From: an uncultured virus (IMG/VR IMGVR_UViG_3300027734_000063)
Taxonomy: Duplodnaviria; Heunggongvirae; Uroviricota; Caudoviricetes
IMG/VR virus record: IMGVR_UViG_3300027734_000063
Length of the DNA stretch: 64,000 nucleotides
Reading direction: 5' to 3' (one strand)
Shown: positions 1 to 64,000 of the stretch, in pieces
Layout: every line of letters starts with the position of its first letter
How positions within the stretch are numbered: the stretch's first letter is position 1
The notes under the pieces: generated by a model
Databases searched by the model: none
Told to the model about the DNA's origin: nothing
What the model saw: the letters and a program-made list of their open reading frames with translations, nothing else
Made by a program: the position numbers and the translations under genes

Positions 1-126
1 ATTGTTGCCACCGATGGTAATGAGGATGTCATCTTCCGTAAGATGATTGAGCATACTGACTGCCCAGTTGGAGTCTATGAGTTCTTTTTGACCGATGATG
101 TTCTCATGCTCACTTCGGAGTATTGA
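1..126 (+). CDS. 5'-truncated hypothetical protein (DUF6876-like C-terminus)
   Basis: Frame 1 open from the window edge: IVATDGNEDVIFRKMIEHTDCPVGVYEFFLTDDVLMLTSEY*; DGN...IExTD.P...VLMLxSEY ending resembles a common phage family (recall, not searched). Confidence 0.6.
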   Translation: MVATDGNEDVIFRKMIEHTDCPVGVYEFFLTDDVLMLTSEY

Positions 127-127
127 G

Positions 128-307
128 ATGATGAGGGCTATCGTAGTGGACACCAATTCTCAAAGAGTAGGAGAGCATATTTGCCAGTCTTGGGCAGAGT
201 GCCATGAGTGGATTGATTCCTTTATTAATTGGAATGGTCTTATTCGCAAACAAGGGTATGTATGTGCTAGGGGAGAGATGCGTGTTTGGGTGGAGGAGAA
301 AAAGTAA
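128..307 (+). CDS. hypothetical protein
   Basis: ATG 1 nt after the upstream stop; TAA overlaps the next ATG. Confidence 0.6.
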   Translation: MMRAIVVDTNSQRVGEHICQSWAECHEWIDSFINWNGLIRKQGYVCARGEMRVWVEEKK

Positions 308-609
308 TGGCTACTTACTCTATCGGGGTTATGAAGTTCACCGAGCCATTGATTATGGAGGGGTCATGGGGTGAAAGGGATATCGGGACACACGAATCCA
401 CAATGGAATTGTTCTTTAATGATGATGCTACTGGCTTCATTGAATGGGACATTGAAGATGTGGGTTTTGAGCATATTGGTTTGTGGTTCTCGATTGATCC
501 AGTTGGCATACGCACACTGACTGAATACGATGGGGTGATGTGCTTATCCCATAAAGCCATTGAGATGTTGCGTAAATACGATGTAGTCGTGCCAAAGGAT
601 TTTGAGTAA
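307..609 (+). CDS. hypothetical protein
   Basis: GGAGGAG upstream, TAATG coupling; acidic 100 aa. Confidence 0.75.
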   Translation: MATYSIGVMKFTEPLIMEGSWGERDIGTHESTMELFFNDDATGFIEWDIEDVGFEHIGLWFSIDPVGIRTLTEYDGVMCLSHKAIEMLRKYDVVVPKDFE

Positions 610-762
610 TGGAGGGGGTTTTCTACGCAGATGTGGATAACCCCTTTTCCTGCCCCTTAGATGGGGCTAGGACAGTCGCATTGTCTGATGATGGGGAAAC
701 CTATATCGAGCAGTGCTTATTCTGCCAAAGGGTCTTTAAATTTCAATTTGAGGAGCATAACG

Positions 763-879
763 ATGTTCAATGAAAAAGAATGGTTAGTAAACGCAATACT
801 GGTGGTGGCTTGGGCATACATAGCATTTTTTATGTTCCCACAAGCCTTATATTTATTTATTCAAACTGGAGGGTTTTAA
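763..879 (+). CDS. small membrane protein (38 aa)
   Basis: GAGGAG RBS then MFNEKEWLVNAILVVAWAYIAFFMFPQALYLFIQTGGF; one hydrophobic helix. Confidence 0.6.
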   Translation: MFNEKEWLVNAILVVAWAYIAFFMFPQALYLFIQTGGF

Positions 880-880
880 C

Positions 881-1243
881 ATGGGTTGGACAGGACAAAC
901 ACCGCCTTACCACAAGGACAAAAAGAAGTGGCTAGAAGACGAGTTTAGGCAAGTTGGCGAAGTTGGCACTAATCCGTCATTTGAATTGACTGATGTATCT
1001 GTTAAGGGTCGTGAAGCATATGGGATTCTTAACATTGTCAAAGCAGACGGCACGAAGACTGGTTTTGGCATGGTCATGCTACTGGAGTGCAGTGCAAAGG
1101 AATGGGCATTAAAAGAGATGTCGGAAGACATGATGCCTTTTTATTACAACGCACCGAAGAAGATGATTCACAAACTGGATAGTCTTTATCCTGCCCGAAA
1201 CGAAAATGCCCTGAATTGGCGAAAGAAGTGTCTATCAAACTGA
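881..1243 (+). CDS. hypothetical protein (DUF6927-like)
   Basis: GGAGG RBS; MGW start and KEMSEDMMPFYYNAP...WR motif (recall). Confidence 0.7.
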   Translation: MGWTGQTPPYHKDKKKWLEDEFRQVGEVGTNPSFELTDVSVKGREAYGILNIVKADGTKTGFGMVMLLECSAKEWALKEMSEDMMPFYYNAPKKMIHKLDSLYPARNENALNWRKKCLSN

Positions 1244-1313
1244 TGAGCCTGTAAGGGCGAAACCACCTGAATCACCTTAATTGAGTGAACGATGCAGTAA
1301 GGTGGTCTTTGAT
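1234..1313 (+). ncRNA. type I hammerhead ribozyme
   Basis: Stem I ATCAAA 1234-1239/TTTGAT 1308-1313; CTGATGA 1240-1246; stem II GCCT-GTAA-GGGC; GAAA 1259-1262; stem III ACCACCT 1262-1268/AGGTGGT 1300-1306; GUC site ending at C1307. Confidence 0.92.
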
Positions 1314-1332
1314 TAACTGCTAGGAGATTGAA

Positions 1333-1800
1333 ATGGGTTTAGATATGTATTTATCAGCAAAACGCTACTTGTGGTCTGACAAAGACAAAGCGATATCGGA
1401 ACAAGTAGGCGAGATTATCGGGGTTCAGGGCGATCAGGAAAGACGATTCAATGGTTCAAGTCTGGTCGTGAAAGAGATATCCCTTGAAGCTATGTATTGG
1501 AGGAAAGCCAATGCCATTCATGGATGGTTCGTGAATGTAGTGCAGGATGGGGAGGATAACTGCCGAGAATACGAGGTAGAAAGAAGCCAGTTGCAAACCC
1601 TGCATGATTTGTGCAAGGACATACTGGAACATCCTGATGCCGAAAGGGATGCAGACCTAGAGCCAACGCAAGGGTTTTTCTTTGGTTCGTATGAAAAAGA
1701 CGAATGGTATTACCAAGACCTGAAGAACACTGTAGAGGGTTTGGAAAGGGTTTTGGCACTACCTGACGAATACTCATTTAGCTATCAAGCCAGTTGGTAA
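1333..1800 (+). CDS. conserved phage hypothetical protein
   Basis: TAGGAG RBS; MGLDMYL...YWRKANAIHGWF...GFFFGS...YQASW motif family. Confidence 0.85.
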   Translation: MGLDMYLSAKRYLWSDKDKAISEQVGEIIGVQGDQERRFNGSSLVVKEISLEAMYWRKANAIHGWFVNVVQDGEDNCREYEVERSQLQTLHDLCKDILEHPDAERDADLEPTQGFFFGSYEKDEWYYQDLKNTVEGLERVLALPDEYSFSYQASW

Positions 1801-1811
1801 AGGGGATAACC

Positions 1812-2087
1812 ATGCAAAATATTTGCGAAGACGGATATCAGGGCAATCACGATCCTGCATCCAGTAATGACGAAGTGATTGAGATGACTACCGATTCTCT
1901 TGATGATGGTTCGGTAGTTGTCAATCTCGATGTATGGGATACCGATCAACAATGCGTAGTCAAGATGGGTGGCTATGTCATGGTCAAGCAGGACGATGAA
2001 GAGAAGAGATTTTATGTTCTTGTCTATAACGGCAAAGGGGATGTTCTATCACAAACCCTTGTGCCATTTGACTTTGTGGAGTGCTGA
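1812..2087 (+). CDS. hypothetical protein
   Basis: AGGGG RBS before ATG 1812; tightly packed in operon. Confidence 0.7.
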   Translation: MQNICEDGYQGNHDPASSNDEVIEMTTDSLDDGSVVVNLDVWDTDQQCVVKMGGYVMVKQDDEEKRFYVLVYNGKGDVLSQTLVPFDFVEC

Positions 2088-2088
2088 T

Positions 2089-2376
2089 ATGCCAAAGATA
2101 CTTATCAAAGCGTATGACACTGTTATCCAAAACGAATGGTATGAGGATGGTGCATCCGTCCTTATCGGAGTTGCGGATAGAGACGATCATCCTGAAGAAG
2201 CTTTTTGGGGATGGGCAGATGAAAAGATTTACTTCTACCTTGATCCCGAAGAAATGGCAAACCTGAAAGTGGGCGATGTTCTTAACGATGGCGAAGACTT
2301 CACCATTGTCGAGATTGATAAAGACAATCCCCATATTTACGAAGTTGAATATGAATTGGAGACTGACCATGCCTAA
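2089..2376 (+). CDS. hypothetical acidic protein
   Basis: GGAG upstream of ATG 2089; operon packing. Confidence 0.7.
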   Translation: MPKILIKAYDTVIQNEWYEDGASVLIGVADRDDHPEEAFWGWADEKIYFYLDPEEMANLKVGDVLNDGEDFTIVEIDKDNPHIYEVEYELETDHA

Positions 2377-2542
2377 ATGGAATGTGATGATGACCACTGC
2401 CCAGTATATCGAAGTGGAAGCAGATACTCCTGCCAAAGCAGAGATGCAGGGGCTAAAGATGTATCAAAGTTGCGAAGTGCGACCTGAGTATCCCCTGTTT
2501 GTATGTGAAGAAGCTGACCTAATTGAAGAGGAGCAAGAATGA
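2369..2542 (+). CDS. small protein, MPKx-V...VEA...A family (DpnD/PcfM-like)
   Basis: MPKWNVMMTTAQYIEVEADTPAKAE; GGAG RBS. Confidence 0.65.
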   Translation: MPKWNVMMTTAQYIEVEADTPAKAEMQGLKMYQSCEVRPEYPLFVCEEADLIEEEQE

Positions 2543-2790
2543 AAGATATCAAAGACTACGACAAATACTGGCTAGAAGAAGCAAAGAAATTATTGCTTCA
2601 CAAACGCATTGTGAATGTTCGTTATTTAACGCAGGAAGAAGCAGATGACATGGGTTGGTATGAAAGAAGTGTTGCTTTCCAAACCCAAGATGGTTTGTGG
2701 TTTTTCCCTAGTCGTGATGATGAGGGTAATGGTGGAGGTGCGTTATTCACTTCTGATGAAAAACAAGGTTGTTTACCTGTAATGAGATAA
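2539..2790 (+). CDS. hypothetical protein
   Basis: GAGGAG RBS, ATGA overlap; PSRDDEGNGGGALF motif. Confidence 0.8.
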   Translation: MKDIKDYDKYWLEEAKKLLLHKRIVNVRYLTQEEADDMGWYERSVAFQTQDGLWFFPSRDDEGNGGGALFTSDEKQGCLPVMR

Positions 2791-2800
2791 GGAGAATCAC

Positions 2801-3094
2801 ATGGGTGCAGTAAATTTTTACCACATTGAAGTAGGCAAAAATGCCAAAGATGCTTTTAAGAAAGCAGTAGAGGAAGCCCAATACGATCATGGGCATAGTG
2901 GCTACACTGGCACGATTGCTGAGAAGAGCAGTTTTGTAATGATCCCTTTGCCTGATGGCATGACCCCGATGGAATTGGCTGACAAGTTGATGGAAGAAGA
3001 CGATCCACGAATCAACGACAAATGGGGGGATGCAGGATGTATAGCTATTCCTAACACCGATGAATATCTATTCTTTGGATGGGCAAGCGAATAA
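2801..3094 (+). CDS. hypothetical protein
   Basis: TAAGGAG RBS; GHSGYTGTIAEK and FFGWAS motifs. Confidence 0.8.
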   Translation: MGAVNFYHIEVGKNAKDAFKKAVEEAQYDHGHSGYTGTIAEKSSFVMIPLPDGMTPMELADKLMEEDDPRINDKWGDAGCIAIPNTDEYLFFGWASE

Positions 3095-3315
3095 TGGCAT
3101 ACGAAGTCCAAACCTACACCATCTGCGATGGATGGATGAATTGTTGGAGCATTGAAGACGATCATGGGATTTGCACTCCCATGATTTTTAGAACATACAC
3201 GGAAGCCCTAGAGGAGTTGACAGACTTTCTTGCTAATCAGCATGAAGCCTATACCAATGGTGCTATGGAAGATGCGTATGACCCACATGATTACCGAATT
3301 ATGGAGATTTTATGA
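3094..3315 (+). CDS. hypothetical protein
   Basis: TAATG coupling; 73 aa. Confidence 0.7.
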   Translation: MAYEVQTYTICDGWMNCWSIEDDHGICTPMIFRTYTEALEELTDFLANQHEAYTNGAMEDAYDPHDYRIMEIL

Positions 3316-3491
3316 AGAAAACACTTAAACAAATTGAAGATGAAATCAATCAAATTTATTACTACTACGACACTTGCAAAATGCAATATGGTGAATGGTC
3401 TTTGGGAGACAAAATTCGATTTGGACAGTTATACAAAATGAAAGAAAGAAGACTGGCTGAACATCAACATAAGGAGTTAGAAAATGCCTAG
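3312..3491 (+). CDS. hypothetical protein (59 aa, not in ORF track)
   Basis: GGAG RBS, ATGA overlap, open to TAG 3491. Confidence 0.65.
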   Translation: MKKTLKQIEDEINQIYYYYDTCKMQYGEWSLGDKIRFGQLYKMKERRLAEHQHKELENA

Positions 3492-3645
3492 TGATTTATT
3501 AGATGAATATTGTGAAGAAGAGTTTGGTCATACAGACTGGTCTATGGACTGGGATGAAGATGGCAACAGGGTCATTACTTTTTATCAAGAAGCAAGACAG
3601 TGTTATTTAGACGAAATGGCAGAAGAGGAGGAAGAAGATGCCTAA
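3484..3645 (+). CDS. hypothetical acidic protein (53 aa, not in ORF track)
   Basis: TAAGGAG RBS; MPSDLLDEYCEEEFGHTDWS... Confidence 0.7.
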   Translation: MPSDLLDEYCEEEFGHTDWSMDWDEDGNRVITFYQEARQCYLDEMAEEEEEDA

Positions 3646-3820
3646 ATATTTTGTAGTTTTTACCGAAGAATCCACAAAGGATTATGGCTACTATGTGGAA
3701 GCCAAAAACAAAGGTCAAGCCTATTTAAAAGCTGAAGATAAATACTTTAATTTTCAAGAAGCTGACAGTGTTAGCACTGGCTATGCCAAAACTTTAGGAC
3801 ATGAGGTGCAAAATGCCTAA
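3638..3820 (+). CDS. small protein, MPKx-V...VEA...A family
   Basis: GAGGAGG RBS; MPKYFVVFTEE...YVEAKNKGQAYLKA. Confidence 0.7.
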   Translation: MPKYFVVFTEESTKDYGYYVEAKNKGQAYLKAEDKYFNFQEADSVSTGYAKTLGHEVQNA

Positions 3821-4013
3821 ATATCGAGTATGTATAGCAAGGGAAGAGACCACCTTTTATTGGGTTGATGTCAATGCCAAAACCGAAAGCAAAGCTGAAG
3901 ACATGGCATGGGAAAGGTTCAATGAGGGTTCTTCTTCAATCATTGACAAGGGTGAAGTAGTTAATGCCGATGAATACATTGACAATGTAATCGAGGTGCA
4001 TGATGCCGACTAA
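3813..4013 (+). CDS. small protein, MPKx-V...VEA...A family
   Basis: GAGG RBS; MPKYRVCIAREE...VDVNAKTESKAEDMA. Confidence 0.7.
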   Translation: MPKYRVCIAREETTFYWVDVNAKTESKAEDMAWERFNEGSSSIIDKGEVVNADEYIDNVIEVHDAD

Positions 4014-4182
4014 ATGGAAAATAGTGCCATTCTTTGACTATGACGATTACTACCAAGTTGGCAGGACAGTCATGGTTGATGGCAAATATAAATTTGAATC
4101 AAAGGGCATCAAGTATCGGGACAAATCACAAGCCCAAACTTATGCGGACAAACTTAATAACAAGGAGAATCAAAATGCCTAA
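4000..4182 (+). CDS. hypothetical protein
   Basis: GAGG RBS; operon packing. Confidence 0.65.
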   Translation: MMPTKWKIVPFFDYDDYYQVGRTVMVDGKYKFESKGIKYRDKSQAQTYADKLNNKENQNA

Positions 4183-4759
4183 TTGGTGCGACAACACATT
4201 GTATTTATCACACACAGACCCAAAGATGGTGGACAAAGCCATTGAAGGATGGAAGAACAATAAATTCTTTGCAACACTGCGACCTGAGCCTGATTACACA
4301 CAGGTCAAAGTAAAGCCCACATTCCCAATGAACATGGCTACTGGGCAGGAAAAGCCTGAGTTTGTCGAACCAGACCAAGCATGGTGGGATTGGCGATTAC
4401 AGAACTGGGGAACAAAGTGGGAGATTGTCTCCGATGAAAGCTATATGGACATTCAAGAGAATGAGCATGGCAAATCTATCAGGGCATCGTTTTCTACTGC
4501 GTGGAGTCCTCCCACTGATTTGTATGAGTATCTGCATGAAGAGGGCTATGAGATCAAAGCCCATTACTATGAAGGTGGTTGTGCCTTTTGTGGATCATGG
4601 GAAGATGGTGTAGAGGACTTCTATAACATTGATCCACCTGAAGGCACGAAGACTAGCGTGTGGGTGCGTGAGAACATTCCTGAAGAACTGGATGCAGAGA
4701 TGGGTATTGCCGATAGCTATGAATCATTTGAAGACGAAGATGAAGAGGAGCAAGCATGA
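4175..4759 (+). CDS. YubB/DUF1281 (Api92-like) ferredoxin-fold protein
   Basis: AAGGAG RBS; MPNWCDN, WWDWRLQNWGTKW, FSTAWSPP, YYEGG...FCG motifs. Confidence 0.85.
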   Translation: MPNWCDNTLYLSHTDPKMVDKAIEGWKNNKFFATLRPEPDYTQVKVKPTFPMNMATGQEKPEFVEPDQAWWDWRLQNWGTKWEIVSDESYMDIQENEHGKSIRASFSTAWSPPTDLYEYLHEEGYEIKAHYYEGGCAFCGSWEDGVEDFYNIDPPEGTKTSVWVRENIPEELDAEMGIADSYESFEDEDEEEQA

Positions 4760-4926
4760 ACCAAGCCGACAAAGATGCAGAAAAATGGATGGAGATGAAT
4801 CAGAAAGTGCAGTATCGCAATCTGATTAAAGCCAAAGAACTAGGCGATCTTTATTACATTGACCAACATGGCACAGTCATCATTCACGATCCAAAGAAAG
4901 CAGAAGATGAACCTAAAGGACTGTAA
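4756..4926 (+). CDS. hypothetical protein (56 aa, not in ORF track)
   Basis: GAGGAG RBS, ATGA overlap, TAA 4924-4926. Confidence 0.6.
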   Translation: MNQADKDAEKWMEMNQKVQYRNLIKAKELGDLYYIDQHGTVIIHDPKKAEDEPKGL

Positions 4927-5188
4927 AGGCAAAGTGCCAGTCTTTGTGGGAGGGGATATTCACTACAAGTTTGTGGATTTCCCCACTAGGGAGCAGTTTG
5001 ACGAACTCTTTAAGCGTAATAACAAAACACTTCGGGATAAATACTGGGGTGTTTTAAAAATGCGGTCTAATGGGCATACACTGATAGAGACTGGTGAAGT
5101 TTATACCCTGACTAGAGAAAGAATTCGGCAGATTGAAGCTAAGTTTGTAAAGAAAGTAGCAGTTTCTTTAGAGACTGGGATGCTTTGA
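4907..5188 (+). CDS. sigma70 region-4-like HTH protein
   Basis: HTLIETGEVYTLTRERIRQIEAK matches the sigma70 region 4.2 TRERIRQIE motif. Confidence 0.75.
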   Translation: MNLKDCKGKVPVFVGGDIHYKFVDFPTREQFDELFKRNNKTLRDKYWGVLKMRSNGHTLIETGEVYTLTRERIRQIEAKFVKKVAVSLETGML

Positions 5189-5969
5189 AATTGCCTACCC
5201 TGATATGGTAATCATTGAAATCTTCCCCGACTGTTTCGGAGATCCAATACGGCTTGCCTGTTTTTTTGGCAGTCGTTTCTCCGATACTGTTGGGGTCATT
5301 ATCCGCAACGATGATCCCATCCCTGATGTTCCTACTTACAAACTCCATATTACTTGCACTAAAACAAATATAGACCTTATAAGGGATATTCATCTGTTTC
5401 ATAATGTTCCTGACGGACAGACCAGTGGCATAACCCTCGCAAAATATCGGAGTCCCTTTTGCATCAATAGTGAAAGTTGCTCCTTTGCTCGTTTGACCAT
5501 GCAAGAACTTCTTGTTCCCCTCGTCATCGATGAGTTGGCATCCCACAAGGGTGTTATTAAATCTCATTGGAATGACTAATATCTTTCTATCGTCCTTTAC
5601 CCATACATTCCCCTGTTCCGCATCGAACCCTTTCTTTTCCAAATATGGGTGCGTATCCAGACTGGTTTGAGAAAGAATCCATTCTGCTTTTGACGAAGCT
5701 TTTTTGGCTAATTCGGCTCTATCATTGTTTGACGAAGCGATCCGATCTTTTACTTCTTTTGACGAAGCGGACTTGCCATCAGCAAACCATGTGACTGGCT
5801 TTTCCATCGTAGCCCAGTTGATGACCCATCCAACCTCTCCTAAGAACTTGTAGCGACCATTGGATGATCTTGGGTGGTCTTCTGTTGGGGTAGCCGTCCA
5901 TTTGTCGTAGACCAAACTGTTATTCAGAATTAAGCCATGAACCTTTGCGAAATTGACGAAATCAATCAT
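5139..5969 (-). CDS. Toprim-domain DNA primase
   Basis: HPYLEKKG, CEGYATGLS, VADND, GEDFND motifs; adjacent to helicase. Confidence 0.85.
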   Translation of the reverse strand: MIDFVNFAKVHGLILNNSLVYDKWTATPTEDHPRSSNGRYKFLGEVGWVINWATMEKPVTWFADGKSASSKEVKDRIASSNNDRAELAKKASSKAEWILSQTSLDTHPYLEKKGFDAEQGNVWVKDDRKILVIPMRFNNTLVGCQLIDDEGNKKFLHGQTSKGATFTIDAKGTPIFCEGYATGLSVRNIMKQMNIPYKVYICFSASNMEFVSRNIRDGIIVADNDPNSIGETTAKKTGKPYWISETVGEDFNDYHIRVGNFKASQSLKKLLLSLQT

Positions 5970-7450
5970 GTTGCCCTCATTTTGTTTTGCCGTTTAGACC
6001 AAGCGATATTGCGGTGTTGAACCCATTTTTTAGTTTCGTGTGACGGAGTGCGTGTGGTATCAGTCAATCCCCTAGGCCAAACTCCAAACTTTTCCCGATA
6101 CTTATTGCTTGCCCAGTAAGGGTTATATTCCCTCTCTTGGGCGATGTATAACAACTCAGAATAAAAAGCTTGTTTAACATCGGTGGTGACACGACCACTA
6201 AAGCCAAGCTCTACAAGCTCTCCTTCTACTGCTTCTATTTGCTTTCTTGGTTTGACATAGCCACAGGAGGCACATGACGAAGCACCTTTAGCCCAAAGTG
6301 CGTGACACTGAGGACATTTAGACTCTGCCTTTTCTTTATCGGTAGGTTCTTTCTTGGTTTTCTCACCTTTGTCATCGAGTGCCTTGACACCTTCTGCATA
6401 GATTTCTTCCCAGTCATCCCTGAATCTGACATAGTTTCCTGAGTGATCTAGCCAAAGAGCAAAGTCTTTGCCGTCACAAGCTCGCATGACACGACCCAAT
6501 TGCTGAATATGAGAACTAAGTGACTTACTAAAAGGGCGAGCTGATACCCCAACCATAACATCAGGAACATCAAAGCCCCTAGTGAGAATATCAGTAGCAA
6601 TAAGACCATGAATAGATGTATCGGGCTTAGAGAAATCATCAATTACCTCCTGTTTATACTCACTATTGTCCTTATAGGATACGCTGACGAAGTTGTAACC
6701 CTTCCTGGCGAATTGCTCCACCAGGTCTTGACCATGAGCCACACCTGCACAGAACACGATTGTCTTGCGTGGTTTGCCGAAGATCTCATGGCACTTCTTA
6801 ATCCATTCTTCCACGATATCGCCAGTAATCTGCATACCTCTTTGCGTTACTTGGTCTGGACTCCATTCTCCTGCGACTTTCTTTACCCCTGTCATGTCGA
6901 TTTCTTTGGCAATAAAGACTTTTAGCGGTGCTAACCACTTGTTATTGACTAAAGATTCTGTCGTAGAAGCACAGACAACATTGGAATAGATGTTGCCCAA
7001 GCCCTTGGTGAATGGGGTAGCGGTTAGCCCAATAACCTTGATCTTGGGGTTAGTTTGGATGATCTCTGTAATCTGCTGACGAGTGATATGACATTCATCC
7101 ACAACCAATAGGTCAATGTCGGGGAAGTTTTGCCGTTTCTCAATGGTCTGAGATGAGCAAATCTGGATGCGTTGGGTAGGATCTTTCTTCCAGTGATCTG
7201 ACTGGATAACCCCATGTTTGATGGAATACTTGGTAAGACGAAGACTGGTTTGATCTATCAAAACGATCCGATCAAGGATCATGGCTGTTTTTTTATAGTT
7301 GTCTGCCGTAGCCTTCATCAGGTAGATAGCCACCTCTGTCTTGCCAAAGCCCGTTGGTGCATAGAGAAGTTGGCATCTATGCCCGTCCTTAAACCCTTGA
7401 CGAAGCGAATCCACCACTCCCATCTGATGTTCACGCAATACTAAATCCAT
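5966..7450 (-). CDS. superfamily 2 DNA helicase (RadD/YejH-like) with C-terminal Zn ribbon
   Basis: APTGFGKT, DECH, TAT, RGFDVP, QQLGRVMR; CPQC...CASC. Confidence 0.92.
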   Translation of the reverse strand: MDLVLREHQMGVVDSLRQGFKDGHRCQLLYAPTGFGKTEVAIYLMKATADNYKKTAMILDRIVLIDQTSLRLTKYSIKHGVIQSDHWKKDPTQRIQICSSQTIEKRQNFPDIDLLVVDECHITRQQITEIIQTNPKIKVIGLTATPFTKGLGNIYSNVVCASTTESLVNNKWLAPLKVFIAKEIDMTGVKKVAGEWSPDQVTQRGMQITGDIVEEWIKKCHEIFGKPRKTIVFCAGVAHGQDLVEQFARKGYNFVSVSYKDNSEYKQEVIDDFSKPDTSIHGLIATDILTRGFDVPDVMVGVSARPFSKSLSSHIQQLGRVMRACDGKDFALWLDHSGNYVRFRDDWEEIYAEGVKALDDKGEKTKKEPTDKEKAESKCPQCHALWAKGASSCASCGYVKPRKQIEAVEGELVELGFSGRVTTDVKQAFYSELLYIAQEREYNPYWASNKYREKFGVWPRGLTDTTRTPSHETKKWVQHRNIAWSKRQNKMRAT

Positions 7451-7453
7451 GAC

Positions 7454-8260
7454 TTACTTCTTCTTGGCTTGGGCTTTTAACTGACGAATCAGTTCTGCGT
7501 TCCTTTTCTGATACATATCTCTGCTATCACGCAAAGCTTTGTTATCAATCTCAAGGACACGAATCTGCTCACGCAAATTGATTACTGTATCGTGTATGTC
7601 CTCAACCTCAATCTCGCTTGCGTTCCATCGTTTGGTAGCGATGACATCTCTAGCTTGGGTTAGTTCCTTATCCAGTATGACGATGGTGTCTGTCAATTCC
7701 TGAATCTTTTCCTCTACTGGATCGGCTTCTGTAACCTCTACCTTGGGTTCTTCCTTCTTTTTGCCCAAGTTCTTGGTCTTCATCACAGTCTCTTTGCCGT
7801 CTTTAAGGTAGACAATCTCATCCTTTTGCGGTTCATCCAGTGACTTACGGATACGACCTATGGTCATGGCTGACACACCAATGTGCTTGGCAATGGTGGC
7901 ATTTGACCATTTGTTCCATTCAGAGTCCTTAAACATATTCAAGGCGATTTCACGCTTCTCTTCTGCCGTATGGGGTAGCCCATGATTGTTAGCGCCATAG
8001 GCGAACAGTTTGGCATCCCTGACAGTGCCGTCTTTGATGTCGCACTCAATGGAAACAATGTTATTGGTCTTGGTGGCAAAGTAGCGGTGGAATCCTGATG
8101 CAAGCCAGTAATCAGATCCATCAAAGAACACTGTAATGGGTGGGAATACGACCCCATCCTTCATTAAATCAGCGTATTCAGCTACTTTGTATTGGTTTAG
8201 TTCTTTTCTTGATTGTGTTCCGCCATCAATACGAATGACGGATATATTTAATTTTTTCAA
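7454..8260 (-). CDS. ParB/Srx-like N-terminal domain protein with HTH and coiled coil
   Basis: FPPITVFFDG...SGFHRY; SNATIAKHIGVSAMTIGRIR HTH; TTG start after GCTAGGAG RBS. Confidence 0.8.
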   Translation of the reverse strand: MKKLNISVIRIDGGTQSRKELNQYKVAEYADLMKDGVVFPPITVFFDGSDYWLASGFHRYFATKTNNIVSIECDIKDGTVRDAKLFAYGANNHGLPHTAEEKREIALNMFKDSEWNKWSNATIAKHIGVSAMTIGRIRKSLDEPQKDEIVYLKDGKETVMKTKNLGKKKEEPKVEVTEADPVEEKIQELTDTIVILDKELTQARDVIATKRWNASEIEVEDIHDTVINLREQIRVLEIDNKALRDSRDMYQKRNAELIRQLKAQAKKK

Positions 8261-8287
8261 TTCTTTCTCCTAGCAAATGGAAATTCC

Positions 8288-8315
8288 AGTTTAGCAAAAA
8301 ATAACAAACATACAA
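8288..8315 (-). promoter_or_regulatory. putative sigma70 promoter of ParB/helicase/primase operon
   Basis: Minus strand TTGTAT-16-TAAACT with TG extension. Confidence 0.5.
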
Positions 8316-8523
8316 CATAAATCTCATCCATAGTTACCCCAAGGGTGATAAGCATCACACCTGACCCAATGTATGAATACATCCAGTCCTACCTGAGTTA
8401 ATGTTCAATCGATGGATAGTTTGTCTCACCACTGGTCTATCCCTCTTGTGTAGTCCCCATTTAAGGCTACGAGGCTTGCAATCGGGTGAATGATTAGCCT
8501 ATGTTCTCTTCCACGCAACCCAG

Positions 8524-8601
8524 TTAGGTTCTTGATATCGTTTGGAGTACGGCAGGGAGAAGTAGGCACAAACATACGAACTTAATCGTTTGTCTACACA
8601 T
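8524..8601 (-). CDS. putative 25-aa hydrophobic (leader) peptide
   Basis: GCTAGGAGAAGTA-ATG; MCRQTIKFVCLCLLLPAVLQTISRT*. Confidence 0.35.
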   Translation of the reverse strand: MCRQTIKFVCLCLLLPAVLQTISRT

Positions 8602-8620
8602 TACTTCTCCTAGCCCGACT

Positions 8621-8649
8621 AGGTTACTACGGCTGAAAATTATTTGCAA
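8621..8649 (-). promoter_or_regulatory. putative sigma70 promoter
   Basis: Minus strand TTGCAA-17-TAACCT. Confidence 0.5.
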
Positions 8650-8657
8650 TAGTTTGA

Positions 8658-8774
8658 CAAAGAAAAACCCCCAGTTTTTTAGGCTGGGGGTTTAGGATCG
8701 TGTGTTGATCCGAGGGCTTGCATTGCACAAGTCTCTGCTAGGAGAAGTAATGTGCGTGTCAGAGTGGGCTGACC
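8658..8774 (-). ncRNA. candidate ~115-nt antisense sRNA
   Basis: Between extended -10 promoter (8780-8810) and terminator (8661-8693); stems GTCAG/CTGAC, GCACA/TGTGC, GGATC/GATCC; loop carries TTACTTCTCCTAGCAG. Confidence 0.6.
8661..8693 (-). terminator. intrinsic terminator
   Basis: AAACCCCCAG-CCTAAAAAA-CTGGGGGTTT followed by TTCTTT on minus strand. Confidence 0.8.
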
Positions 8775-8779
8775 TACTA

Positions 8780-8810
8780 AATATAGCACAAAACTACAAA
8801 ATTTTGTCAA
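8780..8810 (-). promoter_or_regulatory. putative extended -10 sigma70 promoter
   Basis: Minus strand TTGACA-19-TATATT with TG extension; spacer is long. Confidence 0.55.
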
Positions 8811-9097
8811 TATGTTGTATTTATGTGGTTATTCTCAAATAACCAGCCAATTGTTTTGCGGTGTGCTTCCTCCCACGCTTCAATACGTTCAGCCTTGGAG
8901 AGCAATTTGCCCTGGTCAATATCAGCATGGCAGGTGAAACATAGGGCAGCGCATCGGTAGTCATGGGCTTTAAGTCCTCTGCCTTTACCATCCCGAAGCT
9001 GATTGGAATGTGCAGCCACAACTGTGCCGTCTTCTCTACCACATATCTGGCATGGGGATTTTCTAAGTAAATCAAGTAATTTCCTATTTCGATACAT
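8807..9097 (-). CDS. Zn-binding HNH-like putative nuclease (DUF968/DUF1364-like)
   Basis: PCQICG, VAAH, GRGLKAHD, LCFTCH. Confidence 0.8.
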   Translation of the reverse strand: MYRNRKLLDLLRKSPCQICGREDGTVVAAHSNQLRDGKGRGLKAHDYRCAALCFTCHADIDQGKLLSKAERIEAWEEAHRKTIGWLFENNHINTTY

Positions 9098-9324
9098 TAA
9101 CAACGACCATCCATGTCGAAGTCTTCATCGTCTTTGTTAAGACGGACACTTTTGGATATATTGTGGTTTAACAAGGCAGAATAAGCCATTTGATAGGCAT
9201 CTCTTTCTTTTTCAACGAGCATTATTCTACCATTTAGGCGGTCTATTTCGTCCTGCTGAATCTTGATTTGCAGACGAAGATACTGTTCTTCCTCTTCTCT
9301 GTCTTGGGTTGTAAAGGTAGTCAT
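9097..9324 (-). CDS. hypothetical coiled-coil protein
   Basis: AAGGAGG RBS, overlap coupling. Confidence 0.7.
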   Translation of the reverse strand: MTTFTTQDREEEEQYLRLQIKIQQDEIDRLNGRIMLVEKERDAYQMAYSALLNHNISKSVRLNKDDEDFDMDGRC

Positions 9325-9791
9325 TCGCCCTCCTTAAATTTTTTTAACTGGCTTTGGGTTAATCCATATCCCCGACCATGACCTAGATCCGTGATATTTT
9401 CTGGCAAAAACAATTCTTCTTTATTTATCCATCCCACCATATCGCCACCTTTATCATCAACAATGACAAGGACATAGATATCACAAGGGTCTTCTACCTT
9501 CTTTAGCGTTGATAGTAACCTGCCAGACTTCACTCTGGTAGTCTTTACATCAACAGATTTATTTTCAATCGTAAGGTCAGCACCACCTTTACGGATGCCA
9601 ACAGTCATATCTGGGAATACATTGAAGTGCTTGGCTACGCACATCTCGCCAATAACCCCATCAATATCAATGTTCCAAGGACTTTGATCGCCCATTTGTT
9701 GATCTTTGACATTGCCCATAGCAGAGCTTCTTCTTAAGACACCTAGAGTTTGACAGACCAACATTTCATGGACTGTCAGGTCTATCCTCAT
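9321..9791 (-). CDS. hypothetical protein, PD-(D/E)XK-like
   Basis: GE...GGADL...SVDVKT pattern. Confidence 0.65.
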   Translation of the reverse strand: MRIDLTVHEMLVCQTLGVLRRSSAMGNVKDQQMGDQSPWNIDIDGVIGEMCVAKHFNVFPDMTVGIRKGGADLTIENKSVDVKTTRVKSGRLLSTLKKVEDPCDIYVLVIVDDKGGDMVGWINKEELFLPENITDLGHGRGYGLTQSQLKKFKEGE

Positions 9792-9946
9792 TTCTCTTGT
9801 GCCTTTCTTGCCTGTTTAATCTCTTCTAACATTTTTTCCATCAGGTCTGCGCAATAACCCATAAAAGGAAACTTGGTTGTTCCATTAGCGACACTACGTG
9901 CCAGCCCAATAGTATTTTCAACTGTTCGTATGCTTACCTTTCTCAT
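9788..9946 (-). CDS. hypothetical protein (52 aa, not in ORF track)
   Basis: AAGGAG RBS; ATGA overlaps at both ends; MRKVSIRTVEN... Confidence 0.65.
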   Translation of the reverse strand: MRKVSIRTVENTIGLARSVANGTTKFPFMGYCADLMEKMLEEIKQARKAQEK

Positions 9947-10116
9947 TTTTTGGTTCTCCTTTTAATAGGAGGCAATCCTGCAGTGTGTTTCTGGTCTCTG
10001 GCTTCCACCATTAGATCGGCTATTTCCCAAATTGCTTTGGGGTTTACTTCTCCTTTCATGGCAAAACCAACTGTCAACATAAAGGCAAAGCAATCTCTTA
10101 GGTCTTGCTCGTTCAT
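9943..10116 (-). CDS. hypothetical protein (57 aa, not in ORF track)
   Basis: MNEQDLRDCFAFML...IADLMVEAR resembles the common phage LRDxFA...ADxMxxAR family. Confidence 0.7.
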   Translation of the reverse strand: MNEQDLRDCFAFMLTVGFAMKGEVNPKAIWEIADLMVEARDQKHTAGLPPIKRRTKK

Positions 10117-10343
10117 TAGTTAAGTTCCTTTTTTAATTTCTCAATCCTGCGTTTGGCTTCCCCGTAAGATTTACGGAAAGCATAAACAGCTTTCTCTTCT
10201 TCATAGCCAGCTTCACAAGCTATTGTTGCTGTGACCACGCTTAACGCAGCCAAGACTCCCTGCACTGGTGTGCCTTCTAAAGTGGCAATAAACTCCATCA
10301 AAGCGTATCCCAACTCAGCACCTGTTAATGGTTCTTTATTCAT
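10116..10343 (-). CDS. hypothetical protein
   Basis: GAGG RBS; TAATG coupling. Confidence 0.7.
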   Translation of the reverse strand: MNKEPLTGAELGYALMEFIATLEGTPVQGVLAALSVVTATIACEAGYEEEKAVYAFRKSYGEAKRRIEKLKKELN

Positions 10344-10700
10344 TTAATCCCTCATTCCGTATTCTTCAACATCGTTACCCATATCCAACCTACACCCATT
10401 AGGATCAATATCGCAATTGGGGTATGACGGACAGGCTACATGGGAATATTCATAGCTTGGTTCTTCGCTATCGTAGCCGTATGAAACTTTCTTTTTAGAC
10501 GGCATCTTAACTTTGGTTTCCGTCAAATAACACTTAAACATCTTGCCAGCTTCAACATCAATCATCTGATCTTCAATTGGCTTGGCATTTTTATGGCATT
10601 TAGAAGCTTTTTTAATAGCTTTCTCTTGATTGGTAGCCAATACTTCATAAGTAACTAAATGCGTTCTAACCTCATAAAAAGAAATTTCATACCTGTTCAT
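10344..10700 (-). CDS. hypothetical protein
   Basis: GAGG RBS; N-terminus resembles MPKx-V family; C-terminal HxxCPxYPxC..C. Confidence 0.7.
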   Translation of the reverse strand: MNRYEISFYEVRTHLVTYEVLATNQEKAIKKASKCHKNAKPIEDQMIDVEAGKMFKCYLTETKVKMPSKKKVSYGYDSEEPSYEYSHVACPSYPNCDIDPNGCRLDMGNDVEEYGMRD

Positions 10701-10978
10701 TTTTTTACAAGTTCCTCTATTAACTCAGATAGAACATCCCCCATATCCCTGCCTTTAATGGCAATCATTTGAGCTTCCTGGCAGTTGTAAATAATTTTTG
10801 CAGCATCCTGGATACCTTTGTTGTAGCCAGTATTAAATACATCTGTGCCATCTACCAACATACCAATGGCATCACGAATTAACTCGGATGCCTTTCTTTC
10901 TTTGGCAAACTGCTTGAGCTTTATATGGTGTTCCTCTGGTAAATACACCGAATAAGGTATTAGTTTTTTTGTGTCCAT
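10697..10978 (-). CDS. ribbon-helix-helix-like DNA-binding protein
   Basis: YSVYLPEEHHIKLKQFAKERKASELIRDAI fits the RHH pattern. Confidence 0.65.
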   Translation of the reverse strand: MDTKKLIPYSVYLPEEHHIKLKQFAKERKASELIRDAIGMLVDGTDVFNTGYNKGIQDAAKIIYNCQEAQMIAIKGRDMGDVLSELIEELVKK

Positions 10979-11382
10979 TCCGTATACTCTCTGTGTAGTC
11001 TGTCCAATAGGATTTGTGCTTCCCGATTTGTTTTAAGATCTGCCCTAGATGGAATATTAAGATAGCTACGCACCCATTCAGTGGCTTCTTCCATGTCCTC
11101 GTCAAAGATGCGATCATCAGAATGTAAGAACTTCCAGAACTTAGGATCTCGGCAAAGTAACCCTGCAATCCGAATAGCCCTGTCTCCTGCAAACTCTTGG
11201 GCTTTATCCATTGGGTTCTCATTGCCATCCATTCTGACAAGGACGGCTTGGTATCTAGCCCCAACAAAATCCCGAAGTAAGTCTTCTGGGATCTCGTCTG
11301 GGTGCAGAGATAAGGTCAGGACATAGCCTGTCTTATCCTGCTTTAGGGCTACTTTGACGGCTTCAAACTGAAGTGTCTTCAT
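10960..11382 (-). CDS. conserved phage hypothetical protein
   Basis: AGLLCRDPKFWKFL...IPSRADL motif. Confidence 0.75.
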   Translation of the reverse strand: MKTLQFEAVKVALKQDKTGYVLTLSLHPDEIPEDLLRDFVGARYQAVLVRMDGNENPMDKAQEFAGDRAIRIAGLLCRDPKFWKFLHSDDRIFDEDMEEATEWVRSYLNIPSRADLKTNREAQILLDRLHREYTEWTQKN

Positions 11383-11695
11383 GTCTGCCTTCCAAATACT
11401 TTACTAGGTATTTAAGATGCTGAATCTCTTCCCAGCGCATAATGCAGATCTTTGCCAATTCTTCATTCTCTGATATGTAAGCACTAAGCCGTTCTTCTTG
11501 TTTCTTGGCAATAGTTTCCCAATCAGTTTGTACTGGCTGGGCTTCCATTTCATCCCACTTTTTTAAGGTATCCATCAATGTTTCAGGATAAACATCTTTA
11601 AATATTTTTGGTTTTTTAGAAGAACCTACTGGTCTGCCACGTTTTTTGATAATTTCTTGGCTAACTTGTTTAAGTTTTGATTTAAAAATAGTCAT
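11363..11695 (-). CDS. hypothetical protein with AT-hook-like motif
   Basis: KKRGRPVGS; AAGGGG RBS. Confidence 0.65.
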   Translation of the reverse strand: MTIFKSKLKQVSQEIIKKRGRPVGSSKKPKIFKDVYPETLMDTLKKWDEMEAQPVQTDWETIAKKQEERLSAYISENEELAKICIMRWEEIQHLKYLVKYLEGRHEDTSV

Positions 11696-11704
11696 GTCAG
11701 CCCC

Positions 11705-11980
11705 TTAGTATGGAAGATCATCATCTTGCGATGGTTTAACATATGGTTCACCAATATTTAAAGTCAAGAACTTGCCGACCTTTGGTGATTCGCCTGACCA
11801 AGCACTGATAGATAGCTTGACCAATGGACCTTTAGATTGATCCATCATGTTAATAAGGAATGTCTTATCAAGGTGAATGTCACCTCTAAGGTTTGGTTGT
11901 TTGTCACCATCTTTTTTAAAGGTGTTTTTGAACAGACTGCCAGTGTTCGGTTTTGGTTCGTATGGTTTGTCGTAACCCAT
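11705..11980 (-). CDS. putative single-stranded DNA-binding protein
   Basis: GSLFKN...QPNLRG; acidic tip DDDLPY; directly after Sak-like gene. Confidence 0.7.
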   Translation of the reverse strand: MGYDKPYEPKPNTGSLFKNTFKKDGDKQPNLRGDIHLDKTFLINMMDQSKGPLVKLSISAWSGESPKVGKFLTLNIGEPYVKPSQDDDLPY

Positions 11981-11982
11981 GA

Positions 11983-12687
11983 TTACTCCTTTTCAAATTT
12001 GTTTTTGGTTTCGGTAAATTTGACCATCATCTCTTTAAAGAAATCAGGGTCTGTTGTTTTGACAACATCAAAAAGGGCTTTATTCTTCTTGAAGATTGTC
12101 ATTACATCGGCATCGCTAGAGCATAGGTCTAGCAACATATGTGAGGAAGTCTTGATTAAAGCAAGCCAGTCTGCAGGATCGCCATCAGGTTTGGCAGGGG
12201 CAACAATTTGAAACTCGCCCTTTTGACCTACGATTGGTTTCTTTTCCACAGTAAAGACTGGGGAGTTTGGCTTTGAAATTGGTGTTCCATTAGGGAATGT
12301 ATCTTTAGGTTTTTTTACTGGCTCATCTTCTTCAGGAAGATCCTCACCTGCGTAAATGTAAAGACCTATGCCAAAGCAAGCAATACACTTAGCTAGGCAA
12401 CGCATCTGTGCATCGGAGATCTTACGAGCATCAGGATTGACGATTGCATTGTTACGATTATCCATAACGGCTAAGTGCATTTGCATTTCTTTGCCAAACG
12501 CAAAAACCTTGCAACGAACCATCATGGTTTGATTGTATTCAACAGGTGGCTCAAACACCCATGTGGCATCAGGATCATTCATTAACAACTGATCCACTGC
12601 CCATGCCCAAGAAAGATAGGTTAGTGATCCCTTCTTCTCTGTATGCTCATTAACATTGATTTTCTTTAATTCAGCATATGTTTTCAT
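11983..12687 (-). CDS. sak: Sak-like (DUF1071, Rad52 family) single-strand annealing protein
   Basis: LTYLSWAWA, VMDNRN, MRCLAKCIACFGIGLYIYAGED. Confidence 0.85.
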   Translation of the reverse strand: MKTYAELKKINVNEHTEKKGSLTYLSWAWAVDQLLMNDPDATWVFEPPVEYNQTMMVRCKVFAFGKEMQMHLAVMDNRNNAIVNPDARKISDAQMRCLAKCIACFGIGLYIYAGEDLPEEDEPVKKPKDTFPNGTPISKPNSPVFTVEKKPIVGQKGEFQIVAPAKPDGDPADWLALIKTSSHMLLDLCSSDADVMTIFKKNKALFDVVKTTDPDFFKEMMVKFTETKNKFEKE

Positions 12688-13559
12688 GCTTGTTCCTTCA
12701 AGTAATTTTGATATTGATTGCACCATTGACTAACAGGGCAATAGCTTGCACAACGAGTTCTTTCGCCTTTGCGTACTTCTATTTCATAGGCACTACCTAG
12801 TGGAAAGATGGCTTGATTAGCCTCTTCTGCCGTTTGGTATAGTGAGTGCGCCCTTTTACCGCCAATCTTCTTAATAGCCCAAACTGGTGGCTTTTCCCAC
12901 ATCTCTTCAGAAGTACATTCAGGCAAGTCTGCATCAGTTTCTAAAGCAAATTCACAAGCTGAATGAACAGAGATACGAGCTTTAATGAACTCTTCCCTTT
13001 CTTCCATAGTCCACAAGGTAATAGGCACTTCCTTGATTGGGGCTTCAGGGTAGCCTTCCTTGGTTTCTACTTCTCTAGCTTTCCAGTCACGCAGGATAGC
13101 CACAATGCCTAGATCGGTAACAGGCATCTGCCGAACCTTTTCCACTAGCCAAGCGTAGATGTTGAGTTGGTATTCCCATTCAATCTTCTCATTCATTACC
13201 GCCCAAACACTGGTGGTTTTGTAGTCTTTGATGGATACACCGCCCTCATGGTTGACCTGTAGGTCTACCGCACCGCTAATATGCCACCCTTCTAACTCGG
13301 CATGGATGCGTTGCTCGACTATGTGGTTCTCATCCTTGCCATGTTCTAGGATGTTATGGACGGCAGAGCCAAACAATGACCAAACCATGTCGGCTACATC
13401 CTGCTCAATATCTTCATCGTACTTCTTGGTCAGGGCAACAATCTTGGGACTGTTAATCAACTGAGTAACAGACAGATTAGCCTTACCTTTGGAGTAAGTT
13501 GGTCTTTCTAAGACATTAACGAATGTCTGTGGAATGTTAAATTTATTAGTTAGCTTCAT
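12684..13559 (-). CDS. PD-(D/E)XK (Cas4/RecB-like) exonuclease
   Basis: GSAVH, E...SGAVDL...DYKT, QLNIY, RCASYCPVSQWC; upstream of annealase. Confidence 0.85.
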   Translation of the reverse strand: MKLTNKFNIPQTFVNVLERPTYSKGKANLSVTQLINSPKIVALTKKYDEDIEQDVADMVWSLFGSAVHNILEHGKDENHIVEQRIHAELEGWHISGAVDLQVNHEGGVSIKDYKTTSVWAVMNEKIEWEYQLNIYAWLVEKVRQMPVTDLGIVAILRDWKAREVETKEGYPEAPIKEVPITLWTMEEREEFIKARISVHSACEFALETDADLPECTSEEMWEKPPVWAIKKIGGKRAHSLYQTAEEANQAIFPLGSAYEIEVRKGERTRCASYCPVSQWCNQYQNYLKEQA

Positions 13560-13589
13560 TTAGTTCTCCCTAGCAGTAAACTGAGTTAA

Positions 13590-13618
13590 AGTATCTCTCA
13601 GAGTTATACCCATGTCAA
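13590..13618 (-). promoter_or_regulatory. sigma70 promoter of recombination operon
   Basis: Minus strand TTGACA-17-GATACT (same hexamers as lambda PL). Confidence 0.75.
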
Positions 13619-13647
13619 TAGGTCGTACCCATATTAATTCATCTACT

Positions 13648-13986
13648 ATGAAAACAGTTATTTTGCCCTGGCCTCCAAAGGAGTTATCCCCTAACGCAGC
13701 CTTGCATTGGGCTAAGAAAGCCAAGTACAAGAAGACCTACCGCCATACCTGCTGGGCATTGGCTTTGGAGGCTAAATTAGCGGCTACAAGCGATCCAAAG
13801 ATAAAGTTGGATATAACCTTCTATCCCCCTGATAAACGCCATAGGGATGCCGATAACATGGTTGCAGCAATCAAGTCTGGATTGGATGGTCTGGCAGATG
13901 CTCTAAGGGTAAACGATAGGTGTTTTTTACCAACATTTATTTTTTCTGACGAAGTAAAAGGAATGGTAAAAATAGATATAAAATGA
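13648..13986 (+). CDS. rusA: RusA-like Holliday junction resolvase
   Basis: LPWPP, FYPPDKRHRDADN...K...DGLADAL..ND. Confidence 0.8.
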   Translation: MKTVILPWPPKELSPNAALHWAKKAKYKKTYRHTCWALALEAKLAATSDPKIKLDITFYPPDKRHRDADNMVAAIKSGLDGLADALRVNDRCFLPTFIFSDEVKGMVKIDIK

Positions 13987-14016
13987 AGACGGAGCTATGC
14001 TCCTTCACGTCCTCAT

Positions 14017-14047
14017 AGGGGTAGCCTAAAAAACTACCCCTTTTTTT
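14017..14047 (+). terminator. intrinsic terminator between convergent genes
   Basis: GGGGTAG-CCTAAAAAA-CTACCCC-TTTTTTT. Confidence 0.8.
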
Positions 14048-17000
14048 ACAATCCAGCTTTGAGACGGAATCTAATAGTGTCTTGCAAAATCTCTTCTTTT
14101 TTACCTTTTAAGAAGTTGATTTCTTTGCGCTTTTCTTGAGCAGACATCTCTTTTTCTGGCAAGTCCTCAATCCTACGGATCTGACCAGTAATTGCATTAA
14201 GAGATGCGCCAGCTGACTGAGTAAATCCATTAGCCTGGATAAGACCTTTGTTAGCCTCAAACCACTTCTTACCTTGTGTTGGGTTCATGTTCTTCATCTC
14301 TGTCTTAAAGGTAGTCATAGCAACGTCAGAACGTGCTTTAAGGTCATAGAAAAGATCTTCCCTGCCACGAGGAACTTCTGGAGCTACAAACGAGCCATAG
14401 AGAGGATTGTTGCGTTCTTCCTTAGTTGGCTTATTGCTAGACAGAAGATCACTCATCCACATAGTTAAGCCAGCGACAGAGCCAAACAAGCCACGAGCTA
14501 AATGGTCAGCCTCAATTGGGCTAAGAATTCGTTTTTTGCTACCTTCTACAAGCTCACCCTTGTCATCTTTTTTGCCTGTAAATGGAACTTGGGTGGCAGC
14601 GCTTAACCATTTTCCTAACTGGGAGACATTGGCATTGTATTGTCTATAAGCTTCTAGGTGCTTCATGCTTTCAGGAACTACCTTACCGCCAGTAAAGAAG
14701 TTATGGTTGATACCAATCTCAACAAATGGCTTGAACACTGTTGGCACTGGACCAGAAGCCAGAGGTCCTAACAGGGCATCAATACCGCCATGTCTAAGAG
14801 CTTTCCAGAAGCGGGTTGCATCAACTTCATTCTTAGTGCCTTGGGTAATGATCCTGTTGTAAGTCATCTCAGGGATAGCTTTAACTAGGTATCCAGCAGT
14901 CGTTGTCAAAGGAATAAGCAATGAATGGTCATAGCCAATCTGTTTCATTAACTTTCTTGGGACAAAGAAGTTACGCATCTTGGTCTGGTCATCTAACCTT
15001 TGGTATTCCTCATCATCACCAATGGCAAACAGATACATCAGCATACCAATCTGCATACAGGCAATTGCCGTAGCTAAACGCTCAATAGCTTCTGTACGAG
15101 CTTGACCTTTTAGACCACCGCTAACGCTTTTTACTTTAGCACCTGTAGTCTTTTCTACCCCATAGGCAACAGGTTCTAGTAAAGCTTGGGACAGAACGTC
15201 AATCTGTTGGGCAAATGCGTTCATAAAGGAGATAGAGTGGGCTAAAGTCTGGGCAACTTTGGACGAACCCTTTTTATCCCAGTTAATCACATTGGCAGAA
15301 GCTAACAGGGCTTTACGCTGATCCCCTTTAGTTTCTTTCATTACACGCAGATAAGTAGCTCTGCGAGGAGCCATGTCGGAGGCATCGCCAATCTTCTCTA
15401 ACAAAGAAATAGTCTGTTGCAGCTTTGATCCATTTAACAAACCAATGGTTTGGTCGTAATACTGCATTGAAGTTCTAGAGCTGGAATAGATATTGCCAAT
15501 GCCATGCGCCTTAAGTATCTTCACTACTGGGTCATTGTTGTTTAAAGACTTAACGAAAGACCCAAATACCGAGCCATAAAAGCTTAATGGGTTTCTAACA
15601 CCAGTAACAAGGATGGTGCTTGGAATATCCATAAACAACTGTCTTAACTGGAATACTCCAGAGTAAGTAATGGTTCTACGCAGGGTCTGTGCGCCAAAGC
15701 CCATCAATCCCATTAAAGGAATGTTCATGCTTTCCATGCCAATCACGGCTTGAGCAATCAATGGATCTACGATGCGGATATTGATCTTGCGACCATTTAC
15801 CAGAATTTTGACGATGCCACGAGCAAAGTCTTCTTTTGGATAGACTTTAAGCTTACCTTTTTCATTGCGCTCACCATATTCAGATGCAATACGATTAGCA
15901 GCGTAGTTCTTAATGACGTTTCTAGAGGTCAAAACGACATGATTAACCATGTTGTCCAGGACATTGTTTAATGCCAACTCAACTTCACCTGGCTTAAATT
16001 TATGCTCCCTGGAGACGTTACGGACACCTTTAGCACCATAGAAGAATGTAGGCTTACTAGGATCTTGGCTAATATCTTCTGGTTGGATTCGCTGCCAAGG
16101 CACATAGTCATCAATCTTGCGATACATATCAGCAGTTTGTTTGCTAATAATCTTGCCAAACTCCATCATGTTGACCATGTTTCGGCTTACATCATTCCAA
16201 ATATCCATCATCTCTCTAAGAACAGGATATTTCTTTTCTAAAGCTATTAGATCGTCAATCTCAGTATCTTTAAGGTTAACTTTCTGACGAGCAATATCAA
16301 TGCCTTCAAAGTTTTCTTGGGCGTTTTGAATTGCAACTGTCAACGCCAACTGACGATCTGGAGGCAAGTCTGGGTCTAAAGCTTCTGTCTTTAATGTTTC
16401 AAGTTCACCTTGGCGCTTGAGGTATTCATTCACAATGCTGCGTGAACGCTTGGCTTCAAAGTAACCATTGATTACCCTAAAAGCGTGTTTAACACCTACT
16501 TCTTTGCCAAATTCATGGGCAAGCTGAATGATCTTACCAGTAGAGTTCTTGTCTTCTGTAGCTTTAAACATCTGATTAACTGGGTCAAATGCCAACTTGC
16601 CTAAAGTAACTACTTGAGTAGCAATGTGGTTAGCCTTTAACTGCTGGTCTGCTGCGATAGAAGCAACAGCACGACCTTCGCCATCTAACAGCTCTCTGTC
16701 ATATCTAACAGCATCTTCAGCTGCCAGACCTGCTGTAAAGTCAGTTGCTTTAACTCGGAATCCTAATGCCAGCTTGTCTATGCCAGTCACTGCACCAGGA
16801 ATCAGGTTTCTTGGGGATTCCAATATTCTGGTTTTGATGTTCTTAGCCGTTTGATAACCGCCCATGAGGTAGTCTTGGACAGTATTGTTGGTATGCACTG
16901 GAGGTTGCTCAACTCCAATCTTATCGAGCAATTTCACATCATCGGCAATATTGAACAACAACTCATTTGACGGACCTGTCATATCAAAGAAGTGCTTCAA

Positions 17001-20000
17001 GGATTCGTAATCCATCCTTGGTGTCTTGCCCTTCATCAAATCATCAAAGGTTTTGTATAGGATGTATTGATTGTCAAAGCCAAATAAAGATTTCATGCCT
17101 TCAAATAGCTTCTTAACCGCCAATACAAAACGATTCCAAGCAGTCCCCATCTTCATAGCCATGAGCTTCTCGGCATTAACCGCCCAGTAATCTGATGGGT
17201 TAGCGTATTGATAGAGGTTTAAATCTTTTACTAGCTCCCTTACTTTTTCGTAATTTGCCTTAGTTGGGTTAGCCATGTAATCATTGATGGCTTGGAAGTA
17301 ATCCTGAGAAGCAGGATCAGTATTGTTCTTAATAGCTTTTTTAGTTTCTTTTGCCCACTGCTGAACAATTAGCTTCCTGACCTGTGGGGTCATCATCTGT
17401 TCAAGAGTGTGGGTTAATTCGTGACGGGCAGTCTCTGGGTCAGTTACCCCTTCTGTTCCCTTATACAAACGAACTAAACGATCTAATGGGTTAAATGAAC
17501 CCGTTGCCCCTTCTTCCTTAGAAGTTGGTTTTCTAATTTGCAGTTTTAAACCAGTCAACAGAGCAGGAGAGTTATTCCACATCCAATGGATAACATTGAA
17601 TACGTCTTGGCTAATCTCGCCATCCCGTAAAGCTCTTTCAGCCCGTTGATGCACTGATAACGCATCTGGTGGGGTTTTATCTTTGATGGCTTCTAAGTTT
17701 TCTTCAAGCTCTTTGGTTCTTTCATCAATGAAAGTCATCTCACGCTGGGCATCAAGGGTTACTTCACCATTGATTATTTGACGTTTTAGCTTTCTTTCCT
17801 GTGCATTTAACTTACGCTGTTCAGCAATAATTTCATTTCTGACCCTGCTGTCAAAGATTTGTTTTGTAGTCTTCTTGCGAGGAACAATGTTTTCCAAAGG
17901 CTCTGGAGCAAAAAGCTTTTTGGCTCTTTCTTTATTGTCCTTGGTAACTAAAGTCTCTTGGCGCTTATTGAGGATGACATCAATAGCTTTTCTAGCTTCT
18001 TCTGCAGTTCCCCTGGCATACATAGTGCTGCCAGACTTGTAGAAGTCACCCAGAATGTCAGTCAGCCTTCTGTCTAGGAAGTATGTACCGCCTTCTTTCT
18101 TAGAGCTTGGGACGTTAAATTGGTATTGGTTTCCATAGCTAGACTTGGTAATCCGCAATATGCCATCTTCTGAAGTGATTGTTCCACCAATCTCATCAAG
18201 GAAACGCATGGCATTGTCAGCCGTTGCAATCTCTACAGGCGCATCTTTCTGTTCTTTGGCAAAGTCGTAGGCACGAGGCATCAAGATACCTTGACGTTCA
18301 TAGCCTTCGTTGTCTTTGAAGTTGGTAATCTGACCCTTGTTTTTAACCGCTGCAAAGCCAGCAAGGATGTTTCCAGTTACCATCCAACGCTTTTCACGTC
18401 TGATCTGTGAACCCATATCAAACTGTTTGATAACAGGAATGTCCTCAAACTGTTGAGTTTCGTAGTTAAAGGTATTGGTGCTTGATACAGTTTCTAACTT
18501 GTATTGCTTACCAATCTGTGAGAATGGCAAAGTAATTGACCTAGCATCACCATTAGCCAAGGCAAAAGTCATCTTCCAGTCAGTACCAGCAGCTGGGTTC
18601 TTGGTTTTGCCTACATTTTTAACATCAATGATTGCACCAGTTAAAGCCACACCTAACTCATTAGTAAGGGTGACAAACTTGCCAACTGTGTAAGTTCTTA
18701 AAATAGAATCAATATGGGTTTCCTGTAGGTTTAACTGACCCCTGACAGTAGATAAACGAACCTCATCTGATTTCTTTTCTACTTCTAGTTCTATTCTTTC
18801 GGCAGTATAAGCTCTCATCTTTGCTGTCAGAGCATCTCTTTGCTCCAAAGACAGCTGACCTGGAGATTTGCCATCCAAATTTTTCTTGGCAGCCTCAATA
18901 ACTTCTTCAGAACTCATTGGCTTAACAGTACGATCAGCCTCAATTAATTCCATAAATGCTGGTTGAGCAAATAATGAGTCACCTTTGTTCTCGGTAATTG
19001 GGGTAGAGCTTAATGTTTTTGCATTGATGTCCAGTGCTTTTGCTTCAAGCTTGTTAGTCCCCATGCTGATCTCACGATCTAGCAACTCTTTATATCGTTC
19101 TGTTAGGTCTTTGTAGAACTCTTCTTGCTCTTTAATAGGCAGGATAGGAATATAGCCAGTCAGCTTACGGACATCTTCTTCGGTAGCTTCGCTAGAGTTT
19201 TCTTTAACTGGGAACGCATTATCGCCACCCAAAGATTCATGCAAGTCTGGGTTATCAGCCAGCAACTCATTGGCTACCTGACCGCCATAGTCATTCATAA
19301 AGTCCACAGCACCTTCCGCAGTCACGGCAGACTTACGGGAAGCTGTAGTATTTGCGTTCAGTGATGCCATCTTTTTAAGCAAAATGGCAGCTGGGCGCAT
19401 CTCAGCAGGGATGTCAGCCATCATCTGTGAGTAAGCAGGAGGAATGATTTGACCAGTTCTGTGAACACGACCTAGCATCTGCATATGGGTATCAATGTTC
19501 TTTTCAGCCTGAACAATAATCATATGGCGTTTGCGTTGATCTTTAAAGTTCTCAGAGGCGTGTAAAGACAAGCCAGTAGAGCCAGCTTGATTCAAAATCA
19601 ATACGTCAAATTCACCACCATTAAACTTAGTAATAGCTTCGTACTTGGTTTTGGTAGTATTTTTAATAGCTTGCAGCGTAGGTATTGAAGCCTCTGTTGC
19701 ACCAGAGTAATTGATACCAATATTTCTACCTGTAATCTCGCCAGTTTTAAACCCAGCTTGACGTAACTTGTAGTGCATATAGTCAATTGGAGATACAGGA
19801 GCATCTTCAAATCCTGCGTTTTGAATGAATTTAACAATAGCGTTATAGGCAACAGTTAATTCAGGCCCAAGTTCCTCATCAGTTAAATCACGCACTTCTT
19901 TGTAAGATGGATTGCCATTCTTAGCTGGATACTTAATGGTGACTTGTCTTTGTTTCTTCAAATACTTTAGGTAAAGGTTTGAAAAATTCAGATTAATTGG

Positions 20001-23000
20001 ATCACCCTTTTTGAGTTCCATTTCATCTGAATAACTTTCAAGGAAAGAACCCATTGTGTTAGACACAGTAAGAACTACCTTTTCACCAGCTTTTAACCTT
20101 GATATTGCATGATCTACAGAGCTTTGGGCTTTCAAAGAAAGCAACATCTGGTCAATCAAGTTGTGCATTGTTGAGCCAAAATTGACTGTTTCAACATTGA
20201 CTCTATCTTTTTTCTTGGCTAATACCGCACCAGAAGTATCTAAACTTCCCGCTAATTTCTTACCAGCAATGCCTACAGCACGAGAAAAAGCCAGGATATC
20301 TCGCATTGAGGTAGCCATGTTCTCTGCTGTTTCTTTGTTTACTTTGGTTTCTTCAGTGTTATATGAAACCCCAGCAAAGGTGCGTTCTCTGCGAATGTAT
20401 TGACCAACCTTGGCAAGCATATTGGCAACAATCTGTTGCATTGGAATACCACCATTTTTGATGGCTTCAGCTAGGTCAGAGATCTTTTTAACCGCCAGCT
20501 TCATGTCTGTGCTGGCATACAAGTCCATGATGTCTGCACGTTTTGCATAGGTAGCAGATGAGAAGAATGAGCCATAGGCATCATTAACCAACATACGGAT
20601 GAACGAACCAATGTTTGGAGCAATAATCTCGCTGACTACTCCTTCTCCAAGATCTCCACCTTCTTGTTGACCTTCAGTTCCTTCTTTGCCAGCTACGCCA
20701 GCATTGTGGCTTTCGTCAAGGATAAGGTAGTTCTGATCGGCTAATGCTTGAACAAAGCGTTGACGTTCAGTAGCTTTACCTTTGACGTTCTGTAATTGCT
20801 TGTAAGTTGTAAAGATAACCTTGTAATTACCCAAATTACCTTGGGCTGCCAACTCTTTCATCTTGGCATTTTGTTTAGGTCTATCTGTAGAGAATGGCTC
20901 TAAAGTTAATTCTTTCTCTACCTTTTCTCCATTAACAGTTCTAACTAACTTGTAAGGAACTTTCTGATCTACGTTGGTCATAAAGATCTTAGGATCAGTA
21001 GTATCCAATGCAAGCTCTTTAGTCATGCCAATATCATCCAAGTCACGGATCATATCGGAGAACAGATTAGGGAATTGCGTTACAAAAATAGGAATACGAT
21101 CATTTTTCAATGCGTATTTAATCATTGCAGCCACTACACGACCTTTACCAACACCAGTTTGATCGCCAATAATGAAACCTTGACCAGCATCTGCGTTGAA
21201 AATAGACAGTGCTAAAGAGTCAATTTGCTCGGCTGAAAAGTTATTAAACAGTTCATCCTTAGTAAACTTAAGCTCTTTTGATACATATTCATCAATGTCA
21301 CCAACTTGCGCTTCAACTTTGTCCAGGGATTCCCTAATGGATTGAGCCATACCACCTGGTACAAGCGTACCAACAGAGTTAGCTTTTGACTTAGGTTGAT
21401 AAGGAACTTGACCTTCGGTAACTTCTTCCTTGCCTCTACGATCATTTAGTCGAGACTGGATGCGTTCTCCACTGACAACGCTAGTTCCACCCACTCCTCC
21501 AGGCTTGTTTCCTTCAGCGCCTTTTCCGCTAGGGGGTTGCTTTGGCTTACCTGCGCTGGGAACGGTACTTCCCTCTGGAGCATTGTCAGGTTTGTTAGCA
21601 GGTTTAGGTTGTTTTTCACCAGTACCTGCCCCAGTTGATTCGGGTCTTCCACTGATGCCAGCCCCATTTGTTGGCACATTTGGTTTGCCAGCTCCTGTGG
21701 ATTGTTGCTCTCCTCCACTAGGTCTACTAGCCTGTCCGCTAGGGCTTCCAGCCACATTTTCCTGGTTAGCTCCCCCTGGGGTACGTTTACCGATGTTAGT
21801 CCCACTGGGGCTGACATTTGCTCTGGATACCATGCTGGCATTTAATTTCTCCTTGAGTTCTTCATAAGAATTGATTTGTTGTGGCAATTCCGCAGCTGGC
21901 AATGCTCTTTCTGCTTTGCCATCCCCATTAATCACAATAACATCTACAGGGTAACTAGCTCCCTGTTTGGTATACATATCACCAGACACTGAAAAATGAT
22001 CTACTACGTTGTATTTGTCGTATAAATTAACAAAGAAGTTTCGTTTCGCAGCTGAACGATAACCTTCTTTTCTAGCATCTTCGCCTTCAGCCCGAACACC
22101 GCCAATTATTAAGACAGCCTTACCACTTGGTTTCATGTTCTGCAAAGACTTCATTACGATTGCATGGTCTATTTCTCTGGTTTTAAACCCATCAATATCA
22201 AAGTTTTCACCAGTAGAGCCAAACGGAGGATTCTCAATAACAACGTCTACTAAAGTTGCTTCTTGCTTTAAAGCATTACCAACAGTAACTTCAGCTTTAG
22301 GGAAAACCCTTTTAAGCATTTCAGCACGGCTAGAGTTCAGCTCGTTAACTATAACAATGTTAGGGTTGGCTGCAATCAAAAGCATCCCGTTACCAGCAGT
22401 TGGCTCATAAACAGTGGTATTTTGGTTGATTCCAGCTAATTGGCTGGCAACATACGCTAACGGAGCTGGGGTAGAGTAAGCCTGTTCTCTAACGCTGGTA
22501 GAGGAACGAACCGCCAAGTTAGGCTGTCTGTTGTACAAGTCTACTAATCTGTCATACGCCTCTGTAGGTGACTTGGAATTCTGAGAAATCTCTTGCGCAG
22601 CCAATACGATACCAACTTCTACCGCCTCATCAGCTTGTTTGGCTTGCATGGTGGCAGCTTCAATCTTCTCACCAGTCAACTCAGAGATAAATTTACGAGC
22701 TTCAACAATGGTGCTGAACGCATTACCTTCTAAGAAATGGTCAGCTAATACCAAAGCAATGTTGTATTTGCCATCTGGAGTGGTTAAATCTAACTTGCCA
22801 GCAGGTTTAGCTTCTTCAACTTCAATTTCTTCTATTGCCTTAACACCAGCCACTTCAGCAATTGGTGTAGCTTTATCTGGATAGTTGCCAGACATAGCAA
22901 TATAAGCACCTTGAAGGTGGTTTAGATTAATTTTGTCTGATACATCTTTACCAAAAGCTTGTTTAATAAGGTCACGAACAAATTTGGCGGCTTTCTTAAA

Positions 23001-25097
23001 GGTGTGATAACCCTTACGGAAAGCAGCATCCATAAGCTTAATAAGGGTAGGCATGAGGCGTTGTTCATCCTCAGGCATCATATTCATACGGGTATTTTTA
23101 CTAGCCATCCAAGATAGCTCACCCAAAGCATCCATCAAGTCTTTATCGGCTTGTGCTTCTGGAGATAGGGCTTCTCCAGTAGCTTCTGGCGCTACAGTAG
23201 GAACAGTTTCCCCTTGTGCTTCTGCACGTTGAGCAGCTTGTCTATCACGATTATTTTGAGCTATTTCTTCTGGTGTTAGTGGAGGAGGTGCTGCCCAAGT
23301 TACTTTATCGCCTTGGTCTTCTTCTACAAGCTTATCAATAGCTTGTTGGGCATCTTCAGCTGTAACTTCTCCCGCAAATTCGCCATTCTTAACTTGGTCA
23401 AATATAGAAGGCTTTTCTTCAGAAGGAGCTTCTTCTGGTGCTTCTTGGTTATATGGAGCAGCTTTTTCAGCTTCAGATTGAGCAAACTCAATAGCTTTTT
23501 GTTTGCCTTCTTGATCCCCAAACTTGTCTGTTGGGAATGTTGTTGCAGAAACCATTTGGTTGGCATCATTGTCAAACAATACAGCCGTCCAGCCATTGTC
23601 ATTTTTAACAATACGATATTCTGTGTTCTCACCCATATCAATGGGAGGAATAGTTTCAGCTGGGGGAGCAACAGACTCAGTGGTCTGTTCACTCATCTTA
23701 TCCAGTAAAAGACCAAGTGTTTGCTGTGGCTCTTTTGCTGGAGTAATGCCATATTCTTTAGCTATCTTATTTAACTCTTTAGTGTTTGGTTCGCCAGTTG
23801 CTTCTGCTTTGGCAGCCCAATCATTTATTTTTGTTTCTAAATCGCTTGTTGCAACAGGTGCTACTACTGCAACAGGTGTTGCTGATGGTGGCGCATTAGG
23901 TGGGACAAAAGTTTCTAGATCACTTTCGTCTACCAAACCAGAAGGAGGGGCAGAAGGGGCATTAGGAGCTGGAACAACGGCTGGTGGGGCAGGAGGGGGG
24001 GAGGGGGGTACTTGTTCAGCTTCTGCTTTCTTACTCTTATAAGTTGCAGCTGCTTCTGCTGGAGCGCCAAATACTTCACCAATAGCTTCTTCTAATACAG
24101 CTCTAGGATTAACAGGCTGGTTGCTTGCATAAGATCCTAATCCCTCACCAGCAGCGCCTAAAGAAGCTTGCTTTGGTATTTCTTTGGCAACATCTTTGAC
24201 TGTTTCTTTCCAAACTTTGGTAGCTGTATTGTCAAATATCTTTTCAGCAATTTTGCCAGCTGACCTTAAAGAAGCTGCATCAAACATACCAATGATTGAT
24301 GACTTAACCATTGCCTTGTTATTGGCTTCTTCGTGGTTAAAACCTCTTTCTCTTAATTCAACGTACTGTTGACCATATTCCATCATTGCAGAAGAGCCAC
24401 CGCCAACAATTAAACCGCCTGTTGGACCAGCTGCCATACCAAATCTGGCAGCTACAGCCATAGCAATAGACTGTGGAAGACTACTTAGACCTACGTTGGC
24501 AATATAAGAAGGTAACTCATCAATGTTCTTAAGATATTCTTTGCCAATCATTCCAGCCTGTTGCCATTCAGTAGCTTTTTTAAACTCTGGCTTTTGTTCT
24601 AAAGCATCAATCTTTTTGGATAATGGGTCTTTGCCATACTTTTGTTCAATGGCTTTGACATCTTCTCCAGACTGCGCTAAATAACTTAAATTCTCACTAG
24701 CCTTCTTAACTGTATTAAGAATGTCTGATTTTTCTTTTTCTGGAGCATTTTCAAAGTTTTGCCCATACTTTCTTTTGTTAGCTTCAATTAACTCTAATTG
24801 AGAAGATAACTGCCACTGGGTAGGAACATTAGATAATGATTTAATTCCTTTAGCCAAAGAACCAATAGATGGGGTTGGTTCATTTGCCAGGTTAGATCCT
24901 GGCATGATGGCATCAATTGGACCAAATATTGATCTTTGTAATACGTCAGCTACTTTGGTAGAACCAGCCACAGGAGCAACATTTGCTTGTGGCGCATTAG
25001 GCATAATTTGAGTTTTAATGACATTAGATATCTCATCAGAAGACATCGTGTCAGGAAACTCAACTACGCCAACATATGGTATGTTGACTGACGGCAT
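14046..25097 (-). CDS. 3683-aa DarB-like large polyvalent protein: N6-adenine methyltransferase, Strawberry-notch SF2 helicase, HExxH region, LPD38-like C-terminus
   Basis: YEPTAGNG and IENPPFG (MTase); GDQTGVGKGR, LILDESH, SSATYAK, AGSTGLSLHA, QMLGRVHRTGQ (helicase); RHELTH; last gene of late operon. Confidence 0.88.
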   Translation of the reverse strand: MPSVNIPYVGVVEFPDTMSSDEISNVIKTQIMPNAPQANVAPVAGSTKVADVLQRSIFGPIDAIMPGSNLANEPTPSIGSLAKGIKSLSNVPTQWQLSSQLELIEANKRKYGQNFENAPEKEKSDILNTVKKASENLSYLAQSGEDVKAIEQKYGKDPLSKKIDALEQKPEFKKATEWQQAGMIGKEYLKNIDELPSYIANVGLSSLPQSIAMAVAARFGMAAGPTGGLIVGGGSSAMMEYGQQYVELRERGFNHEEANNKAMVKSSIIGMFDAASLRSAGKIAEKIFDNTATKVWKETVKDVAKEIPKQASLGAAGEGLGSYASNQPVNPRAVLEEAIGEVFGAPAEAAATYKSKKAEAEQVPPSPPPAPPAVVPAPNAPSAPPSGLVDESDLETFVPPNAPPSATPVAVVAPVATSDLETKINDWAAKAEATGEPNTKELNKIAKEYGITPAKEPQQTLGLLLDKMSEQTTESVAPPAETIPPIDMGENTEYRIVKNDNGWTAVLFDNDANQMVSATTFPTDKFGDQEGKQKAIEFAQSEAEKAAPYNQEAPEEAPSEEKPSIFDQVKNGEFAGEVTAEDAQQAIDKLVEEDQGDKVTWAAPPPLTPEEIAQNNRDRQAAQRAEAQGETVPTVAPEATGEALSPEAQADKDLMDALGELSWMASKNTRMNMMPEDEQRLMPTLIKLMDAAFRKGYHTFKKAAKFVRDLIKQAFGKDVSDKINLNHLQGAYIAMSGNYPDKATPIAEVAGVKAIEEIEVEEAKPAGKLDLTTPDGKYNIALVLADHFLEGNAFSTIVEARKFISELTGEKIEAATMQAKQADEAVEVGIVLAAQEISQNSKSPTEAYDRLVDLYNRQPNLAVRSSTSVREQAYSTPAPLAYVASQLAGINQNTTVYEPTAGNGMLLIAANPNIVIVNELNSSRAEMLKRVFPKAEVTVGNALKQEATLVDVVIENPPFGSTGENFDIDGFKTREIDHAIVMKSLQNMKPSGKAVLIIGGVRAEGEDARKEGYRSAAKRNFFVNLYDKYNVVDHFSVSGDMYTKQGASYPVDVIVINGDGKAERALPAAELPQQINSYEELKEKLNASMVSRANVSPSGTNIGKRTPGGANQENVAGSPSGQASRPSGGEQQSTGAGKPNVPTNGAGISGRPESTGAGTGEKQPKPANKPDNAPEGSTVPSAGKPKQPPSGKGAEGNKPGGVGGTSVVSGERIQSRLNDRRGKEEVTEGQVPYQPKSKANSVGTLVPGGMAQSIRESLDKVEAQVGDIDEYVSKELKFTKDELFNNFSAEQIDSLALSIFNADAGQGFIIGDQTGVGKGRVVAAMIKYALKNDRIPIFVTQFPNLFSDMIRDLDDIGMTKELALDTTDPKIFMTNVDQKVPYKLVRTVNGEKVEKELTLEPFSTDRPKQNAKMKELAAQGNLGNYKVIFTTYKQLQNVKGKATERQRFVQALADQNYLILDESHNAGVAGKEGTEGQQEGGDLGEGVVSEIIAPNIGSFIRMLVNDAYGSFFSSATYAKRADIMDLYASTDMKLAVKKISDLAEAIKNGGIPMQQIVANMLAKVGQYIRRERTFAGVSYNTEETKVNKETAENMATSMRDILAFSRAVGIAGKKLAGSLDTSGAVLAKKKDRVNVETVNFGSTMHNLIDQMLLSLKAQSSVDHAISRLKAGEKVVLTVSNTMGSFLESYSDEMELKKGDPINLNFSNLYLKYLKKQRQVTIKYPAKNGNPSYKEVRDLTDEELGPELTVAYNAIVKFIQNAGFEDAPVSPIDYMHYKLRQAGFKTGEITGRNIGINYSGATEASIPTLQAIKNTTKTKYEAITKFNGGEFDVLILNQAGSTGLSLHASENFKDQRKRHMIIVQAEKNIDTHMQMLGRVHRTGQIIPPAYSQMMADIPAEMRPAAILLKKMASLNANTTASRKSAVTAEGAVDFMNDYGGQVANELLADNPDLHESLGGDNAFPVKENSSEATEEDVRKLTGYIPILPIKEQEEFYKDLTERYKELLDREISMGTNKLEAKALDINAKTLSSTPITENKGDSLFAQPAFMELIEADRTVKPMSSEEVIEAAKKNLDGKSPGQLSLEQRDALTAKMRAYTAERIELEVEKKSDEVRLSTVRGQLNLQETHIDSILRTYTVGKFVTLTNELGVALTGAIIDVKNVGKTKNPAAGTDWKMTFALANGDARSITLPFSQIGKQYKLETVSSTNTFNYETQQFEDIPVIKQFDMGSQIRREKRWMVTGNILAGFAAVKNKGQITNFKDNEGYERQGILMPRAYDFAKEQKDAPVEIATADNAMRFLDEIGGTITSEDGILRITKSSYGNQYQFNVPSSKKEGGTYFLDRRLTDILGDFYKSGSTMYARGTAEEARKAIDVILNKRQETLVTKDNKERAKKLFAPEPLENIVPRKKTTKQIFDSRVRNEIIAEQRKLNAQERKLKRQIINGEVTLDAQREMTFIDERTKELEENLEAIKDKTPPDALSVHQRAERALRDGEISQDVFNVIHWMWNNSPALLTGLKLQIRKPTSKEEGATGSFNPLDRLVRLYKGTEGVTDPETARHELTHTLEQMMTPQVRKLIVQQWAKETKKAIKNNTDPASQDYFQAINDYMANPTKANYEKVRELVKDLNLYQYANPSDYWAVNAEKLMAMKMGTAWNRFVLAVKKLFEGMKSLFGFDNQYILYKTFDDLMKGKTPRMDYESLKHFFDMTGPSNELLFNIADDVKLLDKIGVEQPPVHTNNTVQDYLMGGYQTAKNIKTRILESPRNLIPGAVTGIDKLALGFRVKATDFTAGLAAEDAVRYDRELLDGEGRAVASIAADQQLKANHIATQVVTLGKLAFDPVNQMFKATEDKNSTGKIIQLAHEFGKEVGVKHAFRVINGYFEAKRSRSIVNEYLKRQGELETLKTEALDPDLPPDRQLALTVAIQNAQENFEGIDIARQKVNLKDTEIDDLIALEKKYPVLREMMDIWNDVSRNMVNMMEFGKIISKQTADMYRKIDDYVPWQRIQPEDISQDPSKPTFFYGAKGVRNVSREHKFKPGEVELALNNVLDNMVNHVVLTSRNVIKNYAANRIASEYGERNEKGKLKVYPKEDFARGIVKILVNGRKINIRIVDPLIAQAVIGMESMNIPLMGLMGFGAQTLRRTITYSGVFQLRQLFMDIPSTILVTGVRNPLSFYGSVFGSFVKSLNNNDPVVKILKAHGIGNIYSSSRTSMQYYDQTIGLLNGSKLQQTISLLEKIGDASDMAPRRATYLRVMKETKGDQRKALLASANVINWDKKGSSKVAQTLAHSISFMNAFAQQIDVLSQALLEPVAYGVEKTTGAKVKSVSGGLKGQARTEAIERLATAIACMQIGMLMYLFAIGDDEEYQRLDDQTKMRNFFVPRKLMKQIGYDHSLLIPLTTTAGYLVKAIPEMTYNRIITQGTKNEVDATRFWKALRHGGIDALLGPLASGPVPTVFKPFVEIGINHNFFTGGKVVPESMKHLEAYRQYNANVSQLGKWLSAATQVPFTGKKDDKGELVEGSKKRILSPIEADHLARGLFGSVAGLTMWMSDLLSSNKPTKEERNNPLYGSFVAPEVPRGREDLFYDLKARSDVAMTTFKTEMKNMNPTQGKKWFEANKGLIQANGFTQSAGASLNAITGQIRRIEDLPEKEMSAQEKRKEINFLKGKKEEILQDTIRFRLKAGL
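21446..21841 (-). CDS. overprinted 131-aa protein inside the giant gene
   Basis: AAGGAG 7 nt before ATG; amphipathic helical sequence while the host frame is a G/P/S-rich linker. Confidence 0.65.
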   Translation of the reverse strand: MPAWYPEQMSAPVGLTSVNVPQGELTRKMWLEALADRLVDLVEESNNPQELANQMCQQMGLASVEDPNQLGQVLVKNNLNLLTNLTMLQREVPFPAQVSQSNPLAEKALKETSLEEWVELALSVENASSLD

Positions 25098-25103
25098 AAA
25101 TTT

Positions 25104-27302
25104 TTAACTTGGTCTAATGTTTACTAATGCACCTCTTCCGCCATTTGCAGAAGGATCCCACTGCAATTGACCTGCTGGTGCTGCTGGCATTGCTCTATTT
25201 CCTGCTGGTGCTGCTGGTACTGCTGGTACTGCTGGAGCTGCTGCTACTGGAGCTGTTGCTGCTCCTGGATTATAGTCTGATCCAGCTTGTAAAATAAGCT
25301 TCATTCCAGGAGGTTGTTTTTCCCAAACATCAGCATAAGCCTGTTGTTGAGCTTTTATACGACCTGCCTCGCCTTGGAATTCAAATTGTTTAGTTGAGTC
25401 TGTTAAGAGATGATTTAAACGTTTTTCTACAGCCGATGCAAAATCACTAGAAGCTTTTCTAAATAGTTCTTGTTCTTGTAATTTTAGTTGCAATGCCTTA
25501 GTGGCATTTACTTGAGCAAGACCAATTTTCTTGTTTTCTGTTGTGCCATAAATATTAGCAAGAGTGCCTGTAAGCGCATCTTGACGGGCTTGGTCAGCTT
25601 TGGCTGCCTCAATAGTGCCTTGACCTAAAGCTTTCTGACCAGCGTGAATATCTTTAAGGTTAGATGACATTCCAGAAACAGCGCCTAAACCAGATCTACC
25701 AACGCTAGAAGCTAATTTATTAAGCTCAGTTCCTGCTTCTCCAGAAGGTGCAGTCATCATTCCAAGACCTAAACGAGTAGCAAACTCAGGCATTAACATA
25801 GCTCTTTGTTGTTTTATATCTGCTGCTTGAGCTTCAGCCAATGGCTTATAAGCTGCCATCGCAGTATCTTTTCTAGACATTTCTCTTTCTACTCTGTCTG
25901 CAAGAAGTGCCTCTAAGTCTAATTTACCTGATTTAGTTCTAGGAACTTTTACATCGCTGTCATCTTCGCCAGCGTAAGCCATAATTCCACCATTAGCAAA
26001 CTGCTGTGGAATTACATCACCTGTGGGTGCATTTTCTAAACCAGCCATTGGTGGCATAGGTTGTTGCATAGCAGGTTGAGGTTGGTTAGCACTAGAAATA
26101 GCTCTAATTGCCTGTGGATTGTTACGAATATCGCCACGATCCATTGATATACCACCAGCATATAGCTTATCTAGTGGCTGTGAGTATGGGCTTCTTTGTA
26201 CTTGAGCTAACTGTGGATCGCTGTAGCTTGTCATTGGAATAGCACCGCCTGGTGCGTATCCAGCAATATCTTCAGTCATACCGCCTTTAGCACCACCTTT
26301 TGCTGCGTTATACATAGCAGCGCCACCTAAACCAGCAATACCTAAACCGCCTAATTGGGAAACAGTACTAGGAGCAGCTTGATACATCTGGGTAGAAGAC
26401 TGTTGCATAGGCAGACCACGCAACATGGAGTTAAGCATACCTAACTGGAGGTATGGATATTGTTGTGCAGTAGCGTAGTTTTGAACAGCTTGATTGATAA
26501 TGTTTTGTTGTTGACCTTGCTGTTGAGCGCCCATTTGGTTTTGCAAATTGGCAATACTTTGTTCTTGAGCCAATTGTTGACCAGCCATATTAGCTGCTTG
26601 ACCATAACCTTGAAGACCCAAATTAGCGCCAAATTGTTGAGCTTGTTGAGCAGCTTGGAACGCATTGTTATAGCCTTGACCAATAGCTTGGTTCTTTGCA
26701 AGACCAGCATTACGTTGATTTTCAGCAGCCATTAACGCTTCACGAGATCCACCAAACGCATTAGCACGAGTAGCGTTACCCATTTGCTGAGTGCCAGTAA
26801 TATCGTATTGGCGTTGGATTTCAGCTAATTGTGGCTGTAAAGAAGCGTTTAAATACGGATTCATGTACGCTTGCATAGCTGAAGGGCTAGTAGCTTGATT
26901 TGCGTAAGCACCGCCTGATAACGCTGATAAGCCTTGATACAAACCCAATCCAGGAGAGGTCTGCATATTAGCAACATTACTTTGAGCTTGTTGTTGTAAT
27001 GGGCTAAAGCCAGCTACATAGTCAGTTGGTTTATTGCTGTAAGGTGTATACGGATTAAAACCAGTCATGTCAGGCTTATAGATCTGAGCCTGTGCAGCAT
27101 TAAGCATATTCTCTACATATGGCTGTGCATATTCAGGAATATTGGTATTAGTTACGTTAGTTTGAGTAGGGCTTGCTGGGGCAGGTGAACCACCACCCCC
27201 ACCGCCACCGCCATAGATCCGACCACCGCCAACTTTTTTGACGGTAACAGAATCCCCTAAGGGTTCACCCAAAGCATATAGTTGGCGTTTTGAGTAGCTC
27301 AT
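25104..27302 (-). CDS. putative DNA ejection/internal virion protein
   Basis: Q/A/G-rich; YMNPY, AFGGSR motifs; location between nozzle and giant protein. Confidence 0.7.
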   Translation of the reverse strand: MSYSKRQLYALGEPLGDSVTVKKVGGGRIYGGGGGGGGSPAPASPTQTNVTNTNIPEYAQPYVENMLNAAQAQIYKPDMTGFNPYTPYSNKPTDYVAGFSPLQQQAQSNVANMQTSPGLGLYQGLSALSGGAYANQATSPSAMQAYMNPYLNASLQPQLAEIQRQYDITGTQQMGNATRANAFGGSREALMAAENQRNAGLAKNQAIGQGYNNAFQAAQQAQQFGANLGLQGYGQAANMAGQQLAQEQSIANLQNQMGAQQQGQQQNIINQAVQNYATAQQYPYLQLGMLNSMLRGLPMQQSSTQMYQAAPSTVSQLGGLGIAGLGGAAMYNAAKGGAKGGMTEDIAGYAPGGAIPMTSYSDPQLAQVQRSPYSQPLDKLYAGGISMDRGDIRNNPQAIRAISSANQPQPAMQQPMPPMAGLENAPTGDVIPQQFANGGIMAYAGEDDSDVKVPRTKSGKLDLEALLADRVEREMSRKDTAMAAYKPLAEAQAADIKQQRAMLMPEFATRLGLGMMTAPSGEAGTELNKLASSVGRSGLGAVSGMSSNLKDIHAGQKALGQGTIEAAKADQARQDALTGTLANIYGTTENKKIGLAQVNATKALQLKLQEQELFRKASSDFASAVEKRLNHLLTDSTKQFEFQGEAGRIKAQQQAYADVWEKQPPGMKLILQAGSDYNPGAATAPVAAAPAVPAVPAAPAGNRAMPAAPAGQLQWDPSANGGRGALVNIRPS

Positions 27303-27310
27303 AATCTTCC

Positions 27311-27757
27311 TTACAACATTTTTGTAAATATTTTATCCGTCATTTTGTATCCTAAATACTCAAACAGCTTTGAATTATCTAAATGCACTTTAGTGTGCAT
27401 CACAATTCTTTGTACTCCTCGTTCTTTAAGTACCTTTTCAGCATACTTAAACAACATAATCCCTACTCTACCTTTGCGAAACTCTTTAGTCACAAAGTAC
27501 AAATCTTCAAATGCCGTCATACAAGACTTGTAATGTAAGTGAGGATGAATGGTAAAAATAATGTAACCAATCAATCTTTCATCTGACCTACAAGTAATGC
27601 ACCGCAACAATCCTGCTTCTGCCATCTTTTTATAAGCATCGTAATCTGGCTCATAAGGGAAATCTTTTGTTACACATAGCTCTTCATAATGTTCTGGAAA
27701 GAGTTTTTCAAACTCGTCTACAAACTTAAATCCGTCCACATCCTCATAAATAATCAT
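27311..27757 (-). CDS. GNAT-family acetyltransferase
   Basis: LYFVTKEFRKGRVG acetyl-CoA motif; LFEYLGY. Confidence 0.8.
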   Translation of the reverse strand: MIIYEDVDGFKFVDEFEKLFPEHYEELCVTKDFPYEPDYDAYKKMAEAGLLRCITCRSDERLIGYIIFTIHPHLHYKSCMTAFEDLYFVTKEFRKGRVGIMLFKYAEKVLKERGVQRIVMHTKVHLDNSKLFEYLGYKMTDKIFTKML

Positions 27758-30063
27758 GCTGGTAGGTATTTATACGCTTTCGTGTTTGCTGCAATATTCT
27801 TTGTCTTGGCTCTTTTTGCTTTGATACGATCCATCATCGCATATAAACGCTTGGCTCCAGCATCTGTTGATCCGTTACCAAGTTCAGAAACAATACGGGC
27901 TGGTATTACAAATTCACCTTCTGCTAAACGGGCTGGCTGTTTGCCATTAATGGTAGCTGGGATTGAATCGCTTACGCCATCACCAGGACCTCTAAGCAAA
28001 CGACCACCATCAGAGTAACCACCTAAGTGACCACCATGAGCATAACCTGTTAATCCACCGCCAGCATAATTTGGCTGAAATGCGGCACTTGCTAGTTGAG
28101 CCAGTCTTTCTTCTTCTGCTCTTTGTGCAGCTAATTTAGCTTCATTTGCAACGTAAGCTGGAGATCCTCTCATTAACAATGGATCAATTGCATATCCTTG
28201 GCTACCAACTGCTGGCATAGTCTGTGGTAATCCAGCTGGAGCTTGTGCATTGTAAGCTTGCATAGCACTTTGAATGTTGTATGGAAGAGCTTTATAGTCT
28301 GTATAAGATGGCTTGTAAATATGGGAATCTTTTGTTTCGCCACCTTCAGCGTAACGCATTAAACCGCCTTCTTTAGCATCTTTGCTTTCTGAATCTTTGG
28401 CAATTGCTTCTTTAGATTTTTGAGCAGCAGCAGCTTCTTGAGCTTGTTGAGCAGCTGGAGTATGGGTAATTGCACCCAAAGCACCAGTTTTCTTAATACC
28501 ACTTAATCCTTTAGGAAGAACCGCACCAGTTTTTCCTAAGTAATGGAGAGTGGCAGCCATAGAATCCATGTTTCTAGTTTCTGCATCTGGCGTGTAAATG
28601 CCTACATCTGGAATGTCATATTGCAAAGGTTTACGTCTAGTTGCAGTTTCTAAACCTTGTTGCATTTCATCTGCACTTCTAATCATGCTTCCGTAATCTG
28701 TACTACCTTTGTAGCCAGCTACGCCACCAGTAGCAAAAGTAGTCATGTTCTGTGGGTTTAACGGAGAGTTAAAGCCCATCTGTTGATCTACCATGCCACT
28801 TAAACCGCCTGGTTTTACTTCATTAGTTACAGATGGTGAATTGTAAGGAAGGGTCATTGCTTGAACAGTAGGTTCACTACCTGCTATGGTTGCAAATGGT
28901 GCTTGATTAGGCAAACTTGAACCTGTTTGTCTTTGTTGATTGGTAGCAAAAGGACCTAGACCGCCTTGTGGCTGTTGTGAATATTGCGCTCCACCCCAAG
29001 GTTGACCGCCAGCTGGTGTATAACCATTAGCGCTTTGGGCTTGGTTTTGCATACCAGGAAAGTTAAATTGACCTTGTAAATTTATTTGACCAGCTAAACC
29101 ACCTTCAGCCATCTTCATTACACCACCCTCAGCTGCTGAGGTATATGGGTTCTTTACATAGTCACGATAGACTGGTTGATAAGCTGGGTTAGGTTGTTCT
29201 GGAACAGAAGCATAAAAAATAGGTTTGCCATCTGCATCCCGTGGAATTTCTTTCATCCCAAAAGGATTCTTTTGACCTGTTGTTCCAGGCGCAGAACCAG
29301 AATTTCTATTAAATAAACCACTAGACCCAGCTAATAACGAAGTTCCTGCACCAAGAGCTGCTCCTGGGTTTGCACTAATAGCAGTACCCCATCCAGAAAG
29401 GCTAGTTGCACCTTGAAGCATATTATTGGCTGTGCCAGATCCCATAGCTGCATTAGCAGCACCAGCACCTCTAACTACATCAGCAGCGTTAGCACTAGTT
29501 AAATTGTTAGTCATGTTAGTAACTTGCTCTGCTGTCAAATTACCCATATTGCCAATTTGACTTTTTGCAATCTCTTCTGCACTTTTTCTTGCAACTTCTT
29601 GGGAAGTAAGGGCTGTAGCTTGTTCCGTAGCTACTGATGCTGCTTGTTGTTTAGCAAATTCTTCCGCTGCAGCTTCACCGCCTTGGGTTGCAAGAGTTCC
29701 TGCGCCAGCTTCAGCCAATCCAGTAGCCAATGAGCCACCAGACCAAGCAGATAAACCAGCCATAAGACCTTGTTGCAAACTGCCTGTCATGGCATAAGTA
29801 CCACCAGCAGAAAGAGCCATTGCTGCAGGAATTGCCCACCATTGGCCTGATGCTGCTGCAGCTGCACCTAATGCCATAGGCAATATGGTTTTTAACATTC
29901 CAGCTTCTGGAAGACCTGTGGAAGGGTTTACTGTAAGGGACTTGCCATGCGCTCTAGCCAGCTGTTGCATTGCCTTAAATTCACCAGAAGTCATGTGAAC
30001 CAGCATATCGTCTGATCCACGACCCTGTTCTTTTAGGTGCTTTGCAATGTGGTGAAGGCTCAT
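27754..30063 (-). CDS. putative internal virion/ejection protein
   Basis: GRGSDDMLVH...NPSTGLPEA start, hydrophobic segments, C-terminal GPGDGVSDSIPA...GEFVIPA; eight xxxGG motifs. Confidence 0.7.
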   Translation of the reverse strand: MSLHHIAKHLKEQGRGSDDMLVHMTSGEFKAMQQLARAHGKSLTVNPSTGLPEAGMLKTILPMALGAAAAASGQWWAIPAAMALSAGGTYAMTGSLQQGLMAGLSAWSGGSLATGLAEAGAGTLATQGGEAAAEEFAKQQAASVATEQATALTSQEVARKSAEEIAKSQIGNMGNLTAEQVTNMTNNLTSANAADVVRGAGAANAAMGSGTANNMLQGATSLSGWGTAISANPGAALGAGTSLLAGSSGLFNRNSGSAPGTTGQKNPFGMKEIPRDADGKPIFYASVPEQPNPAYQPVYRDYVKNPYTSAAEGGVMKMAEGGLAGQINLQGQFNFPGMQNQAQSANGYTPAGGQPWGGAQYSQQPQGGLGPFATNQQRQTGSSLPNQAPFATIAGSEPTVQAMTLPYNSPSVTNEVKPGGLSGMVDQQMGFNSPLNPQNMTTFATGGVAGYKGSTDYGSMIRSADEMQQGLETATRRKPLQYDIPDVGIYTPDAETRNMDSMAATLHYLGKTGAVLPKGLSGIKKTGALGAITHTPAAQQAQEAAAAQKSKEAIAKDSESKDAKEGGLMRYAEGGETKDSHIYKPSYTDYKALPYNIQSAMQAYNAQAPAGLPQTMPAVGSQGYAIDPLLMRGSPAYVANEAKLAAQRAEEERLAQLASAAFQPNYAGGGLTGYAHGGHLGGYSDGGRLLRGPGDGVSDSIPATINGKQPARLAEGEFVIPARIVSELGNGSTDAGAKRLYAMMDRIKAKRAKTKNIAANTKAYKYLPA

Positions 30064-30101
30064 AAACTACCTTTGAGGTTATTTTGTGCTAAGTTTATCA
30101 T

Positions 30102-30398
30102 TTAAACAGTCGTTCCGTCAGCTTTTTTCCATACTGTACCGTTCCACCAAATTGGTCTATCTAGCGTAGTGTCATAGTAATACTGCCCTATTGCAAGCGG
30201 TATGTTTGTTGTGGATAAAGGTCTGTTAGCTGTAATGCCAGACATTGGAATTGCAGCTGCCTGAGTAAAGTTATCTATCTGGTTAAAATAAAGACGAAGA
30301 GCGTTATTCAGTTGTTCCTGATACTGCTGTGGAGCATTAATCGTAGCACTTGGTAAGTTAGGTGCTTTTGATGGGCGTAAAGGTGCGTTATATGTCAT
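30102..30398 (-). CDS. putative virion protein
   Basis: LNNALRLYFNQID helix; GQYYYDTTLDRPIWWNGTVW module. Confidence 0.7.
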   Translation of the reverse strand: MTYNAPLRPSKAPNLPSATINAPQQYQEQLNNALRLYFNQIDNFTQAAAIPMSGITANRPLSTTNIPLAIGQYYYDTTLDRPIWWNGTVWKKADGTTV

Positions 30399-32794
30399 CT
30401 TCTTCCGTCTGGACGAATATCAATACGAGGATTACCCAGTTGCCATGCTACTCCCAGGCTGTTAGATTCAATTCTAAAGGCTAGTTGCCTACCTCGTAAA
30501 CGGGTATAGACCTGACCAGTAAACTCTTGAATGTTGTAAACGTGCCTAGAGGCAAAGTTATCTTGGCTGGTTACTTGTGGGTTATTAGCCGTTCCATAAG
30601 GAGTTCCTGAGTTAACCCGTGGCTTAACCGTCATAGTTACAAATGGCTGGTTAGTATCAGAGCCGTTAAAGTTAACGTCAGGCAATATACGCCACACAAA
30701 ACCGAAGTTGTGTCCATCACCAATGTCAAAATCAGAAGACTGCACATAAGCATCAATAGGTAGTGGGGTTAACCCTGATACATCGTCAACTCCATCTTCA
30801 TGGTTAAGGATGCGATTGTTATAGTCTGTAGCAATTGGAAAAGGTTGTAATCCAGTCTCTAGCCAAGCTGTTCTTGCCATAGATCCATAGTACCAAACGT
30901 TATCCAAGTAATTGTAAACAACGTATTTATCCACAGTTGTACCACCGCTAGACTGGCTTACATAGAACCACCAAACTTCGTTATACCCCTCGTTTAATCC
31001 AGCAAAAACTTGATAACCTTGGTCTTGGTTTAGATCTTCAAAGATGTATTGACGGATGGTGCAGTTCAAGGTTTGGACGTTACCTGAATACATATAGAAC
31101 TTATCCCGACCCATCCAGTAAGTAACATTGTTAACTGTAATAGCTGCGTTAGGAGAGATGATTGAAATGTTATCCATCAAAACCTGGAATCCCCAGACAT
31201 AAGGAGCGCCAAGGTATTGCATAGAGTAAATGGCTGAATCAGTCCAAACCAAGATCTCTTGACGGGTTGCTCTAGCGCACATAATGTAAGAGCCATTTGT
31301 TAGTGCAAACTCACCTGATTGGTTAGTAACTGCGGGAACCCATTCATATGGATTAGCCTGGTCTGACCAACGAACCAGCATAGGGTTAAAAGAAGTATTA
31401 GGAGTGCCAGATGTGTATCCGTTAGCTCCAAATGCAATTACAAAACGCTGAATAGCAGAAGAAACTATTTGATTGGTTTGAGTAGGAACATAAGTCCCAG
31501 CATATCCAGCAGCAGTAGATAAGGTAGATAAATATTTAGCTCTTACTGCTACGCCAGAAGCCGCTTCCCAATAGAATATACCGCCTCCACGGGGCGCTAA
31601 AACAAGGTTTTGACCATAATTGTCAGCTGACCAAAGGCGTAACTGGTTAGCTACCCCAGTAGAAGCAGCTGCTCCCCAGCCACGAGTACCAAATTGAGGA
31701 TAAGCTACTACCGTACCGCCTCCAGATGCAGCAGAGGTAGAGATAATATCGCCTATTCCACCATCTAAATTGATAGTAAATGCGTTAGTGGTTACGTTGG
31801 CAATTGTAAAGGTAGATACAAAGTCATCGGCAATAATGCCGTCTACCGCTGCACTAACAGCCAAAGACACATAGTTGCCAGCAGAAAGCCCGTGGGCTGT
31901 GTAAGAAACAGTATAAGTACCGCAACCTACATTTGCCCCAGTTGTATGAGCTGCTGCAGTAGTGCTGTTGTATCCACGGGTTAACCCTGATAAGGTATTA
32001 ACAGACTTGGTGGTGTAGGCAATTAGCTCGTTATCAATCTTAATTACCCCAGAGTTAGGGAATGTAGTACCTGAAGTTAATACAATGCTGGTAGAACCAG
32101 AAGTAATTGTGCCGTTTAAGGTGCTAAAAGCAGATGCAATAGGATTGGCTGCCAAAGTAACAGGAACGGTAGGAGACCATGCACCAGCGCTCCAACCTGT
32201 GGCAGAAGCTGCATTATCTAAGCCAATAGGATACTCATACTGGGCAGTTACTGTACCGCCTCCAGTACCGCTGGTAGATGCCGTAGTAGAAGCTGTAATC
32301 TGGTAAGAAATACCAGTTAAAACTTCGGTTACTGTGTATTCACCACTAATGGTCAAGCCGCCTACAGTAGCCGTGCTGGTAAAAATAACGTAGTCACCTT
32401 TACTTGGCACAAGTCCGCTGACTGTATCAGTAACAGTAATGATGGCAGATCCAGCTACAGCAACAAAAGGATTGGCTGTTAGGGTCGTAGTGGTTGAGCT
32501 AGAACTATTTAAAAGAAAAGGGGTAACGTCATAATAATTACCGCCCTTTTCAATGTAATACTTTTTGCTGGTTCCAACGCCAATAAAGTTATTGCTGGAT
32601 AAATCTACCCAATTCCATAAAGAACGGCAAGTACCTAAAAAAGTCTCATTTGAATACCGTGTCCATCCTCCAATTTTCTCTGGGTTTCCAGAACGAAAAC
32701 GAATGTTGTCACAGTCGTAGTAACCACCCTCATTGGAGTAGTTAGTACCTTCCCTGTTTACACCAGGTCTAAATGCTAATTTTTGTAATGGCAT
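30395..32794 (-). CDS. tail nozzle/stabilisation-like protein with inserted beta modules
   Basis: 799 aa; PGVNRE start, VRWSDQ, EVWWFY, terminal PDGRR; T/S/G-rich insert. Confidence 0.7.
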   Translation of the reverse strand: MPLQKLAFRPGVNREGTNYSNEGGYYDCDNIRFRSGNPEKIGGWTRYSNETFLGTCRSLWNWVDLSSNNFIGVGTSKKYYIEKGGNYYDVTPFLLNSSSSTTTTLTANPFVAVAGSAIITVTDTVSGLVPSKGDYVIFTSTATVGGLTISGEYTVTEVLTGISYQITASTTASTSGTGGGTVTAQYEYPIGLDNAASATGWSAGAWSPTVPVTLAANPIASAFSTLNGTITSGSTSIVLTSGTTFPNSGVIKIDNELIAYTTKSVNTLSGLTRGYNSTTAAAHTTGANVGCGTYTVSYTAHGLSAGNYVSLAVSAAVDGIIADDFVSTFTIANVTTNAFTINLDGGIGDIISTSAASGGGTVVAYPQFGTRGWGAAASTGVANQLRLWSADNYGQNLVLAPRGGGIFYWEAASGVAVRAKYLSTLSTAAGYAGTYVPTQTNQIVSSAIQRFVIAFGANGYTSGTPNTSFNPMLVRWSDQANPYEWVPAVTNQSGEFALTNGSYIMCARATRQEILVWTDSAIYSMQYLGAPYVWGFQVLMDNISIISPNAAITVNNVTYWMGRDKFYMYSGNVQTLNCTIRQYIFEDLNQDQGYQVFAGLNEGYNEVWWFYVSQSSGGTTVDKYVVYNYLDNVWYYGSMARTAWLETGLQPFPIATDYNNRILNHEDGVDDVSGLTPLPIDAYVQSSDFDIGDGHNFGFVWRILPDVNFNGSDTNQPFVTMTVKPRVNSGTPYGTANNPQVTSQDNFASRHVYNIQEFTGQVYTRLRGRQLAFRIESNSLGVAWQLGNPRIDIRPDGRR

Positions 32795-32800
32795 ACGGGT

Positions 32801-33391
32801 TTACCCTAGAGCTTCTAAAGCCTTGGTTGTTTTGGCAATACGATCATCCAGACCAATAGTTCCACCATTAATCCGTTTTGTAATAATGCCATGTTCTTGA
32901 GCATCTGCCAACTCGTTTAGACCATGTTTATTCCAAAACCAGCCAGCGCTTAAAGTCGCATATTCAGGATCAAGTAACCGATCAGGATCCCCGACAAGAT
33001 CCACACCCATACTAGATCCGCATCGCTCATAGTTATCCTTGCCAGTTAGCTGGATAAGACCTCTTCCGTGGTACTTCCAGCCATCTCCATCTTCCGTATT
33101 TCCCATACGTCCAGAGTAAACCTTATTGGCTATCATCTGTGGATTATTAGCGTATTTGCTGGCGGTGTCCATATCTGGAAAACGGCTAGGCCAGACTTTC
33201 ATCAAGGATTCAGCTTTGTAATGAAGGTTCTCTTCTAACGTCTTGAAGTTCCCAGACTCATGGGAGCATTGACCAATAAACGCAGCCTGGCGCTTTGGCG
33301 TATTAATCTCGTACTTATCAAAGGTAGCCTGTAATGGTTCTTCCCATTTAGGATCAATACCAAGGGCATTAAGTGCGTTACTTAGACTCAT
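32801..33391 (-). CDS. glycoside hydrolase family 19 endolysin
   Basis: AAFIGQCSHES, YHGRGLIQLTG, AGWFW, ITKRINGG. Confidence 0.92.
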   Translation of the reverse strand: MSLSNALNALGIDPKWEEPLQATFDKYEINTPKRQAAFIGQCSHESGNFKTLEENLHYKAESLMKVWPSRFPDMDTASKYANNPQMIANKVYSGRMGNTEDGDGWKYHGRGLIQLTGKDNYERCGSSMGVDLVGDPDRLLDPEYATLSAGWFWNKHGLNELADAQEHGIITKRINGGTIGLDDRIAKTTKALEALG

Positions 33392-33788
33392 CTTTTGCTC
33401 TCTTCATATCCATAATCTTTTCAAGGGTGCGACCGCCAAAGTAAAACGACATAATCAACATACCCCATTGACCTAGTAGTTCTACATAGTTGTTGTTTAC
33501 TTCTATATCCCAAGCGGACATCATAGCAAAGGTAGAGTAGACAACCAAAATAAATACAAGGGTGGCTGGTCTAATGTTCTTGGATAACGTAGAGTCAGAA
33601 GCCATATCAGCTTGCTGTCTTTTAGTAAGCTCTTGTTGCTCTGCAGTATCTGCTGCAATTTGAGCCAGCTCGCCATTCTGTTGCATCTCAAGTAGTTTGA
33701 GTTTTGCTTGTTCTGCTTGTGCAGGATCAGGAAAGACTTTATCTAAAATCTTACCGCCAATATCTATTAGTGCGCCTAGTGGAAACAT
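33378..33788 (-). CDS. holin (3TM/GTA-holin-like)
   Basis: SKNIRP, two hydrophobic segments, FYFGGRTLEK; overlaps endolysin start. Confidence 0.8.
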   Translation of the reverse strand: MFPLGALIDIGGKILDKVFPDPAQAEQAKLKLLEMQQNGELAQIAADTAEQQELTKRQQADMASDSTLSKNIRPATLVFILVVYSTFAMMSAWDIEVNNNYVELLGQWGMLIMSFYFGGRTLEKIMDMKRAKDESK

Positions 33789-34054
33789 TATTTTCTCGCT
33801 TTCTCTCGTTCTTCAAGTAACTGTACTTTAACTTGTAATTGATGAATATCTTTATAAACTTCTTCTTTAAGCCTATGCCTTGCTTCAGCAGAAAGTGGAG
33901 AATCAGTTGGCACATTTTCTTTGGTAATTAAAGCTGGCATCTGTCCTTCAATTTTGGTAAGTCGTGTAGAAAAGTCTGATACTTGACCTAATAACCAAGC
34001 TAAACACGCTACAACAATCGGCAATACCGCTTTTAAAATATCTTGGATATTCAT
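33788..34054 (-). CDS. membrane-anchored coiled-coil protein
   Basis: N-terminal hydrophobic helix; in lysis cluster. Confidence 0.7.
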   Translation of the reverse strand: MNIQDILKAVLPIVVACLAWLLGQVSDFSTRLTKIEGQMPALITKENVPTDSPLSAEARHRLKEEVYKDIHQLQVKVQLLEEREKARK

Positions 34055-34510
34055 TTAAAATGCTCCTAAAATAAACTTAAGCCACAGCGTCACAATCAAC
34101 GCAGCAACAAAACAATAAAACTGCACCCGCCTTACATCTTTAAGATCATGCTGGAACTCTTCGTTGGCTTTACGTTCCATGTTCTCAATATCTAACTTAA
34201 TCTTTAATACTGCTTCCCATTCTTTAGCACCGTACTGCTTAACAAACTTAATCTTTAAATCAGCCTCCTCATCGGAGATTTGCTTCTTATGTTTCCAAGA
34301 TTCAAGCGCTTTAATTAACGCTTTTTCTTTTCTAAACTCTGCTTCTCTAGCTGCCCTACGTCTTTCTTGAGCTTTTTGTTGGGCTACATCTACTGCATCT
34401 TGTTGTACATTTTCTATCTGTTTAGAGATAGATTTAGCGGCTTCTCTGCTGCCATCTAAGCCAGCACTAAGCCCCTTTACCCCCTCGGTAAGTCCTAATG
34501 GATCTGCCAT
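34055..34510 (-). CDS. coiled-coil protein with C-terminal TM helix
   Basis: Charged helix plus FYCFVAALIVTLWLKFILGAF. Confidence 0.7.
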   Translation of the reverse strand: MADPLGLTEGVKGLSAGLDGSREAAKSISKQIENVQQDAVDVAQQKAQERRRAAREAEFRKEKALIKALESWKHKKQISDEEADLKIKFVKQYGAKEWEAVLKIKLDIENMERKANEEFQHDLKDVRRVQFYCFVAALIVTLWLKFILGAF

Positions 34511-34518
34511 AATTCACT

Positions 34519-35280
34519 TTAAGCACTTTGTCTTAAACCTTTTGTAACGTATTTTTGTCTCATAGATTCAATTCTGGCTAAATCATCTGCATCCAAAACA
34601 GTCTCTTCCATTGTTTTTCTAAACTGGATGGCATAGTCTTCAAGCTGTTCTATGCTTCCATTGTATTGAAAATTCTGGGTAATTTTCTGGGTGTCATACG
34701 CATCCATAATGATGTGATAACGGTCTTCATCCGAATCGTTACGAATCTGATGCCAGTTGTTTACCCATACCATATAGGCTTTGCCAGCTTCCATGTGTAG
34801 GTTTGTACCATCGGAAATAAACAGGCACCTCTTATTAGTAAATAAAGGGATATGAATCCTGGCTATGTATTCTGTAAGCTCACCATCGGTATGCACTAAT
34901 GACTTGCAATGCGCCTTTAGACAAGTCACTCTGGCTCTTCTGGGTGTTAAGCCTAGCTTGGCAATTTGATCTAAGATATTTTTAATCTCACCTACACAAG
35001 CTTGGGTAGGCTTCTTATATTCCATTGAATGGGCTATGTTTAGATACTTCATGGCTTTCATATTAATGTCAGCCTTATCAGCGCCTTGATAGAACTCAAA
35101 GCCATCCTGCCAATCACCAGTACGGGATAACAGACTCCAGCCACCAAAACCTTGATACTGAGGAGTCTCGTATTCCTCACCCTGAATAACCTGATTGCCA
35201 AGCGGAAATACGCTACGCTTGACCTCTTCCCGTAAGGCATCAATGTCAAACTTAAGAAAGTCTAGCTCTTCGTAAAACAT
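34519..35280 (-). CDS. Asp/Asn beta-hydroxylase-like Fe(II)/2OG oxygenase
   Basis: HTD...RIHIPLFTN...WHQIRN...RYHIIMD (HxD...H triad plus Arg). Confidence 0.85.
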   Translation of the reverse strand: MFYEELDFLKFDIDALREEVKRSVFPLGNQVIQGEEYETPQYQGFGGWSLLSRTGDWQDGFEFYQGADKADINMKAMKYLNIAHSMEYKKPTQACVGEIKNILDQIAKLGLTPRRARVTCLKAHCKSLVHTDGELTEYIARIHIPLFTNKRCLFISDGTNLHMEAGKAYMVWVNNWHQIRNDSDEDRYHIIMDAYDTQKITQNFQYNGSIEQLEDYAIQFRKTMEETVLDADDLARIESMRQKYVTKGLRQSA

Positions 35281-35810
35281 TAGATATGCCCAGTTTCAGC
35301 CAGCATCCTGCAGACTTGCTCGTAATTGTATTTAGGTGTCCCCATGCAGATTGCCACTCTTTCATCTAAACCATTAATAGGTTCTACAGCATGAGGGTTA
35401 GTTACATCTAAGCACCAGGCATCGCCAACTTCAGCTACAAACGAACTAACCTCTGTTAACCCATCAGGGTCAAAAACGTAGCCGTTAGTCTGGCTTTCTA
35501 TTTGGGATATAGAGAACTCTGGCTTGGTTTCATAAAAGACTGTCCTGCAAGGCTTAGTCTTTACATAGAAGTTAATCGTGGTCTTAATCTCGCTATCGGT
35601 ATGGGGAGGGATGGCTTGATTAATCTGCATCATAGACAAATAGAAGTCTTTGACATATCTAGGCGGAATAACTTTGATAACTGACAATGGGTCAATATCA
35701 ACGTCAAAATACTCTATAGCACCGCCATAGGATACTTGCTTGCCCATCGCAAAAAACTCAAGGTTGTTGAACTTCGTCTTCAGCTTTTGGTGCATTTTTC
35801 CATGCCTCAT
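35280..35810 (-). CDS. Fe(II)/2OG oxygenase-like (cupin) protein
   Basis: IPPHTD...INFY...LDVTNPHAV...ERV; start may be 35795. Confidence 0.75.
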   Translation of the reverse strand: MRHGKMHQKLKTKFNNLEFFAMGKQVSYGGAIEYFDVDIDPLSVIKVIPPRYVKDFYLSMMQINQAIPPHTDSEIKTTINFYVKTKPCRTVFYETKPEFSISQIESQTNGYVFDPDGLTEVSSFVAEVGDAWCLDVTNPHAVEPINGLDERVAICMGTPKYNYEQVCRMLAETGHI

Positions 35811-36093
35811 ATTGACGAATCATTTCATGTGCCTGAGTTACATCACCATTCATGTTCCAGGAGTTGCCTAGAACGTGTTCAATTAGCGGAATACCATCGT
35901 GCAATAGTTCACGCAATACATCAGAATACTCTGATAACATCTTGAAAAGCTTAACTTTTTTATCTGGTGACATCGTAACAATGTCATGCCCAAGCTGGGT
36001 ATCAAAGAAATGGATAACGTGCTGACGATACAGCTCGGTATCTTCCATCCTTGTGTACTCTGCTACAGGGACTATGCTTTCTGTGTTTTCCAT
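35758..36093 (-). CDS. hypothetical protein
   Basis: AAGG RBS; overlaps both neighbours. Confidence 0.7.
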   Translation of the reverse strand: MENTESIVPVAEYTRMEDTELYRQHVIHFFDTQLGHDIVTMSPDKKVKLFKMLSEYSDVLRELLHDGIPLIEHVLGNSWNMNGDVTQAHEMIRQYEAWKNAPKAEDEVQQP

Positions 36094-36938
36094 GAAATAC
36101 CTTTGATGTTTAAGTTTGCTTTGGCGGTGTAATAGCTAAAGAAGAATAGCGCCCACATAGTCCAAGTAGCAACAAAGTCAGGCACTACACGCTTCTTAGG
36201 CAATAGGAATACCAGCTTACAGATAGGTCTACCAATTTTCATAATGGTACGACCCATATCGTTATCAGACTTAGTAGCCCCCATGAGGTAAGCCATATGC
36301 TGAGACCAAGGAGTAGCAATCTTATATGCCCATTTGGTAGCTGCTTCTTTCTGTTTGCGCTTACGGGTAGCCTCATCTCTGATCCAGATCATAAAGTCTG
36401 GTCCACCACCATCAATCCAAGCGGTAACGTTTCTAGCCCATTTAATGTAGCCACGGTAAACGATGCGGTCATTAGTCTTGAGCCATTCACCATAGGCCTG
36501 GTCAGCAACGAAGATGTCATAAGGCATCATGCCAATCTCATAGAGCTTGGTGCAGATAATCTTAGAGCAAGCACAGTTACAGTTGCAGTTATAAGTGGTA
36601 GCAGTAGCCACGCAGTTATAAGTACAGGCGCAGTTACAGTTAGTCTGTAACCATGATTGAGTCTGGTCTGTACTGCAATTGACCGTACCCCCGTATAGGC
36701 AGTTAGAACATTGGATGTTTCCGCAGTTACAGTTTGTTGCGCAGTTACCATTATCGCAATTTCCTGGCGCAGTTTTGAGGTAATACGTTAATCCATAGAA
36801 AGCACTTAAATTAGGCGTAGCTGGTGGGGTAAGTATTAAGGTGTTTAGAAATTGCAAGTTATTGGAGTAGGTAGAAGCCTGTCCAACTTCTACGTTGATA
36901 GCACTAATTGCTATTGGTCCTGAAGATGGTAATGTCAT
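36072..36938 (-). CDS. Cys/Asn-rich tail-tip adhesin-like protein with C-terminal KIICT domain; candidate rSAM substrate
   Basis: MTLPSSGPIAISAINVE start; 15 Cys in ~65 aa, 12 as Asn-Cys; then SKIICTKLY...GYIKWA and a hydrophobic C-terminus. Confidence 0.75.
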   Translation of the reverse strand: MTLPSSGPIAISAINVEVGQASTYSNNLQFLNTLILTPPATPNLSAFYGLTYYLKTAPGNCDNGNCATNCNCGNIQCSNCLYGGTVNCSTDQTQSWLQTNCNCACTYNCVATATTYNCNCNCACSKIICTKLYEIGMMPYDIFVADQAYGEWLKTNDRIVYRGYIKWARNVTAWIDGGGPDFMIWIRDEATRKRKQKEAATKWAYKIATPWSQHMAYLMGATKSDNDMGRTIMKIGRPICKLVFLLPKKRVVPDFVATWTMWALFFFSYYTAKANLNIKGISWKTQKA

Positions 36939-38377
36939 GCTGCTACCCTCGATTTTCCATAGATTTCTACATCATCAATCTTAGCCACAATCTCGCTGAC
37001 TACCTTAATTGGAATAACCCTTTTAGGGGTTTCTTTATGCTCATAGATTGTTCCAAATACATCTTGACGCTCTAATGGCAACGCATCATTCTTAATCAAT
37101 GTAGGAATGTAACCTGTCATTTTGTGCATTGCAAGAGCAAATAAAGCCACGTTATCTGAGTACGCATTGGCGCAGGAGATGTCCCAGAACTTCTTGTCTA
37201 GGAACATACAAGCGCCCTTACAGAGGTGAAGAACTGGGCAGGAAGAACATTCTTTACGGCTAGACCAATGGGTAGAGGTCTTGATCTCTACATTGTCATA
37301 GTCATCTAAAGTGCCACCCAAATGAGATTCACCGTTCTTAGAAGTCTCTACTGCGCTGACATTCTGGCAGGTTAAGACGTTACCTTTGAGGTCTACGGCT
37401 AGAACGTGTTCATTGTCCATGCCGCATTTTTGCCCTAGATATTTAGAATTCTGACGGGATAAAACCGCACCAGTAAAGTTGTTAATCTTGTCTAATTGCA
37501 TCTTAAAAGCAATGTCACCATCGGTAGAGAAGATGTCAGCAAACGCTGTTCTACGGAACTCAAAGTGATCCTGAAGGCTTTGTAGGGAGTTAGTAATGCC
37601 ATCCTCATCGTAAGCATCCACGATACCGCCTTCGCCTAATGAGATATTAGGATCGCCTGTTAGTTCTCTAAACCAGTCAGAGATCTCTTTACGGCTCTTA
37701 TTGTTGCGGGACAGCATAGAGTTAAAACTGATACCCTTTTTGAGACGGGTCATCTGGCGGTAAAAGCCAAGGATTAATTCTTTCTTAACTGGGTCATCAA
37801 AAGGATCTGGACCACGGACAGACTGCCCAGGACCATCATGAGAGATAGAGACAGTAAAGTCCATCATCATTAGCCAGTCAATGATCTCTTCAGTCAGGAT
37901 AGATCCGTTGGTAATAATGGAGAACTGGGGTTTCTTTTCCCAATGCTCAAACTTAGCCTGGATAGCTTCTGCCAAAGGTTTGAGGGTTTTCCAATAAACC
38001 AATGGCTCACCGCCCCAGAACTCTACCTTTAAGCCGTTTTCTTCAACAAAGTGGAGCTTTTCCATCTTTTCTAAGAAAGCGCTAATGTCTTTAGGGGAGG
38101 TTGAGTCTGAACGCTCTACAAACTTTTGGGAGCAATAGTCGCAGGAATAGTTACATCCCAAGCCTAACTGGATTTTAAGTAAACCAATGTTCTTAGACTT
38201 TTTAAGTGGGTGGTCTTTGTCAAACGGCACAAAAGGCTTGTTATCTACTGTTGGCATCTGATCGTCAGGAAACTTAAATACAGTACCATCTGCCCCTTCT
38301 AGAACGTTTGTTTCGTTATCGTAGAAGAAGACCTTCTTCTCGTTAGCGCTGCGTTCAGCGTGTATCTCAAAGAGCAT
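36935..38377 (-). CDS. radical SAM enzyme with SPASM domain
   Basis: CNYSCDYC, FWGGEP, ITNG, ISHDG; SPASM-type KCG...TCQ...CSSCPVLHLCKGAC...SC. Confidence 0.93.
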   Translation of the reverse strand: MLFEIHAERSANEKKVFFYDNETNVLEGADGTVFKFPDDQMPTVDNKPFVPFDKDHPLKKSKNIGLLKIQLGLGCNYSCDYCSQKFVERSDSTSPKDISAFLEKMEKLHFVEENGLKVEFWGGEPLVYWKTLKPLAEAIQAKFEHWEKKPQFSIITNGSILTEEIIDWLMMMDFTVSISHDGPGQSVRGPDPFDDPVKKELILGFYRQMTRLKKGISFNSMLSRNNKSRKEISDWFRELTGDPNISLGEGGIVDAYDEDGITNSLQSLQDHFEFRRTAFADIFSTDGDIAFKMQLDKINNFTGAVLSRQNSKYLGQKCGMDNEHVLAVDLKGNVLTCQNVSAVETSKNGESHLGGTLDDYDNVEIKTSTHWSSRKECSSCPVLHLCKGACMFLDKKFWDISCANAYSDNVALFALAMHKMTGYIPTLIKNDALPLERQDVFGTIYEHKETPKRVIPIKVVSEIVAKIDDVEIYGKSRVAA

Positions 38378-39153
38378 TAGATTGTTCCGTAAGCGGTTAC
38401 GTTACCTGTACAGACTAGGTTGCCAGTTGAATCTAATCGCATCTTATTGACCCCCCCATAGCGGAAATAGAGGTATCCAGCAGATTCTAAAACTGTCCAG
38501 TTAGCACCTAGTAACTGGGTGGCACTTGCAGCCAAGGTAGCGTTACCTGCGGTAAAGGAAGCGCCTGTGCCTGTAAGACCTGTTCCTGGACCAACAAACT
38601 GGGTAGAAGCGGTAATAGTGGTTCCAGTTGCAGCAGCCAAGGTAGTAGCGCCAGTAACGGCTAGAGTAGTTCCTACGCTAAGACTAGTCGTATTGGTCTG
38701 CGCCCCTCCAACTAACAATGTTCCGTTAACGTAAAAGTTACCCGCAGAGCCAGTCTGGGAAGAGTAGAAGTTAGTGCCGTTACAAAATACTTGGGCGGTA
38801 ATTCCGTTGGGAATGGTAACTGCTACACCTGTAGTGCCGCCAATGGTAATGGCAAAACCGCCTGTAGTTTGGTTAGAGATGATATAAGTCTTCTCTACTA
38901 ATGGGGCTACGACTTGCCGAATAGCAGAGTTTGTACCAGAAATGACTAAAACTTGATTGCGGGCTTCATCAGCCGTGCCGTTAAAACTTGTTAGAACATA
39001 GTCTGCATTAGACATGGTAATCGGTTGAACGCCAGTAATGGCTTGTTCTAGGAGGATTCCCAAGTTGTTATTGGTTGTGCTGCCCCATGTACCAGACTGG
39101 TCTCCAGCACCGATAAGCTCTAATTTAAGCGATGGTGAATAGGTAGAAGCCAT
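38377..39153 (-). CDS. tail fibre protein
   Basis: T/G/A-rich; GTWGSTTNNN start; C-terminal MRLDSTGNLVCTGNVTAY fibre-tip motif. Confidence 0.75.
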   Translation of the reverse strand: MASTYSPSLKLELIGAGDQSGTWGSTTNNNLGILLEQAITGVQPITMSNADYVLTSFNGTADEARNQVLVISGTNSAIRQVVAPLVEKTYIISNQTTGGFAITIGGTTGVAVTIPNGITAQVFCNGTNFYSSQTGSAGNFYVNGTLLVGGAQTNTTSLSVGTTLAVTGATTLAAATGTTITASTQFVGPGTGLTGTGASFTAGNATLAASATQLLGANWTVLESAGYLYFRYGGVNKMRLDSTGNLVCTGNVTAYGTI

Positions 39154-39162
39154 AGTGATTCC

Positions 39163-39891
39163 TTAAAATTGACTATTGTTAATTTGAGTCCAATTTGGAG
39201 TTTGGTCATCACTTACATCACTCCAAGTAATGCTTTGACTATTGTTTAATGCGTTCCATGTAATTGACTGGTCATCGTTGATTTTAAACCAGCCATAGGC
39301 TATTTGGGTTTCTAAGAATGTAATTAATTCTGCTACTGTAGGTTTAAAGTTAACTTGCGCTGCCCAGGCATCAGTAAGGCTAAATGACTCTAGGACTGCT
39401 CCTACAAAGGAAACCGTAGCAGCCTCGGTATCTGTAAAGGTAATGCTGTCTGCTAAAGCCCCTACAAAGTTAGCATTGGCTGCCCAGACATCAGCGAATG
39501 TAACGGTATCAGCGTTAGTTTTAGGGAAATTACCAGTTCCAGCATACTCATCTGTAAAGGTTACAGTTTCGGCATCGGTAGGATTAAAGTCTATCTGCCC
39601 GACTTCTGCATCTGTCAGAGTAAAAGATTCTGCCAGCGCCCTTGCACCAGACCAATTACCTTGCGCTGCATCATCTAAAGAGAATGTCTCGGCATCGGTT
39701 AAGAAGAAATCAAACGTTGTGCCACCGCCATCGCTATCAGCCAAAGCTATAGAATCAGCAATAATCCCGCTAAAAGCCATTTGAACGGCATAAACGTCAG
39801 ACAGGTTAAAGCTCTCAGTCACCGTCATTGGGTACGCATTGCCACCTAATGCAGCAAAAGGCGATTGAGCAAAGGCTGAGATTCCGAACAC
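39163..39891 (-). CDS. virion protein with nine ~20-aa acidic repeats
   Basis: [E/D][S/T]-hydrophobic-x-[L/F]-x-D periodicity; MFGISAFAQSPFA start (GTG). Confidence 0.75.
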   Translation of the reverse strand: MFGISAFAQSPFAALGGNAYPMTVTESFNLSDVYAVQMAFSGIIADSIALADSDGGGTTFDFFLTDAETFSLDDAAQGNWSGARALAESFTLTDAEVGQIDFNPTDAETVTFTDEYAGTGNFPKTNADTVTFADVWAANANFVGALADSITFTDTEAATVSFVGAVLESFSLTDAWAAQVNFKPTVAELITFLETQIAYGWFKINDDQSITWNALNNSQSITWSDVSDDQTPNWTQINNSQF

Positions 39892-39894
39892 GGG

Positions 39895-40356
39895 TTATCC
39901 TTTAATTTCCATAGCAGTAATTGAAGTAACCACATTGTTTTCACCCATAAAAACAGAACCAGTATTTGTTCTAAAATATACAGTATATGTTGTGGAAGAA
40001 GTGGAATTAGGTGAATCCAAATAAGACATACCAAATGGAAACTCATTACCATTGCCATTACTAAACAATGCCATACCTAATGATGCTCCACCTAAATTTG
40101 TTGCCCCACGATAAATTGTGTAATACAAGCTATTTGTTGTGCTGCCTTGTGCAGTAGTATTAACAATAACAAAAACTTTATTGGAAGAACTAGTTGGGGT
40201 AATTGACACCGCTAAAGTAGCAGATACAAATGATGTGCTTGATGTAGATACTTGAGAAGTGGTTGTGTTAGTAACAGTCTGAATCACAGACCCCGTAGGC
40301 ATTGCAGCGCTTTGTACAAAAGATGGGCCAGTATCGCCACTTAGAATTAAAGCCAT
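39895..40356 (-). CDS. tail fibre head-like protein
   Basis: GSVIQTV...ITPTSSSNKV...LDSPNSTSSTTYTVY...ITAMEI. Confidence 0.75.
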   Translation of the reverse strand: MALILSGDTGPSFVQSAAMPTGSVIQTVTNTTTSQVSTSSTSFVSATLAVSITPTSSSNKVFVIVNTTAQGSTTNSLYYTIYRGATNLGGASLGMALFSNGNGNEFPFGMSYLDSPNSTSSTTYTVYFRTNTGSVFMGENNVVTSITAMEIKG

Positions 40357-40862
40357 TATGCGCCCCTCAAAAGACAGCCAGAGAAATATGTAAATATTTG
40401 TGGAGAAGTTCCGTATATTACTGCGGCATTTCCAGCATTTAGGTACATTTCAAGGTAGTCTGTAGTTCCGTTAAAATATATCAACATACTATTACCAACA
40501 GAATTGTAAGACGCAGTTGTTAAAGTAACCTCTGCAAATTGCCCATATCTTGACCCATTTTTCCAAGGGTATAAAGCAGCATATCCAGTTACCGCATTTG
40601 TAATGGCAATTGAACAACTTATTTGATAATAGCCAGCAACAGTGGGTGTAAAACGGTTAGAAGCAAAATTGTTGTTTGTGTCAAATTGTTCTGTATCAAA
40701 TAATATTTTTGTATCACTACTTGCAGTTACAGTTTGATTTGTTGTAGCGTAAGCAAAGAAAGCTGGCGCACTTTGCCCGTTATATTGAAGCAATACGTTG
40801 CCGCTGTTATCTGGAGTAACTACCAGACCAGACGAGGTTGAGGCATTGATTGTTGTTGTCAT
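40356..40862 (-). CDS. C1q/TNF-like receptor-binding domain protein
   Basis: PAFFAY...FDTEQFDTNNNFASNRFTPTVAGYY...FSGCL. Confidence 0.8.
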   Translation of the reverse strand: MTTTINASTSSGLVVTPDNSGNVLLQYNGQSAPAFFAYATTNQTVTASSDTKILFDTEQFDTNNNFASNRFTPTVAGYYQISCSIAITNAVTGYAALYPWKNGSRYGQFAEVTLTTASYNSVGNSMLIYFNGTTDYLEMYLNAGNAAVIYGTSPQIFTYFSGCLLRGA

Positions 40863-41425
40863 TATGCGCCCCTAACCATATAGCCAGTAAATGTAGAATA
40901 CTTTGTAGTCGCATTTCCACGAATACCATTAATACTGGCACCTGATGTGTAGTCATATTGATATGCGTAAATTTCTACATAATCAGTTGTTCCATTCATA
41001 TACAAAGTTGTTGTTGCTAGTATTGTTGCAGTATTTGTTTGATTGTTAAAAAAATAAACATTAGTAACAAAATCGTATTCTGTTCCATTTTTGTATATTG
41101 AATTAGAAAACGCATAGTTTTTACTTACTGCAGCATCAAAAAGAAGTTTGCTCGTAATTGTGTAATATCCAGCAACAGTTGGTGTAAATCTGTTTGAAGC
41201 ATAGTTGTTGTTTGTATCGTAAACTTCTGCATCAAAAGTAACCTTTGTGTAAGTGTTCTGAGCAAGGCTTTGATAAGTTGTAGTTGCGTATGCACTAAAA
41301 GCTGGGCCATTAATAGCCAAAGTACCAGTAGTAGTCGGCAAAGTAAGCGTAGGGCTACCAGCAACGGCTGGGGCTTGCAGTAATACCGAACCTGAAGTAT
41401 CGCCAAGGATGCTAATAGAACTCAT
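40862..41425 (-). CDS. C1q/TNF-like receptor-binding domain protein
   Basis: PAFSAY...FDAEVYDTNNNYASNRFTPTVAGYY...FTGYM. Confidence 0.8.
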   Translation of the reverse strand: MSSISILGDTSGSVLLQAPAVAGSPTLTLPTTTGTLAINGPAFSAYATTTYQSLAQNTYTKVTFDAEVYDTNNNYASNRFTPTVAGYYTITSKLLFDAAVSKNYAFSNSIYKNGTEYDFVTNVYFFNNQTNTATILATTTLYMNGTTDYVEIYAYQYDYTSGASINGIRGNATTKYSTFTGYMVRGA

Positions 41426-41631
41426 AAAATTGCCCATCTCGATCCGCTAGGGATCGTCACAGTAACACCGCTTGCAATCGTAATTGGCCCGACAGACATA
41501 GCCGAAGACCCCGCAGGAATAGCGTAAGAAGTAGAGATTGTCTGGGTGTTTAAATAAATAGGTACTTCTGGAGCAAACGCTACAGAGCTGCCCCCACCGA
41601 TCATTGCACTTTGGACTTTAGTTAGAGCCAT
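41422..41631 (-). CDS. small tail protein
   Basis: AMSVGPITIASGVTVTIPSGSRW; AAGGA RBS. Confidence 0.75.
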   Translation of the reverse strand: MALTKVQSAMIGGGSSVAFAPEVPIYLNTQTISTSYAIPAGSSAMSVGPITIASGVTVTIPSGSRWAIL

Positions 41632-41640
41632 GATTTATCC

Positions 41641-42513
41641 TTAAGCTGTAAATACACCGCTAGTTGTAAAGGTGTGATAAGTGTATCCACCAGAAGAGCT
41701 AATATCCCCTCCTGTACCCCGTTGAGAACCTAAATAACGGACGATAACTATTCCAGAACCACCAGCATAACCAGCAACGTTAGAAGGTCCACCGCCACCG
41801 CCACCACCTGTGTTAGCTGAACCAACAGCGCCACTACCACCGCCACCATTACCACCAGCACCGTTAGTTCCAGAGCTGTAATAACCACCACCGCCACCGC
41901 CAGCGTAATAAGTACCGTTTAGCCATTGAAGTCCAACTCCACCAGCACCGCCATTATTTGTTCCGCCATTAGTAGAACCAACTGCACCAGCTCCTCCACC
42001 ACCGCCGCCACCGCCATCTGGAGCGCCACCACCTGTGTTTCCTTGTCCAACTACAGAAACGCCACCATCACCTCCTGGACGAGCGCCACCACCTGAACCA
42101 CCTGAACCACCACTTTGCTGACCTGATGTATACGAACCTCCGCCTCCACCACCAGAAGCAGATATGTTTCCAGATGAAAAAGTGCTATTTGAACCTGTGC
42201 TTCCACGAGTACCACCTGTACCACCAGCTCCGCCAGCGCCAGGAGAAGCTCCATATTTATTGCCCGTAGTAACCACCATAGAATTAGCAATATACCCACC
42301 AGCTCCGCCGCCGCCACCGCCGTAGTAAACAGCCCCAATAGCAGAACCACCTCCGCCACCTCCAGCTACAACTAAATAATCAACAAAATAATTAGATGTG
42401 CCTAAACCGCCGTTGGCAACAGGCAATACTCCACTAACACCAGCAGTCAAAGAAACCTGACCAGACGAATTTACGTTAGTACCAAGAGCGCCTAAGTTAG
42501 CTGCTTGTGTCAT
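41641..42513 (-). CDS. glycine-rich tail fibre/adhesin protein
   Basis: YLVVAGGGGGG...ANTGGGGGG...GGSGIVIVRY. Confidence 0.8.
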   Translation of the reverse strand: MTQAANLGALGTNVNSSGQVSLTAGVSGVLPVANGGLGTSNYFVDYLVVAGGGGGGSAIGAVYYGGGGGGAGGYIANSMVVTTGNKYGASPGAGGAGGTGGTRGSTGSNSTFSSGNISASGGGGGGSYTSGQQSGGSGGSGGGARPGGDGGVSVVGQGNTGGGAPDGGGGGGGGAGAVGSTNGGTNNGGAGGVGLQWLNGTYYAGGGGGGYYSSGTNGAGGNGGGGSGAVGSANTGGGGGGGPSNVAGYAGGSGIVIVRYLGSQRGTGGDISSSGGYTYHTFTTSGVFTA

Positions 42514-42713
42514 TATTCACCCCAAACTGCGTTGCATACAGCCTGTACTTTAACGTCTTGCTCAGAGATGTCATCGCCTTTAGAAAGCGTCCAGCGGTGA
42601 TAACTTTTACTTAGTTCTTTGCCATCTTCAAGGATAGTTGTAGCCTGACGCACTTGAACAATGTCATTTTCTACTACTTCAATTTTGTCGATTGTGATTT
42701 GTTTTTCTAACAT
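42513..42713 (-). CDS. small tail-associated protein
   Basis: VQVRQAT...SYHRW...VQAVCNAVW. Confidence 0.75.
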   Translation of the reverse strand: MLEKQITIDKIEVVENDIVQVRQATTILEDGKELSKSYHRWTLSKGDDISEQDVKVQAVCNAVWGE

Positions 42714-42722
42714 AATTTTTCC

Positions 42723-43802
42723 TTAAGATGCAGCAATGTAACAACCACTACATAAAATATAACTACCGCTTAGATTTGCGTTAGTTGGTAAAGTGCTTGT
42801 ATTAAAAGTATTAGCTTGAGCATTAGTAGATGATTGGTTAACTTGCCATACTAAATTTACGCTATTGGCGTTTCTACCAAACAGATAATTATAATTTTGC
42901 CCAGTAGCTGTTGAAAAAGGAAGCCCACCAAGCACAGCAGATCCAGCATTACTATTACCTGGGTAACTAAAATAAGCATTTATAAATACTAAAGTTCCAA
43001 CTTTGACGTAGTTAGCTCCTGATACGCTAAACGTTAACCCAGCACCAGAACCATCTACAGGTGTCCAAGTGCCTTCTTCATAATCATCAAGCGTATTAGC
43101 ATTAGACGAAGCAGCTTGGGTTGCTGGAAATGCAATTTGACCACCAGTTAAATTAATAGTTGGTATTGTGGCTTGCCCAGTTAGCGTAGGGGCTGCGCTT
43201 AAAACAACAGAACCCGTACCAGTAGAAGTAGTTACCCCAGTACCGCCATTAGCAACAGGCAATACACCAGAAATCAAAGTACCAGCTAAGTTAATAGCAC
43301 CAGCCGAGTTTGAGATAGCGTTAGCTACAGAACTGATTTGGAAAGACTCTACAGTAACCAGATTACCAGCCGCAGCGCCCGTAGCAAGAACAACAGTAGT
43401 TCCGTTAGTAGCAGTATAGTCAGCAGAACCTAAAAGCACACCATTCAAATAAACGTTAATAAAACCTACGGTGTAGCTAGGAGGGGTGAATGTAGTCTGT
43501 GATGCAGTAGCTGTAAACTCAGTTACGGTTCTGTATGCTGTGGTTGTTACGCCTGTTACTGGAACGCCAAGATAGCGGCATGAGATATTGCCTGTACCCG
43601 ATGGGGGAGCAGTTGAGAAAGTAAGTGTGTTACCAACTACACCATAAGTAGATGGGTCTTGTAGTACACCAGAAACCGCAACTAAGACGTTAGTAACCCC
43701 AGCAGGAGCCACCGACATTGTGTAGGCCGTAGTAGAGCCGTCACCAGAGAATTGGTCGGTAACAAAAGCCGATTGGTATATGGGGTTTCCGATGTATGGC
43801 AT
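42723..43802 (-). CDS. tail fibre protein
   Basis: MPYIGN, FSGDGSTTAYT, VLQDP, LDDYEEGTWTP, YVKVG, LPF motifs. Confidence 0.8.
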   Translation of the reverse strand: MPYIGNPIYQSAFVTDQFSGDGSTTAYTMSVAPAGVTNVLVAVSGVLQDPSTYGVVGNTLTFSTAPPSGTGNISCRYLGVPVTGVTTTAYRTVTEFTATASQTTFTPPSYTVGFINVYLNGVLLGSADYTATNGTTVVLATGAAAGNLVTVESFQISSVANAISNSAGAINLAGTLISGVLPVANGGTGVTTSTGTGSVVLSAAPTLTGQATIPTINLTGGQIAFPATQAASSNANTLDDYEEGTWTPVDGSGAGLTFSVSGANYVKVGTLVFINAYFSYPGNSNAGSAVLGGLPFSTATGQNYNYLFGRNANSVNLVWQVNQSSTNAQANTFNTSTLPTNANLSGSYILCSGCYIAAS

Positions 43803-43803
43803 A

Positions 43804-43965
43804 TTAGTCTGCTAGCTGTTCTTCGGTTGGTCGTTCTAAAGTTGGGTGTTCCCATTTAGCAATGTAATCGCCTTTGCCGTCTGAATCGTTACGCAATTCA
43901 ATAACAGTCCAAAAATCTTTATCTTCAAGACTTGGGTAAATTGTTTTAATTTTGTCGTATAACAT
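43804..43965 (-). CDS. XkdW-like small tail protein
   Basis: IYP...LRNDSDGKGDYIAKW...RPTEEQL. Confidence 0.7.
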   Translation of the reverse strand: MLYDKIKTIYPSLEDKDFWTVIELRNDSDGKGDYIAKWEHPTLERPTEEQLAD

Positions 43966-44567
43966 TATGCAACCCTCATTAAACAACCATTGAAGTATGT
44001 GTAATTTTGCGAACCAGCAAATTGAGTTGATGCGTTATTTTGACCAAACCCATATAGCTCTACATAATCCGTAGAACCGTTAAAATAAATTAGACTACTT
44101 ACAACCGATGTAGAGTCTGTAGTAACATTGTTGCCACCGTTATATAGCCAACTTCCACTCGCATATTGAGAACCGTTTTTATAAATTTGGCATCTTGCTG
44201 AAATAGCTCCACCACCAGTACCTACATAAATAGCTCCGTTTATTTGATAATAACCAGCAACTGTTGGAGTAAATCTACCACTTGTAAAGTTATTATTAGT
44301 ATCAAACACTTCAGTATCAAAATTTACTTTTGTCCAAGTGCTTGAACCAACTCCTGTTTGAGTTGAAGCTAAATATACATAAAAAGCTGGGCCGCCAACA
44401 GTTAATCCAGTACCGCCATTAGCTACAGGCAATGTACCAGTCACACCAGTAGTTAAAGGTAATCCAGTAGCATTAGTTAGCGTTACAGACGCAGGAGTTC
44501 CCAATACAGGCGCAGTCAGCGTTAACGGAGCGTTTAAGCCAGCTTGGTTTATCGTGGAGATAGCCAT
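43965..44567 (-). CDS. C1q/TNF-like receptor-binding domain protein
   Basis: PAFYVY...FDTEVFDTNNNFTSGRFTPTVAGYY...FNGCL. Confidence 0.8.
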   Translation of the reverse strand: MAISTINQAGLNAPLTLTAPVLGTPASVTLTNATGLPLTTGVTGTLPVANGGTGLTVGGPAFYVYLASTQTGVGSSTWTKVNFDTEVFDTNNNFTSGRFTPTVAGYYQINGAIYVGTGGGAISARCQIYKNGSQYASGSWLYNGGNNVTTDSTSVVSSLIYFNGSTDYVELYGFGQNNASTQFAGSQNYTYFNGCLMRVA

Positions 44568-44569
44568 TT

Positions 44570-44869
44570 TTAGCCTTGTGGTTCTTCAACTACAGGAACT
44601 TCCCATAGCCATGTATCTGTATTTAGTGTAGCGTCATCAGCTGGTTTTGGAGCAATAAACACATCGTTTTCTCTGTCGTATGTGTAGCCAATACCAGCGT
44701 AGTTACCACGCAATGGTGTACCGCCTTGAGTATGCTGATTGCCAATGGTGTTATAGGATGTTTGAATCCATTCACCAGGGCTTGAATCTACAAATGTTTG
44801 AAAGAAATCAGGTTCAGCCACAATCACTTGTGTAACTTTACCGTCAACTACTTTTGCAAAATGTCCCAT
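44570..44869 (-). CDS. conserved tail-associated protein
   Basis: MGHFAKV...WIQTSYN...RGNYAGIGYTYD; AAGGAG RBS. Confidence 0.8.
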   Translation of the reverse strand: MGHFAKVVDGKVTQVIVAEPDFFQTFVDSSPGEWIQTSYNTIGNQHTQGGTPLRGNYAGIGYTYDRENDVFIAPKPADDATLNTDTWLWEVPVVEEPQG

Positions 44870-44878
44870 GTTTTCTCC

Positions 44879-46318
44879 TTAAGCTGTATATGTACCAGAT
44901 GATGTAAAGGTGTGATAAGTGTATCCACCAGCAGAAGTAACTGTACCGCCAGTACCACGTTGTGCGCCTGAGTAGCGAATAATAACAATTCCAGAACCTC
45001 CATTACCGTTTGTTCCGCTTGAGTTCATGCCAGCACCGCCGCCTCCACCGCCTGTATTAGCAGTTGCGTTTGAACCAAGTGATCCAGTTCCAGCACCATT
45101 ACCGCCACCACCAGCACCACCTGTTCCAAAATTACTTGTTGTGTTATATAGACCGCCGCCTCCGCCACCAGCGTAGTAAGTTCCAAGAGACTGCCAATTT
45201 AAACCATTGCCCCCGCTACCAGCAACAGAAGTAGTCGCATTTCCACCAGCAGCGGCAGCGCCACCACCTCCACCTGCTGGATAATTTCCACCTGATTGAC
45301 CATTACCGCCAGTGTTACCTTGTCCAGAAGTTCCAGCTCCACCCAACCCGCTATAGCCAGAACCACCGCCGCCAGAGCCACCAGAACCACCATTAAATGT
45401 ATTACTTCCATTACCACCGCCACCGCCACCAATTGCAGTGGAAGAAGAAAAAACAGAACTTGTTCCTTGAGAGCCATTTGTTGGTGATCCAGATGAACTA
45501 CCGCCAGCGCCACCAGCGCCTACAGTTACTGTATAAGCTGTCCCTCCCGCCGCTGTATATGTAGTCGCAATATACCCACCAGCTCCGCCGCCGCCGCCTC
45601 CAACATAGCCACCTGAACTATATGTTCCGCCACCACCGCCACCACCAGCTACAACCAAATAATCAATAGCATAAGGAGCGCTATCAGCAAAATTAACCCA
45701 AGTTGTATACGTTGCGTTATACCATTCTGGATTACCAGTTGTTGTATTAAACCTCATCATTCCAGCAGCTGGTGTGCCAGGTCTTTCAGCAGTTGTACCA
45801 ACAGGAATAGTTAATGCAGTAGTACCGTAAATCTTAGCGCCACCAGCGTAATACAAGTCCATCATTGCAGAACGGCTAGACGAACCACCATGATAGAAAA
45901 TCATGTCATCTAATGGACCTGTAGTCAAACGAGCTGCACCTGTAACGTAATCAACAATAACTCCATCAATATAAGAGTTACCAAAGTCACCAGTGGCTAA
46001 GTAACCACCAGATGCAGTAATGTCACCAATAACGGATGGGTCTTGAGAGATAGCAGCGTAAGTAGTAATAAGGCTAGTGTACTCAACCCAGATGTTGTTT
46101 GTGCCAGATAGCGGAGCAGATGTAAACGTAATTGCATTACCAGATACAGTAAAAGCTGTGCTTGGGTTCTGAATGACGTTATCAATAGCGCAAATGATCT
46201 GCGCCACAGAAGCTATGTTACGAGACAGAGTAAAAGTTACAGTTACGCCATTACCGCTAAAGTAATCAATAGCTGGGGCAAAGCCCTGATTCTGAACTGT
46301 ATTACCGATGTATGGCAT
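44879..46318 (-). CDS. glycine-rich tail fibre protein
   Basis: MPYIGN head, PVGTTAERP...GMMRFN linker, Gly-rich C-domain paralogous to 41641-42513. Confidence 0.8.
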   Translation of the reverse strand: MPYIGNTVQNQGFAPAIDYFSGNGVTVTFTLSRNIASVAQIICAIDNVIQNPSTAFTVSGNAITFTSAPLSGTNNIWVEYTSLITTYAAISQDPSVIGDITASGGYLATGDFGNSYIDGVIVDYVTGAARLTTGPLDDMIFYHGGSSSRSAMMDLYYAGGAKIYGTTALTIPVGTTAERPGTPAAGMMRFNTTTGNPEWYNATYTTWVNFADSAPYAIDYLVVAGGGGGGGTYSSGGYVGGGGGGAGGYIATTYTAAGGTAYTVTVGAGGAGGSSSGSPTNGSQGTSSVFSSSTAIGGGGGGNGSNTFNGGSGGSGGGGSGYSGLGGAGTSGQGNTGGNGQSGGNYPAGGGGGAAAAGGNATTSVAGSGGNGLNWQSLGTYYAGGGGGGLYNTTSNFGTGGAGGGGNGAGTGSLGSNATANTGGGGGGAGMNSSGTNGNGGSGIVIIRYSGAQRGTGGTVTSAGGYTYHTFTSSGTYTA

Positions 46319-46319
46319 A

Positions 46320-46646
46320 TTAGGTCGCAGTCAAAGCAGAAACAAACGCATCACAAGAAGAAGCTGTACTAGAAACAACAGTTAGTGAATCGCTAGTTTT
46401 CATTACAACACGGTTGCCTTGAATTGCTTCAAGTGAGCCACCTACAGGCACAGTAGCTTGATAGACCAAATAGTAGTTCACAGAGCTACGGGTAATGTAG
46501 GCACTAACTGTAATTGGGCTTGCACCTGTGTTTGCCAAGATAAGGCTTGATACCGCAACAGTACCAGAAGCAATCGAAGAAATAGCAGTTGAGCCAGACG
46601 TGCTGACGTTCTTTACCGCATACGAGTTATTTGAATAAGTTGCCAT
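46320..46646 (-). CDS. putative tail protein
   Basis: Beta-rich 108 aa within the structural operon. Confidence 0.75.
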   Translation of the reverse strand: MATYSNNSYAVKNVSTSGSTAISSIASGTVAVSSLILANTGASPITVSAYITRSSVNYYLVYQATVPVGGSLEAIQGNRVVMKTSDSLTVVSSTASSCDAFVSALTAT

Positions 46647-46647
46647 A

Positions 46648-47226
46648 TTAGCCCATCATAAAGGATAAGAAGTACGCATCGTCTGCCGTTGCTGCCGTAT
46701 TTGCTGACCAGACTGGAGCTGTACCGTTTGATGTAAGGACATACCCGTTGGTTCCAATACCCAGTTTAGACAGCGCAGTACCAGTAGCATAATAGGGTAG
46801 ATCACCAGCAGTATAGGAAGTAAGCCCAGTACCACCATAAGCCGTAGTAATTGCAGTAGCATTCCAAACTCCCGAAGCAATAGTCCCAAGCGGAGACACG
46901 TTACCAGAAGCATCCTCATATACAGACTGCGAAGACGGATAAGTAATAAATACGTTTTGCGTACCAGTACTAAAATTAACTGTAGAACCAGAGTTGCTAG
47001 AAGATAAAACAGTATTACGAACCAGCTGGTTTGGAGAAGTAAAAGTCCCAAGACCCACTTCCCAGTTTGCGCCACCTAGATCAGCAATTGTGTAATAAGT
47101 TGTAGAGCCTGATGTTAATGCTGTATTAAAAGACTGATAGCCAAGCGAAGCGCCCAGCAAGGTAACAGTACCCGTGCCAGGAGCCGAGGCGGTTTCTAGT
47201 ACCCTATCTCTTAACTGGAGAGCCAT
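46648..47226 (-). CDS. putative tail protein
   Basis: DRVLET...WEVGLGT...NVFITYP motif. Confidence 0.75.
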   Translation of the reverse strand: MALQLRDRVLETASAPGTGTVTLLGASLGYQSFNTALTSGSTTYYTIADLGGANWEVGLGTFTSPNQLVRNTVLSSSNSGSTVNFSTGTQNVFITYPSSQSVYEDASGNVSPLGTIASGVWNATAITTAYGGTGLTSYTAGDLPYYATGTALSKLGIGTNGYVLTSNGTAPVWSANTAATADDAYFLSFMMG

Positions 47227-47236
47227 TTAAAGCTCC

Positions 47237-47830
47237 TTAGCCAGCAGCCGACAGCGTGTAAGTCACATTTATTGTATCGCCAGACGTTACAGTCTTAGAA
47301 CCAGCCGTAAATGCACCAATACTGAACAAAACGCCTGTTGTGCTATCAATGGTAGTTGAACCACCTACGTTAATAAATGCGCCGTATACAGTTCCAGAAC
47401 CAGTCATGCTAAACACCACCGCAGCGCTGGTTGACAAAACGGAAGGATTCGCTGTCGTTGATGCTGAGAAACTTGGAGTTTTACGGGTTCCAGAGTAGGT
47501 TGGGGCATTAGCACCGCCAACTTCGTACCAACCAGCATGGCTAGACTGAGTATCAGCATAAGCTGGAGTAAACGTACTAGAGCCATTTGCGCCTCCTAGA
47601 CCCATAACAATTGCACCACCGCCAGTATTACCAAAGTAAGAATTCATTAAATTGGCACGACCTACGTTGGTAGTTAAGTTTTTAATGGTATCTGACCATT
47701 TTTCATTGCCGTCTGCATCAAAGCAGGTAGCAACGTATACACCTTCTAGACCAACAGTTTCAACAGAACCACCGCCAAAGGAGGCTGATCCACCAAAGTT
47801 ATCGGACATTTTTGTTATTTCTGCACTCAT
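47237..47830 (-). CDS. putative tail/baseplate protein
   Basis: EKWSD...NLTTNVG; GDTINVTYT; AGGAG RBS. Confidence 0.75.
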   Translation of the reverse strand: MSAEITKMSDNFGGSASFGGGSVETVGLEGVYVATCFDADGNEKWSDTIKNLTTNVGRANLMNSYFGNTGGGAIVMGLGGANGSSTFTPAYADTQSSHAGWYEVGGANAPTYSGTRKTPSFSASTTANPSVLSTSAAVVFSMTGSGTVYGAFINVGGSTTIDSTTGVLFSIGAFTAGSKTVTSGDTINVTYTLSAAG

Positions 47831-47838
47831 AATTACTC

Positions 47839-48264
47839 CTATTGGCTAAATCTGATAATGGCACTTGTTGCGTTTGCCGTTGGAAAAGTTATCGTAAAGG
47901 TGTTAGTTGTTGTTTTATCTGACCCAAAATCTAAAACAGCTACAGCGGCACTTGTCGTACTATTGTAGATTAAAGCACCCCTACAAGTAAAGGAAGCACC
48001 AGTCCAAGTGGATGGTGCAAACGATACATAAGCGGTCTGATCGCTACTAGCTGGAGGGATAACAACTAAGGTATTTCCACCTGCTGTATACCCTGTTCCC
48101 GTGATTTCATTGGTAGCTGAATATGTTAATGTTTCATAAGAAAGATTAGCGTTAGCGGTGTACAGAGCAATCTTGTAAACATAGGTTGTTCCTACTGCAA
48201 AGTTTTCTAATCCACTTAAGCAGTTCTTTTTAAAGACTGTGCATTGACCTTGCTGAATAGTCAT
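47839..48264 (-). CDS. putative virion structural protein
   Basis: KIALYT...GYTAGG...GALIYN...VLDFGSDK. Confidence 0.78.
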   Translation of the reverse strand: MTIQQGQCTVFKKNCLSGLENFAVGTTYVYKIALYTANANLSYETLTYSATNEITGTGYTAGGNTLVVIPPASSDQTAYVSFAPSTWTGASFTCRGALIYNSTTSAAVAVLDFGSDKTTTNTFTITFPTANATSAIIRFSQ

Positions 48265-49199
48265 TAGGAGCGCCTTCCGCTAACGTCTAATTTAAGCTGA
48301 CCATCACGATACGCATCGCCACGCTCAAGACCATCGCCAAGACGTTTGGCTTGTCCAACAGCCTCTTGGTACTTATCTTCGTAATATTTAATTAAATCTT
48401 GTTCGCCCTTCATAAAAAGCATGGCTTCCCGCATTGCACCATAGAACAAGATTGGGTCATAGTTATCACCAAGCCAGCTTGTGCCGTCATCGTTGGTAAC
48501 GTCAGACACAGTAATAGAGAATCCAGCACCAGTACCAGCGCCAATTGAAGCAGCTGAAATACTTAAGATGTCTCCAACAACATAGAAACTACCAGGATTG
48601 GTAATCGTAACTCCAGTAATAACTTGATTAACCACGGTAATCGTAGCCGTAGCTCCAGTTCCAGAGCCTCCAGTAAGGGCTACATTGCTGTATACGCCTG
48701 TGGTATATAGTGCGCCCCCTACCAGGGTTGTGTAAGTTGATACACCGCCTTGTACGATAGATGCTGGGTAGAAGAAGTAATGCAGTTCTACCGTGTAATT
48801 AGCATCTGGGGTTGGTCCCATAATGGCTGAAAGCTCATTAGAAAGCGTGTATTGTGGACCAAATAGTGCGTAATATTTAGGCAATCCGTTGTAAGCTGCG
48901 TTGGTATTTGGGTAAGCCTCACGAATAAAGTTAACATCTTTGTTAAGCAAGTAAGTGTAGTTATTGCTTGCATCTACTACTGCCAATGAATAAGTAGACA
49001 AAAAGTCTAATGGCAGAGAAAGATACTTGTTTCCAGATGTCAATGTACCAGTTACGTTTCTTCTTAAAGCAGGAAATTGCACCGTGTTATAGATGCGCTC
49101 CTCTGCTTGCATAACAAACGTAGGAATATTCTCCAAAAATAGCGATTCAGTATTCTCAGAATAGTCCTGTATTGCCTGGTACAACTGTACATAATTCAT
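48264..49199 (-). CDS. putative head-tail adaptor
   Basis: AIQDYSE...AEERIY; GLPKYY; GPTPDANYTVELHYF; T/G-rich insert. Confidence 0.65.
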   Translation of the reverse strand: MNYVQLYQAIQDYSENTESLFLENIPTFVMQAEERIYNTVQFPALRRNVTGTLTSGNKYLSLPLDFLSTYSLAVVDASNNYTYLLNKDVNFIREAYPNTNAAYNGLPKYYALFGPQYTLSNELSAIMGPTPDANYTVELHYFFYPASIVQGGVSTYTTLVGGALYTTGVYSNVALTGGSGTGATATITVVNQVITGVTITNPGSFYVVGDILSISAASIGAGTGAGFSITVSDVTNDDGTSWLGDNYDPILFYGAMREAMLFMKGEQDLIKYYEDKYQEAVGQAKRLGDGLERGDAYRDGQLKLDVSGRRS

Positions 49200-49201
49200 G
49201 T

Positions 49202-49537
49202 TTAGCCCATTTTGCCGCTAATTTTACGACCTTTGGTAGCAGCTCCATAACCACGCATTTCACCAACACCGCATTGGTTTTCTTTGGGGTAGTTGCCTTT
49301 GCTTACGCCACCTACAGAAATATTGTTTTTTTCTAAACCATTACCAGCCATAGCTACAGATTCATGCTCTGTGCCGTTTGGGTTAGGCATTGGTTGTTTG
49401 TAAATACCAATGTCTTTACCACCGCCAGATGGATATTTAAACCCTGTATAAGCACTAGCTGGTTTGTTTTCTTTGGCATGACCTAAAGCCATAAAACCGT
49501 TTTTGGTTTCTGTTTTTGGAAAATCGTTCTTAGCCAT
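49202..49537 (-). CDS. small basic Gly/Lys-rich protein
   Basis: MRGYGAATKG...MG C-terminus; AGAGG RBS. Confidence 0.75.
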   Translation of the reverse strand: MAKNDFPKTETKNGFMALGHAKENKPASAYTGFKYPSGGGKDIGIYKQPMPNPNGTEHESVAMAGNGLEKNNISVGGVSKGNYPKENQCGVGEMRGYGAATKGRKISGKMG

Positions 49538-49539
49538 AA

Positions 49540-49737
49540 TTATCGACCTCTTCCTGCTGATTTCTGGAGCATTGCACGAGCCATGTTACGACCTACAGCT
49601 CTAGCTTTCATGCCTGTAATGCCACCAGTTTTTTTGCCACCATGTTGAATTGGGGCGGTTGGACCGCTATCACCAAGGTTTGTACCCTTAGTTTTGCCTT
49701 TAGATTCAATACCGTTTGCGCCTTTTTTGAATGACAT
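49540..49737 (-). CDS. small basic protein
   Basis: GIESKGKTKG; AVGRNMARA; AGGAG RBS. Confidence 0.75.
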   Translation of the reverse strand: MSFKKGANGIESKGKTKGTNLGDSGPTAPIQHGGKKTGGITGMKARAVGRNMARAMLQKSAGRGR

Positions 49738-49747
49738 AATTAACTCC

Positions 49748-50176
49748 TTAAGTTACTGTTATCGTTACTGTACCGACTTGTCCTACTGCAATCAAGTAAT
49801 TTGGAGTTAAAACGCTATCAAATTGACTTGCACCGCCAACAGGACCCCAGCCCCATTGAAAGACTCTACTACCACCCTCTTGATAACCGTTTTGGCTTGT
49901 ACTAACACCGTTACCATTTTGGGTCTGTAAACCACTCTGTCCAGAAGCGTAATAACTAGTATCAGGTCTTGGCTCCCGTACTGCCTGGGGGTCATTAACT
50001 GGATACATACCCAATTGCAACTGAGGCTGATCTGGTTCCCAGCACTCTGGACATACTTTAATACTGACCTGCTTAGTTTTAATAGTCAGCTTTTTAAGCT
50101 GGACTAACTTAAACCGTTGACCACATCTGTCACATTCGGCAATTGAATACTTGCCAGAAGCAAAATTTGATGGCAT
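49748..50176 (-). CDS. Zn-ribbon protein
   Basis: CDRC...CPECW; DPQAVREPRPD. Confidence 0.8.
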   Translation of the reverse strand: MPSNFASGKYSIAECDRCGQRFKLVQLKKLTIKTKQVSIKVCPECWEPDQPQLQLGMYPVNDPQAVREPRPDTSYYASGQSGLQTQNGNGVSTSQNGYQEGGSRVFQWGWGPVGGASQFDSVLTPNYLIAVGQVGTVTITVT

Positions 50177-50179
50177 TAC

Positions 50180-51142
50180 TTACCTTGCATAAAACAGATT
50201 GCGAGGAACCCAGCGAACTGGAGCAGTTTCTCTATCTTCTTGCGCTGCAAGATCAAACTGTTCTTCGTAATCGCTTTTAAGGAACATTACCCGTTCTGAT
50301 GTCATTCCCTGCAATTTAACGCTTAAAAAGTAAGCTAAACCAGCTGCCATGCAGTTAATAAAGCGAAATGGCACATCTTGAATGTTTACGCCAGTACCAG
50401 CATCTTGCACCCTACGCATACGCCAGTAGACCAATGTGTATGGACCACCGCCTGAATCGGGGGTAGGCCAGAGATTTACGCATGGTAAATATTGGATGGT
50501 AATGTACTTGTAGTTTGGAGGAGTGCCAATTGTGTGAGCAGCTGCGGTAGTACCGTTTTGACCACGCCAGCAGTTAGTAAGCACGTTGCCTACTAAGTTT
50601 GTGTAAGCAATAGTTTCATTATCAATCTTAATAAAACCAGTAGACCTAATGTTTACTACCGACCCGTCAGTAGTAGCCAAAGTAATTGAGGTGTCTGTGG
50701 CGCTAATGTTAGCTGCCAAATAAATAGTATTTGACACATCATCGTTACCAGACTGGCGGTTGTAATAGACTTGTACAGGTCTGCCTGTGGTCAGTTTATT
50801 AGGAATAGTAGCGTAAGTAGACTCAGATATACGAGACAAATTAATGTCAGTTTGATTAGATGTACTTGCATTACTTGTCCGTGTTTCTAAATCTAAAATA
50901 TCAATAGTGTCAGCAGGAATGGCATAAACACCTTGACCAGTAACCAAAGGAATAGATACTTCTTCTACAGTCCAAAGGTTAATACCACGGTTAGCCCATT
51001 CAATGCTCATTAAATTTAAAGACCGTCTAGCAGTCTTTAAATCATATCCAGAACGCATCTGCGAACCACAGCGCTCAAACGCTTCCTCGACTAGCTCGGT
51101 AAGGTCTAGGTTAAATACTGTTGTTCCAGAAGTGTATGCCAT
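50180..51142 (-). CDS. putative head-tail adaptor (tail tubular A-like)
   Basis: EEAFERCG, ARRSLNL...WANRGINLW, GRP.Q, LWPTPD, AGLAY. Confidence 0.7.
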   Translation of the reverse strand: MAYTSGTTVFNLDLTELVEEAFERCGSQMRSGYDLKTARRSLNLMSIEWANRGINLWTVEEVSIPLVTGQGVYAIPADTIDILDLETRTSNASTSNQTDINLSRISESTYATIPNKLTTGRPVQVYYNRQSGNDDVSNTIYLAANISATDTSITLATTDGSVVNIRSTGFIKIDNETIAYTNLVGNVLTNCWRGQNGTTAAAHTIGTPPNYKYITIQYLPCVNLWPTPDSGGGPYTLVYWRMRRVQDAGTGVNIQDVPFRFINCMAAGLAYFLSVKLQGMTSERVMFLKSDYEEQFDLAAQEDRETAPVRWVPRNLFYAR

Positions 51143-51504
51143 TATTTTTTCGCAGTTTTAGCAGATTTAATAAAGTCCGCTTTAGTAGGCGCACCTTTAG
51201 ACCCAGGCTTACGCATCTTTTCACCAGAGCCAGCTTTAATACGAGCTTGCTTTTTATGAATATTTTCATACAAACCACCCTTGGCAAACATATCGGCAGC
51301 GGTTAATTTTCCTGGTTTAGCTAACATTCCTTTAACAATAGGAGCCATGCTTCCAGGCACTTTGGATACTTGGATAGGGCCAGAGTGTTTAATCTTTCCA
51401 CCTTTGGCAAATTGAGTAAAGTCGGTATCATCCCTACGGGCTTTTTTAATTCCCTTAGGCATTTTGGAAGGGGATATATCACCCATACCACGAGAAGCTC
51501 TCAT
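51142..51504 (-). CDS. small basic protein with FAKGG motifs
   Basis: MRASRGMG; two FAKGG; GLYENIHKK...KMRKPGSKGAP. Confidence 0.78.
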   Translation of the reverse strand: MRASRGMGDISPSKMPKGIKKARRDDTDFTQFAKGGKIKHSGPIQVSKVPGSMAPIVKGMLAKPGKLTAADMFAKGGLYENIHKKQARIKAGSGEKMRKPGSKGAPTKADFIKSAKTAKK

Positions 51505-51917
51505 ATCATTCTTCCTCTTGTTTTGCCTTTAACACAACATCCATCAGCTCTTTTAGAGGCAGCAGATACTTTGCCACCTTTTTTGTATGTTGGGTCTGGT
51601 TTATTACCAATACCTTTCATAAATTTCATGTCTGTAGCGCCACCTGCTCCACCGCCACTACCGCCACCGCTAGGTTTAGGTAGTCTGCCCATATCTTGCA
51701 GTCTTTCGGCATAAGTGCGTGGGCTTTCAGCTTTAACTTTTGCTCTTTGCTCTTCTGCCATTTTATGTGCATCAGCTTTGGCTTTTTCGTTTTCTTGTTT
51801 CACTTTTTCCGCTGCTTTATCGTAATCGCTAAGACCAAACTTTTCCTTGGGAGGAGTATATTTCTCGTTCCCATTACCGCCAGCTTTTTTAGAAGGATCT
51901 ATAGGATCAATTGGCAT
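51501..51917 (-). CDS. small basic protein
   Basis: YKKGG; RADGCCVKGKTRG. Confidence 0.78.
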   Translation of the reverse strand: MPIDPIDPSKKAGGNGNEKYTPPKEKFGLSDYDKAAEKVKQENEKAKADAHKMAEEQRAKVKAESPRTYAERLQDMGRLPKPSGGGSGGGAGGATDMKFMKGIGNKPDPTYKKGGKVSAASKRADGCCVKGKTRGRMI

Positions 51918-52538
51918 TTAGCACATTCCACCAGATCTCATTTTAACTTGCTTACCTTTAGTAAGACCTTTTACAGCACATCCATTAGCTGATTTATGAC
52001 CAGCTGCTAAACCGCCAGATGCCATCTTAATTATTTTAGCGCCATGTTTAGCTTGCTTTTGAACAGGATGATCGCCTTTAGGAGGAGTGCGACCACCACT
52101 TTTCATGCCCATGCCCATAGGGGCAGTAGGAGGAGCCATAGGAGCAGCCATAGGCGGTTTCATAGCTGGAGCAGCTGGAGTGCGCATAGCACGAGCAGCC
52201 ATCATTGCCATTGCTGGGTTTACTGATTTCTTTTTCATATCCATACCACCTTTAGCTAGTTTTAAAGTTGTGCCTTTACCGCCTTTATGCTCTTGCATAT
52301 CGTGCTGTCTAAAAGCTTTTTGAATCATTGCCTTATCTTGGGCTTTGTCCATTTTCATTTCTGATTTCTCAGAGTGCATTTCTTTTTTAGCCATTCCACC
52401 ACTCCTAAATTTTTTGCCCTTATCGGCATCGTTAAACTCTTTACCCACGGATTGTGGAATACCTACTTTTTTAGCAAATGCCTTGTTATGGGCAACTGCT
52501 GCCATCAAATTGTGTTGCGCTTTAGATTTGCTTGGCAT
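51918..52538 (-). CDS. basic Met/Lys-rich protein with five xxxGG motifs
   Basis: MPSKSKAQHNLMAAVAHN; FRSGG, LAKGG, MKSGG, MASGG, MRSGG. Confidence 0.78.
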   Translation of the reverse strand: MPSKSKAQHNLMAAVAHNKAFAKKVGIPQSVGKEFNDADKGKKFRSGGMAKKEMHSEKSEMKMDKAQDKAMIQKAFRQHDMQEHKGGKGTTLKLAKGGMDMKKKSVNPAMAMMAARAMRTPAAPAMKPPMAAPMAPPTAPMGMGMKSGGRTPPKGDHPVQKQAKHGAKIIKMASGGLAAGHKSANGCAVKGLTKGKQVKMRSGGMC

Positions 52539-52541
52539 TAT

Positions 52542-52784
52542 TTACTTTTGAATAAGCTGGTCAATTTTGCCTTCAAGTTTGTTAAACCTTGAATCAATGT
52601 GTTCCATAATGCGATCAACTTCTGCTTTAGTAACGTTATCACGGGCTACCTCTTCTCTTGTTTTGTTTAACAAAATACCAATACGACCAAGTTCTGCAAA
52701 CTTCTCGTGCATGATGTATCCAATTACTGCCATAAAAATGGTTAATCCACCAGTCCAAAGTTCCATCATATTTAGCATTTCCAC
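52542..52784 (-). CDS. membrane-anchored coiled-coil protein
   Basis: N-terminal TM; ILLNKTREEVAR; start may be 52769. Confidence 0.72.
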   Translation of the reverse strand: MEMLNMMELWTGGLTIFMAVIGYIMHEKFAELGRIGILLNKTREEVARDNVTKAEVDRIMEHIDSRFNKLEGKIDQLIQK

Positions 52785-53029
52785 CTCGCTAAAGAGGCAG
52801 CCTTTCTGGTGGGTCTGCCTTTTTCATCCTTCATTGGACCTGGCATCCCAGACATACGAGCGCAAAATGATTTCTTTCTAGATCCGCCTTCAGGCTGTGG
52901 AGCCTTTAGATTCGAGCCAGTAGCTGCATTATATTTAGCACGACCTTTGGCGGTAAGCCCAGCACCCTTAGATACAGGCAACTTTTCACCACGACCAATA
53001 GATAAAGAAGGGGTCTTTTTACTAGCCAT
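52772..53029 (-). CDS. small basic protein (DUF6321-like)
   Basis: GLTAKGR...NLKAP...RKKSFCARM...WKC. Confidence 0.78.
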   Translation of the reverse strand: MASKKTPSLSIGRGEKLPVSKGAGLTAKGRAKYNAATGSNLKAPQPEGGSRKKSFCARMSGMPGPMKDEKGRPTRKAASLARWKC

Positions 53030-53516
53030 AGTACACCGTTGCAGTTACAGAAGATCCACATCCTACAAAAATACCATTAGGGCAAAAAATACCTTCACCT
53101 GGAATTAAAATAGGTAGACCAACTGAATTAAAAGTATCAATTTCTAGAGCAATACTGCTATACGCTGTGACATTACCGCTTGCTGAGGCAGTTACTCCAG
53201 TATCTACGCAAGTAAACGTATCGTCACCTGTTACTGTAACTGCGTATGTGCCATCCCGTGCAGTGCCAGTTGTAAAGTCTAAAAATACTCGTTGCCCAGT
53301 AACAAAACCATGATTAACTATAGTTACTGTAATCGTAGCGCTAGGGCTTACCCGTGCGTATGTACCAGACTCTTGAACAGTTGGATCGCATACGGCAGTA
53401 TTTCTTATGGATACAGTCCCGCTGGTTACCGTAATAGACTTTAATCTTACAGGTAGCTGTGTTACAAGCAGCCCAGTATTTTGTGCATGGGCAGATTTAA
53501 CGTCATATTGTTGCAT
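53022..53516 (-). CDS. putative capsid decoration/spike protein (paralog A)
   Basis: QYDVKS...HG..G..V...IPGEGI...YG. Confidence 0.72.
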   Translation of the reverse strand: MQQYDVKSAHAQNTGLLVTQLPVRLKSITVTSGTVSIRNTAVCDPTVQESGTYARVSPSATITVTIVNHGFVTGQRVFLDFTTGTARDGTYAVTVTGDDTFTCVDTGVTASASGNVTAYSSIALEIDTFNSVGLPILIPGEGIFCPNGIFVGCGSSVTATVYYG

Positions 53517-53525
53517 AATCTATTC

Positions 53526-54014
53526 CTATCCGTAGAAAATAGTCGTAGTTACAACAGAATCTGGCAACAAACAGAATAATCCTTCTGTTGCAAGAATACC
53601 TTCACCTGGAATTAACGTGTAAAACGATGTACCTGAAGAACAATCTATTTCGGTCAGAATTTTAGGATACATTGTTACGTTACCGCTTGTAGTTAAACTT
53701 GCTGTAGTTACAGTAAATGTATTAGTTGATACGTTTGCCACAGTAAAACAGTCGTCTACTGCTGACCCACTAGTAAAGTTTAAACCTACTCTAGCGCCAT
53801 TTGACAGTCCATGACTAGCAATAGTCACTGTGCAGACTGTTGATCCTGGAATATTGTACGTTCCAGTTAAAGCACCAGCAGTATCAAGTACAGCAGTGTT
53901 ATAGGTTGTAGCCGTAGTTGGGGATGTAACCACACCTTTTAAACGTGTACGAGCGCCATACGCAAGCGATGAGCTTGATGCGTGAAACGACTTTACGTCA
54001 TATTGCATACCCAT
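53526..54014 (-). CDS. putative capsid decoration/spike protein (paralog B)
   Basis: QYDVKS...HGLSNG...IPGEGI...FYG; tandem paralog of 53022-53516. Confidence 0.72.
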   Translation of the reverse strand: MGMQYDVKSFHASSSSLAYGARTRLKGVVTSPTTATTYNTAVLDTAGALTGTYNIPGSTVCTVTIASHGLSNGARVGLNFTSGSAVDDCFTVANVSTNTFTVTTASLTTSGNVTMYPKILTEIDCSSGTSFYTLIPGEGILATEGLFCLLPDSVVTTTIFYG

Positions 54015-54036
54015 AATTAATCTCCAAAAGTTAAGA

Positions 54037-54060
54037 TGAGTTAGGGTTTTCCCTAACTCA
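54037..54060 (-). terminator. 10-bp hairpin (terminator or processing site)
   Basis: TGAGTTAGGG-TTTT-CCCTAACTCA; weak U-tract. Confidence 0.5.
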
Positions 54061-54069
54061 CGAGATTAA

Positions 54070-54492
54070 TTAAGCATCGCCAGCTAGTGCGCTAGTAATA
54101 GCAAGCCAAGGAGCTGATTGATTGCCATTTCCAGCCCATTGAACTACTGAATTAACAGCAACGTTACAGCCAGCAGCGTTTTCGTTTACTGGTTGTGTGC
54201 CGTATCCTTTCAGGATATGAACCAAAGTAGGGTCTTGGTTATATACCTGACCACCAATACCGTTGTAATTAGCGTCAGCTGGGTAGTAACCAACAGCAAA
54301 AGTTCCGCTAGTAACTTCTGGAAGTACCAAAGTAACCACGCCAGCAGGACCACCTTGGGCTGTAGCTAAGATTACATAAGATCCACCAGCATCAATGTTA
54401 ATTGGAGAAACATCAGCAGAAGTGATGTATTGAATTGGAGTTGCAAAACCGTTCAGCGATCTGACGGGGCCTGTAAAGGTGGTATATGCCAT
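54070..54492 (-). CDS. putative capsid fibre/decoration protein
   Basis: MAYTTFTGPVRSLNGF; AAGGA RBS at 54502-54506. Confidence 0.75.
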   Translation of the reverse strand: MAYTTFTGPVRSLNGFATPIQYITSADVSPINIDAGGSYVILATAQGGPAGVVTLVLPEVTSGTFAVGYYPADANYNGIGGQVYNQDPTLVHILKGYGTQPVNENAAGCNVAVNSVVQWAGNGNQSAPWLAITSALAGDA

Positions 54493-54501
54493 GATAAATT
54501 T

Positions 54502-54577
54502 TCCTTCATACAAAGTTCAGCTTATTAGTCTTGTATGCGTCTGCTGGGGCAGTCTAATAAGCGGGTAACACCCAGAT
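54502..54577 (-). ncRNA. double-pseudoknot RNA element, likely Mu-gpT-DE-like
   Basis: Three interleaved helices CTGGG/CCCAG, GCTTATTAG/CTAATAAGC, CATACAA/TTGTATG downstream of a Mu-gpT-type capsid gene. Confidence 0.65.
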
Positions 54578-54599
54578 ACAATAATCTTACTACAAATAA

Positions 54600-54631
54600 A
54601 TAAAAAAAGGGGAGTTTTTAGCTCCCCTTTT
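54600..54631 (-). terminator. intrinsic terminator after capsid gene
   Basis: AAAAGGGGAG-CTAAAAA-CTCCCCTTTT plus T-tract. Confidence 0.85.
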
Positions 54632-54640
54632 CCAGACACA

Positions 54641-55549
54641 TTAAGCGCCTTGTGATCCCCACATTCCGAGTGGATCAGACCAGCCAAAGCTATAACGTTC
54701 ACGAGACTTGTAACGGACGTTACCAGTATCGAAGTCGCCATCCATGCCAGTACTCAAAGGAGTACGGACAAAGTGCTTCATGCCGTTAGGTACATCAGTT
54801 GTCAAGAACCAAGCATTGGTGTCGGTCAAGAAGTGGTTAATTGTGTAACCATCTGGAATCGAACCATTGTTCTTAATTGCGTTGATGTCGTTATCAGCTG
54901 TACCAACACGCAATTCAGTTTCGAGCAAACGAGTTGCAACGAACTGTAGTGCAGGTGGAACAACCAACTTCTTAGGTTTAGCAGCAATTAACAATGAACG
55001 CTCGTCTGTCCACAGAGAGATTTGAATAACAGCGGCTTCCAAAGAAGTCTCATTCAAGTCAGCTGGGGTTGTAGGAATGTTACTGTTAGTGCCACCAGAA
55101 ACCAATGGGTGGTCATTAGCAAACAATGCAACACCGTCACCACCTGGGTAGGAAGCGGAGAAGCCATTGTTCAATACAGAAGCAGCACGAACTTGCTTTG
55201 TATACGCCATGGAACGAGCTAACGCCTTGGTATAACGAGCACTTAAGCTGTCATACAAGTTGTCCTCAATTGCCTCTTCCGTTAGGGAGAAGCCCTGAGC
55301 AATCGTTACGTGTGTATAGCGAGCTGTCCAAGCCTCTTGACCGTTGTCATAAGCAATTGCGGAGCCTTCGTTTTTAACTGGGGCAGCACTAAAGCCTGAC
55401 AATTTGGTCTCTTCTTCGAAAGAACGCTCAGAGGTCTCTGTTTCATAGATCTCTTTGTGCTCTTGTCCATATGTTGCGTACTCAAGTCCGAACAATGCGT
55501 TCAATCCTGGGAGCAACTCTTTCAGTAGTTGTGCTCTTGAAATAGCCAT
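54641..55549 (-). CDS. major capsid protein (Mu gpT-like family)
   Basis: MAISRAQLLKELLPGLNALFG, EEAIEDNLY, LVVPPAL, RERYSFGWSD; AGGAG RBS; terminator downstream. Confidence 0.9.
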   Translation of the reverse strand: MAISRAQLLKELLPGLNALFGLEYATYGQEHKEIYETETSERSFEEETKLSGFSAAPVKNEGSAIAYDNGQEAWTARYTHVTIAQGFSLTEEAIEDNLYDSLSARYTKALARSMAYTKQVRAASVLNNGFSASYPGGDGVALFANDHPLVSGGTNSNIPTTPADLNETSLEAAVIQISLWTDERSLLIAAKPKKLVVPPALQFVATRLLETELRVGTADNDINAIKNNGSIPDGYTINHFLTDTNAWFLTTDVPNGMKHFVRTPLSTGMDGDFDTGNVRYKSRERYSFGWSDPLGMWGSQGA

Positions 55550-55562
55550 TTTTTAGCTCCTA

Positions 55563-56186
55563 TTAAGCAACATAATTCAAGCCAGTGGCTCGAAGAATTT
55601 GCGGATTGTTTAACTTAACTACGACCTCTACATAACCTGCAGTAGTTTCAGTCCCTGGAACAGTTTCAACAACACGAACAGGTAATGTTGCTGCGCTACC
55701 TGCGGCATTACTAGCAACAAGAACACCTGCGCCAGAGTTACCAGTAGTTGTATCACCAGTGCCTTGGTCAATTGCCATGTTTACACCAACAATGCTTTGG
55801 TTAACAGTAGTAACAACGCTGTTTGCGTATACGACAGCAACTTTAAAAGCAGCCATAGGATCGTCAACTACATAAGCAATAGCGCTAGTAGCAGCAGCAT
55901 TGCCAGGATAGTATTGAGCTTGAACTGTTTGACTTTGACCATTTACATACTGGCAGCCCATAAATACACCATAAGTGTAGTTAGCAGCTGAAGTTGTAGA
56001 GTCGTTTGTAACGCCTGATACTGCAATAGTGCCACCTGCAACTAAAGCCACAATGTCCCCGTAGAAAATTGGAGTGTTATAAGTACTCGCAATTGGCAAC
56101 TGACGGGTTGCACCAGCGTAGGGTTTACCATCTACACTGTTGATTGGGCGAAAGCCATAGGGAGCATTAACGGTTGGATAAGCCAT
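55563..56186 (-). CDS. putative capsid cement/minor head protein
   Basis: APYGFRP, IFYGD, GVFMGC, YVVDDP; directly upstream of MCP. Confidence 0.7.
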   Translation of the reverse strand: MAYPTVNAPYGFRPINSVDGKPYAGATRQLPIASTYNTPIFYGDIVALVAGGTIAVSGVTNDSTTSAANYTYGVFMGCQYVNGQSQTVQAQYYPGNAAATSAIAYVVDDPMAAFKVAVVYANSVVTTVNQSIVGVNMAIDQGTGDTTTGNSGAGVLVASNAAGSAATLPVRVVETVPGTETTAGYVEVVVKLNNPQILRATGLNYVA

Positions 56187-56211
56187 TTGAATCTCCTAAA
56201 ATTAAAAAAAA

Positions 56212-56661
56212 TTAACCACCTTTGCCAAAACTATTTGTCGTCTTTCTCTCATTAAAGAGAGGCATACGAGGATCGTTTTGACGCATGAGCGTGTTGTCTA
56301 CTGCTTCCATTTGTTGGTCGCTTTGGATTTTGTAATATTCATTACGCTGCCGAACGAGCTCTTTTGGAGTTTTGCATAACAACAAGCCACCAATCTCAAT
56401 ATTGTCTCTAAAACGACTATTGGGATCGATTAATAGCTGAAACTTAGGCTGTTCCTCAGCCTTAACGGGTTCCCATCCTTCTCTGAGTTTGGCAGAGAGA
56501 TTGCGGGGATCCGCATTGTTTAAAGTAGATACCCTGATCCAACGATACGCATAACCTTCCTGCTTATCTGGTTCTGGCAACAACTCTGGTGGTTTCCATG
56601 CTTCTGGTCGCACTGATTGTTGACGAGTTTCTATTTCACGAGGTTTTCTGTTTTCAGCCAT
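56212..56661 (-). CDS. conserved head-module protein
   Basis: GYAYRWIR, REGWEPV, GGLLLCK. Confidence 0.8.
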   Translation of the reverse strand: MAENRKPREIETRQQSVRPEAWKPPELLPEPDKQEGYAYRWIRVSTLNNADPRNLSAKLREGWEPVKAEEQPKFQLLIDPNSRFRDNIEIGGLLLCKTPKELVRQRNEYYKIQSDQQMEAVDNTLMRQNDPRMPLFNERKTTNSFGKGG

Positions 56662-56662
56662 T

Positions 56663-57631
56663 TTAGGACTCCAGTTTTGTAAGTTCACGAGCATATTGCT
56701 CTGGGGTTAGATTGAATTTCTTTGCCAGTTGTAACTGCGTGGCGGTAAGTCTGACTTTTTTTGGAGAGGTAGACCTAGTCGCTGGCGCAACTACTGTGCT
56801 CGGCTTACTAGTTTTTGTAGAGGGTTTGGTCTCTACCTCAGAAGAGTATTTGGTCTCTTCAGCTATCCCAAATTTCTCTGGGAAACGTTGACGCATTTCT
56901 TTGTCAATCACGCCATAATAGTGATCAGAGCCAATTGCAACTCCTTCACGCTCAAGGCGTCTATGAATACCCATTGCTAGGTAACTCATATCATCATCAG
57001 TCCCATACCAGCTGTTTTTGTCCAGCCACGCTTGGGTTTTTGAGTCCAAACGTTGGGTCTGAGGTATTTGTACCTCATTTTCTTCAGATTGTAAAGCATC
57101 TTGTGAAAATTCAGGTTTATATCTTTCTAAATCCTGAGCTTTCATTTTGACTTCGGTTAGTTTTTCTTGGGCATCAACCAAAAGATCAGAGTCTCCAGAG
57201 TTATAAGCATCCTTATAAGCCTGTTTAGCCAACTCTAACTCACGGGTAACGTTTTCTTTGTAATTGCTTACAAGCGTTTGTTCCCCAGCTGACAGTTTTG
57301 TCTTAAGACGTTTGTTTTCTTCAATAATTTTTTGAGCAAAATCAATAGCTTCTTGACGTTCCTTGTCTGCAGCGTCTTTAGCTCTGCGTTCATCGTTGTA
57401 GACTTTTTTCATCTGCAACAATTTCTTTTTTGCCTCTCCAGTAAAGGCTTCTAGATCATCGTTATCGAGTTCTTCAACGATTTCAGCTGGCATAGGCTCT
57501 GCATTTATCCTATCTTCTACTGGTGTATCGTCTTCAACTTCAATTTCAATGGGTTCTAACTCCTCAACTTCAGGCTCTTCTTTAGAAATTTGATCTGGAA
57601 ATTTAAATTCAGTCATTTGCATTTCTTGCAT
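56663..57631 (-). CDS. putative scaffolding protein
   Basis: Acidic N-terminus, coiled coil, C-terminal QLQLAKKFNLTPEQYA; between portal and MCP. Confidence 0.75.
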   Translation of the reverse strand: MQEMQMTEFKFPDQISKEEPEVEELEPIEIEVEDDTPVEDRINAEPMPAEIVEELDNDDLEAFTGEAKKKLLQMKKVYNDERRAKDAADKERQEAIDFAQKIIEENKRLKTKLSAGEQTLVSNYKENVTRELELAKQAYKDAYNSGDSDLLVDAQEKLTEVKMKAQDLERYKPEFSQDALQSEENEVQIPQTQRLDSKTQAWLDKNSWYGTDDDMSYLAMGIHRRLEREGVAIGSDHYYGVIDKEMRQRFPEKFGIAEETKYSSEVETKPSTKTSKPSTVVAPATRSTSPKKVRLTATQLQLAKKFNLTPEQYARELTKLES

Positions 57632-57641
57632 AATTTTCTCC

Positions 57642-58064
57642 TTATGCTCTGGTTATGCCACGGGGATCTTGGACTATTCCTTCTACAGAATCGTCATTGA
57701 TGATCCTAAATTCACGTCCGTGGATCTTTAATCGTGTGCCAGAATTTGGTCTGGCTAGAATAAAGTCACCTTCTTTACACCATGGTCCAGTTGGGAACCG
57801 AGTTGCGTCTTTGTAACAATCAGGTCCCATCTTAACTACGAAGAATACGGTAGAAAGTAGCTCTTCCGTGTGCATAGTGGTATCCGCTTTGAGAATACCG
57901 CTTTCAAATTCCTTCTCTTGCTCTGGAATAGCTACCAAAATACGGTATCCAGAGGGTTCAGGAAGGGCTTTTGCCTTTTCTTCGTTACTTGCACTAAAGT
58001 TTACTGCGCCTACAACTTGTGGCTGATTGGGATTTGAGCCAATCAGTATCGTTGTATCACTCAT
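57642..58064 (-). CDS. groES: GroES-like co-chaperonin
   Basis: PSGYRILV...ESGIL...VVKMG...KEGDFIL...FRIINDDSVEGIV. Confidence 0.82.
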   Translation of the reverse strand: MSDTTILIGSNPNQPQVVGAVNFSASNEEKAKALPEPSGYRILVAIPEQEKEFESGILKADTTMHTEELLSTVFFVVKMGPDCYKDATRFPTGPWCKEGDFILARPNSGTRLKIHGREFRIINDDSVEGIVQDPRGITRA

Positions 58065-58248
58065 CCGAGTTCTCCATTCTATGTTTGAGGTCTGTTAAGG
58101 TTAAACACGCAGACTCAAGACCTCTAATTTGTCCACATGCGTACTTATATTCCTCAAAATTGGTGCAATTTCCCGCAGAAACAGCTTTTTGGAGCATGTC
58201 TATGCGTTCTTTGTACTCTCTTAAGAGGTAATCAAGGTTTTGATCCAC
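58057..58248 (-). CDS. hypothetical protein
   Basis: EEYKYACGQIRGLE; coupled to portal stop. Confidence 0.78.
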   Translation of the reverse strand: MDQNLDYLLREYKERIDMLQKAVSAGNCTNFEEYKYACGQIRGLESACLTLTDLKHRMENSDE

Positions 58249-60680
58249 TATTTTTTCCCTGTTTGAGGTTTATTAACATTGGCTACTGCTTGCATTGCTT
58301 TGAGTTCTAGCTCTTGCTTGTCTTTCTGTAGTTTGGACATCAGACTAGCTTGGGCTATACGCTCTTGTGAAGCAATTCTTTCCTTCTCAATCTGTTGCTG
58401 GGCTGCTTTGGCAGCTGCATCAGCTTGATCTTTCTGCATCTTCCGCTGTTCTTCTTGCTCTTTAAGCTGAAGTTCTTTGGCTTGCATTTGAATTACTGGG
58501 TCTTGTGCTGCTTGTTGAGCTTGCTGGGCAGCAATCTCTGTTTTGTTGCGTCTTAATAGCTCATCGGAGGCTTGTGCAGCCATCTTGGAGATCTGAACTT
58601 CCATATCCCGTGGAATAGCTTCTTCGTCTTCCTCTTCGCCAGTAGGCAATGGAATACCCATCATTTCTTCCATCTGCTTGCGGTATTCAAACGCTAAGTG
58701 CTGTTGAATATGCGCCATGGCAGCTGCGCCAATAGCTTGCGCTTGTGGGTTTTGACCAATTAACTGAGCCAGTTTAGGGTCTTGCATGGCGTTCATATGC
58801 ACTTGAATATGAGCCTGATGGTCTTGATACATAAACGCCTTGACGGGTTTCATGTTCAAGATGTTCATGTTCTCTGTTACAGGATCTTCTGGCATCTGAT
58901 CATCTTCAATCTTAACCAGCTTCTTAGCGTTTTTAATACCTAGAACTTCTAGCATCTGGCGGTGGAGTTGTCCTAAGTCGTACAGCTGCGGAGCTTGCTG
59001 GGCAAGTTGCAGAACTGCTTGATATTGAACAATCTTTTGCGCCATGGTTGCGGCATTTGGATCGCTAACTGGGATGACATCTACGTTGTCATAATCAGAC
59101 TGCTTGGCAAAACGAGTGCCAACGTCAGGTGTGTAACTATAGTCTGGCGGGGTGTAATCACGGATGATGTCTTTAAGGAGCTTTAACTCCTGCTTCATCG
59201 AATAATGAACACGAGCTTGAACCGCAGACATGACTTTAAGGGTGCGCTCTAGAATAGCCAGAGTCGTGCCCACTGGGGTGTTAGCTGACATATCGGCAAT
59301 CTTCATATCCGATGCCGAGGCAAATCTACGACCTTCTTCTACAATTGTGCCAAGCAAGCTATAGAGGACTTGTGAGGGTTCCTTATATGGTAATGGCAGA
59401 ATGTTGTCTTTGAGGACACCGCTTGGGACATCAACGTCTCGGAACTCTCCAGGGCTGATCGGGGTGTCATCGCCTTTGATTCGCAAGCCACGGGCCTTAA
59501 AGCCACCTGGCAAGTTTGAAAGTGTTCCAGCATCGACAAGCTGCCGAATAATAGACGTTCCAGACTTTGCAAAGGCGCCCACAAGATGAATGAGACCAAA
59601 GCAGTAAAAGCCAAAACCAGGAACATACCCGTAATGTACGAAGTGATTGCGTTTTTGTTTAGTTTCATCTTCAGGTCTCCAGTTTCTACGGATCGCCAAT
59701 ACTTTCTGCGTTCCCTTTTCTACAGTGACAATGTATGGAAGAGCAATTCCAGTTAATTTATCATCTTCATCTTTGTCTTCAAAACCCTCAACATCCAGAT
59801 TGACTTGGATTTCAAGGATTTTATAGCGGTCATCGGAGGTTGCTTGGAACCCCATCTTTTCCGCAATTTTCTTTTCTACTTCATCAAATGCAGTCGATGG
59901 CTCACCTAACTCAATGTCTCGGTAAAAACCAGCTACTTGCAGTTTGCGTAATTCGTTTTCTGTCTTGCGCATAACGTGTGTAACACGCTCGGCAGTTTGC
60001 AGGTCTGATGCGCCATAAGGAACAATCAAGTCTTCAGCTGGCACAAACAACGCTACTTGGCGGTTTAGTGACGGATCAAAGTAAACCTTCTTAAAGGCGT
60101 TACCTGAAAGACCAAGACCCCAGCACATACGCTCATGTTCTGGACGGTACTCAGGCATCTTTTCGGTAATCTGGTAGTTCATGTCCTTTTGAACACGATC
60201 AGCAGAAGCCATAATTTCAGGGGTTTCTCTGCCAATAACTACGGTCTTAACGGGACCAGCTGGAGGCAAAGTCTCCATGACTGTTTCAGCTTGGAACTTA
60301 ACTAGGGCTTCTGATAACAACGGATGGAATACGCCACAAGCGCCTTCCCAAGGTTCAGAACGAATTTCAATCTTCATTCCCAATAGCTCAATGCCATCGG
60401 TGTAGGTCTGCATCCATTCTTTACGGGAACCAACGTCTGCTTCTACGTCACCTAAAAGATCGCCACTTAACTGTGTTAAATACCCTTCTTCTAGGTATTC
60501 GGCAAGGTTACAGTCAAAGTCATCTGGTCCTTCTTCTTCAGATTCAAGTTCAATCATCATGCCATCAATGCCAATTTTGACTGATTTTGGATCTTCAATC
60601 TCAATCTCGATTGGTTCCATAGCAGCGGAGGCTGCCTCAAGTCCTTGGGGTAATTCGTAGAGTGCCTTATCAATTGCCAT
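58248..60680 (-). CDS. portal protein
   Basis: 810 aa directly after TerL; PWEGACGV.HP, FKKVYFD, LVDAGTLSNLPGG; C-terminal coiled coil. Confidence 0.88.
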   Translation of the reverse strand: MAIDKALYELPQGLEAASAAMEPIEIEIEDPKSVKIGIDGMMIELESEEEGPDDFDCNLAEYLEEGYLTQLSGDLLGDVEADVGSRKEWMQTYTDGIELLGMKIEIRSEPWEGACGVFHPLLSEALVKFQAETVMETLPPAGPVKTVVIGRETPEIMASADRVQKDMNYQITEKMPEYRPEHERMCWGLGLSGNAFKKVYFDPSLNRQVALFVPAEDLIVPYGASDLQTAERVTHVMRKTENELRKLQVAGFYRDIELGEPSTAFDEVEKKIAEKMGFQATSDDRYKILEIQVNLDVEGFEDKDEDDKLTGIALPYIVTVEKGTQKVLAIRRNWRPEDETKQKRNHFVHYGYVPGFGFYCFGLIHLVGAFAKSGTSIIRQLVDAGTLSNLPGGFKARGLRIKGDDTPISPGEFRDVDVPSGVLKDNILPLPYKEPSQVLYSLLGTIVEEGRRFASASDMKIADMSANTPVGTTLAILERTLKVMSAVQARVHYSMKQELKLLKDIIRDYTPPDYSYTPDVGTRFAKQSDYDNVDVIPVSDPNAATMAQKIVQYQAVLQLAQQAPQLYDLGQLHRQMLEVLGIKNAKKLVKIEDDQMPEDPVTENMNILNMKPVKAFMYQDHQAHIQVHMNAMQDPKLAQLIGQNPQAQAIGAAAMAHIQQHLAFEYRKQMEEMMGIPLPTGEEEDEEAIPRDMEVQISKMAAQASDELLRRNKTEIAAQQAQQAAQDPVIQMQAKELQLKEQEEQRKMQKDQADAAAKAAQQQIEKERIASQERIAQASLMSKLQKDKQELELKAMQAVANVNKPQTGKK

Positions 60681-60689
60681 AATATTTCC

Positions 60690-62186
60690 TTAGTAATAAC
60701 TAACTGGTCGTTTAGACTTAAAGTACCGTGGTTCGTCTATTTCATCGCTTTGTAGGCGAATGAACCCGCCTTTTCTAAATCGTAATAATGCTTGGGTTGT
60801 AGAGTCAACCAAGTCATCATGGTCTGAATTTGGGAACGCTGCCATCTCTTCAATAACCTCATCTGCCCACCGTTTCTTTGGTGCCCATACTTTACCTGAT
60901 GCAAACATATCTGCTACAGAGTTTACACGGGAGATCTTGTCATTACCACGGGTTGGCGTAAATTCTTGTACTGGTATACCCATGGATCTTAGCTCAAATA
61001 TAAGCGGAGCACCAGAGGCTTTTGCTTCCACAATAAACGCATCTGGTTCCCATTCGTTATACATTTCTAAAGCCCGTTTTTTTAGTTCTGGAAATTCTAG
61101 CCGTTCTTTTAGGGCGTCTAACAGAATAATGTGCGCATCATTAGGATCTTCGTTTTTATAAAAGACTCCCCAAGTCGTGCAAGCTGAGTAGTCTGAACGC
61201 TCATTTTTAGTAAAGGCGGTATCCCAAGACTGGATGACAAAGTCACAGGCTGGCGGTCTTTCTTCTTCCCAGACATTCCACCATTCCCGTTTGACCAGCG
61301 CACCTTCCTCGGAAGATGGGTCTTGTTGATACTGGGCTGACCATTTAGAAATCGGCAATTCATTGCGCAGTTTTTCTAATTCATCATACGACCAGAACTC
61401 AGGCCATAAGGGTTTACCTGTAGGCAGGATGGCAGGTAAGTTAATCACTTCCCATTCATCCCCGTCACGCTCAACCATGGACTGGAGGACTCTGCCCGTT
61501 AAATCCCGCTTAGACCAGCGGGTCATCACGATCACGATTGAACCGCCAGGTTGCAGACGTTGGCGTGGACCAGAACCGTACCATTCAAAGATTTTGTCGT
61601 AAACCGAAGGATCAGAGGCTGCTAGAGCTGCTTCTTGTTCCGAGTGAGGATCGTCAATAATGAGCAGATCTGCTCCTTTACCAGTAACGGTACCGCCCAC
61701 ACCAATAGCAAAATAATCGCCATTAGCGTTAGTAGCCCATCGACCAGCAGCTTTACTATCATGGCGCAAAGCAACATTAGGAAAGATCTTTCCATAGACA
61801 TCTCCGTCTACTAAGTTACGTACCTTTCGTCCAAAGCCAACTGCTAGTTCTGCGGTGTTAGAACATTGGATAATTTTTTTATGAGGAAACTTGCCAAGAT
61901 ACCAGGCTGGCAATAAGTAGCTGGCAAACTCAGACTTAGTATGGCGGGGAGGCATATTAATAATAAGACGCTTAGTTTGTCCATTGGCAATCTCCTCAAA
62001 TTTTTTAGCCATGACTGCATGGTGTCTGCCGTGGATAAACCCAGGCCACATGACTTTGACAAACTCCATAAACGAGACTTGTCCTTTTTCCCTGACCAGC
62101 GAATCCTGATAGGCTTGTGCCATTTCCATGATGCTGGCACGTTCACCTTCTCCAAGGCTTTCTAGGATTTTTTCTAATTTACTCAA
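60690..62186 (-). CDS. terL: terminase large subunit
   Basis: MPPRHTKSE, LLIIDDP, VMTRW, SWDTA, HDDLVDS. Confidence 0.95.
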   Translation of the reverse strand: MSKLEKILESLGEGERASIMEMAQAYQDSLVREKGQVSFMEFVKVMWPGFIHGRHHAVMAKKFEEIANGQTKRLIINMPPRHTKSEFASYLLPAWYLGKFPHKKIIQCSNTAELAVGFGRKVRNLVDGDVYGKIFPNVALRHDSKAAGRWATNANGDYFAIGVGGTVTGKGADLLIIDDPHSEQEAALAASDPSVYDKIFEWYGSGPRQRLQPGGSIVIVMTRWSKRDLTGRVLQSMVERDGDEWEVINLPAILPTGKPLWPEFWSYDELEKLRNELPISKWSAQYQQDPSSEEGALVKREWWNVWEEERPPACDFVIQSWDTAFTKNERSDYSACTTWGVFYKNEDPNDAHIILLDALKERLEFPELKKRALEMYNEWEPDAFIVEAKASGAPLIFELRSMGIPVQEFTPTRGNDKISRVNSVADMFASGKVWAPKKRWADEVIEEMAAFPNSDHDDLVDSTTQALLRFRKGGFIRLQSDEIDEPRYFKSKRPVSYY

Positions 62187-62427
62187 TGTGATGCGCCCGA
62201 ATGTACTTTGGTCTGATAGACCGTGGTCTATTTTTAATCCCTACACACATACCCAGATCAACCAAGCGCCACATCTTGCGGCAGACATTGCCCCGACTTT
62301 TCTCTCCAGTCAAATACATAATGTCGTCAATAGACGGACCAAACCCATGTTTTTTCCAAAACGAATCAATCACCAAAAAAATTTCTTTTTGTGCTGGAGT
62401 CACGGTAGTAATCTTATGCCTTCCCAT
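62179..62427 (-). CDS. LexA DNA-binding-domain-like winged HTH protein
   Basis: TPAQKEIF..I...GFGPSIDDI...KSRGNV...LVDLG...RSIR; no peptidase domain. Confidence 0.75.
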   Translation of the reverse strand: MGRHKITTVTPAQKEIFLVIDSFWKKHGFGPSIDDIMYLTGEKSRGNVCRKMWRLVDLGMCVGIKNRPRSIRPKYIRAHHIE

Positions 62428-62683
62428 GTTGAGCTTTTTTAATAGCCTCATTAGCCTCAAACATTGCCCGAACCGCCATAGCTTCTTCTGCCAATAAATG
62501 CTCTTTGACCCAAGACATTATTTGCATAAGAGATTCACGGTCATGGTGTAGCAGTACGCCAATAGAACTCATGGCTGAAGCTCTAGCCCGAACAATTTTT
62601 ATTTCATCCAAAATATACCCCCTATCCTTTTTGCGCATAGAAAACTGACGGGGGGTGTTCCACGTGGAACATATTGTGATCAT
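62414..62683 (-). CDS. hypothetical protein
   Basis: ATGA overlap with TerS stop; start uncertain. Confidence 0.6.
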   Translation of the reverse strand: MITICSTWNTPRQFSMRKKDRGYILDEIKIVRARASAMSSIGVLLHHDRESLMQIMSWVKEHLLAEEAMAVRAMFEANEAIKKAQHGKA

Positions 62684-63570
62684 TCCCCATTTTTTATACC
62701 CCCACCCCCAAGACCGTTATCCTTATTAGGGTTTTCACTAGTTGACACGCAAGTGTCTGATTCTAAAGGACTTGTCACTGGAAGCGGGTTTCCAGTGAGG
62801 ATTTTTGGAGGTGATTTAATGTGTGGAATACTATGCAAGTCTGGCACCACGAGTGTTGCCGAATTTTGGGGGTCGTAGGTAGGTAGGTCGGCAGGATTGC
62901 CGTTTGTTGATGCCACCCCGTCTTCAATTTCCTCCTGCACCTCGTCCAATACATCATCATCTGCCAGTTCATGAGTGCCTACATCATCCATCACTTTAGT
63001 AATCCCTGTGATCTCTGCCAGTAAAGAGTCTGCATCATCCACCTCGACATCCTCTGCACCCTGACTAGAGATCGCCAGTCGAATAGAGTTGAGTAGCTTG
63101 TCCTTCATCTCCTGTGAGTTAGTGATCTGCACTATCTCTCTGCGTTCTGTAAACAATGCCACCTCAGTGATCTTGCCCAATAGTTCCAGTGCTTTAAGCT
63201 GTTGAGCAGGAGGGACATCGGGATCAAGAGCCTTCTCTGTGATCTTGTGGATTGCTAATGCCCTTAAAGAAGCAGGCGTAATATACTGATTTGCCTCCAA
63301 AGCCACCCTGAAAGCCTCAATCTGAGTGGCGATAGACGGGTTCTTTGAGAGTTTCTGAGCCTCTGCTGACTGGGTTGATGGTTTGCCCTTGCTCTTATAC
63401 ACCTTCCGATAAGCCCCTGTCTTCGTATTCCCCATCGCTACTTCCTTCGCAAAAGCCCGTTGTTTGTGGGTTAGCTTGGTTGTCTTAGCATTTACCGCAC
63501 CCAACAATAGAGTATCCATCGGCATAGCTTCAAGCCCTGCCTCGATTTCCTTCCTTGTGAGTCTTTTCAT
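62680..63570 (-). CDS. terS: terminase small subunit with long acidic tail
   Basis: LTHKQRAFA...AYRKVY...AQKL..NP; KALELLGK; upstream of TerL. Confidence 0.78.
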   Translation of the reverse strand: MKRLTRKEIEAGLEAMPMDTLLLGAVNAKTTKLTHKQRAFAKEVAMGNTKTGAYRKVYKSKGKPSTQSAEAQKLSKNPSIATQIEAFRVALEANQYITPASLRALAIHKITEKALDPDVPPAQQLKALELLGKITEVALFTERREIVQITNSQEMKDKLLNSIRLAISSQGAEDVEVDDADSLLAEITGITKVMDDVGTHELADDDVLDEVQEEIEDGVASTNGNPADLPTYDPQNSATLVVPDLHSIPHIKSPPKILTGNPLPVTSPLESDTCVSTSENPNKDNGLGGGGIKNGE

Positions 63571-63857
63571 GGGTATCTCTTGATAATCGGCATACCCCTG
63601 ATTCTAGGACACTTAGGACTATTCTGCTAGTGATCTCTCTATCCTCTAGTGTTATCTCTCTCTAGTGCTTTACTTACTGGGCTGTTTCGCTTCGCTATTT
63701 ACCCCGCTTTTAGGCTAATTTGCCCCGATTTATGCGAGCCACAGAGCCGTGCTTTATCTTTTTATGAGCCTTGATGCACAAGTAATGCTCTCTCGCATCT
63801 GGAATATCACCCTGCAAGCCTTATTCTATAAGGGATAAAAATATTTTAAATAAATAC

Positions 63858-63898
63858 TTGACAGTCAATAAATCTATGCTTGACAATGAAATTGTCAA
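63858..63898 (+). promoter_or_regulatory. putative early promoter overlapped by two palindromes
   Basis: AT-rich upstream tract, TTGACA-18-GACAAT; TTGAC-A-GTCAA and TTGACAAT-GAA-ATTGTCAA. Confidence 0.55.
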
Positions 63899-63942
63899 TC
63901 ACCTGATGACTTGTTAATTAACCACCTGCTAGGAGTTTACTA

Positions 63943-64000
63943 ATGAATCTACTGCCATCACTTGTATCACCAATGGACATCCACCAATGTATTAAGCATT
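63943..64000 (+). CDS. 3'-truncated hypothetical protein
   Basis: CTGCTAGGAG RBS then ATG; open to the window end. Confidence 0.55.
   Translation, partial: MNLLPSLVSPMDIHQCIKH

Follow-up and report, generated by a model that had tools for sequence, protein, structure and literature searches.

Why should a self-cleaving RNA motif lie between two small genes of a phage, and take the stop codon of the first of them into its own catalytic core? The question is raised by an uncultured virus of the Caudoviricetes (IMG/VR record IMGVR_UViG_3300027734_000063), of which a stretch of 64,000 nucleotides, hereafter called the window, has been analysed. In this aquatic tailed phage, a canonical type I hammerhead occupies positions 1234-1313, where one small gene gives way to the next. 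A first-pass annotation had described this hammerhead, had proposed that it processes the early multi-gene message, and had suggested that ribosomes terminating on the core might gate the cut.

The hammerhead and its genomic setting

Stem I of the hammerhead is open-ended, which makes the arrangement type I, and stems I, II and III comprise 6, 4 and 7 bp, respectively, the fourth pair of stem II being U-G (Table 1). The locus displays the CUGANGA and GAAA core of type I hammerheads together with the A15.1-U16.1 pair, and GUC 1305-1307 provides a cleavage triplet of the NUH type. In the core numbering, which runs from C3 to C17, we take 1240-1246 to be C3-A9, and 1259-1262 to be G12, A13, A14 and A15.1. 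Hammerheads cut directly 3' of the GUC, leaving one product with a 2',3'-cyclic phosphate and the other with a 5'-OH. Sequence, descriptor scan and stem covariation agree on the full core and the three paired stems read at this site by the first-pass annotation. The upstream TGA lies inside the core as it had claimed, ORF 881-1243 ending at TGA 1241-1243, and the leader layout is also retained, 1308-1332 being 25 nt long with AGGAG six bases ahead of the ATG of gene 1333-1800. The same account omitted the 31-nt insert in stem III, which is the one unusual feature of an otherwise ordinary motif.

Table 1. Coordinates of the hammerhead, its flanking genes and the carriers of the class A insert
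Feature	Position	Strand	Remark or basis
Upstream gene, 120 aa, phrog_21047	881-1243	+	ORF
Stem I, 5' strand	1234-1239	+	ATCAAA; 5' edge of the spacer cassette
Catalytic core CTGATGA (CUGAUGA)	1240-1246	+	contains stop codon TGA 1241-1243
Stem II, 4 bp	1247-1258	+	GCCT 1247-1250 / GGGC 1255-1258, loop GTAA (GUAA tetraloop)
Core GAAA	1259-1262	+	sequence
Stem III, 7 bp including the A-U pair	1262-1268 / 1300-1306	+	encloses the loop III insert
Loop III insert, 31 nt, class B	1269-1299	+	weak hairpin, then ACGAUGCAGU segment
GUC triplet and predicted cut C1307/U1308	1305-1308	+	place in consensus
Stem I, 3' strand	1308-1313	+	TTTGAT; would begin the downstream product
Unpaired U, position 1.7	1314	+	putative tertiary partner of A1254
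Shared leader AACTGCTAGGAG	1315-1332	+	Shine-Dalgarno AGGAG 1322-1326
Downstream gene, 155 aa, phrog_7971	1333-1800	+	ORF
Class A insert carriers	L019:1776-1836, L052, L098, L117, L118, L162, L241, L285, L288		

A descriptor scan over both strands of the 64 kb returned a single match, 1234-1313. None of 200 dinucleotide shuffles gave a match with equally long stems, and a looser descriptor found 0.085 matches per shuffle. The family model scores 1234-1313 at 53 bits, but this sequence belonged to the training set. Comparison with Rfam had been proposed as a check of the hammerhead. No match reached the gathering score, either for the window or for 20 loci and a further 7; below that score the window gave weak matches to Hammerhead_3 (RF00008, 24.2 bits, E 0.024, cut-off 48.5) and RAGATH-1-hammerhead (RF03152, 18.8 bits, E 4.1, cut-off 56.3). 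Two further candidates in the window were rejected. A family-model match at 16278-16314 (14.4 bits, E 0.12) lacks stem III and is attributed to chance. A second ribozyme considered at 609-760 was negative with both the descriptor and the family model; this region holds a 54-aa ORF (609-773), with four cysteines in two pairs, which is conserved in locus L001. At the junction of this ORF, L003 has a hammerhead instead.

The minimum free energy fold of 1234-1313 is the hammerhead, weakly so (-18.2 kcal/mol, z -1.06), and that of 1225-1335 is the hammerhead as well (z -0.45). When the segment is extended to 1200-1335, positions 1208-1212 pair with stem II and the ribozyme is broken, a pairing that is not conserved in L093 as judged by eye; in 1234-1345, the beginning of the downstream gene displaces stem I. 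Folding programs disregard tertiary contacts and folding order, and on these models the ends chosen for a construct may determine the outcome of a cleavage experiment. For the leader left by the predicted cut, the folding energy is only -2.3 kcal/mol (z 0.11), so that the ribosome-binding site would be nearly open.

The minus strand of the window encodes a terminase, a portal and a capsid protein, a helicase, a primase, a Sak-like annealing protein and an exonuclease, which identifies a tailed phage. It also carries, at 14046-25097, an ORF of 3683 aa that resembles a DNA methyltransferase around residues 870-970. On the plus strand, small genes follow one another from the first position to about 5190; their size, strand and position suggest that they are early genes. 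No terminator-like site was found on the plus strand within 1-2600, and neither a promoter-like nor a terminator-like site at the junction 1234-1332. A BLAST search against 50,697 GenBank phage records gave no match, the record nearest to the window lacks this region, and none of the six pattern matches in bacterial genomes that came out of the host search is a hammerhead. The terminase is nearest to those of 023Pt_psg01, HTVC027P and DSL-LC04, but a likeness of 56-58% is too distant for a host call. A word-based scan for relatives of the upstream protein confirmed none of eight candidates; a homologue in L093 surfaced later.

Covariation within the family

The hammerhead family was started from 80 loci gathered with the protein of the downstream gene 1333-1800. 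On these loci the descriptor gave 32 rows, 30 of them type I hammerheads in the orientation of the genes; loose rows in L044 and L045 were discarded. A search of 65 of the 80 loci with a family model, built from the aligned members described below, yielded 33 matches, every one of them on the gene strand. A pattern search aimed at the 3' end of the cassette (see below) retrieved at least 138 stretches, and a loose hammerhead pattern matched in 108 of 230 loci, some of these matches being due to chance. Up to three hammerheads are found within 2.5 kb in the relatives L026, L102 and L153, and one in the window.

Thirty-seven members, 36 of them distinct, were aligned. Of the 493 stem cells, 99.6% are paired, and double changes occur in 12 of the 14 stem pairs; none of 500 shuffles was as good, and slid controls were 34-44% paired. 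The core bases C, U, G, A, G and A are invariant in these aligned members. A tertiary pair can be added to the stems, between the last base of loop II and the first base past stem I (position 1.7), which are A1254 and U1314 in the window. This pair, first spotted by eye on a nearly identical set of sequences and counted afterwards, can be formed by 34 of the 39 distinct sequences (U-A 21, A-U 10, G-C 2, G-U 1; unpaired 5). It shows 13 double changes, its score is reached by none of 500 shuffles, and slid controls were 26-54% paired. All these counts overstate independence, because the members are related and were collected with patterns containing parts of the consensus and of the leader.

With this proviso, the covariation supports a contact between A1254 and U1314, in the window as in its relatives, and hence selection for an active ribozyme. 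Taken together, the covarying stems and tertiary pair, the invariant core and the restriction of the matches to the coding strand indicate selection on the RNA. The covarying loop II-1.7 pair (A-U, U-A, G-C) constitutes in itself a small structural addition.

Variants have also been noticed among the wider set of loci. The core is altered in L095, L109, L111, L143 and L147, either by U4C or by C3U together with G8A, and both types of variant have been described (PMC3088659). One or two additional bases lie between A9 and stem II in L084/L013, L087, L102, L133, L144 and L241.

A spacer cassette, the stop codon and the stem III inserts

The hammerhead, AACTGCTAGGAG and a start codon form a cassette that recurs between unrelated small genes of related phages. 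Of the 30 type I hammerheads, 27 are directly followed by CTGCTAGGAG and a start codon. The CTGCTAGGAG leader is also found behind a spacer motif that is not a hammerhead, and is specific neither to gene 1333-1800 nor to hammerheads. Two exact copies on the plus strand of the window, at 8735-8744 and 63926-63935, each stand ahead of an ATG without a hammerhead; the second one comes just after a promoter-like site (63858-63887) pointing into a similar small gene. When one mismatch is allowed, CTGCTAGGAG is not enriched in the window (5 occurrences vs 3.67 expected).

The neighbours of the cassette are indeed not constant. Record G006 matches window 1233-2400 with 100% identity and 482-875 with 92%, and two different genes replace 876-1232, the swap boundary being 1233. 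The last of the replacing genes is not homologous to ORF 881-1243 (E 4.4), and ends at the core TGA too. L093 combines an 82% identical upstream gene, whose end likewise lies in a hammerhead core, with a hammerhead devoid of insert and a different downstream gene. L016 and L001 share the same gene pair, but the spacer of L016 consists of two hairpins, with the same leader. Directly 5' of the downstream gene, a hammerhead is present in 5 of 80 loci and the two-hairpin spacer in 25 as counted by eye (22 of which are matched by a pattern for it), and the remaining 50 have neither spacer within the 160 bases examined. Gene 1333-1800 does not need a hammerhead, since so few loci have one directly before it. 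More generally, the variation of the spacer across loci implies that neither the gene nor the leader is dependent on the hammerhead, and that the ribozyme is not bound to a gene. By analogy with the PeSL cassettes of T4-type phages, a crossover would take place within the shared cassette sequence.

The two-hairpin spacer lies before homologues of 1333-1800 in L002 (2427-2483), L007 (2420-2478), L016 and about 22 further loci. Three of its 15 predicted pairs show double changes, and Rfam gave no match at the gathering score, the weak osmY match having an E-value of 0.16. Possible identities are a nuclease site, a protective structure and a novel ribozyme.

How closely is the upstream stop codon tied to the catalytic core? 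The stop offset, defined as the distance from C3 to the base on which the upstream stop codon ends and taken from ORF lists, was compared at 24 of the 50-plus distinct junctions, namely those of loci with several hammerheads and of the carriers of the class B insert; the L120b junction was omitted because no ORF is listed at the edge of that locus. The stop lies inside the core at 9 of the 24 junctions, and 1-9 bases before it at 11. One of the other genes reads through and ends in loop II, one case is ambiguous, and two junctions, both in L026, have their stops 19 and 38 bases away. All in all, the stop falls within -9 to +14 of C3 at 21 of the 24 junctions. At 17 of the 24, the upstream gene has the core TGA in its reading frame, often right after TAG TCA AAC, and the simplest reading is that this TGA serves as a back-up stop. 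Ser-Asn, encoded by stem I, ends several unrelated proteins, and the last codons of ORF 881-1243, TCA AAC TGA, come from stem I and the core.

Different carriers of a ribozyme with the same 31-nt insert have stop offsets of +3, -6 and -9. In L016, where the hammerhead is missing, the orthologue of the L001 gene is two codons shorter; when L002 is compared by eye with L027, the orthologue without hammerhead ends later. Judging from these sequences, the stop overlap is real but optional, and is most readily explained as a side effect of cassettes lying directly against the ends of genes. The suggestion that ribosomes gate the ribozyme through the core TGA is weakened by the small number of junctions with a stop in the core and by the offsets that vary among carriers of the same ribozyme.

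The inserts constitute a second variable element of the cassette. Loop III counts 3-6 nt in most family members, vs 31 nt in the window. Four classes of insert have been distinguished at stem III, and their longer forms repeat a short motif two or three times. The 31-nt class B insert is identical in 9 other loci; these comprise three stem sets, and their ribozymes are preceded by five different genes and followed by several. The gene junction of the window is known with the insert (window) and without it (L093). Folded alone, the window insert is weak (z -0.59). A longer class B form is found in L007-type loci, with one compensatory pair, 25 additional nucleotides between two TGAGT repeats and GANGCA present twice; the window insert may be a deletion product of this longer form, generated between the TGAGT repeats.

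In class A inserts, a symmetric internal loop has GAGWCCGCAAA on each of its strands, and the helices covary. Among nine aligned members the motif is intact at both sites in eight, one copy being off by one base in L117, and 8 of the 10 flanking pairs show double changes. L241 carries a class A insert in a divergent hammerhead that lacks the shared leader. L133 and L285 resemble the empty and the filled version of one ribozyme. The class C insert (L018:895-1015) is a long rod containing TTAGAAGCAAA twice, and class D (L006:207-323) consists of three hairpins with CGAA loops. No insert class matched Rfam at the gathering score.

The doubled class A motif has 59 viral matches, 21 in hammerheads and 38 outside; those of the outside matches that were aligned resemble chance or coding repeats. 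Similarly, 5 of the 12 matches to the class B motif are located outside hammerheads and are chance-like, L411 being a false match. A 5-bp pairing between GCAGU of the insert and ACUGC of the leader was also discarded: about 0.2 such pairings are expected by chance (hand estimate), and it is absent from the other insert classes. Titles, abstract beginnings and passages of the literature contained no description of a stop-codon overlap or of repeated-motif stem III inserts in phage hammerheads; Dataset S1 of PMC3088659, or the supplement of PMC5737381, a survey of 224 motifs, may contain such sequences.

Proposed role and relation to known systems

We favour, with moderate confidence, a constitutive cut after C1307, which would punctuate the message and generate a uniform 5'-OH leader, the upstream piece keeping its stop codon and 3' hairpins. 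According to this model, the cassette would be placed flush against the end of any small upstream gene, and the core TGA would be the stop codon only where the cassette has replaced the gene's own stop. Cleavage of the multi-gene message by the ribozyme, probably constitutive, would provide the downstream piece with a standard 25-nt leader that starts with a 5'-OH and leaves the ribosome-binding site almost free of structure. It is proposed that such a standard open leader would render downstream translation and stability independent of the upstream gene. The upstream piece would end in two hairpins, the insert remaining at its 3' end. The cassettes would also act as crossover points for gene swaps, because of the sequence shared among them. 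We infer cleavage, co-transcription, the effects on stability and translation, and recombination within the cassette.

The direction of the effect on RNA stability depends on the host. In hosts that possess RNase J, the RNA downstream of such a cut may be destabilised. Cleavage by glmS can destabilise the downstream RNA (PMC6765202), and synthetic hammerhead insulators are described as standardising the 5' leader and raising stability (PMC7536230). Hammerheads arranged in tandem in prophages cleave both in vitro and in E. coli, and it was proposed in 2011 that such cuts divide long transcripts into gene-length pieces (Perreault et al., PMC3088659); a 2019 review called the purpose of phage hammerheads unresolved (PMC6765202). 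Message processing, as put forward in the first-pass annotation, is supported by the genomic context and by the literature on other phage hammerheads, but the idea that the core TGA has been selected for gating finds no support. Several points speak against the punctuation model: the active fold is not dominant in naked RNA, few loci have a hammerhead directly before the downstream gene, the window contains one copy instead of a cluster, and the stem III inserts are left unexplained.

The first of these observations would suit a translation-coupled switch, which we consider unlikely. Terminating ribosomes would unfold stem I and the core, cutting would occur mainly when upstream translation is low, and message processing would be linked to the translation state. 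Stem I is indeed a weak A/U-rich helix of 6 bp and the fold is marginal; the stops cluster around C3, and the core TGA is mostly in frame. The footprint of a terminating ribosome would presumably cover stem I or the core at the 21 junctions of this cluster. An AU-rich synthetic insulator containing an ORF was moreover inactive in cells (a passage of PMC7536230). Yet dense gene packing by itself brings stops close to spacers, the core holds the stop at a minority of the junctions, the L026 stops are remote, and one ribozyme tolerates three offsets among its carriers. The orthologues devoid of hammerhead end earlier or later, which fits a plain replacement of the gene end.

The inserts themselves might be the working part, an idea that we regard as rather improbable. 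Stem III would then be a natural plug-in site for RNA modules binding a protein of host or phage or a small molecule such as a metabolite, and these would control cleavage or, at the 3' end of the upstream piece, be released as decoys or act as protective elements. Decoy targets could be a host RNA-binding or defence protein, and the window insert would be the shortest module; these extensions are equally doubtful. The occurrence of four insert classes within one ribozyme family argues for such a function, as do the conservation of the class A motif amid covarying flanks and its presence in the divergent L241, the identity of class B over three stem sets and five upstream genes, and the repeats of TTAGAAGCAAA in class C and of CGAA-loop hairpins in class D. 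Most members nevertheless have a plain loop III of 3-6 nt and the L093 junction is insert-free; the window insert is weakly folded, with one compensatory pair, and possibly a deletion product, and recent recombination could explain the identity of class B across phages. Phage decoy RNAs have a precedent in RNA anti-CRISPRs (PMC10651486), which is not evidence for the window insert. We give very little credence to the last reading: the cassette would be retained chiefly for recombination or hitch-hiking, cutting being tolerated, slow or irrelevant. The swap boundary at the cassette edge, the Sak-like annealing protein and exonuclease encoded by the phage, and the absence of a hammerhead at the junction of the window in most relatives are consistent with it, and repeated cassettes are described as shuffling genes in T4-type phages (PMC2839356). 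Recombination, however, needs shared sequence rather than covarying pairs, yet both the stems and the tertiary pair covary, the core is invariant and 33 of 33 matches lie on the coding strand.

Constitutive punctuation and ribosome gating can be compared directly, since the family supplies natural controls: one ribozyme is found behind different genes, one junction exists with and without the ribozyme or the insert, and several stop offsets are available. Should the inserts bind something, the family would offer either a hammerhead controlled in nature or a phage decoy RNA of a new kind.

The phage hammerhead at 1234-1313 belongs to a kind known since 2011. Like the clustered hammerheads of Perreault et al. 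(PMC3088659), it has a canonical core, is intergenic, lies on the coding strand with changing neighbours, and would cut shortly before a start codon. Unlike them, it is present as a single copy in the window; no pseudoknot was found in it, one loop II-1.7 pair occurring instead. Its fixed leader is common with a non-ribozyme spacer, and long loop III inserts are absent from the passages of that paper that were compared. Hammerhead_3 (RF00008) corresponds to the type III permutation, whereas 1234-1313 is type I. The core, stem III and type I layout of RAGATH-1-hammerhead (RF03152) can be aligned with it, but the 5' part aligns poorly, the 5' hairpin and A-rich linker being absent at 1234-1313 because coding sequence runs into stem I.

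At the level of the cassette, the PeSL elements of T4-type phages (PMC2839356) are similarly short repeated spacers associated with small non-essential genes and with swaps at their edges; as described there, PeSL is composed of a promoter and a terminator, whereas 1234-1332 shows no sigma-70 promoter or terminator hairpin. The RiboJ-type insulators (PMC7536230) share with the cassette a hammerhead cut that would yield a uniform 5' leader ahead of the ribosome-binding site. The phage version differs in being natural, in lying between genes instead of after a promoter, and in having no extra hairpin past the cut. The closest structural parallel to the tertiary pair is the AL4:U1.7 contact, described for fast minimal hammerheads (O'Rourke et al., as cited in PMC11875169), although U1.7 was not essential in the constructs of the citing paper itself. 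The window hammerhead resembles the minimal ribozyme in its GNRA tetraloop, its 4-bp stem II and its unpaired U seven bases past the cut, but in the relatives the A-U combination (10 of 39) is switched to U-A in 21 and to G-C in 2.

What the first reader, a model, noticed from the sequence alone, without database searches (positions are those of the whole stretch)
8597..8810. Candidate anti-Shine-Dalgarno sRNA matching a GCTAGGAG motif at five gene starts
Seen: a minus-strand promoter (8780-8810) and terminator (8661-8693) bracket ~115 nt of four hairpins. One loop, closed by GCACA/TGTGC, displays UUACUUCUCCUAGCAG. This region is exactly complementary over 18 nt to the RBS+ATG at 8597-8614, over 11 nt to 1317-1327 (gene after the hammerhead), 11 nt to 8265-8275 (ParB/helicase/primase operon), 10 nt to 63926-63935, and with one bulge to 13564-13576 (exonuclease/Sak operon). 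I did not see the GCT-extended motif at late structural gene starts. Inference: one sRNA could switch off translation of several early and replication operons, analogous to P1 c4 or P4 CI immunity RNAs. The alternative is that the motif is a protein-binding box.
Basis: partly seen in the sequence, partly recalled or inferred. Interest (0 to 1): 0.8.

Follow-up and report, generated by a model that had tools for sequence, protein, structure and literature searches.

The report
Phage small RNA with swappable address loop
An uncultured freshwater phage encodes a small RNA whose exposed loop pairs with the start of the neighbouring replication-gene transcript, and the loop and its partner change together between relatives like a key and lock; the same loop also matches a shared motif at the start of several early genes.

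Summary
An exact 18-nt inverted repeat (8597-8614 / 8737-8754) lies in a minus-strand unit with a sigma-70-like promoter, four hairpins and a strong terminator.

The unit is conserved between an HNH gene and a ParB-helicase-primase operon in about 40 related viral and metagenome contigs. No Rfam family matches it.

The loop has two parts:
- **Invariant part.** CCUAGCAG is the same in every relative.
- **Hypervariable part.** It co-varies with a site about 120 nt downstream: 22 loop/site combinations, and 8 of 19 pairs changed on both sides.

That site is not a conserved ribosome-binding site. It is the 5' arm of a hairpin that starts a second transcript, made from a conserved promoter (P2), which leads into ParB.

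Three near-identical genomes differ almost only in these two cassettes, and one is a mismatched recombinant.

The invariant part is complementary to CUGCUAGG. In nine genomes, 34 of the 40 copies outside this locus sit 15-19 nt before a start codon. In the window that is 5 of 34 early-block genes and 0 of 55 late genes.

Best reading: a c4-like, same-strand pairing sRNA that controls the replication leader. It probably also damps a small early regulon.

No transcript data were obtainable, and the direction of regulation is inferred.

The parts
8780..8810 (-). P1, promoter of the sRNA: -35 TTGACA 8810-8805, extended -10 TGcTATATT 8788-8780
   Evidence: Read from the sequence. Both hexamers and the following TTAGT are conserved in relatives while the spacer varies. 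The consensus scan did not list it, because the spacer is 19 nt.
8658..8774 (-). sRNA of about 115 nt: HP1 8773-8758, HP2 8755-8725, HP3 8711-8695, terminator 8693-8665 plus U-run
   Evidence: Fold -36.6 kcal/mol, z -3.5. Covariance model R1 scores it 126 bits and finds one copy per related genome. Terminator and HP3 show compensatory changes. The 5' and 3' ends are inferred.
8737..8755 (-). A'1, the pairing surface in HP2: a hypervariable stretch (about 8751-8745) followed by invariant CUCCUAGC(AG)
   Evidence: Among class-I relatives the variable columns are 41% identical and the adjacent block is 95% identical. In the A'1-A helix, 8 of 19 pairs changed on both sides.
8621..8649 (-). P2, candidate promoter of the leader: TTGCAA 8649-8644, 17-nt spacer, TAACCT 8626-8621
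   Evidence: TTGCAAA and TAA.CT are invariant in the 8 sequences of alignment A1 with a variable 17-nt spacer, and recur in the 19 further homologues. A 50-60 nt insertion in L071 and L096 lies between terminator and P2. The element also occurs in divergent classes. Promoter activity is inferred.
8596..8614 (-). A, the partner site (GCUAGGAGAAGUAAUGUGU), probably at or near the 5' end of the P2 transcript
   Evidence: Exact complement of A'1. It co-varies with the loop in 22 combinations.
8551..8615 (-). HP-T, the leader's 5' hairpin. Its 5' arm is A. Its 3' arm (A'2, UACUUCUCC 8564-8556) repeats the loop sequence.
   Evidence: Fold in every class-I relative. Of 22 pairs, 14 changed on both sides; 76.7% of cells pair against at most 55% when the partner is slid. 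The sense strand folds better in 17 of 20. Direct repeat D4 and inverted repeat I3.
8300..8548 (-). Rest of the leader: a conserved structured RNA domain ('module 2')
   Evidence: 83-86% nucleotide identity to L005 and L007, with compensatory changes, where ParB is only 69-73% identical. No Rfam match.
8258..8276 (-). ParB start region UUUGCUAGGAGAAAGAAUUG (start codon 8260-8258), a candidate second site for the loop
   Evidence: 11 nt exact, and 14 of 16 complementary to the loop (I5). Net cofold energy -14.3 kcal/mol.
1317..1335 (+). Start region of gene 1333-1800 with CUGCUAGGAGA
   Evidence: 11 nt exact. Net energy -14.0. The orthologous gene carries the motif in G004, G007, G010 and G011.
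13557..13576 (-). Start region of the exonuclease gene (first gene of the recombination operon) with CUGCUAGGGAG
   Evidence: Net energy -10.3.
63926..63951 (+). Start region of the first + strand gene after the divergent promoter region, with CUGCUAGGAG
   Evidence: Net energy -12.0.
264..295 (+). Start region of gene 286-609: GCUAGGGGAG plus a long further match to the sRNA's 5' half
   Evidence: Strongest predicted partner in the window, net -27.4 kcal/mol. No counterpart was seen in relatives.

Best explanation
This is a real, uncatalogued phage small RNA of about 115 nt on the minus strand. It is made from its own sigma-70-type promoter P1 and probably also from read-through of the upstream HNH operon. 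It ends at a strong intrinsic terminator.

Its second hairpin presents a pairing surface in two parts.

**Private part.** The hypervariable part, together with CUAGC, pairs with site A. Site A lies at the very start of a second transcript, launched from promoter P2 about 45 nt behind the terminator. That transcript is the roughly 350-nt structured leader of the ParB-helicase-primase operon. In the leader alone, A is held in a hairpin (HP-T) by a downstream copy of the loop sequence (A'2). The sRNA therefore has to capture A, most likely while the leader is being made, starting from the exposed CUAGCA loop. This refolds or exposes the leader and lowers expression of the replication genes. The route could be cleavage of the long duplex, or the freed CU-rich A'2 covering the ParB ribosome-binding site.

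**Public part.** The invariant CUCCUAGCAG can also cover (A)ACUGCUAGGAG at the ribosome-binding sites of three to five first genes of early operons. That would give a shared early-gene shut-off.

**Shown here:** conservation, synteny, RNA structure, loop/site co-variation, cassette exchange, and motif placement.

**Inferred:** separate transcription, transcript ends, the sign of regulation, and action on the other gene starts.
For: **Gene-like anatomy is conserved.**
- P1 hexamers, four hairpins and the terminator recur in all homologues.
- The terminator and HP3 carry compensatory changes, for example 8 and 7 double changes at single terminator pairs.
- There is one copy per genome.
- An HNH gene lies upstream in 21 of 23 loci, and ParB downstream wherever the flank reaches.

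**The A'1-A pairing co-varies.**
- Of 19 pairs, 8 changed on both sides.
- For the whole structure, 89.2% of cells pair against 30-47% when the partner is slid, and 0 of 500 shuffles reach the observed value.
- With the constant parts removed, cognate duplexes average -13.3 kcal/mol against -6.45 for non-cognate; 0 of 20000 permutations match this.
- With metagenome loci added there are 22 combinations, at -13.6 against -6.8.

**The specificity patch is hypervariable.** The patch is 41% identical, next to a block that is 95% identical.

**Cassettes are exchanged between near-identical genomes.** The window, L104 and L056 are near-identical outside the loop and HP-T. The window and L104 each carry a matched pair of a different type. 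L056 carries the L104 loop with the window's HP-T.

**P2 looks like an independent promoter.** It is invariant with a fixed 17-nt spacer, and insertions fall between the terminator and P2.

**HP-T is an RNA-level structure**.

**The public motif sits at gene starts.**
- CTGCTAGG occurs 51 times in nine genomes: 9 are the sRNA gene's own antisense, 2 are site A, 34 lie 15-19 nt before a start codon, and 6 are elsewhere.
- In nine related records the pattern read backwards is far rarer: 1-4 matches per record for GCTAGGRR in G002-G005, and 0-2 for CTGCTAGG in G007-G011.
- In the window, 5 of 34 early-block starts carry GCTAGG against 0 of 55 late-block starts.
- The loop's invariant part is more constant than site A itself, which varies as GGAG, GGAA, GGGA, GGUG or none. 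That points to a further constraint on the loop.
Against: - **No transcript evidence.** The one metatranscriptome run found did not cover the element.
- **The consensus scan missed both signals.** It called neither P1 nor the terminator. P2's -10 is weak (TAACCT).
- **No wobble bias.** Among transition mismatches between loop and site, G-U (15) is no commoner than A-C (17), so this test does not separate RNA pairing from repeated DNA boxes.
- **Strand test does not favour the sRNA strand.** The sRNA region folds at least as well on the opposite strand in 20 of 20 sequences. I attribute this to base composition.
- **L056 is mismatched.** It is a natural genome whose loop does not fit its own site.
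- **Capturing A costs energy.** HP-T has to be opened, so the predicted net energy is only -12.4 kcal/mol.
- **The other gene starts overlap the background.** They give -10.3 to -14.3, while the 84 motif-less starts reach -13.6 (mean -6.6, sd 2.9).
- **No co-variation at the other starts.** They do not follow the variable part of the loop.
- **The motif may have another reader.** Its AA prefix is conserved although class-I loops cannot pair with it.
- **The refolding prediction is weak.** Blocking A lowered predicted ParB start-site accessibility in 5 of 6 leaders, but the drop was 0.05 or less in two of them.
Confidence: 0.6

Rival explanations
1. One reading: a multi-target anti-Shine-Dalgarno repressor. 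Its business is to block ribosome binding at five or six gene starts, the 8597-8614 site being one more translated start, as an immunity RNA of the P1 c4 or P4 CI kind.
For: The invariant CUCCUAGCAG is complementary to the motif at early gene starts in all nine genomes examined. No late gene in the window has it. The loop's invariant part is more constant than site A.
Against: - The ATG and frame after site A are not conserved: 25 codons, ATG-TAG, 5 codons, or none.
- L005's site has no GGAG.
- Site A is buried in a conserved hairpin.
- The hypervariable, co-varying part of the loop has no role in this reading.
- Predicted energies at the other starts overlap the background.
- No integrase, repressor or antirepressor was found in the window. 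No tyrosine integrase (PF00589) was found in any of 5 related records, 3 of them at least 99% complete and one with terminal repeats.
Confidence: 0.13
2. There is no separate sRNA. P1 makes one long leader that reads through the terminator, and A'1, A and A'2 are alternative pairings inside a cis-acting riboregulator of the ParB operon. The structured domain downstream might sense a signal.
For: All three elements lie on one strand within 220 nt. The full-length fold pairs A'1 with A at -80.1 kcal/mol, z -7.75. A conserved structured domain follows: module 2 here, RF02932 in relatives.
Against: - A strong conserved terminator with a U-run lies between A'1 and A.
- It is transcribed before A, so the pairing cannot control it.
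- Conserved promoter-like hexamers follow it at a fixed spacing.
- Insertions of 50-60 nt between terminator and P2 are tolerated.
Confidence: 0.12
3. The roles are reversed. The leader's 5' end is a decoy (sponge) that mimics the gene-start motif with extra private complementarity. It soaks up the sRNA and so relieves repression of the early genes once P2 fires.
For: In classes II and III, site A carries the full public motif AACUGCUAGGAG without being a gene start. It is the highest-affinity site on paper, with an 18-19 bp duplex of -36.5 kcal/mol.
Against: A is pre-sequestered by A'2 in the leader, which is odd for a sponge. The element is always joined to the replication operon. Nothing found here separates this reading from the best explanation except parsimony.
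Confidence: 0.08
4. The repeats act in DNA. The loop sequence, its inverted copy and its direct copy are boxes for a sequence-specific protein, such as an origin or partition-site binder like the adjacent ParB-like protein. Their joint change reflects co-evolution with that protein.
For: Three copies (two direct, one inverted) lie next to replication genes. The G-U versus A-C test is neutral.
Against: - One copy sits exactly in the loop of a compensated hairpin, inside a promoter-terminator unit.
- HP-T tolerates many G-U pairs and folds better on the sense strand in 17 of 20.
- The window and L104 have near-identical flanks, with the same leader sequence as far as the locus reaches, yet different cassettes. 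L104's own ParB was not fetched.
Confidence: 0.05
5. The real product is the + strand 30-codon ORF at 8750-8842, for example a small hydrophobic toxin with the minus-strand RNA as its antisense partner.
For: The ORF has a GGAG 7 nt upstream and a hydrophobic tail in the window.
Against: - A 30-codon ORF in this frame is seen only in the window, its near-identical copies and L067.
- 8 of the 20 sequences have at most 11 codons, L014 has 16, and the three class-II sequences have no start.
- The longer ORFs differ in sequence.
- L056 loses the ATG through the loop change.
Confidence: 0.01

Closest known systems
c4 antisense RNA of phages P1 and P7 (Rfam C4 family)
   Same: It is a small RNA encoded on the same strand as its target and just upstream of it. 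Loops carry the complementary sequences. Related phages differ in loop and target together, which sets specificity (heteroimmunity). This is as described in passages of the review PMC12197685.
   Different: - Here the RNA has its own promoter and terminator. By recall, c4 is cut out of the operon leader.
- No C4 match was found in an Rfam search of 8200-8900 at E up to 10.
- The regulated operon encodes ParB, helicase and primase, not an antirepressor.
- The private target is a 5'-terminal hairpin arm, not a ribosome-binding site.
- The phages look lytic.
CI RNA of satellite phage P4 with seqA/seqB/seqC (recalled, not read here)
   Same: A three-element design on one strand, in which a small RNA's loop pairs with sequences in the leader of the replication operon it controls.
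   Different: P4 has target-RNA-target (A-B-C). Here the order is loop copy, target, loop copy (A'1-A-A'2), so the leader holds its own competitor. P4 acts through premature termination, and no terminator was seen here after HP-T.
Countertranscript control of plasmid replication (pT181/pIP501 attenuation, R1 CopA-CopT; recalled)
   Same: A small RNA must catch the 5' part of a nascent replication-gene leader before an internal competitor pairs with it. Specificity variants define incompatibility groups.
   Different: Those RNAs are transcribed from the opposite strand of the target. Here the complementarity comes from an inverted repeat on the same strand, and the host element is a phage that is apparently lytic.
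Betaproteobacteria-1 RNA motif (Rfam RF02932)
   Same: In relatives G002, G003 and G005 this orphan motif lies in the same leader, directly after HP-T (89-93 bits).
   Different: It does not cover the sRNA or HP-T. The window's own leader carries an unrelated structured domain instead.
Seed-type sRNAs with C-rich loops that cover ribosome-binding sites (for example RsaE/RoxS)
   Same: A CU-rich exposed loop complementary to GGAG-containing start regions of several genes, followed by a terminator with a U-tail.
   Different: Only a chance-level Rfam match was found, and on the opposite strand (24 bits against a threshold of 79). Here the seed extends upstream of the Shine-Dalgarno sequence into a phage-specific CUGCUA.

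Membership tests
   No hit at gathering score in the whole window. C4 was not among the 7 matches at E up to 10 in 8200-8900.
Rfam C4 antisense RNA | Encoded on the same strand, upstream of its target, in the leader region of the operon it controls | tested here: met
   The sRNA lies 8774-8658, site A 8614-8596, and ParB starts at 8260, all on the minus strand.
Rfam C4 antisense RNA | Loop and target change together between related phages | tested here: met
Rfam C4 antisense RNA | Released from the leader by processing; controls an antirepressor or immunity in a temperate phage | tested here: not met
   The unit has its own promoter-like and terminator signals. No antirepressor, repressor or integrase was found. 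Processing itself cannot be tested with these tools.
Rfam RF02932 Betaproteobacteria-1 RNA | Match to the family model in the window's leader | tested here: not met
   No match in 8200-8900 at E up to 10. Relatives match at 89-93 bits.
Trans-acting seed-pairing sRNA | Independent transcript with its own promoter and an intrinsic terminator with a U-tail | tested here: inconclusive
   The sequence signals are conserved, but no expression data exist.
Trans-acting seed-pairing sRNA | Conserved single-stranded seed complementary to conserved sites in several mRNAs | tested here: met
   CCUAGCAG is invariant in the 19 homologues of alignment A3 and recurs in the four divergent members L005, L007, L019 and L024. 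34 of 40 CTGCTAGG sites outside the locus lie at gene starts.
Trans-acting seed-pairing sRNA | Dependence on an RNA chaperone such as Hfq; repression of the targets | not testable with these tools
   Needs experiments.
Countertranscript-driven attenuation (pT181 type) | Binding of the small RNA frees a segment that forms a terminator before the regulated gene | tested here: inconclusive
   No hairpin with a U-run was seen between HP-T and ParB. With A blocked, the window's freed A'2 is predicted to pair with the ParB GGAGAA instead, but accessibility changes are small.
Type I toxin-antitoxin | Conserved small ORF opposite the RNA | tested here: not met

The most novel reading that the evidence does not exclude
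The loop and HP-T pair is an RNA key and lock for self/non-self discrimination between co-infecting phages that are otherwise near-identical. Each lineage's sRNA addresses only its own kind's replication-operon leader. This would be heteroimmunity or incompatibility written in RNA, in phages without any lysogeny module. Frequency-dependent selection would then drive swapping of the two short cassettes, of which the window, L104 and the mismatched L056 are snapshots. The invariant half of the same loop would double as a public off-switch for the early regulon.
Probability: 0.25. Interest if true: 0.85.

Novelty: new variant of a known kind. Interest (0 to 1): 0.68.

Why it matters
- Base-pairing control of a phage's own genes is known mainly from a few temperate coliphages. 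Here is a well-supported case in abundant uncultured freshwater phages that appear lytic, attached to the replication module.
- Nature has already produced at least 17 different loops with matching partners on a constant scaffold. That is a ready-made set of candidate orthogonal RNA regulators, and a direct test bed for how RNA specificity evolves.
- It places the orphan Rfam motif RF02932, and a second uncatalogued structured RNA, in a defined setting: the leader of a ParB-helicase-primase operon, just behind the sRNA's docking hairpin.
- The public motif gives a simple sequence marker for the early regulon of this phage group.

Tried and rejected
**Expression data.** One metatranscriptome run held 5% of the sampled words. 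Laid on 7800-9300, it gave a single 151-nt contig over 7800-7909 and nothing on the element. No conclusion can be drawn.

**Rfam.** There was no family at gathering score in the window. At E up to 10 only chance-level hits appeared, for example RsaE at 24 bits against a threshold of 79, on the wrong strand.

**Bacterial genomes.** The sRNA core pattern gave 0 matches in 185,579 species' genomes, so there is no prophage or host clue from that route.

**The window's own genome** is not held.

**Wobble test of RNA against DNA repeats.** 15 G-U against 17 A-C, which is neutral.

**Strand test by folding energy.** It favours the antisense strand for the sRNA region in 20 of 20. I set this aside as an effect of the C/A-rich sense strand, because promoter, U-run and gene direction all point to the minus strand.

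**The + strand ORF.** Not conserved.

**A matched partner for L056's odd loop.** An exact 17-mer search in viral contigs found only the gene itself. A near-matched partner turned up later in metagenome locus L104.

**Extension of the other gene-start sites into the variable part of the loop.** Some reach 12-14 nt (G009, G010, G011), but there is no consistent pattern.

I replaced it with a short-word BLAST of the ideal target.

**Folding the leader with A blocked.** Predicted ParB start accessibility fell in 5 of 6 leaders, in two of them by 0.05 or less, and rose in 1. This is too weak to fix the mechanism.

**Papers.**
- The name 'Betaproteobacteria-1' appears in 3 unrelated papers.
- The main text of Weinberg et al. 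2017 (PMC5737381) does not mention it, and its supplement could not be read. That supplement may hold context for RF02932.
- One search for phage-encoded sRNAs acting on early genes listed 15 papers; none describes this element by title or abstract.

**Earlier notes of this scan.** Look-ups by place and by sequence found nothing.
Full report
**Setting.** The window is a phage genome.
- Terminase, portal, capsid, an SU10-type adaptor and a 3683-residue ORF lie on the minus strand from 14046 to 63570.
- A recombination and replication block on the minus strand runs from 13559 to 5139: exonuclease, Sak, small genes, HNH, then ParB-like, helicase, primase.
- A block of small genes lies on the + strand from about 63949 through the window end, and from 95 to 4926.
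- No integrase, repressor or antirepressor was found in the window.
- No tyrosine integrase was found in any of 5 related records. Three of these are at least 99% complete and one has direct terminal repeats.
- The nearest cultured phages are HTVC023P/027P-type pelagiphages, at about 55% identity in the large terminase.
- The finding lies in the 546-nt gap between the HNH gene (8807-9103) and the ParB-like gene (7454-8260).

**Check of the observation.**
- The 18-nt arms 8597-8614 and 8737-8754 are exactly complementary.
- On the minus strand I read TTGACA (8810-8805), a 19-nt spacer, TGcTATATT (8788-8780), about 115 nt of RNA, then a 10-bp G+C-rich stem (8693-8665) followed by UUUUUCUUU.
- The RNA folds into four hairpins at -36.6 kcal/mol, z -3.5. 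The second has a GCACA/UGUGC outer stem and a UCUC/GAGA inner stem, with CUAGCA as its end loop.
- The simple consensus scan listed neither the promoter nor the terminator, because the spacer and the loop length fall outside its rules.
- GCTAGGAG occurs 6 times against 1.5 expected, and 2 of 100 shuffles reach 6. GCTAGGGAG (13574-) and GCTAGGGGAG (266+) are added to these.
- The stated 11-, 11- and 10-nt matches and the bulged match are exact.

**The element is conserved and syntenic.**
- A search with the ParB-like protein gave 36 related viral loci.
- The sRNA core pattern gave 23 viral loci, one of them a false positive, and 21 metagenome loci. It gave none in 185,579 bacterial and archaeal genomes.
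- An HNH gene lies upstream in 21 of 23 viral loci, and ParB lies downstream wherever the flank reaches.
- A covariance model found exactly one copy per genome, plus four more divergent members: L019, L024, L005 and L007.
- Promoter hexamers, the TTAGT after the -10, all four hairpins and the terminator recur. The terminator and the third hairpin keep pairing through double changes.
- No Rfam family matches.

**The loop has two parts.** Among class-I relatives the 9 columns just 5' of CUCCUAGC are 41% identical, which is close to random. The next 30 columns (CUCCUAGCAG...GCAAG) are 95% identical.

**The variable part co-varies with a site about 120 nt downstream on the same strand.**
- On a 15-sequence alignment, the 19-pair helix between loop (A'1) and site (A) has 8 pairs changed on both sides.
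- Counted with the sRNA's own helices, 89.2% of cells pair, against 30-47% when the partner is slid by 1-3 columns. 0 of 500 shuffles reach the observed values.
- Using only the variable parts, cognate duplexes average -13.3 kcal/mol and non-cognate ones -6.45. 0 of 20000 permutations match this.
- With the metagenome loci there are 22 distinct loop/site combinations and 17 distinct loops, at -13.6 against -6.8.

**What the site is.** It is not a conserved translation start.
- After the GGAG-like bases, the window has ATG and 25 codons.
- L023 has ATG-TAG, L014 has 5 codons, and several relatives have no ATG. The frame shifts between relatives.
- In L005 the site reads CUGCUAGCCGAUAG, with no GGAG at all, yet it still matches its own loop.

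In every class-I relative, the site is instead the 5' arm of a hairpin of about 25 bp (HP-T, 8615-8551).
- The 3' arm of HP-T repeats the loop sequence (A'2, UACUUCUCC at 8564-8556).
- HP-T has 14 of 22 pairs changed on both sides and many G-U pairs. It folds better on the sense strand in 17 of 20 sequences.
- In the more divergent classes, A and a fuller second copy (including CCUAGCA) close a longer-range helix.

**A second promoter.** Between the terminator and A lie TTGCAA(A) and TAWYCT.
- Both are invariant in the 8 sequences of the first alignment and recur in the 19 further homologues.
- They are exactly 17 nt apart, and end 6 nt (class I) or 12 nt (class II) before GCUAGG. The spacer sequence varies.
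- Two relatives carry 50-60 nt insertions between the terminator and this element.

I read this as a second promoter, P2. Its transcript would begin at or just before A and run through a structured leader of about 350 nt into ParB. This is inference from conservation.

**Cassette exchange.** The alignment of the window, L056 and L104 is the most telling result.
- The three are near-identical in the sRNA body, P2 and the leader downstream.
- L104 carries a different loop and a different HP-T, and these fit each other (two mismatches in 19).
- L056 carries the L104-type loop with the window-type HP-T, so its pair is mismatched (-22.5 against -34.1 kcal/mol).
- Earlier, L056 stood out as 98.8% identical to the window over 570 nt, with its differences clustered in the loop.

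Two short specificity determinants are therefore exchanged on a constant background. This is expected if specificity itself is under selection.

**The public motif.** The invariant loop part is complementary to CUGCUAGG.
- Across the window and eight related genomes (G002-G005, G007, G009-G011), CTGCTAGG occurs 51 times.
  - 9 are the antisense of the sRNA gene itself.
  - 2 are site A.
  - 34 lie 15-19 nt before a start codon of an ORF.
  - 6 are elsewhere.
- The same pattern read backwards occurs 0-2 times per genome.
- The sites mostly read (A)ACUGCUAGGAG. They mark ParB, the first gene of the exonuclease operon, the gene behind a hammerhead-like element, and a few other first genes.
- In the window, GCTAGG lies within 25 nt upstream of 5 of 34 early-block starts and 0 of 55 late-block starts.
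- Among 20 starts with AGG(G)AG, the prefix is GCT in 4.
- The loop's invariant part is more constant than site A, which reads GGAG, GGAA, GGGA, GGUG or none. This argues that the loop answers to these other sites too.

**Against a strong claim for the public motif.**
- The sites do not follow the variable part of the loop.
- The AA prefix is conserved although class-I loops cannot pair with it.
- Net cofold energies for the motif-bearing starts are -10.3 to -14.3 kcal/mol. They overlap the tail of the other 84 starts (mean -6.6, sd 2.9, minimum -13.6).
- The start of gene 286-609 is an outlier at -27.4, because it also matches the sRNA's 5' half. No counterpart was seen in relatives.

**Mechanism, and how sure each step is.**
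- I am fairly confident (about 0.8) that A'1-A is a selected RNA-RNA contact.
- I am moderately confident (about 0.7) that the sRNA and the leader are separate transcripts.
- The leader holds its own competitor for A. The sRNA therefore most likely acts during leader synthesis, nucleating at the CUAGCA end loop and extending into the variable part.
- The outcome is most simply negative for the ParB-helicase-primase operon. The routes I can see are cleavage or decay of the 18-19 bp duplex, loss of a protective 5' hairpin, or release of the CU-rich A'2.
- In the window's constrained fold, the freed A'2 pairs with the ParB GGAGAA. Predicted accessibility fell in 5 of 6 leaders, but in two of them by 0.05 or less.
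- The sign of regulation is not shown.
- Action on the other gene starts I put at about 0.45.

**Rivals.**
- A cis-only leader is disfavoured by the terminator, by P2 and by the tolerated insertions.
- A decoy role for the leader cannot be excluded.
- DNA boxes for a protein are not excluded by the wobble test (15 G-U against 17 A-C). They fit poorly with the compensated hairpins around the loop, with the G-U-rich HP-T, and with cassette differences between genomes whose flanks and leader are near-identical as far as the loci reach (L104's own ParB was not fetched).
- The + strand ORF is not conserved.

**Comparison with known systems.**
- The closest is c4 of P1 and P7: same strand, upstream of its target, loop-borne complementarity, and specificity that differs between relatives by matched changes (review PMC12197685, passages read).
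- P4 CI and plasmid countertranscripts are close in logic (recalled, not read).
- This element is not a member of the C4 family by model search.
- It has its own promoter and terminator, it controls a replication operon in phages without lysogeny genes, and its private target is a 5' hairpin arm.

I therefore rate it a new variant of a known kind.

**Earlier notes of this scan.** They describe other phage sRNAs with loops aimed at ribosome-binding sites. One (e1-5826676) describes a terminator-ended leader RNA whose loop co-varies with two downstream sites. These are parallels that I did not test.

**Limits.**
- There are no expression data.
- The host is unknown. The only hint is that relatives carry the motif named Betaproteobacteria-1.
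- All energies are predictions.
- Related sequences are not independent, so shuffle counts overstate significance.
- The supplement of PMC5737381 could not be read and may bear on RF02932.

Noticed in passing
window 8300-8548 (-): A conserved structured RNA domain of about 250 nt in the ParB leader. It is 83-86% identical to L005 and L007, with compensatory changes (for example GGAUAG...CUAUCC against CUUGAG...CUCAAG). A G+C-rich look-alike lies upstream of ParB in L012. No Rfam match.
   Followed up: partly
L043:6451-6567, L045:7876-7992, L050:607-729: In relatives G002, G003 and G005, the same position in the leader (directly after HP-T) holds the orphan Rfam motif RF02932, Betaproteobacteria-1 RNA, at 89-93 bits. 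This places the motif in a phage replication-operon leader.
   Followed up: partly
window 1225-1269 (+): A hammerhead-like core (CUGAUGAG...CGAAAC) scoring 24 bits, below the 48.5-bit threshold, just upstream of the motif-bearing gene 1333-1800. Similar cores precede motif-bearing genes in G003 (about 35330) and G005 (about 9560).
   Followed up: partly
window 264-295 (+): The start region of gene 286-609 matches about 30 nt of the sRNA's 5' half, not only the loop (net -27.4 kcal/mol). It may be a decayed inverted copy of part of the sRNA gene. It was not seen in relatives.
   Followed up: partly
window 8278-8288: The palindrome TGGAAATTCCA lies directly upstream of the ParB motif. It is conserved in L004, L007, L008, L019, L024 and others, and could be a protein operator.
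   Followed up: no
L056 (= L002/L039) and L104: L056 is a natural recombinant whose sRNA loop does not fit its own leader. L104 carries that loop with a fitting hairpin on the same near-identical background.
   Followed up: yes
window 8768-8763 (HP1 loop) and RF02932 hairpin 2 in relatives: The HP1 loop (CCCACA or UUCCCC) is complementary to the conserved loop CUGUGGGA or CUGGGGAA of RF02932 in 13 of 15 relatives read by eye. This amounts to one co-varying change and two exceptions (L014, L064). It may be a second contact between sRNA and leader.
   Followed up: partly
window 14046-25097 (-): A single 3683-residue ORF in the late block. It was not scanned against protein families here.
   Followed up: no
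window 4859-5188 (+): A 109-residue ORF with a sigma-70 region-4 match (26.2 bits against a cut-off of 24.1). It lies at the end of the + strand early block and overlaps the end of the primase gene on the other strand.
   Followed up: no
window 43476-43483 (+): The sixth exact GCTAGGAG lies on the strand opposite a late gene (42723-43802) and is followed by an ATG 9 nt later. It is probably chance.
   Followed up: no
L037 (G006, a 91.9-kb record classed as provirus): A single exact copy of the 18-mer in an unrelated record. The covariance model found no sRNA there, so it is probably a chance match in a very large collection.
   Followed up: partly

What the first reader, a model, noticed from the sequence alone, without database searches (positions are those of the whole stretch)
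34519..39153. RiPP-like maturation cassette in the tail operon: radical SAM/SPASM enzyme, Asn-Cys-repeat adhesin-like protein, two Fe/2OG oxygenases
Seen: five overlapping or abutting genes directly after a tail-fibre gene ending GNVTAYGTI. They encode a CxxxCxxC radical SAM protein with a SPASM Cys set, a protein containing GNCDNGNCATNCNCGNIQCSNC...TNCNCACTYNC...YNCNCNCAC (15 Cys, 12 preceded by Asn), an unknown 111-aa protein, and two HxD...H oxygenases, one Asp/Asn beta-hydroxylase-like. Established: rSAM/SPASM enzymes next to Cys-rich peptides form thioether cross-links (sactipeptides, ranthipeptides), and AspH-type enzymes hydroxylate Asn/Asp. Inference: the putative precursor is not a secreted peptide but starts MTLPSSGPIAISAINVE, a start I associate with tail-tip adhesin genes that follow fibre genes. 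The phage may therefore cross-link and hydroxylate its own receptor-binding tip with RiPP chemistry. I know of no characterised system of this kind.
Basis: partly seen in the sequence, partly recalled or inferred. Interest (0 to 1): 0.93.

Follow-up and report, generated by a model that had tools for sequence, protein, structure and literature searches.

The report
Radical-SAM-matured Asn-Cys phage fibre tips
A phage carries, among its tail-fibre genes, a radical-SAM enzyme and two oxygenases beside a fibre-type protein with an Asn-Cys repeat; this pairing recurs across many unrelated phages and prophages and probably marks an undescribed enzymatic hardening of fibre tips.

Summary
In detail: five abutting minus-strand genes (34519-38377) follow a fibre-like gene. 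They encode a radical SAM/SPASM enzyme, a 288-aa Asn/Cys-rich protein, a 111-aa unknown, a cupin-fold Fe/2OG oxygenase and an AspH-type hydroxylase.

The link between the enzyme and the Asn-Cys motif holds in both directions.
- From the enzyme: 90 of 100 loci with enough flank have a Cys-run ORF beside it. Eight of the ten misses carry a less regular homologue.
- From the motif: where a DNA pattern for (Asn-Cys)4 lies at the C-terminus of a real ORF, 40 of 44 viral loci have the enzyme downstream on the same strand. Where the pattern is non-coding noise, 0 of 27 do.

The motif sits at the end of fibre proteins. Some carry collagen repeats. In others it is followed directly by a self-cleaving S74 or Hint module.

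The run residues before Cys are 64% Asn, 16% Asp and 10% Ala. The enzyme has the seven-Cys SPASM pattern of thioether-forming maturases. I infer Cys-to-Asn/Asp thioether stapling plus hydroxylation of a fibre tip.

No chemistry was tested. I found no description in print.

The parts
38377..39153 (-). Fibre-like protein (258 aa) directly upstream of the cassette. It is context and a possible attachment partner, and is not itself Cys-rich.
   Evidence: phrog_12796 tail fiber protein 1.4e-8 and phrog_31104 2.2e-13. Homologues precede the radical SAM gene only in part of the related loci.
36935..38377 (-). Radical SAM/SPASM enzyme (480 aa), the proposed maturase.
   Evidence: Pfam PF04055 4.2e-10. 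TIGR04085 SPASM 35.1 bits against cut-off 27, with best NCBIfam hits PapB 84.8 bits and QhpD 78.5 bits, all below their equivalog cut-offs. phrog_1802 3.3e-63. Invariant C75, C79, C82, C337, C377, C380, C386, C390, C402 and near-invariant C318 in 15 divergent homologues. PDB profile hits are 8vpo, anSME 4k36 and CteB 5wgg.
36072..36938 (-). Asn/Cys-rich fibre-type protein (288 aa), the proposed substrate.
   Evidence: No Pfam, PHROG, NCBIfam or PADLOC family. At least 322 clusters of relatives in the 5.8-billion-protein set, all 'hypothetical'; four carry PF13884. It lies on the same strand as, and next to, the radical SAM gene in 79 of 79 enzyme-anchored viral loci.
36552..36770 (-). Asn-Cys-rich region (residues 57-129) of the 288-aa protein: 16 Cys, 12 preceded by Asn, ending in YNCNCNCAC-SKIIC.
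   Evidence: Conservation table over 82 homologues. AlphaFold2 cannot model it (pLDDT about 30).
36075..36551 (-). C-terminal all-helical module (residues 130-288) with a hydrophobic last helix. It is replaceable: other members carry Peptidase_S74 here or nothing.
   Evidence: pLDDT 80-90 and helices only; no fold match. The same module ends a 938-aa Gly-rich fibre protein (L156) and a gene next to fibre genes in Synechococcus phage SynMITS9220M01. Variants are L157 (S74) and L158 (none).
35758..36093 (-). 111-aa acidic helical protein of unknown role; a clade-specific accessory.
   Evidence: No family hit. W98 invariant in 30 homologues. One or two copies sit between the Asn/Cys gene and the oxygenases. 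Absent from divergent loci.
35280..35810 (-). 176-aa Fe(II)/2OG-oxygenase-fold protein.
   Evidence: Invariant H70, D72, H140, R151. AlphaFold2 pLDDT 93.3. VIA-align top matches are 2OG oxygenases: ALKBH6 Z 10.0 (rmsd 4.0, 145 aligned), proline 3-hydroxylase Z 9.9, AspH Z 8.5. Present in 72 of 73 distinct cassettes.
34519..35280 (-). 253-aa Asp/Asn beta-hydroxylase-family 2OG oxygenase.
   Evidence: PF05118 1.5e-10, 41.6 bits against cut-off 22.6. Invariant H130, D132, H177. PDB profile hit to 'Beta-hydroxylase' 7v4f 1.6e-5. It is the last gene of the cassette in 73 of 73 distinct loci that were selected for having it.

Best explanation
The cassette is a post-translational maturation module for a phage fibre-type structural protein. 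The core, shared by many unrelated phages and prophages, is a protein whose mature C-terminal end is a run of X-Cys dipeptides (X mostly Asn, then Asp or Ala), encoded next to a radical SAM/SPASM enzyme and usually one or more Fe/2OG oxygenases.

Most likely mechanism (inferred, not shown):
1. The enzyme binds a Cys thiolate of the run on its incompletely ligated auxiliary Fe-S cluster.
2. It abstracts a hydrogen from a neighbouring Asn/Asp side chain and forms Cys-S-to-carbon thioether links. NCNC contains the N-x-x-C spacing used by NxxcB.
3. This gives the fibre end a reduction-proof covalent staple. Disulfides could not provide that in the host cytoplasm.
4. The AspH-type and cupin-type oxygenases hydroxylate residues of the same region.

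In the window's clade the Asn/Cys domain is a separate 288-aa protein. It has an N-terminal domain, perhaps for docking to the preceding fibre, and a replaceable C-terminal helical module. That module stands where other members carry a self-cleaving S74 or Hint domain, so the Asn-Cys run probably ends up at or near the mature C-terminus.

Shown here: gene content, conservation, two-way genomic linkage, domain fusions and enzyme folds. Inferred: substrate identity, thioether chemistry, hydroxylation target, virion location.
For: Linkage, starting from the enzyme:
- 79 of 79 viral loci found with the window's enzyme have a homologue of the 288-aa protein next to it on the same strand.
- Among 164 enzyme-anchored loci (viral and bacterial genomes), 100 had at least 4 kb upstream and 1.5 kb downstream. 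Of these, 90 have a same-strand Cys-run ORF. Eight of the ten misses carry a less regular homologue already found. The true misses are L164 and L361.
- The control rate is 54 of 6069 other six-frame ORFs. 12 of 14 informative enzyme clusters at 60% identity are positive.
- With a stricter pattern, 49 of 57 genome loci are positive against 2 of 5516 control ORFs.

Linkage, starting from the motif (80 viral loci fetched with a degenerate DNA pattern for (Asn-Cys)4):
- Motif in frames shorter than 60 aa: 0 of 27 have the enzyme.
- Motif within 12 residues of the C-terminus of an ORF of at least 60 aa: 40 of 44 have it, all on the same strand, a median of 1290 bp downstream. Three of the four misses are cut by a contig end.

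Structural context:
- The run ends a collagen-repeat protein (PF01391 1.2e-33).
- It is directly followed by Peptidase_S74 (L157, 1.4e-7) or by Hint (phage JWF gp028, PF05203 3e-12 starting at the Cys after ...NCNCS).
- It ends RSP15's annotated side tail fibre.
- In the window it lies between fibre genes and the lysis genes.

Chemistry leads:
- X in 50 enzyme-anchored runs is N 155, D 40, A 24 of 243.
- NxxcB makes a Cys-Asn beta-thioether and tolerates Ala, Gln and Asp as acceptor (PMC9389541, passages read).
- PapB links Cys to Asp/Glu (PMC12373016, abstract). PapB and QhpD are the best NCBIfam matches.
- The family has 7 conserved SPASM-region Cys. Its spacing in the alignment with CteB is C-G-x16-C, whereas anSME has an extra Cys there.

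Oxygenases:
- PF05118 and a 2OG fold in the window.
- PF13759-type oxygenases in 56 of 73 window-type cassettes.
- An HMM of that kind hits 56 of 80 genome loci.
Against: - No mass or structural datum exists; the chemistry rests on family resemblance only.
- By profile search against solved structures the enzyme is about as close to anaerobic sulfatase-maturating enzyme (81 bits, full length) as to the thioether former CteB (69 bits). All NCBIfam equivalog cut-offs are missed by a wide margin.
- No PqqD-like recognition domain was detected.
- AlphaFold2 gives no model of the Asn/Cys region.
- The window's 111-aa, 176-aa and AspH-like genes are absent from the divergent loci. Their tie to the Asn-Cys run is therefore weaker than the enzyme's, and they might serve the C-terminal helical module instead.
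- Alternating X-Cys in a beta-strand would put Cys and Asn on opposite faces, which suits a metal-binding ladder as well as cross-links.
- Virion presence is not documented for any member.
- RSP15 has only a weak NCQC tail.
Confidence: 0.6

Rival explanations
1. The enzyme modifies the X-Cys run by a chemistry other than thioether formation. One option is anSME-like oxidation of Cys to formylglycine; others are epimerisation or a carbon-carbon or ether cross-link. The product is still a matured fibre end.
For: anSME is the second-best solved relative and aligns over the full length including SPASM (81 bits). Like anSME, the enzyme acts beside full-size proteins and has only a short N-terminal extension of about 60 aa with no PqqD/RRE hit. 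The phage JWF record annotates its homologue as anaerobic sulfatase-maturating enzyme.
Against: The anSME NCBIfam model scores 54.4 bits against a cut-off of 349, below PapB at 84.8. The sulfatase motif C/S-x-P/A-x-R (recalled) is absent from the runs. The family lacks the extra Cys that anSME has next to the first SPASM Cys. That this Cys completes the cluster ligation in anSME is recalled, not tested.
Confidence: 0.2
2. The X-Cys run is a metal- or iron-sulfur-binding ladder along the axis of a trimeric fibre, analogous to the His-x-His iron sites of T4-type fibres. The enzyme has an indirect or different role.
For: A strict alternation of X-Cys would place all Cys on one face of a strand (read from the sequences). 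Many tails end in CGC, CC or CGCC. AlphaFold2 fails on the region, as it often does for metal-dependent folds. The His-x-His precedent is recalled from the T4 gp37 literature and was not checked here.
Against: It does not explain the near-obligate two-way linkage with one radical SAM/SPASM clade. It also does not explain the dominance of Asn/Asp/Ala at X.
Confidence: 0.1
3. The cassette makes a released RiPP (a toxin, signal or lysis-associated peptide) from the Cys-rich protein. It is a cargo gene set that merely sits among tail genes.
For: Some relatives have short precursors of 67-110 aa, sometimes in tandem (three in L162; two in a Bradyrhizobium locus). Tailoring genes such as a Trp-halogenase-like gene occur in one lineage. 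The window's cassette abuts the lysis genes.
Against: No leader peptidase or exporter was seen among cassette genes in the Pfam scans. The run is found at the end of proteins of 300-620 aa with collagen repeats, S74 or Hint modules, and in annotated tail-fibre genes. The short forms share the conserved GNG..TF.DGT type of N-terminus and lie between fibre genes.
Confidence: 0.07

Closest known systems
QhpD/QhpC (quinohemoprotein amine dehydrogenase maturation)
   Same: A radical SAM/SPASM enzyme installs Cys-to-Asp/Glu thioethers in a protein subunit that stays part of a larger assembly, not in a secreted peptide (function recalled). It is the second-best NCBIfam match (TIGR03906, 78.5 bits).
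   Different: The score is far below the equivalog cut-off of 453. The substrate here is a phage fibre-type protein with X-Cys runs. There is no dehydrogenase context, and 2OG oxygenases accompany the enzyme.
Ranthipeptide maturases PapB/PapA, NxxcB/NxxcA, CteB/CteA
   Same: SPASM enzymes that join Cys sulfur to a side-chain carbon. NxxcB's native acceptor is Asn, and Ala, Gln and Asp are tolerated (PMC9389541), matching the N/D/A make-up of the runs. PapB is the best NCBIfam hit. The SPASM Cys spacing is CteB-like.
   Different: The substrates are short leader-bearing peptides of bacteria. Here they are proteins of 67-624 aa with fibre modules, encoded by phages. No RRE domain was detected. 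The PapB model scores 84.8 bits against a cut-off of 340.
Anaerobic sulfatase-maturating enzyme (anSME)
   Same: A SPASM enzyme that modifies a Cys in a full-size folded-protein precursor without a leader. It aligns full length at 81 bits.
   Different: No sulfatase and no sulfatase motif are present. NCBIfam scores 54.4 bits against a cut-off of 349. One Cys fewer in the auxiliary-cluster region.
HXS antiphage system (HxsB/HxsC maturing HxsA with His-x-Ser repeats)
   Same: Radical SAM enzymes mature a full protein bearing short residue repeats, in the phage-host conflict (PMC13128918, abstract and outline read). HxsB is among the NCBIfam hits (59.4 bits).
   Different: HXS is a bacterial defence effector in the periplasm with H-x-S repeats. 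This is a phage structural module with X-Cys runs and 2OG oxygenases.
Tail-fibre/tailspike C-terminal intramolecular chaperone (Peptidase_S74) and Hint autoprocessing modules
   Same: In relatives the X-Cys run is followed at once by S74 (L157; P0045, P0102, P0104, P0108) or Hint (JWF gp028, L297, L355). These modules release the upstream part as the mature C-terminus (mechanism recalled).
   Different: The window's protein instead has an unrelated helical module with no known fold. No self-cleavage has been shown for it.

Membership tests
Radical SAM superfamily | CX3CX2C cluster motif and a Radical_SAM domain | tested here: met
   PF04055 4.2e-10, 40.5 bits against cut-off 29.5. C75, C79 and C82 are invariant in 15 divergent homologues.
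SPASM subfamily | C-terminal seven-Cys motif CX9-15GX4C...CX2CX5CX3C...C | tested here: met
   TIGR04085 35.1 bits against cut-off 27. C318 (near-invariant), C337, C377, C380, C386, C390 and C402 are conserved.
PapB-family ranthipeptide maturase (NF047865) | Score above the equivalog cut-off | tested here: not met
   84.8 bits against cut-off 340.
Ranthipeptide/sactipeptide RiPP system | Short precursor with a leader and a Cys-rich core | tested here: not met
   The window's candidate substrate is a 288-aa three-part protein. Relatives range from 67 to 624 aa.
Ranthipeptide/sactipeptide RiPP system | RiPP recognition element (PqqD-like) in or beside the maturase | tested here: inconclusive
   No PqqD-type Pfam hit at E up to 0.01 on the enzyme or the 111-aa protein. 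The enzyme's conserved N-terminal stretch of about 60 aa was not modelled.
Ranthipeptide/sactipeptide RiPP system | Leader peptidase and/or exporter in the cluster | tested here: not met
   None among cassette genes in the Pfam scans of the window and 20-odd related loci.
Ranthipeptide/sactipeptide RiPP system | Thioether cross-links in the product | not testable with these tools
   This needs mass spectrometry or NMR.
Anaerobic sulfatase-maturating enzyme (TIGR03942) | Equivalog score; a sulfatase substrate with the C/S-x-P/A-x-R motif | tested here: not met
   54.4 bits against cut-off 349.45. No such motif in the runs; the motif itself is recalled.
Asp/Asn beta-hydroxylase family (PF05118), 253-aa protein | Domain match above the gathering score; His-x-Asp...His iron ligands | tested here: met
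   41.6 bits against cut-off 22.6. H130, D132 and H177 are invariant in 26 homologues.
Fe(II)/2OG oxygenase superfamily, 176-aa protein | Double-stranded beta-helix fold with His-x-Asp...His and a basic residue for 2OG | tested here: met
   pLDDT 93.3. Top VIA-align rows are 2OG oxygenases, Z 10.0 to 8.0. H70, D72, H140 and R151 are invariant. No Pfam hit, and hhalign to the AspH-like family gives probability 0.1.
Phage tail fibre with a self-cleaving C-terminal module (Peptidase_S74) | S74 domain after the fibre part | tested here: not met
   Not present in the window's protein. Present in family members L157 (PF13884 1.4e-7) and in four database clusters.

The most novel reading that the evidence does not exclude
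Tailed phages of many lineages (podo-, sipho-, myo-like and jumbo contigs, plus prophages of Burkholderiales, Bradyrhizobium and Rhodobacteraceae) use a dedicated radical SAM enzyme, with 2OG oxygenases, to install covalent non-disulfide cross-links in an (Asn/Asp-Cys)n tail at the tip of their fibres. These links might even join the three chains. That would be a new class of enzymatically stapled virion proteins: RiPP chemistry turned into a structural principle of the host-recognition apparatus.
Probability: 0.45. Interest if true: 0.92.

Novelty: new variant of a known kind. Interest (0 to 1): 0.86.

Why it matters
Phage fibres are assembled in a reducing cytoplasm and must then survive outside the cell. 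Known solutions are interdigitated trimers, metal sites and self-cleaving chaperones.

An enzyme-installed covalent staple would be a further solution. It is apparently widespread: the enzyme family has 354 confirmed relatives in one scan of species-representative genomes, and the window-type substrate has at least 322 protein clusters.

It would also give radical SAM/SPASM maturases and the many orphan phage '2OG-Fe(II) oxygenase' genes a concrete structural substrate. It would supply a compact, genetically encoded reduction-proof cross-linking tag, (Asn-Cys)n plus one enzyme, for protein engineering. Finally, it would flag a fibre feature that structure predictors cannot model.

Tried and rejected
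**Searches that found nothing**
- DNA similarity of the cassette to 50,697 phage records: no match.
- Pfam, PHROGs, NCBIfam and PADLOC gave nothing for the 288-aa, 111-aa and 176-aa proteins. The PADLOC pVip hits of the enzyme cover only the generic radical SAM core.
- PDB sequence profiles of the 176-aa and 288-aa families gave only chance-level rows.
- ESM Atlas on the C-terminal module found only unnamed viral clusters. For the 176-aa protein it gave 2OG/AspH clusters at 0.90, a lead only.

**Structure and complex attempts**
- AlphaFold2 of the 288-aa protein leaves the Asn/Cys region unmodelled. Foldseek on the helical rest had no match at E up to 0.001.
- hhalign of the 176-aa family against the AspH-like family: probability 0.1.
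- Complex prediction of the 288-aa protein with the 111-aa protein: no answer, score 0.01. This is no evidence either way.

**Comparative checks that came back empty**
- HMMs of the 111-aa, 176-aa and AspH-like families found nothing in 87 divergent loci.
- HMMs of the RSP15-ORF047-like and JWF-gp029-like families found nothing in the window.

The window's own assembly is not held.

**Literature (full-text searches; none describes this system)**
- 'radical SAM' + 'tail fiber' + thioether + phage
- 'Achromobacter phage JWF'
- SPASM + bacteriophage + 'structural protein' + cysteine-rich
- 'radical SAM' + 'receptor-binding protein' + bacteriophage + post-translational: 0 papers
- ranthipeptide + phage
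- 'radical SAM' + phage + tail + 'anaerobic sulfatase'
- RiPP + 'tail fiber' + maturase
- phage-encoded + 'radical SAM' + SPASM + virion
- The Lumi/JWF paper PMC9959647 does not mention the enzyme. Subscription journals and closed supplements were not searchable.

**Idea considered and dropped**
- A Ser-Lys dyad cleavage at the conserved CNC-SKIIC junction, by analogy with S74. The Ser-to-Lys spacing differs between the window's protein and L156, so I make no claim.

Full report
**1. What is in the window**

One search shows an unbroken minus-strand gene string:
- a fibre-like gene, 38377-39153 (258 aa, ending GNVTAYGTI)
- a 480-aa gene, 36935-38377
- a 288-aa gene, 36072-36938
- a 111-aa gene, 35758-36093
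- a 176-aa gene, 35280-35810
- a 253-aa gene, 34519-35280

After these come two small genes, a holin (33378-33788; PF11351, phrog_3427) and a GH19 endolysin (32801-33391).

The window is a phage genome. It has a large terminase at 60690-62186, a portal at 58248-60680, a major head protein at 54641-55549, a long series of fibre-like genes between about 39.1 and 50 kb, and replication genes below 13.6 kb.

**2. The five gene products**

- The 480-aa protein is a radical SAM/SPASM enzyme. Pfam PF04055 scores 4.2e-10, and TIGR04085 scores 35.1 bits against a cut-off of 27. Its best NCBIfam matches are PapB (84.8 bits), QhpD (78.5), a geopeptide maturase and CcpM, all far below their equivalog cut-offs.
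- The 253-aa protein is an Asp/Asn beta-hydroxylase-family oxygenase (PF05118, 41.6 bits against 22.6). H130, D132 and H177 are invariant.
- The 176-aa protein has no family hit. H70, D72, H140 and R151 are invariant in 40 homologues. Its AlphaFold2 model (pLDDT 93.3) is closest to Fe/2OG oxygenases: ALKBH6 Z 10.0, proline 3-hydroxylase Z 9.9, prolyl hydroxylases and AspH Z 8.5. Foldseek also lists cupins and OkaE.
- The 111-aa protein remains unknown.
- The 288-aa protein has 17 Cys, 12 of them in Asn-Cys pairs, and no family in any library.

**3. The cassette is conserved**

A scan of viral contigs with the enzyme gave 79 loci (65-100% identity). All 79 have a homologue of the 288-aa protein on the same strand next to it.

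Among 130 loci that hold the enzyme, the 288-aa homologue and the AspH-like gene, 73 are distinct. All 73 keep the order enzyme, Asn/Cys protein, then accessories, then AspH-like. The 176-aa oxygenase is present in 72 of the 73.

Many of these cassettes hold extra genes:
- PF13759 2OG oxygenases (63 genes in 56 loci)
- second copies of the 176-aa and 111-aa families
- a fatty-acid-desaturase-family membrane di-iron protein in 19 loci (PF00487, 4.4e-16)

Only some loci have a homologue of the window's 258-aa fibre upstream. Contig sizes range up to 356 kb. The cassette therefore travels as a module between different phages.

**4. Anatomy of the 288-aa family**

In 82 distinct members, C61, C109, C122, C124, C129, Y107 and N108 are invariant, and most other Asn-Cys pairs are near-invariant (alignment). 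The protein has three parts:
- an N-terminal domain (1-56)
- the Asn/Cys region (57-129), which AlphaFold2 cannot model (pLDDT about 30)
- a confident all-helical C-terminal module ending in a hydrophobic helix

The third part is exchangeable:
- L157 and four database clusters carry a Peptidase_S74 intramolecular-chaperone domain directly after the last X-Cys run.
- L158, L198 and L190 end right after the run.
- The helical module also ends a 938-aa glycine-rich fibre protein without any Asn/Cys region (L156), and a gene beside fibre genes in a Synechococcus phage.

**5. The link goes far beyond the window's clade**

The only named phages with the enzyme at 44-45% identity are Achromobacter phage JWF and Ralstonia phage RSP15.
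- In JWF the gene two upstream is a fibre protein. Its sequence ...QNCNCDCNCNCS is followed at once by a Hint domain (PF05203, 3e-12, starting at that Cys).
- In RSP15 the annotated side tail fibre three genes upstream ends ...NTNCQCGN.
- A contig with an enzyme 47% identical to JWF's (L162) has three tandem genes of 92-109 aa. Each ends in NCNCNCACNC, NCNCNCNC or YNCNCACNC. They lie between an S74 fibre, 2OG oxygenases and the enzyme.

**6. Converse test, from the motif**

I searched viral contigs for a degenerate DNA pattern encoding (Asn-Cys)4. One search sorts them:

| Where the motif lies | Loci | With the enzyme (tblastn E ≤ 1e-5, 26-100% identity) |
|---|---|---|
| Frame shorter than 60 aa (noise) | 27 | 0 |
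| Within 12 residues of the C-terminus of an ORF ≥ 60 aa | 44 | 40 |
| Internal to an ORF | 9 | 2 |

- All 40 positives in the C-terminal class have the enzyme on the same strand, a median of 1290 bp downstream.
- Three of the four misses have less than 750 bp of contig left. One (L240) has room and lacks the enzyme.
- One of the two internal positives is a member of the 288-aa family.
- By distinct tails, 34 of 37 are positive.
- The tailed proteins range from 67 to 624 aa. One has collagen triple-helix repeats (PF01391, 1.2e-33).

**7. Forward test, in bacterial genomes**

A profile of 15 divergent enzymes found 354 confirmed relatives in species-representative genomes, of which 80 were kept. 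They come mostly from Burkholderiales (Limnohabitans, Polynucleobacter at 58% identity, Paraburkholderia, Burkholderia paludis MSh1), and also from Bradyrhizobium and Rhodobacteraceae.

- Of 57 loci with at least 4 kb upstream, 49 have an upstream same-strand ORF with four or more [NDASTGQ]-Cys units. Only 2 of 5516 other six-frame ORFs do.
- Five of the eight misses carry runs that the strict pattern missed (L289, L331, L357, L358, L364). Three have none (L352, L361, L365).
- 54 of the 57 runs found are C-terminal, two are followed by a Hint-like CFP..., and one is followed by GTCCFP.

Pooling all 164 enzyme-anchored loci:
- 90 of the 100 with enough flank are positive by a fixed criterion. 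The control rate is 54 of 6069.
- Eight of the ten misses are window-type loci whose less regular homologue was already found by similarity.
- 12 of 14 informative enzyme clusters at 60% identity are positive.

**8. Other recurrent partners**

- In the divergent loci a family like RSP15 ORF047 (245-390 aa, no Pfam) lies between the tailed gene and the enzyme. It occurs in 26 viral loci and 48 of 80 genome loci.
- PF13759-type 2OG oxygenases are hit in 56 of 80 genome loci.
- The window's own accessories (111-aa, 176-aa, AspH-like) are absent from these divergent loci.

The universal core is thus the tailed protein plus the enzyme, usually with some 2OG oxygenase. The window's set is one clade's version.

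**9. What chemistry?**

This part is inference.

- In 50 distinct enzyme-anchored C-terminal runs (4-7 units), the residue before Cys is Asn 155, Asp 40 and Ala 24 of 243.
- NxxcB forms a beta-thioether from Cys to an Asn three residues upstream, and accepts Ala, Gln and Asp (PMC9389541, passages). N-C-N-C contains that N-x-x-C spacing.
- PapB links Cys to Asp/Glu (PMC12373016, abstract).
- The alignments show that the family shares with CteB the pattern C-G-x16-C at the start of SPASM. anSME has a further Cys six residues after the first. From memory, that extra Cys completes the ligation of the first auxiliary cluster in anSME, while thioether formers leave a site for the substrate thiolate. 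I did not check this in a paper.
- Against a firm call: anSME is as close as CteB by profile score (81 against 69 bits), and no recognition domain was detected.

I put thioether formation at roughly one in two, another radical modification of the run at one in five, and a mainly metal-binding role at one in ten.

**10. Why a fibre end?**

S74 and Hint modules cut themselves off and leave the preceding residues as the mature C-terminus (mechanism recalled). Their position right after the run, together with the many proteins that simply end with it, points to the run being the distal end of the mature fibre protein. A covalent cross-link made in the cytoplasm would do there what disulfides cannot.

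Receptor binding itself is untested.

**11. Known or new?**

Nine full-text searches found no description of a radical SAM enzyme acting on phage fibre proteins, or of Asn-Cys-tailed fibres. Database names for the 288-aa family are all 'hypothetical protein'.

The nearest precedents are radical SAM maturation of protein subunits or effectors: QhpC (recalled) and HxsA (PMC13128918, abstract). I therefore rate it a new variant of a known kind of system, with a bolder reading still open.

**12. Limits**

- All evidence is genomic and predictive.
- Loci in the counts are not all independent. I give distinct-tail and cluster counts where I made them.
- bioRxiv supplements and subscription journals could not be searched.

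Noticed in passing
L198:3702-4904 (minus strand); also L190: In a sister lineage (enzyme 60% identical to the window's) the cassette is S74 fibre, a 133-aa Asn/Cys protein ending NCNCNCNCNCNCNC, the radical SAM gene, a 331-aa unknown, then a flavin-dependent Trp-halogenase-family gene (PF04820, 1.2e-31). This is a further tailoring enzyme beside the same substrate type.
   Followed up: partly
L003:8616-9317 and 18 other window-type loci: A fatty-acid-desaturase-family membrane di-iron protein (PF00487, 4.4e-16) sits inside the cassette. The 288-aa protein's last helix is hydrophobic, so part of the maturation may take place at the membrane.
   Followed up: no
window 14046-25097 (minus strand): A single 3683-aa ORF follows an ejection-protein-like gene. 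Its only PHROG hits are a methyltransferase-like stretch at residues 866-1011. It may be a giant internal or ejected virion protein.
   Followed up: no
L180:1749-3215 and 3215-4684 (minus strand): Two radical SAM genes lie in tandem downstream of a 95-aa protein ending NCYNCNCNCNC. The second (PF04055, 1.5e-14) belongs to another radical SAM type.
   Followed up: no
L216:4545-5492; L218:10654-11598: Phage contigs carry a TRAP-transporter solute-binding protein gene (DctP, PF03480, up to 7e-50) two genes after the radical SAM gene.
   Followed up: no
L002:5314-6129 (RSP15 ORF047) and relatives: An uncharacterised 245-390-aa family lies between the X-Cys-tailed gene and the enzyme in 26 viral and 48 of 80 genome loci. 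It is absent from the window's clade. It could be a third core component: a chaperone, a partner or a tip protein.
   Followed up: partly
window 41641-42513 and 44879-46318 (minus strand): Glycine-rich fibre-like proteins (phrog_2295) sit among at least eight small fibre-type genes between 39.1 and 50 kb. That is an unusually large fibre repertoire for a genome of this size.
   Followed up: no
L288 (Polynucleobacter), L289 (Paraburkholderia), L292-L353 (Limnohabitans and others): The closest genomic relatives of the enzyme are in freshwater Betaproteobacteria, presumably in prophages. This hints at the host range of the window's phage group.
   Followed up: partly
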